Origin: Sphaeroforma arctica JP610
Lineage: Eukaryota
DNA: 37,998 nucleotides
NCBI RefSeq assembly: GCF_001186125.1
Contig: NW_014040526.1
Span: 64,687-102,684, forward strand
Direction: 5' to 3'
Each line of letters starts with the position of its first letter. Position 1 is the first letter of the stretch. Below are positions 1 to 37,998 of this stretch, piece by piece. A program made the position numbers and the translations under genes. The notes under the pieces are model-generated. The model had not been told where the DNA came from and did no database searches. It saw only the letters and a program-made list of their open reading frames with translations.

Positions 1-265
1 CAGGAGGACCAAAATCCATAAGTAGTAGTTCGGAGATTATAAAATTTAGTTCATAATATCCTACATCTACTAATGTCTCAAATAGGTACAAGTAGATGAG
101 TCATACCAAATATTCAGGCTATTGGAGCCATCAAAGTGAATTTAGAACACTTTGGAAATATTGGAAAAAGAGCTTGTATTAAATTATTTAAAATACAAAA
201 AAAACCAATGTATTATCTCAATTGATCTTGATATTTTAGACTGACCGGAGGCCGTATTTCTATAC
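1..265 (-). repeat. Partial LTR (same family as the solo LTR at 9693-10232), running off the window edge
   Basis: Reverse complement of ~180-265 matches 9694-9777 (aaatacggcctccggtcagtctaaaatatcaagatcaa...). Reverse complement of ~1-95 matches ~9800-9895 (cctatttgagac...gtagatgtaggatattat...ttttggtc). Confidence 0.85.
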
Positions 266-561
266 TAGCAAATGAAGTGATAGAAATTAACTATCAGCAG
301 ACGCTAGTTAACTTGGCACTGCTAGCCGTAGATCAACATAACTCTGACGGATCGTTTAAGAAAGTCAGAGTATATTTAGATATGAGTCCAATAAATAAAT
401 TATTGCCAACTCATAGCTTTCACATACCTCGTATTAACGAGCTACTGCAAAGGATGGAAGGTGCTACAGTATTTACAACTATAGACCTTACACAAGATGC
501 CATCAAATGCAGGTATATGAACCACATAGTAAATAAGTTTTACGTGAAAAGGTAAACAATA
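265..561 (+). pseudogene. Reverse transcriptase fragment of a second copy of the element 1 family
   Basis: Near-identical to 3634-3929 (IEINYQQT.VNLALLAVDQHNSDGSFKKVRV.LDMSPINK...TTIDLTQ), with a frameshift near its end. Confidence 0.9.
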
Positions 562-588
562 TCGCTTTGAGAGACCGAATCTTACACA
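558..588 (+). repeat. Remnant (last ~30 nt) of the upstream LTR of element 1
   Basis: aatatcgctttgagagaccgaatcttaca matches aatatcgccttgatagaccgaatcttaca at 7627-7655. It ends in TACACA, the inverse of the TGTGTA at 6888. Confidence 0.8.
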
Positions 589-713
589 TTTTAAAGTTAA
601 CAAAGGTACTAATTACTTAGACTATTTAAGCGTAAAGGTAGATTAACTACCACAAAAATTTTCTTGTCCAAGCTAGTCCTTAAGAGACAAGCTAGTAGTC
701 ATAAGTTAAGATT

Positions 714-2973
714 ATGACAAAAAAAGACAATGCTCCTTCTAAAAAGCGTAGAGCTGAAAAGAAGAAGATGGAGAGAGAAGCCGCTAGCGCTGCCGTAAGA
801 GTAATCGCCGCCGCTGCCGATGCGTTTAACCGCACAGTAGCCGAAGCACTTGCTCCGACAATAATAGTCAATAGGACAATGCTTCAGATAAGGATGTAGC
901 CACTCCGATTAAGGAGACTACTCCCACTAACACAGCCCGAGGGCCAACTATTGCCTCAACTTCAAAGCTGGCATTTACGAAGCCAAGAAGTGAGACAAGG
1001 GACACGTCTCAAGACGACCCAACCAATTCTTTTGACGAAACTCAGAAATAAAAGTTCCCGATTATAAGGGAGTCTCCAATTATAGAGGACAAGGACAAAT
1101 CTCAGAAGGAACCTATAACGGAACCAGAAGATGAGGTAAGCTCAAGTAGCAAACCCAAATCTACATCCGGGATTATTAAGCCAGCACGCATAAGTAAGTT
1201 AATTACTGAAAACACTGATCTTAAGAATCAGATAGCCATCCTTATTAAAAACTTGATTGTTGAACATGTAGATCGATTGTATAGATCAGGAAAACATACA
1301 CAGCACTTACGCGAGCATGTTTCTCCGGACATTACTGAAGCCCTACAGAAATGGACAGAACGTCGACAGGCAACTACGCCCGAAGAGCGTAAAGACTCGA
1401 GCGCTACACCTGTGTCATATGAGCCAGATGTGCTCAGCGTATCTACACTTTATGAGGTACTACCACCAGAATTTCATACTAATTATTCGCCTGTTCTGAC
1501 ACCCGGCCGTGAGTCACCCGACCTTAAAGGTATTATAGACGCAGAGGCAGGTAGAAATACTCCACCACCTTTACCCAATTAGGATGACAATCGTCGGAAA
1601 CCAGTTAAGACTGGGTATGTTATCCAGACACATGAATCAAACAAAATTATATTACCAACCCCTATCCGACGGATTGAGCACCGAAAGGCCTCGACCATGG
1701 ATTTTACAAGGGGTAATAAACACCCCCGTAAACGTGTTAACGAAGTCGAATATAATCGCTTCGATCGCACAGCATTGCATCAGCCCGCAGAGGATTTCCA
1801 CTCTGACGAGGTGACCGAACTTAACAAATCGATCGACGATTACACCATTAAAATGAAAATCGCCCACGATGCGCATCATGCTGATGATGTCTCATATTTT
1901 GCTAATATGATTGCGATTAAGCAAAAGCGCATCGATCAGCTACTTCAGGCCCAACGTGGACAAGACCACAGGGATAACCAGAAGTACAAAGGACAGATCA
2001 GTCGACTTAAGTCGAACTGGGATGCCAACAGCAAGCAGGACGAGTTTATAAACAACCATGACCTCGACAAGCTAACCCGTACGCTTAATGCGTTTACGGT
2101 CATGCTGGAGATGAATGATATCGCTCCCCAGCAATGGGTCTCCGCTTTATTACAGACGTTTGATCCTACAGGTACAAGTTACTTGATCCTGCAGCGACAC
2201 CAGCATGAGCACGACACTTGTTGTGACTGGCCAGCTGTGTGTTGGTTGGTTACATCCTTATTATGTAAGGATATGCGTAACCCAGGACTGAGTTCAATTT
2301 TAACTGAACCAGTTGAGAACACGCCCATTCAGAGTTGTATTCTAAAGTTAGATGCTGACCTGAAATGTCCAGATATAACAAAGGACAAGGCAAAGTGATG
2401 GTACGAGTTCCTGGTTATGCACGTGTTCTGTAAGAACATAGGGAATAACGACCGTGAGAGCCTGTACACCGAGTTGCGACGTAAACACGCTACTGAGGCT
2501 CGAGACAAGGGACATGAAACAAAGTTTCATATATCCAGACTTACGTGGGAACAGTTTTATGATACTGTATCCACTCTTTTCCCCGCACACCGAGTAACCT
2601 CGAAGGGAAAGCCGGTAAATAAGAAACCGCGCGAGCTTGCTGATCAAGGATACCTCTCACGCCAGGCGTCAGATGATAAACCTCGTCAGACGCGTCCTCA
2701 CCAGACACGTGCTCGCGACTCCACTCATCAATCAACGCGACCCAATAAACGGGCACGCGCGGAGGCGAAGGATAAGGAACCTTCATTTCAGGAGATTAAG
2801 AAATGTGCCGACGCACATTGTGGGTATGCCATCTGCCAATTGACCCCTAACGGTTATTGAAATGGCAGACATGCACCCACACGTACACACTTTCTTACTA
2901 AGTGTGACAAGTGTGAGAAAAAACCAATGGCTATCACGCCAAGTCTTGTGACAAAATGCCCGACATTAAATAG
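714..2973 (+). pseudogene. gag-like region of element 1 (broken into several ORFs)
   Basis: Run of + ORFs (714, 1253, 1697, 2417) between the LTR remnant and the protease. A C-terminal Cys/His knuckle-like motif (CDKC..../GYHAKSC, across a frameshift) lies at ~2900-2950. Confidence 0.65.
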
Positions 2974-3036
2974 GAGTGAAAGTACTACCAGGTACACTCG
3001 TTACAAAGGAAAAACAACGACTATTTAGACGAGCGT

Positions 3037-4868
3037 ATAATAATACCTGTATATTGCAACGGAAATAAAGTCCTTGCATTGATTGATCCTGGTTCAGAAA
3101 TTTCATTCATATCCGACCGCTTTGCATTAATGAAAGACATTGAAAGGCGCACTCAAACAACTCAGCTCATTTTAGCTGATGATAAAACTTCTAAGTGTGA
3201 TACCATGGCCACAGATGTTATAATCTCCCTGGTCGATGATAGGAGTACCACTACCCAAGCTGTGATAGTTAAGATGTCATATAAGTACGACATTATAGTC
3301 GGAATGAGCGATTTACCCACTATAGGTATAACCGTAACTGGTCTACCAAATAACATAAATCCATTAAAGGATCAGTCAGACGATAACTGTCTGAATCCAT
3401 ATAAGCCCCCGTCAGACAAAATCAAGGCAACAATACCTGACTTTGCGGACAAAATCATGGATCTGATTTTAGTAAATAAGATAAAGATCACAGATTGGGC
3501 AAAATTCCGTTTTAACGACGGGTATGTCAGCCTTGACTTAACCAAGGTGGACTTTATACGGTTAAAGTGTCCCTCAAGGAACTATGTATCCTGGAGACAC
3601 GAGGCTGTGGGAAAAGAACAAGTTGAGAAATGGCTAGCAGATGAAGTGATAGAAATTAACTATCAACAGACGCCAGTTAACTTGGCACTGCTAGCCGTAG
3701 ACCAACATAACTCTGACGGATCGTTTAAGAAAGTCAGAGTATGTTTAGATATGAGTCCAATAAATAAATTATTGCCGACTCATAGCTTTCACATACCTCG
3801 TATTAACGAGCTGCTGCAAAAGATGGAAGGTGCTACAGTATTTACAACTATAGACCTTACACAAGGATACCATCAAATGTAGGTATATGAACCACATCGT
3901 TTAGTTTTACGTGGAGAGGTAAACAATACAGGTTCAGAGGTGCACCTTTCGGGTCACACTTTTTACCAGCATTCTTCTAACAAGTAATGGAAGAAATGTT
4001 TGCAGACATGCCTAACGTGCAAGTCTACATAGATGACATAGTCATCTTTTCCAAAACTAATGGCGAACATGCCGCATTAGTCAGACGAGTCCTTAAGAGA
4101 CTCAACGAACAAAACTTGAAGATTAATGAGAGAAAATGTCACCTAGCCACGAGCGAAATTCAGCTCTTAGGCTACCGAATATCTGGGGAAGATATTAAAA
4201 TCGACCCTGGTAAAGGAGAACACCTGTTAGATTGACGAACACCGATGACAGGAAGAGATGTGAACAGCATGTGTTGGTTTGTAAACTTCTTTACAGATGG
4301 AGTACCACACTTGGCTGACTACCTTAAACCTTTTGGACACTTAAGATGTCATAAAGGCAAACTAGAAGACTTGTGGACTAAAGAGTGTGATGACGCATTT
4401 AAAACGCTCAAACACGCAGTCCAGCAAGCCCCTGTTGTACAAGGACCAGTCGATGGCGTGCCGTTTGAAATAGCAATGGACGCCTCCGACTTAGCCTTAG
4501 GAGGTGTATTATATCAGGTTATAGATAACAAACCTAGATATATACAATTATTTAGTCGAGCAATGAATGCTTCACAGTTGAAATACCTAACTGTTAAACA
4601 AGAGCTATTAGCCATAGTGGCAGCTCTAACACACTTCCGAGATTACTTATACGGAGCAGCATTTACGCTGATGTGTGATCAGAAATATCTTCAATATATG
4701 AAAGAGATGAAACCCGACTCACAATTACCAAGTCGCTGGCATGATACAATATCAAAGTTTAATTTTGATATAAAACATCTGCCAGGAATACATAACCATT
4801 TACCGGATATGTTATCACGCTGCGTACCGGACTTTAATAAATCCGTACGTGAGATACTAGCCACTGAT
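3037..4868 (+). pseudogene. Element 1 pol: aspartic protease, reverse transcriptase, RNase H
   Basis: DPGS protease-site variant at 3085. RT motifs VRVCLDMSPIN, IDLTQGYHQ, GAPFG and VYIDD. RNase H motifs AMDASD, KQELLAIV, MCDQ and NHLPDMLSR. In-frame stops at 3880, 3978 and 4233. Confidence 0.92.
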
Positions 4869-5246
4869 TAGAAATGTAACCCCAGGTGGTTTGAACTGAC
4901 TCAAAAGATATTTGGGCCACATAATATAGATATGTTTGCTGCACATCATAATGCCCAACTATCGAATTACAGGACGTTGAATCATCCTTTGGGAGACGCC
5001 TTTCAAATAGACCTCTCCAAACATAATGCGTGGGCTAATCCACCATGGCAGTTAATTGCCCAGCTACTAAATTATGATCATACACACAAAGCTACCATCA
5101 CGTTGTGTTGCCCATTACGGAGTAACGATCCATGGCTCAATACATTAATAAGCATGATACAATGCGAGCCAATATATTTAGATAGGGAAGTAGATACCTT
5201 CCTATATCGGGGTACCCGAGCCGTCCAGAAGACGCCCTGGAGCTAA
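4863..5246 (+). pseudogene. Dam-like (DIRS MT-type) DNA N6-adenine/amino-methyltransferase domain in element 1 pol
   Basis: Same frame as RNase H: D*KCNPRWFELTQKIFGPHNIDMFAAHHNAQL...DAFQIDLSKHNAWANPPWQLIAQLL...ITLCCPLRSNDPWLNTL. The SAM-binding DxFA is at ~4929 and the catalytic NPPW at 5037-5048. Confidence 0.85.
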
Positions 5247-5280
5247 GTCTGGAAACACTACAGACTTAGAGACCACGCAA

Positions 5281-6573
5281 GTGGATTCTCAACACCCTAC
5301 CTTTATTCTGAAGGAGCAGAATGATAAAAACATTCTTGTATGGCTGACGCAAAACCATAAGCTGAAGCACCAGAACGTAGTAGATGCACTTAAAGATGCT
5401 AAGCGAAATGGGATCGCGCACCCTAAGCTGGCAACTTTAGTTGACAGAGTATATCAGTCATGTGCAGACTATGATCTCAACCAGATTAAGCGCTATGGGT
5501 TCGCACCGCTTAAGAGTGTGACTGAAGATGTTTCATGGCGCAGGGCCATCATTGATCTGGTTGACCTGCCTACGTCCGAGCACACAGGCGACCGTTACGG
5601 ATGCCACTTCTTTGATATGGCTTCACAGTATAACTTGCTCTATCCGTTAAAGGACAAGAGTACGCAGATCGTGGCAGAATTATGTTGCCAAGTCTTTGCT
5701 GACCACGGGTGGTCAGGTATAATGTGTACTGATAACGGTAGCGAGTTCTGCGATGACATAATGGAATCGCTAGTACTCGTATCAGGCATGTGCCATAAAA
5801 AGGGTGTACCATATAAACCTCAAACGCAAGACGCGAATGAAACGCGCTATAGAAGACTTAAGTTCTTCTTACGTACTGCATTAACGGATGATGCAGATGA
5901 TTGGCCGTACCACTTTAAGTGGGTACAAACACAGATGAACGAGTGTGCTGATCCAGTTACAGGTACAACACCCGCTCACTATTTTCGGGGCAGATATAGT
6001 GAGTTACAAATACTTTTTAACAAGGACGAACCTAGTCACCATGAGTTACCATAGTTAGAGAAGGTACAACGTATTTATAACATTGTATATCCTTACTGGC
6101 GAGAACCACGCAATATTGCTATATTAAAAAGGAAAAATAGATGGAATGCTACCAAAAACATAGCAGAGTATCAGGTTGGAGACAGAGTTAACATCCGTCA
6201 ACGTAATTCCGATGCTACTGTATTAACATCTAAATGGATAGGACCATATATAATCTCTGTAGCTGACGTTAAAAGTGGAACATATGAGGTAAATAACCCC
6301 GATGGTTCTAGTGCGCTTAATATAGGCACTAGTCGGATTCAGACTACCGAGATTATTATCGCAAGAAGACATGACTCGAATGCCCCTCTTGATCGTTCTG
6401 AATTTTAAGACATTATATGGAGAACGGATAAGGGAGGTTATACATACTATCGTACACGCTTTATAGACGGTACAATCGCTGAGTTGACTTCAGATGCTTT
6501 CGATAATCAAGACTATTTAAAAGCCTTTAATCGAAAATGGCGTAAACGCCTGCATAAGCCACAAGCTGAATAA
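5281..6573 (+). pseudogene. Element 1 DDE integrase with GPY/F module and chromodomain-like tail
   Basis: Degenerate HHCC (HKLKH...C..Y), IIDLVDL, and TDNGSEF followed 35 residues later by E (QDANE). Reading through the stop at 6052 gives YQVGDRV...SKWIGPYII...GTYEV, then EF*DIIWRTDKGGYTYYRTRFIDG...DYLKAF. Confidence 0.85.
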
Positions 6574-6877
6574 GAAAGCATGTTTCCGAAGGCACGGAAG
6601 TTAAAACTTACCCGCCCAGAGCATTTATCCCGAGCTTTAATGCTCACCCTTCATATGGGCTTAAGACACTGAAGAGTAAGAAATGTCCAGTCGACCACCA
6701 CGGACCTACTGGACCTAAGCCCAAAACTCACAGGGTAACCGAGAACGCTTAACTTTTCCGCCTGAGAAATTAACTATACATTATGCTACTTAATGTTATC
6801 GACCCGTTTTTCCTTTCTCGCTTTTTGACCCATAATCAGCTTGAGTGAGCAACTTGCTTCTCCTGGGTCACAAAGCT

Positions 6878-6886
6878 GGGTGGGGG
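6878..6886 (+). other. Polypurine tract of element 1
   Basis: GGGTGGGGG lies one base before the TGT start of the 3' LTR. Confidence 0.75.
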
Positions 6887-6887
6887 C

Positions 6888-7657
6888 TGTGTATTAGCCA
6901 GGCCTCCACATTAGACTCTATGTTATAAACGTACTCTTAAGCAGTACGTAAACTATAAATGTACTCTTAATAGTACGAGGAATTTAAGTTTCCTAAACGG
7001 TTTTTAACGGTTTTATTAATTAATACCTTTTCCATTTTACATATAAGATATTTGGACAAGGCCATTAAAAGACCCCAGTAAAATACCAAACATAAGATTT
7101 GGTCTAGTTCTATTAATAGAACTATATTTACTTTCCAAATCTATTTATATCTGAATATTTCGGTAGCGAGGTGGCTCAACCGAACGTAGGTTTCTAAGGA
7201 CTATTAGCGTTGCTTAGTTTATCCTCCGTTCAGCCAACCAGATGTGCCAGTCTGATGAAGGCTAAGTCAATAATTCTTCATAAGTGGCAAGTTATTGATT
7301 AATGCAATAACTATGGACATCAAGAGTATTTTTCTTTTTTCTTTTCTTTTTTTCTAAAGATAGGATTTTACGAGTCTCTCGGATTCGCCCCAACGAAACA
7401 TGCCATAGTTTCTAATAGAGCGACAGCGAAACACTAAATAAAATCCCTTCGGCGAAAACAGTACTGAGAGGATTTTATATAGGCAATGTCTCAGCCTCAC
7501 AATCCCTCAGAGTATTGCTGTTTTCACGATGCATACCTAACTTTACCAAAAGACTCATTTCGTTTATTTACTTCGAATTTCACGATACTTAGACTTAACC
7601 TCGGCGTTTAATTACTCTAAGGCGTTAATATCGCCTTGATAGACCGAATCTTACAAA
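6888..7657 (+). repeat. 3' LTR of element 1 (~770 bp)
   Basis: Starts TGTGTA directly after the PPT and is AT-rich and non-coding. Its end matches the remnant at 558-588. The exact end is 7655 or 7657. Confidence 0.78.
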
Positions 7658-7670
7658 CCAAGTATCCAAG

Positions 7671-9692
7671 ATGTCGAACGAGTATTAATAGAGCATTTCG
7701 GGGCGGCTAGCTACCTTTTTGGCCCTGGATATACGGTAGACCTGCATGCGAAAGCAATGGAGTTGAGTGATGTATCAGAGAGACTCGCGTGGCATCGAGC
7801 AGTCATGATGACGGAGTTAGCAGAATTCGCCGTGGGAAGAATTATATATATTATGGAATCGGAATTGAACCCTCAAGGACGTGGCACTCGGGCTTCACAG
7901 GCGGCCCCGATGAAATCCAGCAAGTTGTATACAGCAATGACAGGTTTATCATCTTTACAGGCGTATGAAGCAAATAAGAAACTCATGGATCAAACGCAGA
8001 AAAAACTACACAGAAACATCCATCAGCAGACCAAAGGGTAGTAGTGCTTTTGTGGATAAGTGGGGCTTTAAAGGGCCGACCAGCCAACCAGATTTTGATA
8101 GGCGGAGATGGAGTGGAATTTTATGCGAATGAGGAGGAGGCGGTAGACACGCTGAGAGCGTGCCTACAAGCAGAAAAACCGTTAATCGACCTACAGAAAC
8201 GTGAAGCGGTTAAATATGTGGCAGCAATGGATAAGAAGAACGAGGACAGAGTGAGGAGACGGCGTACGTGAGGAGCGAGAAGCGAGACGAAGGATAAGGA
8301 GCTCATGAGACAGCAAGAAAATTCGGGTGATCTACGGACACAACTTGGAGTCGCAGTCGCCACCGCAGTCAGTTACCAAGGCACATGAGTCAGAGCAGGA
8401 GCCGTTCGCCAGTGAATGAAAAAGGGCGCTCACCGAATTTTTAGTGTTTCCAGATTTGCACTAAGCCGTACCACGGGTAGCAAAGCGGAGCGTTTGAATA
8501 GAGAGCGGGAATTGGACCAGACGGAATGAGCAAAAGACAAACTATTCAGGTTGAGTGACTCAGCACCGGATGTGGAAATAATAAATGTGTTTTTAGAGGA
8601 AGCGAGAGAGTCACAGGTTACACTCAAGCCACAGGGAGGCCCTTGGAAATGGAGCGGAAATGAGTGGATCATTCAGGATAGAGATAATGTATTAGATTCA
8701 ACACGCAAGGAAGTAATGTATATGGATGACTTCATCTTCAGCGCAGCAGGACGTTGGAGACCGACCACAAAAACCAGACGCTTATACATTTTCCTGAATA
8801 GAGAGAACTTGTGGTTCCCTAAGAGTAGGATGTATAACATCAATGGGTTATATTTACCACGTTATGGGGATCATAAAGGGCAACAGAAGCTGAGACATCC
8901 AGTGAATCAGTGGGGATACAGGGACAGAGATTTCCATCAACGACGAGCACCGTATGATACACCCAGGGAGATAGACAGCACAACCACACAAGTAGTACCA
9001 TGGGCAGCAATAGACGAAAATCTAAGACAAGACGCGGCGCGAGAAGGAAATTTTGCAGCACAGGCAATGTTACACGCAGTCACAAAGAACACAAATTTAC
9101 GGACAACACTGACTTATATGTATAACAGAGACGCAGCGCCGTTAGTCAAAGCGCTCAAGGAATTTAGGCGACATGACGAACGTTTATTAACGGAGCTTTT
9201 CCATTCGCAAATATAGTTATCCTACTAGATGCATACGAAATGTTTGAGCCGGGGGGAGCAGCAGCCCATGCAGCAAACTTGGCAGCAGCATTTAAGGGAG
9301 AGCAGCAATCAAATTTTGGAGATAGGGATAGAGTTCGAACACCAGAATCGAGACAGGGATCGTCGAAGCGTAAGTAGAGAATATAATAGGAATAGCAGGG
9401 GGACCAGTATGATACCAAACCGAGACCAATCGTACAGTGGAAGAGGCAGGTCACAATCACCGGGTTTCAGAGCACCCACGTGCAACAGATGTTTATTACG
9501 CCACATGGGATCGGCGTGTTCTCTATACCATATACGTCACAAACCAGAACACTACCAGAACGCGTGTCCACAAGCTCAGTTCGTTTCTGGCAACACACAG
9601 GGGGAAACAGCGGCGGCAGCGATACCAGCAAGCAGGGGCAACGAATGAGCGTCCAGTGTAGGCGGCAGACGAGCAGCAGCAGCAGTAGCAAC
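7671..9692 (+). pseudogene. gag-like region of element 2
   Basis: Broken + ORFs (7757, 8044, 8551, 9229) ending in an R/S-rich stretch and CNRCLLRHMGSAC...H..H...C. The last frame continues into the protease once the solo LTR is removed. Confidence 0.65.
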
Positions 9693-10232
9693 TGTATAAA
9701 TACGGCCTCCGGTCAGTCTAAAATATCAAGATCAAATGAGATAACACATTGGTTTTTATTTGTATGTAAAATATTTANNNNNNNNNNNNNNNNNNNNACT
9801 TACTTGGACCTATTTGAGACGATAGTAGATGTAGGATATTATAAACTAAATTTTATAATCTCTGAACTACTACTTACAGATTTTGGTCTTCCCGCCAATC
9901 TCCAAAATCCAAGGAGTCTTTTTCATTTTTTTATAACTTTTCTTCAGATGGAACTTTATTTTTATTAGTTAATGTATTAACTTGACTTGCGTTCTTATGT
10001 CTATCTACAACTTAGGCATGTGGTCACGAACACTTAGTACGTCTAGTGAAAATTATTCAATAAAGAACAGCTAGAGGTACGTTCTGTGTGATCGAGGATA
10101 TTAAGGCTATTACCAAGAGGCAGTCCTGATCATTCTTACACAAGCTACCACTGCTAAATCCTAACTGACTTAAATTGTATCTTAGTTTATATAACATAGT
10201 TCAAAACATAGAAATATCCATCGAAGTTTACA
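9693..10232 (+). mobile_element. Solo LTR inserted at the gag/protease junction of element 2
   Basis: TGTA...TACA termini flanked by CAAC (9689-9692) and CAAC (10233-10236). The alternative end at 10234 gives GCAAC/ACAAC. A second copy lies at 1-265. Excision restores the reading frame. Confidence 0.85.
9778..9797. other. Assembly gap (20 N)
   Basis: Run of n characters. Confidence 1.
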
Positions 10233-10379
10233 CAACAACGACAACTTCGACGAGCCAACAGGAAGAGGAACATTAGGTACCATACTATCTACAATGACAT
10301 GACGCCAGAGCTGCAACGGAAGCAAATACCAGCTCCGATGAGGATGCTTGGACGGGACCGGTCACGGAAGCCTTATGTG

Positions 10380-13000
10380 AAGACGAGCATGCATGCATTT
10401 ATAATGACACGGGAGCTATACCAGCAATGATCCATTAAGAATATGCACGAGAATATGGGATAGAAATTACAGATACAACACCAATGTACCTTCAGGGTTT
10501 TGGTGGAACAGGAGAGTCGGTTTTAACTCAGAAAGCGACTACAACGTTATTATTGAATGTTCGAGCAGCGGATGGGATGCCGACGTTCTTTGAGACAAAA
10601 GAGATGATGTTTTTACTTTCCAGCTGGTTGTCACAAGATTGCGATATATTAGTAGGCTTCGATGCCATGCAAGACAACTTATTGGGGACGAGTTGGGACA
10701 AATCCACAGAACCACCGACATTTACCTTGCAATTGCCTAGGTCACAGGGTGTAGCTTTCCTAATTCCGAAACAGGAGTAATCTTGGTCGGAAATATATAT
10801 TCCTAAGAAGCCAGACTTGGATGGAAAACTACCGGATGAGTACGATTTCACACACTTGCGTAGGGTGGGGGATCTGCTCAAGAAAACAGAAGAGGAAATG
10901 TTAGAATTGAAGGGCAAGTTCCTCACTGCGAGATACGACCCACGACAGACCAAATTCATCAAAGGAGTCGCAGCCAAGCTACAGCCACAGGAGGGAGCAA
11001 AGCCGTCAAGGTCCATCTACTTCACGAAAGACCCATTGTTGAAGGACATCGAAATACAGAAAGTAGCACAATTATACCGATAAGGGAAGGCCGAGCCAAG
11101 CAACAGATACAGCAGATGGGTCAGTTCGGTAAAGACCGTAAGGAAGGATCCGAGAGTGGTGCCAAAGGATTTGAAGGATTATAGAATAACAATAAACTAC
11201 ATCCAGGTAAACAAACAGATGGTTAGAGTTGCGTATCAATTACCTTTGGAAGACGACATGGGTGAGCATGGCACAAATGCTCTCAATACGACAGTAGCAG
11301 ATTTAGCGGCGTCATATCATCAGTTAGAGCTGAATCAGGAGTCCAGAGACTATTTGACGTACGTTACCTCTGATGGGAAGTTTCATCGAACGACGTGCCT
11401 GCAGGAAGGCATCGAGAAGAGCGCGTTTGACATGCAGCACTTTGCAGAACCCATTTTCGCTGATGTCAATGACCACAAGCCATATATAGACGACAACAAG
11501 ATAGCGACACATAGAAGGCACTCAGAATCAGTAATAGAGGCGTTGGAACGACATTGGCAGCAAACAATACAGTTTGTAGACATATGCATAGAATACAATA
11601 TACAGTTGCAACCAAAGAAAACACAAATAATGCATCTTGCAGATATACCCACCGTATTTTACGGCAGGGAGACAATTGGGAACGCGACGATGATTATGAA
11701 GGAGCGGGCGCAGGCATTATTTGACAGGTCGGCGCCTAAGAATAGACGAGAGTTAATTTCTTTGTTAGCTGTAATGTCGTGGTTGTCAAAGTATATACCT
11801 AACTACGCAGCGATAGCAGTGCCTATGTCGGACCTAACAAAAAAGGGTACATTGTTTGGATGGAGAGCGCCACAGCAACAGGCTCTCACACACTTGCTAA
11901 CATTAATTATGAAACGGATCAAGTTGTATGAGCCCCTACCTCACCAGCGCCTATGTCGGACCTAACAAAAAAGGGTACAATGTTTGGATGGAGAGCGCCA
12001 CAGCAACAGGCTCTCACACACTTGCTAACATTAATTATGAACCGGATCAAGTTGTATGAGCCCCTACCTCACCAGCGGTTAGTCATCATACCGGACGCAT
12101 GCAACGTAGAAGTCGGAGCAGCGGTGTTTGTGCAGATACCACCACCGGGCACGTTGGAATACGATGAGGAACAAAGGTGCATTGAAGAATGTAAACGATA
12201 TAGAGAAGTGTTAGGTCTGCCACCCATCAGGTTGCATCCGCAAACACCTAAGTTAGTCATATCCGAAGTTGAATAATCTATCTATAGCATATCGGATAGA
12301 GCGGAGGTAGTTTACAATCCGATCGACGATTTGAGGTCAGTGCCGGAGTTCACGCCATTCGTGCCTAGGAATGCGGCTACCGATATACATAGTGAAGACA
12401 CAGAAGACCACCTAGGTCGCACTCAGGAGGATATGGTACAACAGAACACACCAACTCAGAGGGGCACACTTGAGCACCTGTCGCGCACTCAGAGTGGCAC
12501 ACTTGAGAACCGATATACAACTCAGAGTGTCACACTTGAGAATGATGTAGGGTCACAAACGAAGCAGAGTGGTGCACTTGCAGAGGATTCAGGGCTACAG
12601 TTGACAGCAGACTTTACCCAGGGTGACGATGGATAGCCCTAGAGACTTAGGCATTTCGATAGGACGACATCGGTTCTTGTACCCAGTGGCTTTTTACTAC
12701 AGTAAGCTCAATACAGCTCAGCTCAATTATGGAGCCACTGACCGCGAAATGGTAGGTTGCACATACGCTTCTAGGAAAACTTTTGTTCTTTGTCGCAGAT
12801 CAGTACGTCCAGTATTTTTAGTCACCGACCATAAACCGTTGGTTAACATCTTGGCCAATCCAGAACCCTATCTCCAGACGGAGAGGTTTAAAAACAGCAG
12901 AATTATACGTGCGTTAAACACCATCAATGAGGTCGTGATGGATGTTCAATATGTAGAAGGCCCACTTACAGTTTTTGGAGACTATTTTTCGCGCTCTACA
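10380..13000 (+). pseudogene. Element 2 pol: protease, RT, RNase H (with large insertion)
   Basis: IYNDTGAIPAMI, DILVGFDAM, DYRITINYIQVN, DLAASYHQ, KPYIDD, LVIIPDACNVEVGAAVF, PVAFYYSKLNTAQLNYGATDREM, LVTDHKPL. Contains stops and frameshifts. Confidence 0.9.
11821..12077 (+). repeat. 128-bp tandem duplication in the RT connection region (frameshifting)
   Basis: 11821-11948 is repeated at 11949-12077 (MSDLTKKGT.FGWRAPQQQALTHLLTLIM.RIKLYEPLPHQR twice). Confidence 0.95.
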
Positions 13001-13197
13001 AACCATAGGATCAGCTTTTGCGACCTACAAGGAAACAGGTGGAGTTTGGACAAGAGGAAATCGGTAACAAGGCCAACAAACAGTCGGCATGTGCGTTGAC
13101 GTTCACACCGCTGGAACGACGAGTGACGTGGAGTCATGATAGAGCAGATAACACTCAGCATACCAGGGAAGGGTACAGGACTAGCATCACAAAGTAT

Positions 13198-13626
13198 GCA
13201 CACCCGGGTAGTTACACGTTTAACCCTTTGTGGGTAGCACTTATTGACCAACTTTTGGGTCCGTTGGACATCGAATTGTTCGCAAGCCACGAAGACGATG
13301 TATTAGACATGTATTGTACGAAGGATGGGTCCGGACCAGCGGGATGCTAAGCTTTTGAAGTGGATTTGGTGAATATCAGAGCGTATATGAACTCACCGTG
13401 GAAGTTAATTGCAGCATTTTTACATTCTTTCAAGCATATCAAGGACACTTACGTGGTTGCGGTAGTACCGTTTTGGCCGACAGCTGAGTGGTTTTCACTG
13501 TTGAATAGCCTCACTCAGGGCACGCCATGGATAGTGCCGCACACGGAGGATACATTCCTGCATAGGGGACAACGTATTCTGGGGTTACCACCATGGCAAT
13601 ATTATTTGGTAGTGGTGTTGCAGGGT
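13198..13626 (+). pseudogene. Dam-like (DIRS MT-type) methyltransferase domain in element 2 pol
   Basis: YTFNPLWVALIDQLLGPLDIELFASHEDDVL...*AFEVDLVNIRAYMNSPWKLIAAFL...VVAVVPFWPTAEWFSLL...DTFLHRG...PPW. NSPW (13390-13401) is one base from NPPW. It is in the same frame as the downstream integrase. Confidence 0.83.
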
Positions 13627-14619
13627 GGTCGACCACGGCCACCGCCGCTACCGCAGAGTTTCTGGGCGAGATTGGGGTTGAGCAGAGCACCCCCCTCGTT
13701 ACATGTTTTGGGGTACTCGTTAGTACCATATTGCACAGGCATCACGGGGCCGTCCAGCACGACACCGCGGATCCCGGTTACCAGCACACAGGACAAATCA
13801 TGGAAGTGGTTGGGGGCGAAGAAGGCACCATCGCTAAGTGACACGGTGCAATCACCCCGACAATGTAAATCTGGGACAGGCAAGGCCATGCAGTCGCCAT
13901 TGTACAGCAGGGAAGACAACACTGAGAAACAATTGGCATGTCAGTTGGTACATCAGGATGGCTTAGCAAGATCTGATGGTCAGCAAATGGTCGTGTACAC
14001 ACCTCCGAGCTTGGAAGTAGCAAAGAATATGAGAGAATCAGACGATGAATCGCCACCCCGATTTGCACAGTCGTGGATGGCAGCTGACAACGCATTGCAA
14101 CAATAGGCAGACGACGTCCAAGGGATGACGACGGGGGCGAACCAGGAGGGCAGCTATAGAGAAATGGCTAATACAATGGAACTACCGCGGACGCCGTTGA
14201 AGAAGTCGGTCGATCAGCTGTTAGACAAAGCGTTGGAGGCGTACGAGTTGAAATTGTCAGGCCTTGACCCTTTCTTCGAGCTGCCACGTTTTGACGCGGA
14301 CTGTCAAGGGGTGCCGGCGGGCACAGGGGAGAAGGTCGCGGCATTTCAACACTCATTAGAATAGTTTGACACCATCCACACGGAGGACATCCAGCCTAAG
14401 TCTTGGCCGAGATCCAAACAGGCGGTTCCAGAAGTGTGGTATACCGGTTCAGACGATGTTACTACTGATGCTCCAATACACAACAGGAAGCGAGCACGAC
14501 ATACACCGTTAAAATTACTTCCGACTACGGAAACATCTTTGTTGAATCGTTTGAAGAAGTTACAACTTACATGTGTGGGACAGGAAGTTCCCCCGACAGC
14601 GACAATGGCAGCTTTATGG

Positions 14620-15625
14620 TTGTGGCATGAGGGGTACTCGCATGTGCAAACAGATCGCTTGCGAGCGATTGCACAAGACAAATGCGGATGGAATATCCCC
14701 GCCGAGGTGCTCAAACCGCTGACAGACAGTTGCACCGATTGCATTCGGGAAGGTCTCCCGACGGGCCCTACGAGGGGATTGTTACAACAACCACCAAGAC
14801 CTATGCGCATATGTGAGGAGATAAACTTGGACTACTTAGTACTAGATGAGGATACCGAGGGCTATAAGTACGTACTAGCGGCGCAAGATGGGTTCACTTT
14901 ACGAGCGTTTCGAGCAGCAATGAAAGATGATGAGCATTCAGCGACGGAATTAATTCGGTTTTGTCAGACGCAACTGGAGCCCAGAGGGCATATTTCTGAA
15001 TATGTAAAGGATCAGGATAGCCTGTTCATAAGCCAGGAGTTTACGGACTACGCCGCGAGCAAAGGTTCGTCGATCAGATACGTGTCCAAGGGCGAACACG
15101 GAGGCAATGGGAGAATAGAGGTTTTTTTTGCGAACTACTAAGAGGTGGTTGAAGCGCTCGTTGGGCGTTGGATTAATGCATGAATGGCGCCATGCTATAC
15201 CATCATTTTTCAGTAATTATAATGCAACCACTTCACGAGTCATTGGAACATCTCTATATGAACTCGAGACCGGAACAATCTACAAACACGAAACAGATGG
15301 GACGATTGAACGGTTGTTAGATGAGGCACTCGGGTTTGACATTCCTACTGTGACGTTAGCAGGGGAATAACAGGAAAGATTTAAGAAAGCACAGCGATTC
15401 CGCGAGAAAGCGCAACACTCACAGAAGCAGTCAGCCGATCTCGCACGCTTGGACGTCCCCATGTTAGCAATTGGGCGACTGTGTATGTACTTACCGATAA
15501 AGATTGGCATGGACCCGCGGAAATCATAGCACACAAGCCGCTGATCATCCATTACAATAAGGATGTGGCTACACAGAAGGAATACGGGGTGTATTTAAAA
15601 AATATCAAAGCACATATTCCACTGA
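14620..15625 (+). pseudogene. Element 2 DDE integrase
   Basis: HEGYSH...CTDC zinc finger, INLDY, KDQDSLF followed 35 residues later by E (GNGRIE), YNATTSRVIGTSLYEL, and a WHGPAEII GPY-like motif. Frameshifted. Confidence 0.88.
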
Positions 15626-15886
15626 TTGGACGACAAAAGGCACGACCACGAGGCTCGTTCATGCGATCAGCGTATGCCAGTTGGCTATTTCACGACTCCC
15701 CTTTTGCAGATGCACCCCACGAGTGGAAACAGGAAATCGTTGCAGCCATCCGAACAATGCCGACAGCGATTCAATTCATGTACCGCCGTAACTGCCATTT
15801 TGGGGTTTTCAAAAAGCTGGCAAGCAAGCATGGACACAAGACGGCGGATATATTCCGATTGTAAAGGAGGGCCAGCCACCCGCAAG

Positions 15887-16285
15887 TATGACGCGAGACA
15901 AATTCCTTGCCGGAGGCCAGACTACGGGTAATAAGGTTACGCAGCCGGTAATTGCGAAGCAGCTCGAGGTGACACATGATATTATTCAGGGCAGAAAGCC
16001 ATCTGATTATGCGAGTATTGTGCGAGACAAGCTTTTAGTCGGCGATTAGACTACAAGTGAAGACCATACAACACCGAAAGCTAGCCCGTATCGAGCCAAG
16101 AATAGGCAGCTCGAGTTGACACATGGCGATTAGATTACAAGTGGAGACCATACAACACCGAAAGCTAGCCCGTATCGAGCCAAGAATAGGCAGCTCGAGT
16201 TGACACATGAGACTATTCAGGGCAGCCAACCACTTGATATTGCCAGTTTGACGCGAGACAAGCTGCTTGCCGGAGGACAGATGCC
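15887..16285 (+). repeat. Internal repeats in the 3' region of element 2, including an 84-bp tandem duplication
   Basis: 16041-16124 is repeated at 16125-16208. 15959-16033 resembles 16190-16264. Confidence 0.85.
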
Positions 16286-16547
16286 GGGTGGAGATCACAC
16301 GGAGCGGGCCAAGAAGCGCAGGGTGTTGTTTTCGTCGTCGACGCCGAGAGCCAGCCCGTACGCCTCGAGATGGACTCGGGCGTCGTCGTGTCCGCCGCTC
16401 TAGAGGGCTGGATGAAGGGTAAAGGGAGGATGGATTATAATGATTAGAAATATTAGATATTTAGGAAGAGATGACCAAGGACTCTGTCGTGCTGGAATGG
16501 ACTGGCTATACCGACAGGTGCTTGTACTGGAGGGGCGGTATCTCTTC

Positions 16548-16559
16548 GGGGGGTGGGGG
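16548..16559 (+). other. Polypurine tract of element 2
   Basis: GGGGGGTGGGGG followed by TG; same core as the element 1 PPT. Confidence 0.65.
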
Positions 16560-18669
16560 TGCATGAAAATAAACAATAAAGATACAAATACAGTGGACAG
16601 CACACGCACTCTCAGTTTTGCGAAATACCAACATATAAACAGCAAATTGATATTGACGAGCTTGTTGAGACACAAATGCAGGCAACAGCAGTGCAGCTTC
16701 GAGCGTGCAAGCGCAGGCTGTACTTTTAAAAAGCGGTTTAAGAACTTACTATGACGATGCTATTCTAGCTGCTGGTCAACGGTCTGCTAAATAGTAGAGG
16801 TAACTACATGCAGAATAACAATCCGGTTGTAACAAAATCTCTCGAATTTTCAACCGTATATTTCACCAGCTATTAGTACACATCATGCGAAAGAAGGATG
16901 ACTGTGGCCATTTGTTCTCAGTTAAGGACTCAGCAATACCTAGTGGAATACACAAAGCGCATGTGTGAAAGTATGGGCAGGCTTTGTATAGTTTTTCTCC
17001 CGACTGAAGTATACTATCACACCATGCACGTTGTCATCCCCAATATACACACATTTCTCCTGTCGTTAGTATTGAAGCCGGAAGGGCAACAAGCTACATT
17101 ACACCGTCCCTTTCCCCCGCCCCGACTCCTTGCTGAGCAAACAATATATCTCTCTCTACTATCAGTATGCAATAAGCCACATTGCAGCATGAGTATGACT
17201 GCCACATTCAAACATCACATACACTCCCACAGGCATTGACATCTCGGATGGGTGTGTAGCACTTCTCTTCAAACCCTGCAGCGGACAATGAATCGATGCC
17301 AATCAAAGGGTAGAGATATAGGGTAGACGGAATATCATATCGCGTGCAGCAACAAGCAGGTCGAACAGGAAATGTATATGCTAAAAGTACAAAAGTGTTT
17401 TAGCACGACGTGTCGGCGGCACCCAGAACACATGTAGATAGTACTACGGATAACACAAAACTATGCAATTCACTGAAAAAATTCTCCCCACACGGACCAG
17501 GTTTTGACAGAAAGGAATACACGGGTGTTGGGCAAAATATTAAGTCAGATTGCGCTAACCTGCCCAAGATACCGCTGGGTCATCAGGAATACAGGGAACT
17601 GTATGTTCCCATCCAGAACTTTCCTGTGAGGAATAAGCATACTGCATACATGCCGTCGTGTCAGTGTGCATATAGAACTCGCCCCGAAGTGAACAAAGGC
17701 AGGTATGGCAGCGTGTCTAACTCAACTACAACAAGGCATTTATTCGAAAACAGTACACAAGATGATGTAGTATTTAGCTTTGCCTGCCAATTAACAGTTG
17801 AATATTGCTAAGCAGACACTTAAGCAGGTGATAGACCATACCATTTGATGGGCAGCACGGGCGGATGGGTCTCCCTCAATTTGAATAATTGGATATCTGG
17901 GCAATCGTTCACGGTGGTTCTATATCTAGAGTTAGTTCAGAGTGGCGTACGAATACGCATAAGCAGAAATCCAAAAGAATATGGCGGAGTTTCTATATAA
18001 TATAACAGACAAATTGCTTTGGTGAAAGGTTGACGGCGTAGAAGACCCCTTCACTGTCACTGACTACCAAGTGATTGGTTTATGATCTCTTGGAATCGTG
18101 TGCTGCACTATTGAATATAGCAGCTATGGATGTTACGTAAAAGATGTGTGAATATATGCCGACAGTGTAGCAAGACGACCTCGCAGCAGGCCACTGTTGG
18201 TCTGTGCACGTTCGTATCGCTAATTGCCCTAGGAAGCAAGTGTAGGCAACTACGTACCCTGCAAAATATGTGTATGTAACTACTAACCCTGCCAAGTATG
18301 CATCATATCCATAATAGACTCGCACATTCGGAGTAAATACAATTAGCGCAGAAAGCAGACTCATGAGTAGGGACACTGTGCCCAAGCAGAGAATAGCATC
18401 CCTACATGGCGCTAAGAAAGCACCGCGTGTCCATACCTTGACTTGGACTTATGGTATGTATATTACCGCCCACGATTACATTACGGTCTAATACCCAGAC
18501 TTGAACGCTTTGGCCACGGTCATGTGCGCATGGAAGGCAGCAACATGGACAATCTTGTTATGCTTTGGATTCAGCCCCGAATGGGCAAAGGACGTACCAT
18601 CCCATGCAAAGAAGTTCGCAACAAAACCTTTCGGTTCCATGGGCAAACGAGGATGTACAATCTGAAAAA

Positions 18670-19229
18670 CGAATCGCAAGCATATCTACTTAATACTACT
18701 ATTCAATGAGCAGCACACCTGTGCAAAAATACCGCAAGCATACCTACTTAAAACTACTATTCAATGAGAATCGCATCTGTGCAAAAGGATTGCAAGCACA
18801 CCTACTTAAAACTACTATTCAATGAGAAGCACATATGTGCAAAAGGATTGCAAACACGCCTATTTAATACTACTATTCAATGAGAATCGCATCTGTGTAA
18901 AAGGATTGCAAGCACACCTACTTAAAACTACTATTCAATGAGAAGCACATATGTGCAAAAGGATTGCAAACACGCCTATTTAATACTACTATTCAATGAG
19001 AAGCACATCTATGCAAAGGGGTCGCAAGATCGGTGCTGTACGAGCTCGTACATAAAATTTCCAGGAGCTACAACTTAATGTGCCAAACATACAATACTAT
19101 TCAATGAGAAGCACATATGTGCAAAAGGATCGCAAGCATACCTAAAAATACTACTATTCAATGAGAAGCACATCTGTGCAAAGGGATCGCAAGCATACCT
19201 ACAAAGTACTACTATTAAATGAGAAGCAC
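18670..19229 (+). repeat. 58-bp satellite array 1 (~8-9 units, one interruption)
   Basis: Unit actactattcaatgagaagcacatctgtgcaaaaggatcgcaagcatacctacttaat. It is interrupted at ~19027-19096 by a fragment of the 340-bp repeat. Confidence 0.95.
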
Positions 19230-19569
19230 AAGGGCTGATGACAATCAGGCAGATCGGTGCTGTACGAGCTCGTACATAAAAGTTTCACTTCATGTGCCAA
19301 ATATACAATAGAGCGAAGCTGTTGTCATATATTTGTACAGATCTGACGATTAATTGAAGTTGGATGTTCGTTTGAAGTTGGCAAATGAAGATAGCTTGGT
19401 AATCGATATGAAGCTTGCAGACACTGCAGGCTCAATATAACAGAAGCCACTTGGCACACGCAATATGACTGATGTCTCGAGTCAGAACAGAGATTGAGGT
19501 GGCAGCAAAGACAAGAGCAACAAAGGTAGGAAAACTGACCATTTCGCTAAGGACTGTTTGTTTGATGGC
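19230..19569 (+). repeat. 340-bp direct repeat, copy 1
   Basis: aagggctgatgacaatc...ctgtttgtttgatggc is nearly identical to 21389-21728. Confidence 0.95.
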
Positions 19570-20345
19570 GGGTGCAGAAGCTATGGTAACAAATATCATA
19601 TGGCAACCCTATACAAACAGGCAGGACGGGATGGGCCGATCGGACGACGGCTGAGAAATAGAAAATAAAAACTTGGAGAGAAGAATTGCTGATCGATTGT
19701 CGTAGAATGTCGGGCATGCTGGACAATGTGATGTAAGCTTGTTACCGAAAGGTTGGGCTGGTATAAACATAAAGAAACAATATACATCCTCGATAGTATG
19801 GTATGGACGGATTGAGCTTACGCTTGGTTTTGCTGACACAGAGAGCTGGCAGACAGTCCATAGGGTCGACGCCAAGGTATTTGACGTGCCTTTACTTGGG
19901 TGGCGATGGATACAAGACTATGTATTTGAGTCGTCGCTGACAGTCAGGACAGAGCGAAGGGCACCATGTGGAGAAAAGCATGACTGTGGTGGCAATTCAA
20001 GTTCCAGGAGGTTGCGTGTGATATATGGCTACAGCTACCATGATCACAATACGACTAAAGCTCCATCAGATCGTTAATAAGGAGCACGTCGTTGAGAAGT
20101 GTTTCTGGAACGCTGATGGTCCCCACTAAGGAGCCTGTAACATTGGTGTTTGAGCAAATCTTGTGCCGTTAAATCGACAATTCAAATTTCGGCATATCCC
20201 AGTTCTCAATGAAGAGGATATAGTGCGACGTGTATCAAAAATATATAAATACTCCTCTAAGTCGGACACGGCGCGTGGCTGTTGATAGGTTGAGCTTGTA
20301 CACGAGTCCACAAAGTACATTCGCCTATATTTTTTTTTATAGGAA

Positions 20346-20555
20346 AAGCCATATCGATACCTGAAGATACCAATAGAGTTGACCGATTCAGGATTCACAT
20401 CCCAATCCCTGATGGAAGATCTTTTGCGAGACCTTCAGAAAGGGGTCTACATATACATGGATCATGTCATCTTCGGATCTGTGGCCGAGGAGGAACACGC
20501 TATCTTTTCGAAGGAAGTACTACGCAGACGAAATGAACGAAATATTAAAGTTCGT
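20346..20555 (+). pseudogene. Ty3/Gypsy RT remnant
   Basis: KPYRYLKIPIELTDSGFTSQSLMEDLLRDLQKGVYIYMDHVIFGSVAEEEHAIFSKEVLRRRNERNIKV parallels element 1 MEEMFADMPNVQVYIDDIVIFSKTNGEHAALVRRVLKRLNEQNLKI. Confidence 0.75.
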
Positions 20556-20635
20556 CTCATTCTGTGTGCATACTGTATTCTTAAGTGTATTTATTGATCT
20601 ACATTCCGTTCAATGCTTGCTACTTTGTGAAAGAT

Positions 20636-20640
20636 AAAAA
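20636..20640 (-). terminator. RNA polymerase III terminator (T5) of the tRNA gene
   Basis: TTTTT on the minus strand 6 nt after the discriminator base. Confidence 0.7.
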
Positions 20641-20646
20641 CTCTAA

Positions 20647-20720
20647 TTTCCAGAGGCGGACTTGAACCGCCGACCTGCTGCGTGTTAAGCAGCCGTCATA
20701 ACCAGCTAGACCATCCGGAA
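20647..20720 (-). tRNA. tRNA-Val (anticodon AAC)
   Basis: TTCCGGA TG GTCTAGCTGGTTATGAC G GCTGC TT AAC AC GCAGC AGGTC GGCGG TTCAAGT CCGCC TCTGGAA A. Acceptor, anticodon and T stems pair; A and B boxes are present; CCA is not encoded. Confidence 0.93.
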
Positions 20721-21215
20721 ATGGTACCTGATTCATAATATGTAATATATAGTTATTTGTAATTGTAAGTTCTATTTCATACGTATACTTGCTACACAGG
20801 GATAATCATAATTAATTCAGGGTGACTAACCTGGTGAAGTGAAGAACGATTTTCTACAATACTCTATCTCTCGTCCTTTAAAAGACCTCTTACGAGACGA
20901 CACTGTCCACGATGAGCGGAGCGATAAACGTGGAGTCGATCAAATCGAGCATGGACTGGATCAAATCGAAAACGCCATCACGGAAGACTTTGGCAATATA
21001 TCGATCATACGGCAATAGTAAGATAGAATAGAGCTAATCGGAAACGTTAATCACGTACCCCACACCAAATGCTACCGTCGAGTTGCTCGAATGAGTATAG
21101 ATGTGCATTCAAAGAGAGTACTCAAGCATCAAAACGTACAACTACGAAGCCACGCAAAGATCACGCTGTTCATAAATGTGAACATAAAGATTGGAAGTTA
21201 TCATAGTGATATTCT

Positions 21216-21330
21216 CCAAGGAAAATTCATTCTTGATTAACCGACTTAGTGTCGATGATCCAAGAAGGGTCGATTATTATTGACAGCGATGTTGATACCT
21301 TCTTTTGCACTGGTACTAGGGCGATGAATT
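21216..21330 (+). pseudogene. Remnant of the C-terminal part of the retroelement methyltransferase domain
   Basis: PRKIHS*LTDLVSMIQEGSIIIDSDVDTFFCTGTRAM aligns by eye to element 1 PLRSNDPWLNTLISMIQCEPIYLDREVDTFLYRGTRAV. Confidence 0.7.
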
Positions 21331-21388
21331 ATAGATCCTCTAATCATCCCTTTTTTACCTGTCCCGAACTGACAGACCGAGTGTCTAG

Positions 21389-21728
21389 AAGGGCTGATGA
21401 CAATCAGGCAGATCGGTGCTATACGAGCTCGTAGATAAAAGTTTCAGTTAATGTGCCAAACATACAATAGAGCGAAGCTGCTGTTATATATATGTATAGA
21501 TCTGACGATTAATTGAAGTTGGATGTTCGTTTGAAGTTGGCAAATGAAGATAGCTTGGTAATCGATATAAAGCTTGCAGACACTGCAGGCTCAATATAAC
21601 AGAAGCCACTTGGCGCACGCAATATGACTTATGTCTCGAGTCAGAACAGAGATTGAGGTGGCAGCAAAGACAAGAGCAACAAAGGTGGGAAAACTGGCCA
21701 TTTCGCTAAGGACTGTTTGTTTGACGGC
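21389..21728 (+). repeat. 340-bp direct repeat, copy 2
   Basis: Nearly identical to 19230-19569. Confidence 0.95.
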
Positions 21729-23195
21729 AGCACATCTGTGCAAAGGGATCGCAAGCATACCTACAAAGTACTACTATTCAATGGGAAGCACATCTGTGCA
21801 AAAGGATCATAAGCACAGCTACTTAATACCACTATTCAATGAGAAGCACATATGTGCAAAAGGATCGCAAGCATACCTACAAAGTACTACTATTCAATGA
21901 GAAGCACATCTGTGCAAAGGGATCGCAAGCATACCTACAAAGTACTACTATTCAATGAGAAGCACATCTGTGCAAAAGGATCGCAAGCATACCTACAAAA
22001 TACTACTATTCAATGAGAAGCACATCTGTGCAAAGGGATCGCAAGCATACCTACAAAGTACTACTATTCAATGAGAAGCATATCTGTGCAAAAGGATCGC
22101 AAGCATACCTACAAATACTACTATTCAATGAGAAGCACATCTGTGCAAAGGGATCGCAAGCATACCTACAAAGTACTACTATTCAATGAGAAGCATATCT
22201 GTGCAAAAGGATCGCAAGCACACCTACTTAATACTACTATTCAATGATAAGCACATCTGTGCAAAAGGATCGCTGGCATACCTACATAATACCACTATTC
22301 AATGAGAAGCACATCTGTGCAAAAAGATCTTAAGCATACCTACTGGATACTACTATTCAATGAGATGCACATCTGTGCAAAAGGATCGTAAGCATACCTA
22401 CTGGATACTACTATTCAATGAGATGCACATCTGTGCAAAAGGATCGCAAGCGTACCTACTTGATACTACTATTCAATGATAAGCACATCTGTGCAAAAGG
22501 ATCGCAAGTATACCTACTTGATACTACTATTCAATGAGAAACAGATTTGTGCAAAAGGATTGCAAGCACACCTAATTGATACTACTTTTCAATGAGAAGC
22601 ACATATGTGCAAAAGGATTGCAAGCATACCTACTTAATACTACTATTCAATGCGAAGCACATATGTGCAAAAGGATCGCAAGCATACCTACTTGATACTA
22701 CTATTCAATGAGAAGCACATCTGTGCAAAGGGACCGCAAGCATACCTACTTGATACTACTATTCAATGAGAATCGCATCTGTGTAAAAGGATTGCAAGCA
22801 CACCTACTTAAAACTACTATTCAATGAGAAGCACATCTGTGCAAAGGGACCGCAAGCATACCTACTGGATACTACTATTCAATGAGAAGCACATCTGTGC
22901 AAAGGGACCGCAAGCATACCTAATTGATACTACTATTCAATGAGAAGCACATCTGTGCAAACGTATCGCAAGCATACCTACTTAGTATTATTTTTCGACG
23001 AGAAGCACATCTGTGCATACGGATCGCAAGCATACCTACTTAATACTACTATTCAATGATAAGCACATCTGTGCAAAAGGATCGCTGGCATACCTACATA
23101 ATACCACTATTTGATGAGAAGCTCATCTATGCAAAAGGATCGCAAGCACACCTACTGGATACTACTATTCAATGAGAAGCACATCAGTGCAAAAG
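21729..23195 (+). repeat. 58-bp satellite array 2 (~25 units)
   Basis: Period 58 (e.g. gaagcacatc at 21901 and 21959), with no unique spacers. Confidence 0.97.
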
Positions 23196-23342
23196 CTTCA
23201 TCCATGCTGAGGATTGAGACGCATAGCACCTTTGTGATTGTACCTTTGAGCGATGGTTTCAACGGGAATGGCGACATACAATTAGGAGAGAAATATAACA
23301 CAACTCTCAGTGCAATATGAGGATGTCGTGTTCGGACTTATA

Positions 23343-23699
23343 AATTCTTTTCTCGTGTCGTCGTGTGCACAACCTGTATCAAGGTCTATGCTGTCAACAT
23401 CGATGTGCGTGGTGCGCGCAATGTCGTTTATGCCGCCAGCGTCGAGTGGACTACAGTCCGTATTAACGGGTCTGTCACCTGTATGTACGTTTACCCTGTC
23501 CACATCCACGTGCGCAGACTGGTATCTACGCGGTCTTTGCTTGAACCAAGCTCTGTATTGCTGGTATGCACTGTTCCGCTGCCCGAGTCTGGGCTGTCGG
23601 TTTCAACGTTCACATGCATCTTCGCGTCTATTGTTTGCATCAGCGCGTGTCTCGCCTATACCGATGTTCTTGTTGCTTGCACTAACGTGTTTGTCGTCT
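23343..23699 (+). repeat. Segmental duplicate of 29465-29800 (Thr/Asp-rich reading frame on the minus strand)
   Basis: High identity to 29465-29800 with small indels. Confidence 0.93.
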
Positions 23700-24662
23700 G
23701 TGTTGGTGTGACTGCTACCCGTAGCCTCGTGTGTGTTGTCATCATCACCCCGTGTGTTGTATGTGACACCGTGGCCCTTACCAGCTCTATCGTGTGCGCC
23801 TGCAGGCTCTGTCTCGGAATGATGGCGTACAGGCTGCGGCAGCGAATACGAAGACGTCAACGGCTGTGGGCATGCTGTGTATCCCACTGTGAAGTTTGGT
23901 ACTACTTGGGTTCAACGGTACGGTAGGCTGTGCATGTGAATCTGTGGTGGTTGTGCTGACAATAGCGGGGCTACAGGTGGTAGCACGCAGGGGATGGTCG
24001 CTGATTATGTGCACCGGCGTGCCTCGCTCAACTGCCGTTTCTACCTGTGGCATCAGATGGAGGGGAATGCATCGGTCAGATGCTGAGGTATATGTTACAC
24101 ATTTCAGCAAGAAATAGAGTGGTTGTGCATGATGTTTCATGGCCACCTAAAACTTGAACACGATACTAGGTCCGAGGCTGGTCGCAAGACAACACACCGA
24201 AATAGGACTCTTGTATATTCTAATAGAGATCTTTAGCAATGATGGTCTCGGATGTAAGAGTTGAAGGAAGAATCATGTATTCTTCGTTTACACCGGTTGT
24301 TTAATTTGCCTAGGAGGTGAAAGCAAGGTTCAATGCTGGTGCAAGAGTCATAAAATCATTGTGTCACATACTTCTCTTGTATACTTGCTATAGATATTTG
24401 GAGGACAGTTGAGGAGTATTACCATTGCAGGTGCGCATTTACTTTCCAACGATTCCATGAACGCATACCTGAATGTGATAGTACCTGAATGTGGTAGAAA
24501 CCGTGATAATCGATTTAACCCGAATACATATATGTCAAGAACGTGTGAGATACAGATAGTTATTCCTACCATAGCAGGCAATAAAGCCAATAATTGATCT
24601 TAATCGCATGCACCTTGACTCAACGCTTTACATTTTAGCATTTCAGACGCATGACTAGTACA

Positions 24663-25785
24663 ATTGTCTTTGCTTAGCAGTCATATCAAACTACTTCAAT
24701 GTACACATTGTGCTCGCAAACGAATAGTACAATCGCCATAAATCTATGCGTGCATTTTCGTTAGTTGCATCGGTTTCTTATAACAATGTTCCGTTTAGTG
24801 AAAACACTGATGGTCGTTTGAGTGAACAAAGTAAGATATCACAGATATGTTCCTCTGCAAACGCCACCAAAAAAAACAGCTGCTACAATAGATTGTCTTT
24901 ACTTAGCAGCCATATCAAACTGCTTCAATATACATATCGTGCTCGCAACCGAATAGTACAATCGTCATAAACCTATGCGTGCATTTTCGTAAGTTGCATT
25001 GGCTCCATATAACCGCGTTCCGTTAAGTGAAAACACTGATGGTTGTTTGAGTGAACAAAGTAAGATATCACAGATATGTTCCTCTGCAAAAGCTACAAAA
25101 AAACAGCTGCTTCATAAGATTGTCTTTGCCTAGCAGCCATATCAAACTGCTTCAATATACACATCGTGCTCGCAAACGAATAGTACAATCGTCATAAATT
25201 TATGCGTACATTTTCGTAAGTTGCATCGGCTTCTTATAACAATGTTCCGTTTAGTGAAAACACTGATGGTCGTTTGAGTGAACAAAGTAAAATATCACAG
25301 ATATGTATATGTTCCTCTGCAAACGCTACAAAAAAATAGCTGCTTCATAAGATTGTCTTTGCCTAGCAGCCATATCAAACTGCTTCAATATACACATCGT
25401 GCTCGCAAACGAACAGTACAATCGTCATAAATCTACGCGTGCACTTTCGTAAGTTGCATCGGCTTCATATAGCCGTGTTCCGTTTAGTGAAAACACTGAT
25501 GGTTGTTTGAGTGAGCAAATTAAGATATCACAGATATGTTTCGCTGCAAACACTACAAAAAAAACAGCTGCTACATAAAATTGTCTCTGCTTAGCAGCCT
25601 TATCAAACTGCTTTAATATACACATCGTGCTCGCAAACGAATAGTACGATCGACATTTTCGTAAGTTGCATCGGCTTCATAAAACCGTGTTCCGTTTAGT
25701 GAAAACACTGATGGTCGTTCGAGTGAACAAAGTAAGATATCACAGACATGCTCCTCTGCAAACACTACCAAAAACAACAGCCGCC
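24663..25785 (+). repeat. ~229-bp tandem repeat (~5 units)
   Basis: attgtcttt(g)cttagcag.catatcaaact recurs at ~24663, 24892, 25119, 25352 and 25580. The last unit is internally deleted. Confidence 0.95.
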
Positions 25786-28109
25786 AAGTATATACTGAAC
25801 TGATTCTTCATTCACGCCAAGGGACTGAATCGCGGGATAAATACAGTACGAGCAGTTACAGTACTGTACACAGAAGGCACGTCTTGAACACACCACCAAT
25901 ACCTTGATTTGAGTCGCAAGGAGGGCTATGACCGGCTAACCGGCAAGTTATTGGACACTCAGAAACCTTGGGTTGTCAGCACATCGTGCCTTTGAATGGT
26001 GTTGAGCAGGTCCTTCACTTGCCTATGTCCCCCAGTAGTCGTACATAGCGGGTCTTGTCAGGTTTGGGGTCCCGCATTGTTAAGCAAATTCATCTCTTCC
26101 TTGGAGAGCTTGAAGTCAGCCATAACGAACAAACCACGGTCGTGCGCAAAGTACACATTGGCGTTAGACACATCCTGCAGTTCGTATCAAAGCCTGTGAT
26201 TCGCGACAATGCGCGAAAGCACACGGTCCTTGAAGCAGCCAAGGGATATGGTGTCGCCTTTTGACAATTCTGAAAGCTCTAACGATGACACGGTATGGTA
26301 GGTATTGGACGTCATGATGGTTCCCTATCTCTAACTGCACTCTACAGTTGTGCACTACTGGAGTGGTGTCCCAGCGAAATGGCGTTTCGCAATGTTGTGT
26401 TTCGATGGTCTTCGTTGTATGTACATGAACACCACAAAGGCAGGGCTATGATATCATCGTGTGTGTATTCACTTCTTCGGCATCGTTCTCCACGGGAAGT
26501 GCAAGCATCAAGATTGTATCATACAGTTGTGAAGTAAGCGATAGTGTCTTTCTTTGATCTCACTCAGGGGAGAATTATTAATATTTACATACAATAACTT
26601 GTGCACACGGTGCATGACAATGGATCTTGATATCTGCGCGCCATCCTACATACAATCATAGCCTTCTAAATGAAACAATACAATCTGGCGGACTTTCCCA
26701 GTGATTTCCAGGGTTTAAAGTTATATTTCCAGGGTTTAGGGTTGTATCTTCAAGAATTATAGGAGGCTGTGGCCTGTGGGGTCTTGCATTTGCAAACTAA
26801 ATATAAGCACACAAGAGGAAGGATATTTATTCTTATAGACGTCTCAGCAAGCTGGTCGATGTTGATTTGTCGTTTATTTGTTGGTATTGCACATAACTGC
26901 AAGTACGTATGCTCTCCACTGTTACACCATATCTCACAATTACACGCCTACCCCTCTAGTCGCGAAAACTATAAAATACTTGTATTGCGGAAACGCAACG
27001 GTACCCAGTGTTCTATCTGAGATCGATCTGAGTGATATCAACGGGTTGTCGAAGTGAATCGTTACTGACCGACAAACAGACACACAGATCTTCACGTACG
27101 TACATACTTACTTACGTGCGGACACTATAATTGGTATTTTCCACTCTGAAATCGTAGCGTACCCAATAGTGAGCGCATGCTTGTTGTGGGCATCGCGACC
27201 AGCCGTAAGCGATTCCTTTCTCTGCTGCTACTTGTCTATCAAACAGAGATTCCATGCATGTTAGCGTGAGTGAGATAAACATACCCACAATTTGAACTGA
27301 ACCGCAGAAAGACTTCAAAAACATAGCAGCCTGTCTAGCCAATCTATCACTGATTAAGCAGGCCCGAGACCCACTTGTACGAAAGCAGAGTTATAAGTTA
27401 TGAATTGGTTATGTAATGTGGAGGGTGTATCAGTTATTACCTACCTTGTGCAATATGAGGCTGTCGTGTTCGGACTTATACAGATACAAAAGAACACAGC
27501 AACTGATCTGGACAATTGAACTAGCTACGGTGACGTCTTTAAAACCCCAAATTCCGCCGTAGAGGTGCTCAGGTCTTGTAACCACACAGAAAGGACGCAC
27601 TCACTGACCTGTACGATCAAGCTAGCTACTGTGTCATGCCTTCATGCCTAAAACTGCGGATTTTCGAAGTACGAGTTGGTATCAGATGCGCTGTGTGCTG
27701 TGACTGGTCATCGCCTGCTGAGTCGCCACCGGCAGATGGCACAGACGGGGGACTGATTCTGTGGAACATCAAGACCAATTCCCCCACTCTCTGATTGTCA
27801 AAGTCTGTGAAGTTTGCACTTGCTTGGGCCTTGCACCACAGTACTTGGGCACATCATTACAGAGCCTGCCGTAGGCGTGGGTCAATATTCAAATGATGAG
27901 CGGAGAGATATATATTACAGTATGAAATTTACAGCAGAAGAGGTATATGTACGCACGAATAATTGAAAATGATTATTGGTATGAACATGCACAAATCTCG
28001 GCTGACACGCGAAGCAGAGTCAATGGTGTACTTCCCAACCATGTCTTTTTGGAGCATGGCGCAGAAATGATAGCTTTAAAAAATACTCAGCTGTAAATGA
28101 AAGCATATA

Positions 28110-28210
28110 GACACATAATTCAGAATGTACTGACATCCTTTTGCAGACACATAATTCAGTATGTACTGACATCCTTTAATGGACACAATTCAGAATGTAC
28201 TGACATAATT
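28110..28210 (+). repeat. ~36-bp tandem repeat (3 units), intronic
   Basis: gacacataattcag(a/t)atgtactgacat occurs three times. Confidence 0.85.
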
Positions 28211-30138
28211 TTATCTGTCGCATTTTATGCAAATACGAACTCATCCTCTTAATATAAACCGCTGCCATCCCCATAAGAACTTAATTATCAAAGTACGTCG
28301 TGACACATAATTCACAGTACGCATGCGGCGTAAGCGATGCGCGTGAACAATAGAGAGAGACAAAATGAGCTATTTTTAACACGTGCATAAAAGAGCTTCC
28401 AAAGCAAGACATTTCTGACCCATAATTCCACTGGGTCGTGTTCTGCGATCGAATACTAAGTCGTGTGTTACGTACCAGACGCGCCAAATGCAATCGGCCT
28501 CGTAGGCATGGGGAAGTAAACCCACCGGAAAGCCTTGCCGGACTTCTTCAGTTGCGGTTTGCCGTTGTACAGATCTATTTGTGCACGGTAGAACCGAATT
28601 ACATTACCAACATGTTTGAATGAAAGCGTTTATAGGAGTTGAGCACAGTAGACATCGCCGGCAATGAAGTAGCAAGCACTTGTTCACACATCTCTCGATA
28701 ATTCACACTGTCACTGAGTGCAACCATAGCACTTTCCATTACCAGGCACGTCCCTGCACTCCCCCACGTATGCACCTTCAAGCCATCGCCAAGCATTGCT
28801 GCTCTCTGCTTAAAAAACAACATCACCTTCAGCGCGGCATTGTCCCACATGGCATGTCTCACCGTCTCATCCACCACCGACAGTTGTCGGTAGCACTCAC
28901 CTGTACTGGATGTCTGACAACTTCCAACCCACGACACAACCCCATGCACATTCAACTCGCGCGCTTTGGGAGGCAGTTGAGCCAGAGGCATTCGCATGAT
29001 CTCATCTATTGTGTGTATCGTTTCCGCGGTGCGTGTGAGGGATTGGCGGTGGGCATCTGTTTGACATTGGTACTAGACGCTGGCTTTGAACTTGTGTGTG
29101 TTTGTGCAGGACCTGTCCTTGGTAGTTGATTGAGAGGCGTATTTGGTATTAAATTTGGCATTTGTGCGTGGTGATTGTCGCGTATTAGCAGTCGTTGTTC
29201 GACTGGGAATGCTATTTGGTATTGTGCTAGTACGGCTGTGATTAGCATTTGGCATCAAACATAAACCTGAGTGTAGTGGTTGTTTGGCGTTAGAAGTTGT
29301 TCTCTGACTGGAGTTGGTGTTCGGCATTAGACCGATTTTAGTGTGCTGTGTCCGGGTAGGACTGGCACGCACCCCTGGCCCAGTTTAATCTGTATCCGTT
29401 TCAGTACGCATACGTTTTGCCCAGTCGTCTATTAGCACTCACGTGTTGGTAGTTCGCTGTAGCGAACTCTTTTCTCGTGTCGTCCTGTGCACAACCTGTA
29501 TCAAGGTCTATGCTGTCAACATCGATGTGCGTGGTGCGCGCAATAACGTTTATGCCGCCAGCGTCGAGTGGACTACAGTCCGTATTAACGGGTCTGTCAC
29601 CTGTATGTACGTTTACCCTGTCCACATCCACGTGCGCAGTACCGGTATCAACGCGGTCTTTGCTTGAACCAAGCTCTGTATTGCTGGTATGCACTGTTCC
29701 GCTGCCCGAGTCTGGGCTGTCGTTTCAACGTTCACATGCATCTTCGCGTTTCTCGCCTATACCGATGTCCTTGTTGCTTGCACTAACGTGTTTGTCGTCT
29801 ATGTTTCTCTGCAAACACTACAAAAAACACAGCTTCTAAAGATATACCTCGGGATAAATACAGTACGAGCGGTTACAGTAATTACTGTACACAGACTATT
29901 AAACCCTCGTCCTACGGACGTTAGTCCGTTCAGCCATATTTTGTTTCTTTCTCTAGAGGGTCGTGACCCTCTACAAAATAATTAACCGGCCCATTTTTTT
30001 TTGGCCCATTTGTAGACCCTACTAAAGAATTCGAATATAATATTTTATTACTGAAAGCGAAAAAACGTCGGTGACGCTTTTTTTCTCGGCTGGATTGGGG
30101 TTTGCCCATTTGAGACACTTTTACAAAATGCGGTTTGA

Positions 30139-30139
<1 letters not shown>

Positions 30140-30185
<46 letters not shown>

Positions 30186-30657
30186 TAATAATATATTTAT
30201 ATATATACATATACCATCCACATTCACACACACACATGTCCTAAACCATCATCCTAAACCATACACACACACATATGCATCCTAAACCATACACACACAC
30301 ATATGCATCCTAAACCATACACACACATATGCATCCTAAATACATACACTCACACATATGCATCCTAAACCACACACACACATATGCATCCTAAACCATA
30401 CACACACATATGCATCCTAAACCATACACACACACATATGCATCCTAAACCATACACACACACATATGCATCTTAAACCATACACACACACATATGCATC
30501 CTAAACCATACACACACAAATATGCGTCCTAAACCATACACACACACATGCATCCTAAACCATACACACACACATATGCATCCTAAACCATACACACACA
30601 CATATGCATCCTAAATCATACACACACACACACTTGTGCGTACTAAAAACTTCCGTC

Positions 30658-30691
<34 letters not shown>

Positions 30692-30774
30692 AATGCATAA
30701 TGAACCATCCACACACACACACATGCATGCATCCTAAATCATACACGCACACACTTATGCATACTAAAACCTTC

Positions 30775-30814
<40 letters not shown>

Positions 30815-30948
30815 GATACATAACTATACACACACAAACCTACATACATACATACATAAAAAATACTTACAGGTATACAAACATACATATACATACAGAC
30901 ACACTCCCACACCTATCCACACACACACACACACGCATATATATATAT

Positions 30949-30991
<43 letters not shown>

Positions 30992-31659
30992 ATATATACA
31001 TGCACATCAGTACATACATACATACATACAATATATATATACATGCACATCAGTACATACATACATACATACAATATATATATATATATATATACTTGCA
31101 CACCAGTACATACATACATACAGAATTACATAAAAACACACGCACCAAAAATCCACATACCAATATATATATATATATATACCAATATAAATATATATAT
31201 ATATATATATATAAATATATATATTTGTGTGTGTATGTTTGCATGTATCTATGTATTTATGTATATATGTACATATACATATGCATGTATCTATATATAC
31301 ATATACACATACTTATATACATAACCGAGTTCATAAATGCAAATTGATATACACATATAAATACACACATACATGAACACATTGATACACACATATAACA
31401 CGCATACATACACACAAATACAAACATACATGCAAAAATGAATATTTGCATACAAACATACACATTGACATACATATATACACACACCTCTATATATATA
31501 TATATATAAACGTATGCACATACACACATACATACACGCACACTCACACCTACTTACACACACATACACTATATAATATATATATCACATACACACATAC
31601 ATACACGCACACTCACACCTTCTTACACACACATACACTATATAATATATATATCTATC

Positions 31660-31691
<32 letters not shown>

Positions 31692-31705
31692 TGTATATGT
31701 ATATG

Positions 31706-31775
<70 letters not shown>

Positions 31776-32116
31776 AACGTATACATACACATACATACAC
31801 GCACACACAAACACATACTCACACACACACACACACTACATATAAATATATCAATATGCATGCGTATATGTGCATATGTGCAATTGAATGAGTCTGAGTC
31901 TGAGTGAGACTAGGACTGAAACTGAAAGTTGTGTGTGTATGAGAATGTGAATGTGAACGTGACTGTGTGAATGTGAATGTGAATGTTAATGTGAGCGTGA
32001 GTGTGTTTAAGAGTGTATGAGTAAGAGTGTATGAGTATGAATGTGAGTGTAAGTGTGAGTGTGAGTGTGAGTATGAGTGTAAGAGAGAGAGAGTGTGTGT
32101 GAGCGTGTACGTGTGT
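30140..32116. repeat. Compound (TA)n/(CA)n/(GA,GT)n microsatellite with a ~28-30 bp minisatellite
   Basis: Long TA and CA runs. catatgcatcctaaaccatacacacaca is repeated about 13 times at ~30230-30630. Confidence 0.97.
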
Positions 32117-32212
32117 ATTTTATGGTGAATTGCTATTAGGGCGTGTAATGTTGAATACAGTCCGTACTGGTTAAGAAATAATTTACTATTTATTTATTAT
32201 AACAGTATGTAC

Positions 32213-33027
32213 AGTCTGAATATGAACAAAAAAATTACCCCTATTTTTATACGCTTTCAGTCCCTTCGGCTTCACAGTCGCGTTTTATTACTGAATGCGT
32301 AAGCTTTTCTAAAAGTCCCTGTCGACATTATCACCGATTTTTTACTGAAAGCGTAAGCTTTTCTAAGTCCCGGTCAACTTTATTACTGAAAGCGTAAGTT
32401 TTTAAGTCCCTGTCGACTTTATTACTGAAAGCGTAAGCTTTTCTAAGTCCCCGGTCTACTTTATTACAGAAAGCGTAAGCTTTCTAAGTCCCTGTCGACT
32501 TTATCACCGATTATTTGTCCGTCCCCAAAATCGTGAGTGACGTTTCTTTTCGGGCTGGGATAGGTTTTGCCCATTTGAGACCCAATACAAAATAATCAAT
32601 AGGCCCGAATCAGGATGTCTGATTATAAACAAGTTAATTACCCCTATAATTAAGCGCTTTCAGTCTCTGCGGCGGCCGGCCGTGTTTTATCACCGATTTT
32701 TTGTCCGTCGCCAAAAAATGTTCGTGACGCCTTTTTTTCCGGCTTTAATAGGTTTTGCCTATTTGAGACCCTATCAAAAAACCAATAGGTCCGAATCAGA
32801 ATGTCTGAATATAAACAAGTAAACTACCCCTATAGTTAAGCTCTTTCAGTCCCCGCGACGTCCCAGCCGTTTTATATTATCTGTCGCCAAAAAACGTCGG
32901 TGACGCCATTTTTTCCAGCTGGAATCGGGTTTGCCCATTTGAGACCCTATACAAAATAATCAATAGGCCAAAATCTCTAAATAAAGATAGGTAAATTACC
33001 CCTAAAGATATACGCTTTCGGTCCCTG
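32213..33027 (+). repeat. Nested ~38-bp and ~185-bp repeats
   Basis: ttattactgaaagcgtaagcttttctaagtccc x5 (32285-32500). gtgacg...tttgcccatttgagaccc...caataggc...aattacccct...ctttc(a/g)gtc x3 (32500-33027). A further copy of the motif lies at 30045-30116. Confidence 0.85.
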
Positions 33028-33204
33028 CTTTCTACAATAAAACAATAAAAAACAATTGTTTTCTGACTGCCTGTGCTATAAATAGCACAAGCTTGAAATT
33101 TGGTGTGATTTCATACAAAGCTATATTTACCACATGTTTTCGATTCCGTACGTATACACGCACGTAGTTTCGCTTACACGTCGAATAGATAGCAATACCT
33201 CAAG

Positions 33205-34092
33205 ATGGCCAAGATTGTTGATGTTACAGATGGCGTCATGCCCCCAGAGGATCAAGTGGTGGTGGTAGAGGAGGAGGAGGAATCTGAATCCCTGCTCGAT
33301 CGCCTGTCAGGACTAGTGGTATGTTCACTACTTGATTGTGCTCCGTGCGACATATTGTATGTTGATAGTGCGGGCGTATGTTCTTCGCGAAAGGATCCTC
33401 AGATTGATATATTTTACTTTTATTTACTCACTCTATCGAATATATCGTACTCACAAGTTATATGCAACCACTATGTCTAGCCATTTGTACCCTCCCTTCT
33501 CTGCGTGTGTATTTTCCATGGAAGTGACCGCACAGATTAACAACATAATTTGGAATTCTGATTTATATTCTCTCCAGGAGTTCATTCCCAAACCCATCCG
33601 AGACACTGTGTACAAGGTTGGTACAACCACCCATTCAGTTACTATCTACTCGCTTCAAAGTCTGGGCACAGTAGCCTGGATTGGCACAACTACTTTCTTC
33701 GTTCTCGGTCTTCCGGTGAGTAATTTCTTTTACATAGTGGCCTAGATGCTCAATATTTTCTAATGTCGGTTCATTTTTTGGTGTGTATGTGTTCGATAAA
33801 TGTTACTAGCCGCTCGATTTTTGTTCCACAGTGTAAGAATGATATATTCTTGTTTCGGTGTAACAGTTGTTCGACCGGTTTTTACATCCTAAAAGTAACC
33901 CTTCTGGTGAAGTCAGGTGCGTACCCTTCTCAATATTTGTCCGTTTCCTCAAATATTCTTTAGCTCATGTTAGCAGTGGAGGGTGAACAGCAGCTTGAGT
34001 CAATGGAGTTAGAACGCAAGCAACAAATGCAGCAGCAGCGACAGATTCTGAACCCCGGTCTATACGGCGTACCAGCGCAGGGTGCCAACTAA
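33205..34092 (+). CDS. TOM22: Mitochondrial import receptor subunit Tom22 (exons 33205-33318, 33578-33715, 33964-34092; 126 aa)
   Basis: Acidic N-terminus, ESLLDRLSGLV|EFIP, TM segment AWIGTTTFFVLGLP|LMLAVE, and Q-rich tail QQQRQIL. GTATGT/GTGAGT donors and CAG/TAG acceptors give an open frame. Confidence 0.93.
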
Positions 34093-34906
34093 ATCGTGAA
34101 CTAAGTCAAGTGCTGGTTATTGACGGCAGCCTGATTTGAAATTTCGGAGTTACCGAATTTTCTTATTGTTGTATATATTAAAAAATAGGATGTTGATTGT
34201 ACAGGGCCTAGGATGCAGACACGTATATTCCTAGTACCGCCACTCGAGATAAACTTTCAAATACCACGGGGAATTTTACGAACTATACACTTGGAGTGAG
34301 AGTGATCCTATTGCTAGTTTAAGCATCAAAATGGTTGCGCCTCTTCACATCATACTTATAATTTTGGTGCTAGTTTTCAAAGCATTCAAACAGTTGTGCC
34401 TCTCATGTCAGGCCTTCCAGTGCAGTTTGACTCGAACGATTTCAATTTCTATGGAGAAATTTGCTTGGTGGGAGAGTGATTCTATTGCTAGTTTTCCAAG
34501 CGTGCTTACCACTTATTTGTGCAATTTGACTTGCAGGCTTTCTTGAGCTCGTTATTCCCATCGTTCCAACCACTTTTTAATTTGCTGTGGAATACTTTTG
34601 CTTCAAACTATAAATTGATTGCAAAGTCGTTTCCAATTGCACAACAACGATTGTTGTTCGTGTTCCCTACTTCGCGGATAATATCACTCTATGGACAACG
34701 ATCTGTGACGAGATTTTATTAAATTCTACAAAGTACGGTGCGGAGCCGCAGCGTCCGAAATCTTGTTTTCAACTAGTATACCCTCGTTCATACCCAACCC
34801 CAACCCAGTTCATTGGGACAAAGTCTGGGTCAGAGCTCAAGTGTAAATTTACAATCAACTACATGAGCAACAACCATTTCTGTTGTCAAGCAAAAAGAAC
34901 TGAAAA

Positions 34907-35850
34907 TTATTGAAAATATTTTTCGTTTTGGTAGGTCACACCATGATTTGTGACCCTCAAGATTGCGCCATTTTTCTGTTCATCCTCGATTAATGTCATA
35001 AAGCAATCCGCCACCTCGTCGGCTGTTAGCGCTCGGCCCAAGGCGTCCACAATCTTGGCTCCATTTGGAATTGATGATTTTAAGTGAGTAAGCAAAGGTG
35101 TCTCCGCGAACGAAGGACACAGTGTGTTGACACGGATAATCTGATCCTTGCCTTTCTGTGCGCGATTGTAGCTCTCTAAACGTTCATATACACTGCGTGA
35201 GTATTGAATTACGCCAGCCTTGGTGGCGGCGTACACTGGTGCGAACGGCATGGGATAGATTCCCCCCATAGAAGCTACGTTTACGATCACACCAGCCACC
35301 TTCTCCATCTGCATCTTGTGCACAGCGAGTGTAGTACCGTCGATGACAGCCTTAAGATTTATGTTAATCGTGCGCGCGACATCGGACTCGTCTCCAATGC
35401 CGGCGTTGTTCACCATGACTTGCAATGGGGAATTAAAATATTCCTCAGCCGTTTTTATGGCCTCTGAGATATCCTCCGGCTTTGTAACGTCTGCATTCGA
35501 TGCAAGGGTGTCGTGTTGTACATTTGTGGAGTTTTTTTTTTAGTGTTGCAAGAAAATCATGTGAACCAAATAATAGCATACTGTTTAAATATTGAAAGTA
35601 AAGCTGAACATGAAACTATAGAAACAATATTGAAACAATAGAAACAATAGAAACAACAAAGATTAAATTATAACTGACCTCCTTCGAACAGATGAAGGCC
35701 TTCCCCTGCATCTTGAGAATGCAAGAGTGAGTCGGTGTAGCTCTTATCCATCACGCACACCTTCGCATTCGCTGCAATGAGTCTCTGTACTAACTTAAAG
35801 CCCAGCCCACTTGCACCACCGGTGACGAGGCACACACGATTGCGTAGCAT
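34907..35850 (-). CDS. Classical short-chain dehydrogenase/reductase, 15-hydroxyprostaglandin dehydrogenase-like (exons 35850-35679, 35490-34907; 251 aa)
   Basis: TGGASGLG, GDVT across a phase-1 GTCAGT...CAG intron, NNAG, NVASMGG, YAATK, LCPSFAETPL. Confidence 0.93.
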
Positions 35851-36193
35851 TTTTGTTGTTTAGTCCTGAACGTGACGGTAACCCTTTTTTATAACTGTTG
35901 ATAAGCAACGAATATTGGTGTATGCAAGACATTGTTCTGTTTATATGCCTTTTAGAAATAGAAGTGAGGCAATGTATGATAGCTGATACGCACTTTGTTT
36001 ATTTTGGCGAGAAGCCTTTACTTGACACTTGTGACAGTGACAGTTGACATACCACTCACCAGACGTCGCACGGCCGCAGACGGTGGCCGGAAAGGCAAAG
36101 TGTACACCGTCACAAGGCGAGACTTTTTTGCTCACTGATTTTTTTTTAAAACCTGCCGCCTGGAGCGGCGAGGGACTGAAAGTCTGAAAATGC

Positions 36194-36286
36194 CATGGCC
36201 CTCTGGATTAGGTTCGCGAGCAGAAATCAGGTTTCGTCCGACGAGAAATCGTAAATTTAGCAGAGATCCAAATCCAGAGGGCCATG
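36194..36286. repeat. 93-bp element with 16-bp perfect inverted termini (MITE-like)
   Basis: catggccctctggatt ... aatccagagggccatg; no clean target duplication. Confidence 0.55.
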
Positions 36287-37998
36287 AAAAAGCTTTGCAT
36301 TTTGCTCAATCCTAAAATTTACCTGAAGTTTTAATGTTTCTGATTGGTAATTTTTGTGGTATATCCCTTTTCATTATATAAAGAGACAGACAGAAAACCT
36401 TGATAGTTGATATTTGATAAGCTATAACGTGTTTAATAGAATCCAAAAAAAGGGGGAGGGGAGGCTCTTTCCTCTTTCCTCTTATTTTACAGTTGGGACT
36501 AGACATGACCACTTTGCTACCATATTTAGGTAAAACAGGTAGCGCGCCAGAGCAGGCCTGCCCTCTTCACGGTTGTAACGACAGCACTGCTTTAAAAAAA
36601 AACAGGCACTGCTTTTTTTAAAACAGTGAATTTTGAACTATTCAAATGCACCCGTATGTCCACTGAGGCTGTTTCCAGGGTACACCTATAGTCCAATTAT
36701 AAAAATGCAGCGTTCGAACTAAAAAGAGCTCAGCCCCAAAAAAAGGGGAGGGGGGGGAGTCGCCTGAAACAAATCTCCACTTGGAACCGCCTTATTTGTC
36801 TGTGACTGTACCTTTAAAACGGACCATACGCACGAGACGAACAGCATGGTGCAAATACCAGCAGCCAGAGTCTGGGGCTCTGGACTCTGGAGTCTGGGCA
36901 GTCGGCAACTCGGCATTTGGCACTTCTTGTAGGGCCATGAGTCCATGACTGGCCCGCCCAAGAAAGTGTGTTTTGTTTTGTTTTTGTAAAAAAAAAAGCA
37001 AAATGACAGCGTCAACGTTTCATTATTCATAGCCTCTTATTTTATACAAACGTTTATATATATAATTAATAATAAAAAACACTTTCAAAAAATCATCCTG
37101 TTTCTTCCGACTTCCGTCTTCCGGAGGATCGCAGTCTCGCAGAGACACAGACTCACATTCTCACTGTCTCACAGACCACAGTCGCAGTCTGACTCATAAA
37201 GACACAGACTCACACGCCAGGCCGCCATGCTGAAACGGCCAAGGCGGGGGTGTGAATCCTGTTTTCATTGGTGCTTAATTAATTCAAACTTTAGGCTATA
37301 TCCTGGACTCCTGGAGCAGAGAGGACTAAAATTATATTAATAAATATGTGTAAATAGAATAATAGATTGTGCAGAATTGTAGAGTCTGTACTCTGCTGGG
37401 AACAGGGAAACACGGAAATCTTCTTATTTGTATTTTAGTTTTTTTATAATAAAATACATACAAATTACAACCGTTCATACTACATACTCCATAGCGGCAA
37501 ATTAAACAAACCGTTATCTTTCTTTCAATGCTAGTTACTCATTGGCCCAGATTGGATCTGTTCAAATTCAAACTTCGAATATCAGACATATAGGAGCCGT
37601 GAACCAAAAAAATTGGCTTTAGGAGATGGGAGATAATTACTTTGGAGGTTGACCCAGAGGTACATTAAAAATCAATATCATTGGCAGTTAATCAACTTTA
37701 ATTCACCGTATTAGCGAGTAGTAAACGTACGCTTATTCTCATCCTGAACGGACTATTGGTTCAAAAGTTATGAAGTATTTCATTTTGTACCAGAACTGGG
37801 TCAATCTAGCCACACGTAAGCGTTATACAAGTCCATCCATACCTAACAGACCTTTCTGGCATTATAGCATTCTACTTTAATGGTATCTAGGGGATTATAT
37901 GTGCGCGTATAGCGAGCCTGGACTTGTATTTTGGGTACCTCATATCCTCACCGGTATAAAAGGTACTAGATAGAATATGAGGTACCCGAAATACACGT

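What the first reader, a model, noticed from the sequence alone, without database searches (positions are those of the whole stretch)
4863..5246. Ty3/Gypsy LTR retrotransposon with a Dam/DIRS-type DNA methyltransferase fused between RNase H and DDE integrase
Seen: directly after the RNase H end (DMLSR), in the same frame and separated only by a TAG at a probable Trp, there is a ~125-aa domain with GP..IDMFA (SAM binding), DAF, WANPPW (amino-MTase catalytic motif IV) and TLxxPxxxxxPW. An HHCC/DD35E integrase, PPT and TG..CA-type LTR follow. Known: an MT domain resembling phage Dam N6-adenine methylases follows RNase H in DIRS1-like elements, which use a tyrosine recombinase; canonical Ty3/Gypsy Pol lacks it. 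Inference: a Gypsy lineage that could methylate (6mA or 4mC) its own cDNA or insertion site, e.g. to evade silencing, or a chimera/intermediate between DIRS and Gypsy. I do not know of a characterised example but cannot check the literature here.
Basis: partly seen in the sequence, partly recalled or inferred. Interest (0 to 1): 0.88.

Follow-up and report, generated by a model that had tools for sequence, protein, structure and literature searches.

The report
Broken DAM-LTR retrotransposon copy, already described
This is a broken copy of a gypsy-type jumping gene of the marine protist Sphaeroforma arctica that does carry a domain predicted to fold like phage adenine methyltransferases between RNase H and integrase, but such elements were described in this same species in a 2026 preprint, and what the domain methylates is still untested.

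Summary
4863-5242 encodes a Dam-family (PF05869) domain in frame after RNase H. Protease, RT, a DD35E integrase and a 766-bp TG..CA LTR surround it. Intact relatives hold RT-RNaseH-Dam-integrase in one ORF. A confident model of a 43%-identical relative matches phage N6-adenine methyltransferases (TM about 0.8) and, among solved structures, the RNA cap methyltransferase PCIF1 (Z 10.7). This copy is dead: stops, a frameshift, and a deletion removing the domain's last strand. A window gene is 99% identical to Sphaeroforma arctica SARC_00910. The novelty claim fails: bioRxiv 10.64898/2026.05.21.726589 (main text read) defines an 'Ichthyosporean DAM-LTR lineage' that includes S. arctica, reports 6mA enrichment on such elements, and found no activity in E. 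coli. This scan also noted the architecture earlier in other genomes. Small additions: a second, very divergent gypsy family in the window carries the domain too; the domain spans a whole minimal phage enzyme; and an RNA or RNA:DNA substrate is not excluded. Verdict: real, already known.

The parts
558..586 (+). remnant (last 29 bp) of the 5' LTR of element 1
   Evidence: 93% identical to 7627-7655; followed by CATTTT rather than a TGG tRNA primer site
1052..2990 (+). gag-position reading frame with stops at 1580, 2396 and 2858
   Evidence: no convincing Pfam hit; gag identity inferred from position only
3043..3309 (+). aspartic protease
   Evidence: Pfam RVP_2 E 6.6e-5, Asp_protease_2 E 7.6e-5
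3688..4181 (+). reverse transcriptase (YIDD), broken by stops at 3880 and 3978 and a frameshift near 3900
   Evidence: Pfam RVT_1 E 1e-13; tblastn of P0001 and P0002
4374..4820 (+). Ty3/Gypsy-type RNase H ending DMLSR
   Evidence: Pfam RT_RNaseH_2 E 4e-29, RT_RNaseH E 3e-25
4863..5242 (+). Dam-like (PF05869) amino-methyltransferase domain with DMFA, DAF and NPPW; copy-specific TAG at 4869; last strand deleted
   Evidence: fold of relative P0020
5242..5246 (+). deletion junction of this copy (end of the methyltransferase domain and linker lost; frame change)
   Evidence: loose ends behind 5242 and before 5246 in 4 of 4 runs; P0002 residues 762-879 unmatched
5248..6570 (+). integrase: HHCC with second Cys as Tyr, D5554-D5731-E5839 (DD35E), C-terminal part; stops at 6052 and 6406
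   Evidence: Pfam rve E 5e-4
6878..6886 (+). short G-rich polypurine-tract-like stretch (GGGTGGGGG)
   Evidence: directly in the sequence; role inferred from position
6890..7655 (+). 3' LTR, 766 bp, TG..CA
   Evidence: diverse loose ends before 6890 and behind 7655
13195..13635 (+). homologous Dam-like domain (ELFA, NSPW; stop at 13348) of a second, very divergent gypsy-like element (RT 11084-11965, RNase H 12605-13099, integrase 14365-15141)
   Evidence: 34% over 82 aa to element 1, E 4e-14; Pfam RT, RNase H and rve hits; RT about 23% identical to P0001
21219..21329 (+). short decayed fragment of the same domain, near an RT fragment at 20157-20585
   Evidence: tblastn of P0001, 62% over 37 aa, E 1e-6

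Best explanation
This is a dead copy of a multi-copy Ty3/Gypsy LTR retrotransposon of Sphaeroforma arctica (a DAM-LTR) whose intact relatives carry, in the Pol polyprotein between RNase H and integrase, a conserved domain predicted to be a SAM-dependent adenine methyltransferase that likely marks the element's own newly made cDNA. Shown here: the domain order, one ORF in intact relatives, conservation as high as RT, an excess of synonymous differences among copies, and inactivation of this copy. Predicted: the fold, from a model of a relative. Inferred (the preprint's model, untested here): Pol is packaged in the particle, so the domain sits beside RT/RNase H and deposits 6mA on the cDNA or RNA:DNA intermediate; after integration the host AMT1 would maintain ApT methylation and keep the insertion transcribed. 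The module was most likely taken from a DIRS-like element, where it lies right after RNase H. Identity of the element is about 0.95 certain; the cDNA-6mA mechanism about 0.5.
For: P0001 and P0002 (71% and 64% identical to the window domain) hold RT-RNaseH-Dam-integrase in one ORF. The same order, with a Pfam integrase hit, is seen in 5 of 16 proteins and in 9 of 21 (21 picked from 150 listed). Between distant families the domain is 46-47% identical, against RT 43%, RNase H 33-41% and integrase core 27-31%. Of 24 listed differences between this copy and other copies within 4874-5209, 14 are synonymous, against an expected share of 0.21-0.27 (P at most 0.0012); 8 of 11 intermediate-frequency ones are synonymous. 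Across 166 aligned rows the DxFA Asp is kept in 154 of 160, the motif IV Asn in 123 of 161 and Pro-Pro in 157 and 159 of 161. The model (pLDDT 93.6) matches phage N6-adenine MTases at E 1e-9 to 3e-6, TM 0.71-0.81, over about the whole domain, including stand-alone phage proteins of 130-153 aa. The preprint reports more 6mA and more expression on S. arctica DAM-LTRs than on other LTRs.
Against: No activity has been shown. The preprint's expression of DIRS, DAM-LTR and adintovirus DAMs in dam-minus E. coli gave no rise in 6mA. Its enrichment is correlative and was scored at ApT, the host AMT1 motif. Iyer et al. (PMC4738411, passages) judged DIRS1 MTase domains likely inactive. The close relative P0002 has CPPW, element 2 has NSPW, and FPPF occurs in 18 of 166 rows. 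The best solved match is an RNA enzyme (PCIF1 Z 10.7, KsgA 9.3) ahead of T4 Dam (Z 8.3). The confident model is of P0020, not of the window's family; the P0001 model was poor (pLDDT 52.6). The synonymous count rests on pooled contigs of unknown relatedness.
Confidence: 0.5

Rival explanations
1. The domain is a non-catalytic SAM-fold module, kept for nucleic-acid or protein binding or as a structural spacer in Pol. The 6mA on DAM-LTRs is laid down by host AMT1 because these elements are transcribed or insert near promoters.
For: Negative E. coli assay; the Iyer et al. passage; CPPW in P0002, NSPW in element 2 and FPPF in 18 of 166 rows. Earlier scan notes report loss of the motif in Rozella elements (not checked by me).
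Against: NPPW or NPPF is kept in 114 of 166 rows and the DxFA Asp in 154 of 160. P0001 and the window copy keep both motifs.
Confidence: 0.27
2. The domain is a PCIF1-like enzyme that methylates adenosine in RNA (the element's genomic RNA, its cap-adjacent A, or the RNA strand of the RT hybrid), which would explain why E. coli DNA stayed unmethylated.
For: The top solved matches are PCIF1/CAPAM (Z 9.9-10.7, rmsd about 3 A, 124-135 aligned), then KsgA/Dim1/Erm (Foldseek TMq 0.70 at E 2e-3). Weak PCIF1_WW Pfam hits on two homologues (E 0.001 and 0.005). Iyer et al. place DIRS MTases in the PCIF1 clade.
Against: Phage Dam-family models match better (TM about 0.8, E 1e-9) than viral PCIF1-like models (TM 0.52-0.68 for the four with E under 0.001). 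A sequence search of the PDB found no relative with E under 0.6, so the PDB ranking may reflect what has been solved. A shared fold shows no substrate.
Confidence: 0.15
3. The arrangement is a one-off chimera or nested insertion of a DIRS fragment in this genomic copy, or an assembly artefact.
For: The window is a nest of decayed elements, with an N run at 9778-9797 and a duplicated RT piece.
Against: Uninterrupted ORFs in P0001, P0002 and further proteins; depth across the domain is similar to that of RNase H and integrase in 4 of 4 runs; a second family in the window has the same order.
Confidence: 0.02
4. The enzyme writes N4-methylcytosine rather than 6mA.
For: NPP(W/Y/F) amino-methyltransferases can act on C-N4 as well as A-N6 (general knowledge, recalled).
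Against: All named close structural matches are annotated as N6-adenine enzymes; no call points to 4mC.
Confidence: 0.06

Closest known systems
Ichthyosporean DAM-LTR lineage (Fernandez-Moreno et al., bioRxiv 10.64898/2026.05.21.726589; whole main text read, figures and supplements not seen)
   Same: Same host species (S. arctica), Ty3/Gypsy-like organisation, Dam-like domain with Asn-Pro-Pro, no detectable chromodomain.
   Different: No difference shown. I could not match this family to their sequence set. The main text does not state the domain's position for the ichthyosporean lineage, does not mention PCIF1 (0 occurrences), and says eukaryotic DAMs lack the CD-1 part of prokaryotic Dam, whereas the model here matches small phage enzymes over about its whole length.
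DIRS1-like retrotransposons with an MT domain (PMC3783388, passages)
   Same: PF05869 domain directly after RNase H in pol.
   Different: DIRS use a tyrosine recombinase and inverted terminal repeats and lack protease and DDE integrase; this element has protease, DD35E integrase and a direct TG..CA LTR, and its family's RT groups apart from DIRS-like RTs.
Phage DNA N6-adenine methyltransferases of Pfam PF05869 (for example Serratia phage Tsm2 A0A7S9SNX6, Edwardsiella phage eiAU E7EKP6)
   Same: Predicted fold over about the whole domain (TM 0.75-0.81), NPP-aromatic motif.
   Different: Only 14-24% identical; free-standing phage proteins rather than a polyprotein domain.
PCIF1/CAPAM cap-specific adenosine methyltransferase (PDB 6IRX, 6IS0)
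   Same: Best solved structural match (Z 10.3-10.7).
   Different: 13-18% identity; a 470-490-residue chain of which only the catalytic core matches; acts on capped mRNA.
KnitGypsy-Dnmt3 of Klebsormidium (PMC5890265, passages)
   Same: A Gypsy Pol carrying a DNA methyltransferase under purifying selection.
   Different: A C5-cytosine Dnmt3 enzyme, unrelated to this amino-methyltransferase.

Membership tests
Ty3/Gypsy LTR retrotransposon | pol order protease-RT-RNase H-integrase | tested here: met
Ty3/Gypsy LTR retrotransposon | DDE integrase with DD35E spacing | tested here: met
   D5554, D5731, E5839; HHCC has Tyr for the last Cys in this copy
Ty3/Gypsy LTR retrotransposon | direct LTRs TG..CA with a polypurine tract | tested here: met
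   3' LTR 6890-7655 complete, 5' LTR only a 29-bp remnant; tract short and imperfect
Ty3/Gypsy LTR retrotransposon | primer binding site and target-site duplication | tested here: inconclusive
   no TGG after the 5' LTR remnant; only an 8-nt complement inside the LTR; the 5' flank is lost, so no TSD can be read
Ty3/Gypsy LTR retrotransposon | RT groups with named Ty3/Gypsy references | tested here: inconclusive
   trees without named references: P0001 and P0002 lie among long integrase-bearing polyproteins; 4 DIRS-like RTs split off at 99/97; in the 73-row tree the split has weak support (55)
DAM-LTR (bioRxiv 2026.05.21.726589) | Dam-like domain inside an integrase-encoding LTR element | tested here: met
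Ichthyosporean DAM-LTR lineage | host is Pirum, Abeoforma or Sphaeroforma arctica | tested here: met
   window 34907-35536 (-) is 99% identical to SARC_00910; SARC_08637 holds a piece of the same domain
Ichthyosporean DAM-LTR lineage | no chromodomain | tested here: inconclusive
   no Pfam Chromo hit on P0001, P0002 or the window ORFs scanned; the tail 6394-6555 aligns by position with chromodomains of relatives, but profile tests were not significant (8 of 60 shuffles as high)
Ichthyosporean DAM-LTR lineage | falls inside the preprint's 97%-supported DAM clade | not testable with these tools
DIRS1-like retrotransposon | tyrosine recombinase, no DDE integrase or protease, inverted terminal repeats | tested here: not met
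   protease, DDE integrase and a direct LTR are present; no recombinase Pfam hit among the 13 ORFs scanned
N6-adenine DNA methyltransferase (PF05869) | profile match and NPP-aromatic motif | tested here: met
   window E 2.2e-5, 24.6 bits, under the 28.1 cut-off; many relatives above the cut-off; NPPW present
N6-adenine DNA methyltransferase (PF05869) | Rossmann-type SAM-dependent fold | tested here: met
   model of relative P0020; assigning DxFA as the SAM-binding motif is inferred from its place after the first core strand
N6-adenine DNA methyltransferase (PF05869) | methyl transfer to adenine in DNA | not testable with these tools
   the published heterologous test was negative

The most novel reading that the evidence does not exclude
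The DAM-LTR domain is an active, complete minimal amino-methyltransferase whose substrate is RNA or the RNA:DNA intermediate inside the particle (PCIF1-like), not genomic dsDNA; and it was passed between two deeply divergent gypsy lineages inside the S. arctica genome (RTs only about 23% identical), so the 'single' ichthyosporean lineage hides a further capture.
Probability: 0.12. Interest if true: 0.65.

Novelty: already known. Interest (0 to 1): 0.15.

Why it matters
DAM-LTRs suggest that retrotransposons can write the host's 'active' 6mA mark on themselves in protists that use it. That idea is already in print as a preprint for this species, so this locus adds no new kind. It gives a concrete high-copy family with an intact NPPW motif in relatives, and a second divergent family, as material for the open question of whether and on what the domain is active.

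Tried and rejected
No whole genome was held, so intact copies in the assembly could not be listed. tblastn of the domain against 50,697 phage records found nothing, and sequence searches of the PDB gave only chance-level hits. A 5-sequence model was poor (pLDDT 52.6) and its wide fold search gave best Z 4.9; it was superseded by the 76-sequence model. The wide VIA search of the good model was not run; only Foldseek's top 1000 chains were re-aligned. No scan of viral or metagenome contigs for related loci, no atlas look-up and no cluster-name look-up was obtained, so the hosts of P0001, P0002 and the other unnamed relatives are unknown. No RNA holder was listed on record, so expression was not tested. 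No depletion of GATC (24 seen, 25.8 expected) or ApT (o/e 0.98) in element 1. A hidden chromodomain in the integrase tail was tested and not supported. Self-priming was checked: only an 8-nt complement. Whether elements 1 and 2 share one capture of the domain is unresolved: element 2 is a long branch in every tree; the domain tree puts it with the RNaseH-Dam-integrase group at 83/70 only. Repbase, GyDB and REXdb could not be consulted. Seven paper searches were run; 'DAM-LTR' was found only in the preprint.

Full report
Observation. Translation of 4236-5400 shows RNase H ending DMLSR, 16 further codons, TAG at 4869-4871, and 124 in-frame codons with GPHNIDMFA, DAF, AWANPPW and TLCCPLRSNDPW. 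Pfam gives Dam PF05869 at E 2.2e-5 (24.6 bits; cut-off 28.1), and finds protease, RT, Ty3-type RNase H and rve in the flanking frames. The integrase triad D5554, D5731, E5839 has DD35E spacing, and the last Cys of HHCC is Tyr in this copy. Laying contigs of four public runs shows a high-copy family with diverse loose ends before 6890 and behind 7655, which fixes a 766-bp TG..CA LTR. Only 29 bp of the 5' LTR remain.

State of this copy. It is dead. Pol has stops at 3880, 3978, 4233, 4869, 6052 and 6406 and a frameshift near 3900. At 4870 about 99% of the laid depth reads G in 4 of 4 runs, and P0001 and P0002 have Trp there, so the TAG is private to this copy or a small subset. Other copies leave the window sequence behind 5242 and rejoin before 5246, and P0002 residues 762-879 have no match. 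So a deletion has removed the last strand of the domain and the linker and shifted the frame.

The domain belongs to the lineage. A search with the window domain gave 2 proteins among 15 candidates, P0001 and P0002 (71% and 64% identical), both RT-RNaseH-Dam-integrase in one ORF. A 5-sequence profile gave 18 proteins among 5924 candidates and 4535 representatives at E up to 0.001. Of the 16 further proteins, 5 show RT-RNaseH-Dam-integrase by Pfam, 3 more are long RT-RNaseH-Dam proteins without an integrase hit at that threshold, 4 are about 700-aa DIRS-like proteins with the domain near the end, 1 has the domain after integrase, and 3 are partial. Of 21 proteins picked from the 150 listed, 9 show the full order and 2 have the domain before RT. 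Between distant families the domain is as conserved as RT (46-47% against 43%; integrase core 27-31%). Of 24 differences to other copies within 4874-5209, 14 are synonymous against an expected share of 0.21-0.27 (P at most 0.0012); the stop position was left out of this count, and the copies are pooled contigs of unknown relatedness.

Fold. A model from 5 sequences was poor. With 76 sequences, the domain of P0020 (43% identical to the window domain) gave pLDDT 93.6. Foldseek against viral models returned 20 matches at E up to 0.001, led by phage DNA N6-adenine methyltransferases (TM 0.71-0.81 for the top 12, over about the whole domain, including stand-alone proteins of 130-153 aa), then viral PCIF1-like proteins. 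Against the PDB no match reached E 0.001; the best was PCIF1/CAPAM (TMq 0.70). Re-alignment gave PCIF1 Z 10.7 (rmsd 3.0, 124 aligned), KsgA 9.3 and T4 Dam 8.3. The domain is therefore predicted to be a complete minimal amino-methyltransferase. The fold does not tell DNA from RNA substrate. Motif IV reads NPPW in 66, NPPF in 48 and FPPF in 18 of 166 rows (one row is the window's own element-2 ORF held in the database). P0002 has CPPW.

Host and surroundings. The dehydrogenase exon at 34907-35536 (-) is 99% identical to Sphaeroforma arctica SARC_00910. A second decayed gypsy-like element at about 8500-16600 has the same domain between RNase H and integrase (34% over 82 aa to element 1; ELFA, NSPW), although its RT is only about 23% identical to P0001. 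A third fragment lies at 21219-21329. In trees without named references, element 1's family groups with integrase-bearing polyproteins and apart from DIRS-like RTs (99/97 for 4 DIRS-like rows; weak, 55, in the 73-row tree). Element 2 is a long branch whose place is unresolved.

What is known. DIRS elements carry this PF05869 domain after RNase H (PMC3783388, passages). Iyer et al. place it in the PCIF1 clade and consider it likely inactive (PMC4738411, passages). Gypsy elements with cytosine Dnmt3 are known (PMC5890265, passages). An opinion piece lumps DAM- and DCM-encoding Gypsy and DIRS elements in one sentence (PMC6338049, passages). Decisively, bioRxiv 10.64898/2026.05.21.726589 (whole main text read; figures and supplements not seen) reports DAM domains in LTR retrotransposons and defines an Ichthyosporean DAM-LTR lineage in Pirum, Abeoforma and S. 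arctica with conventional Ty3/Gypsy organisation and no chromodomain. It finds more 6mA and expression on these elements in S. arctica, no activity in dam-minus E. coli, and proposes methylation of the reverse-transcription intermediate followed by host AMT1 maintenance. Its supplements may show whether this exact family, and element 2, are in their set. I found the preprint before consulting the scan's notes, which record the same architecture in other genomes (5 findings with all words, at least 2 genomes); none was listed for this genome or sequence.

Mechanism and verdict. Most likely, intact elements package the domain with RT/RNase H and write 6mA on their own cDNA or hybrid, which would favour a transcribed state after integration (0.5; inferred). 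Rivals: a non-catalytic module with host-written 6mA (0.27), a PCIF1-like RNA enzyme (0.15), 4mC (0.06), artefact (0.02). The feature is real and was read correctly, but it is already described in this species. Interest 0.15.

Noticed in passing
window 8500-16600 (+): Second decayed gypsy-like element with a very divergent RT (best 28% to any fetched RT, apart from a short match to its relative P0066), an RNase H split by a long insert, the same Dam-like domain, and a similar G-rich tract (about 16549-16560) before a TG. P0066 is a database relative with the same insert.
   Followed up: partly
window 587-600: No TGG tRNA primer site follows the 5' LTR remnant (it reads CATTTTAAAG); the priming mode of this family is unexplained.
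   Followed up: partly
window 6394-6555: The integrase tail aligns by position with chromodomains of related DAM-LTRs (P0023 Pfam Chromo E 3e-4) but lacks their signature; it may be a worn chromodomain. Profile tests were not significant.
   Followed up: yes
proteins P0051, P0112, P0035: Other placements of the domain: P0051 and P0112 have an Exo_endo_phos domain and Dam before RT-RNaseH-integrase; P0035 has Dam after integrase.
   Followed up: no
window 3-262 and 9695-9892: The same short repeat (91% identical) lies in opposite orientations at the window start and inside element 2, beside an N run at 9778-9797; 265-561 duplicates RT sequence 3634-3928.
   Followed up: no
window 18576-19200 and 21651-23283: Arrays of a 58-bp unit, with a 300-bp direct repeat (19230-19529 / 21389-21688, 96%) enclosing an RT fragment, a tRNA-Val(AAC) gene at 20646-20721 (-) and a Dam-like fragment.
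   Followed up: partly
window 24618-25784 and 30100-32100: Tandem repeat of about 230 bp, and a long AT/AC microsatellite region.
   Followed up: no
window 34907-35539 (-): Host short-chain dehydrogenase exon, 99% identical to SARC_00910.
   Followed up: yes
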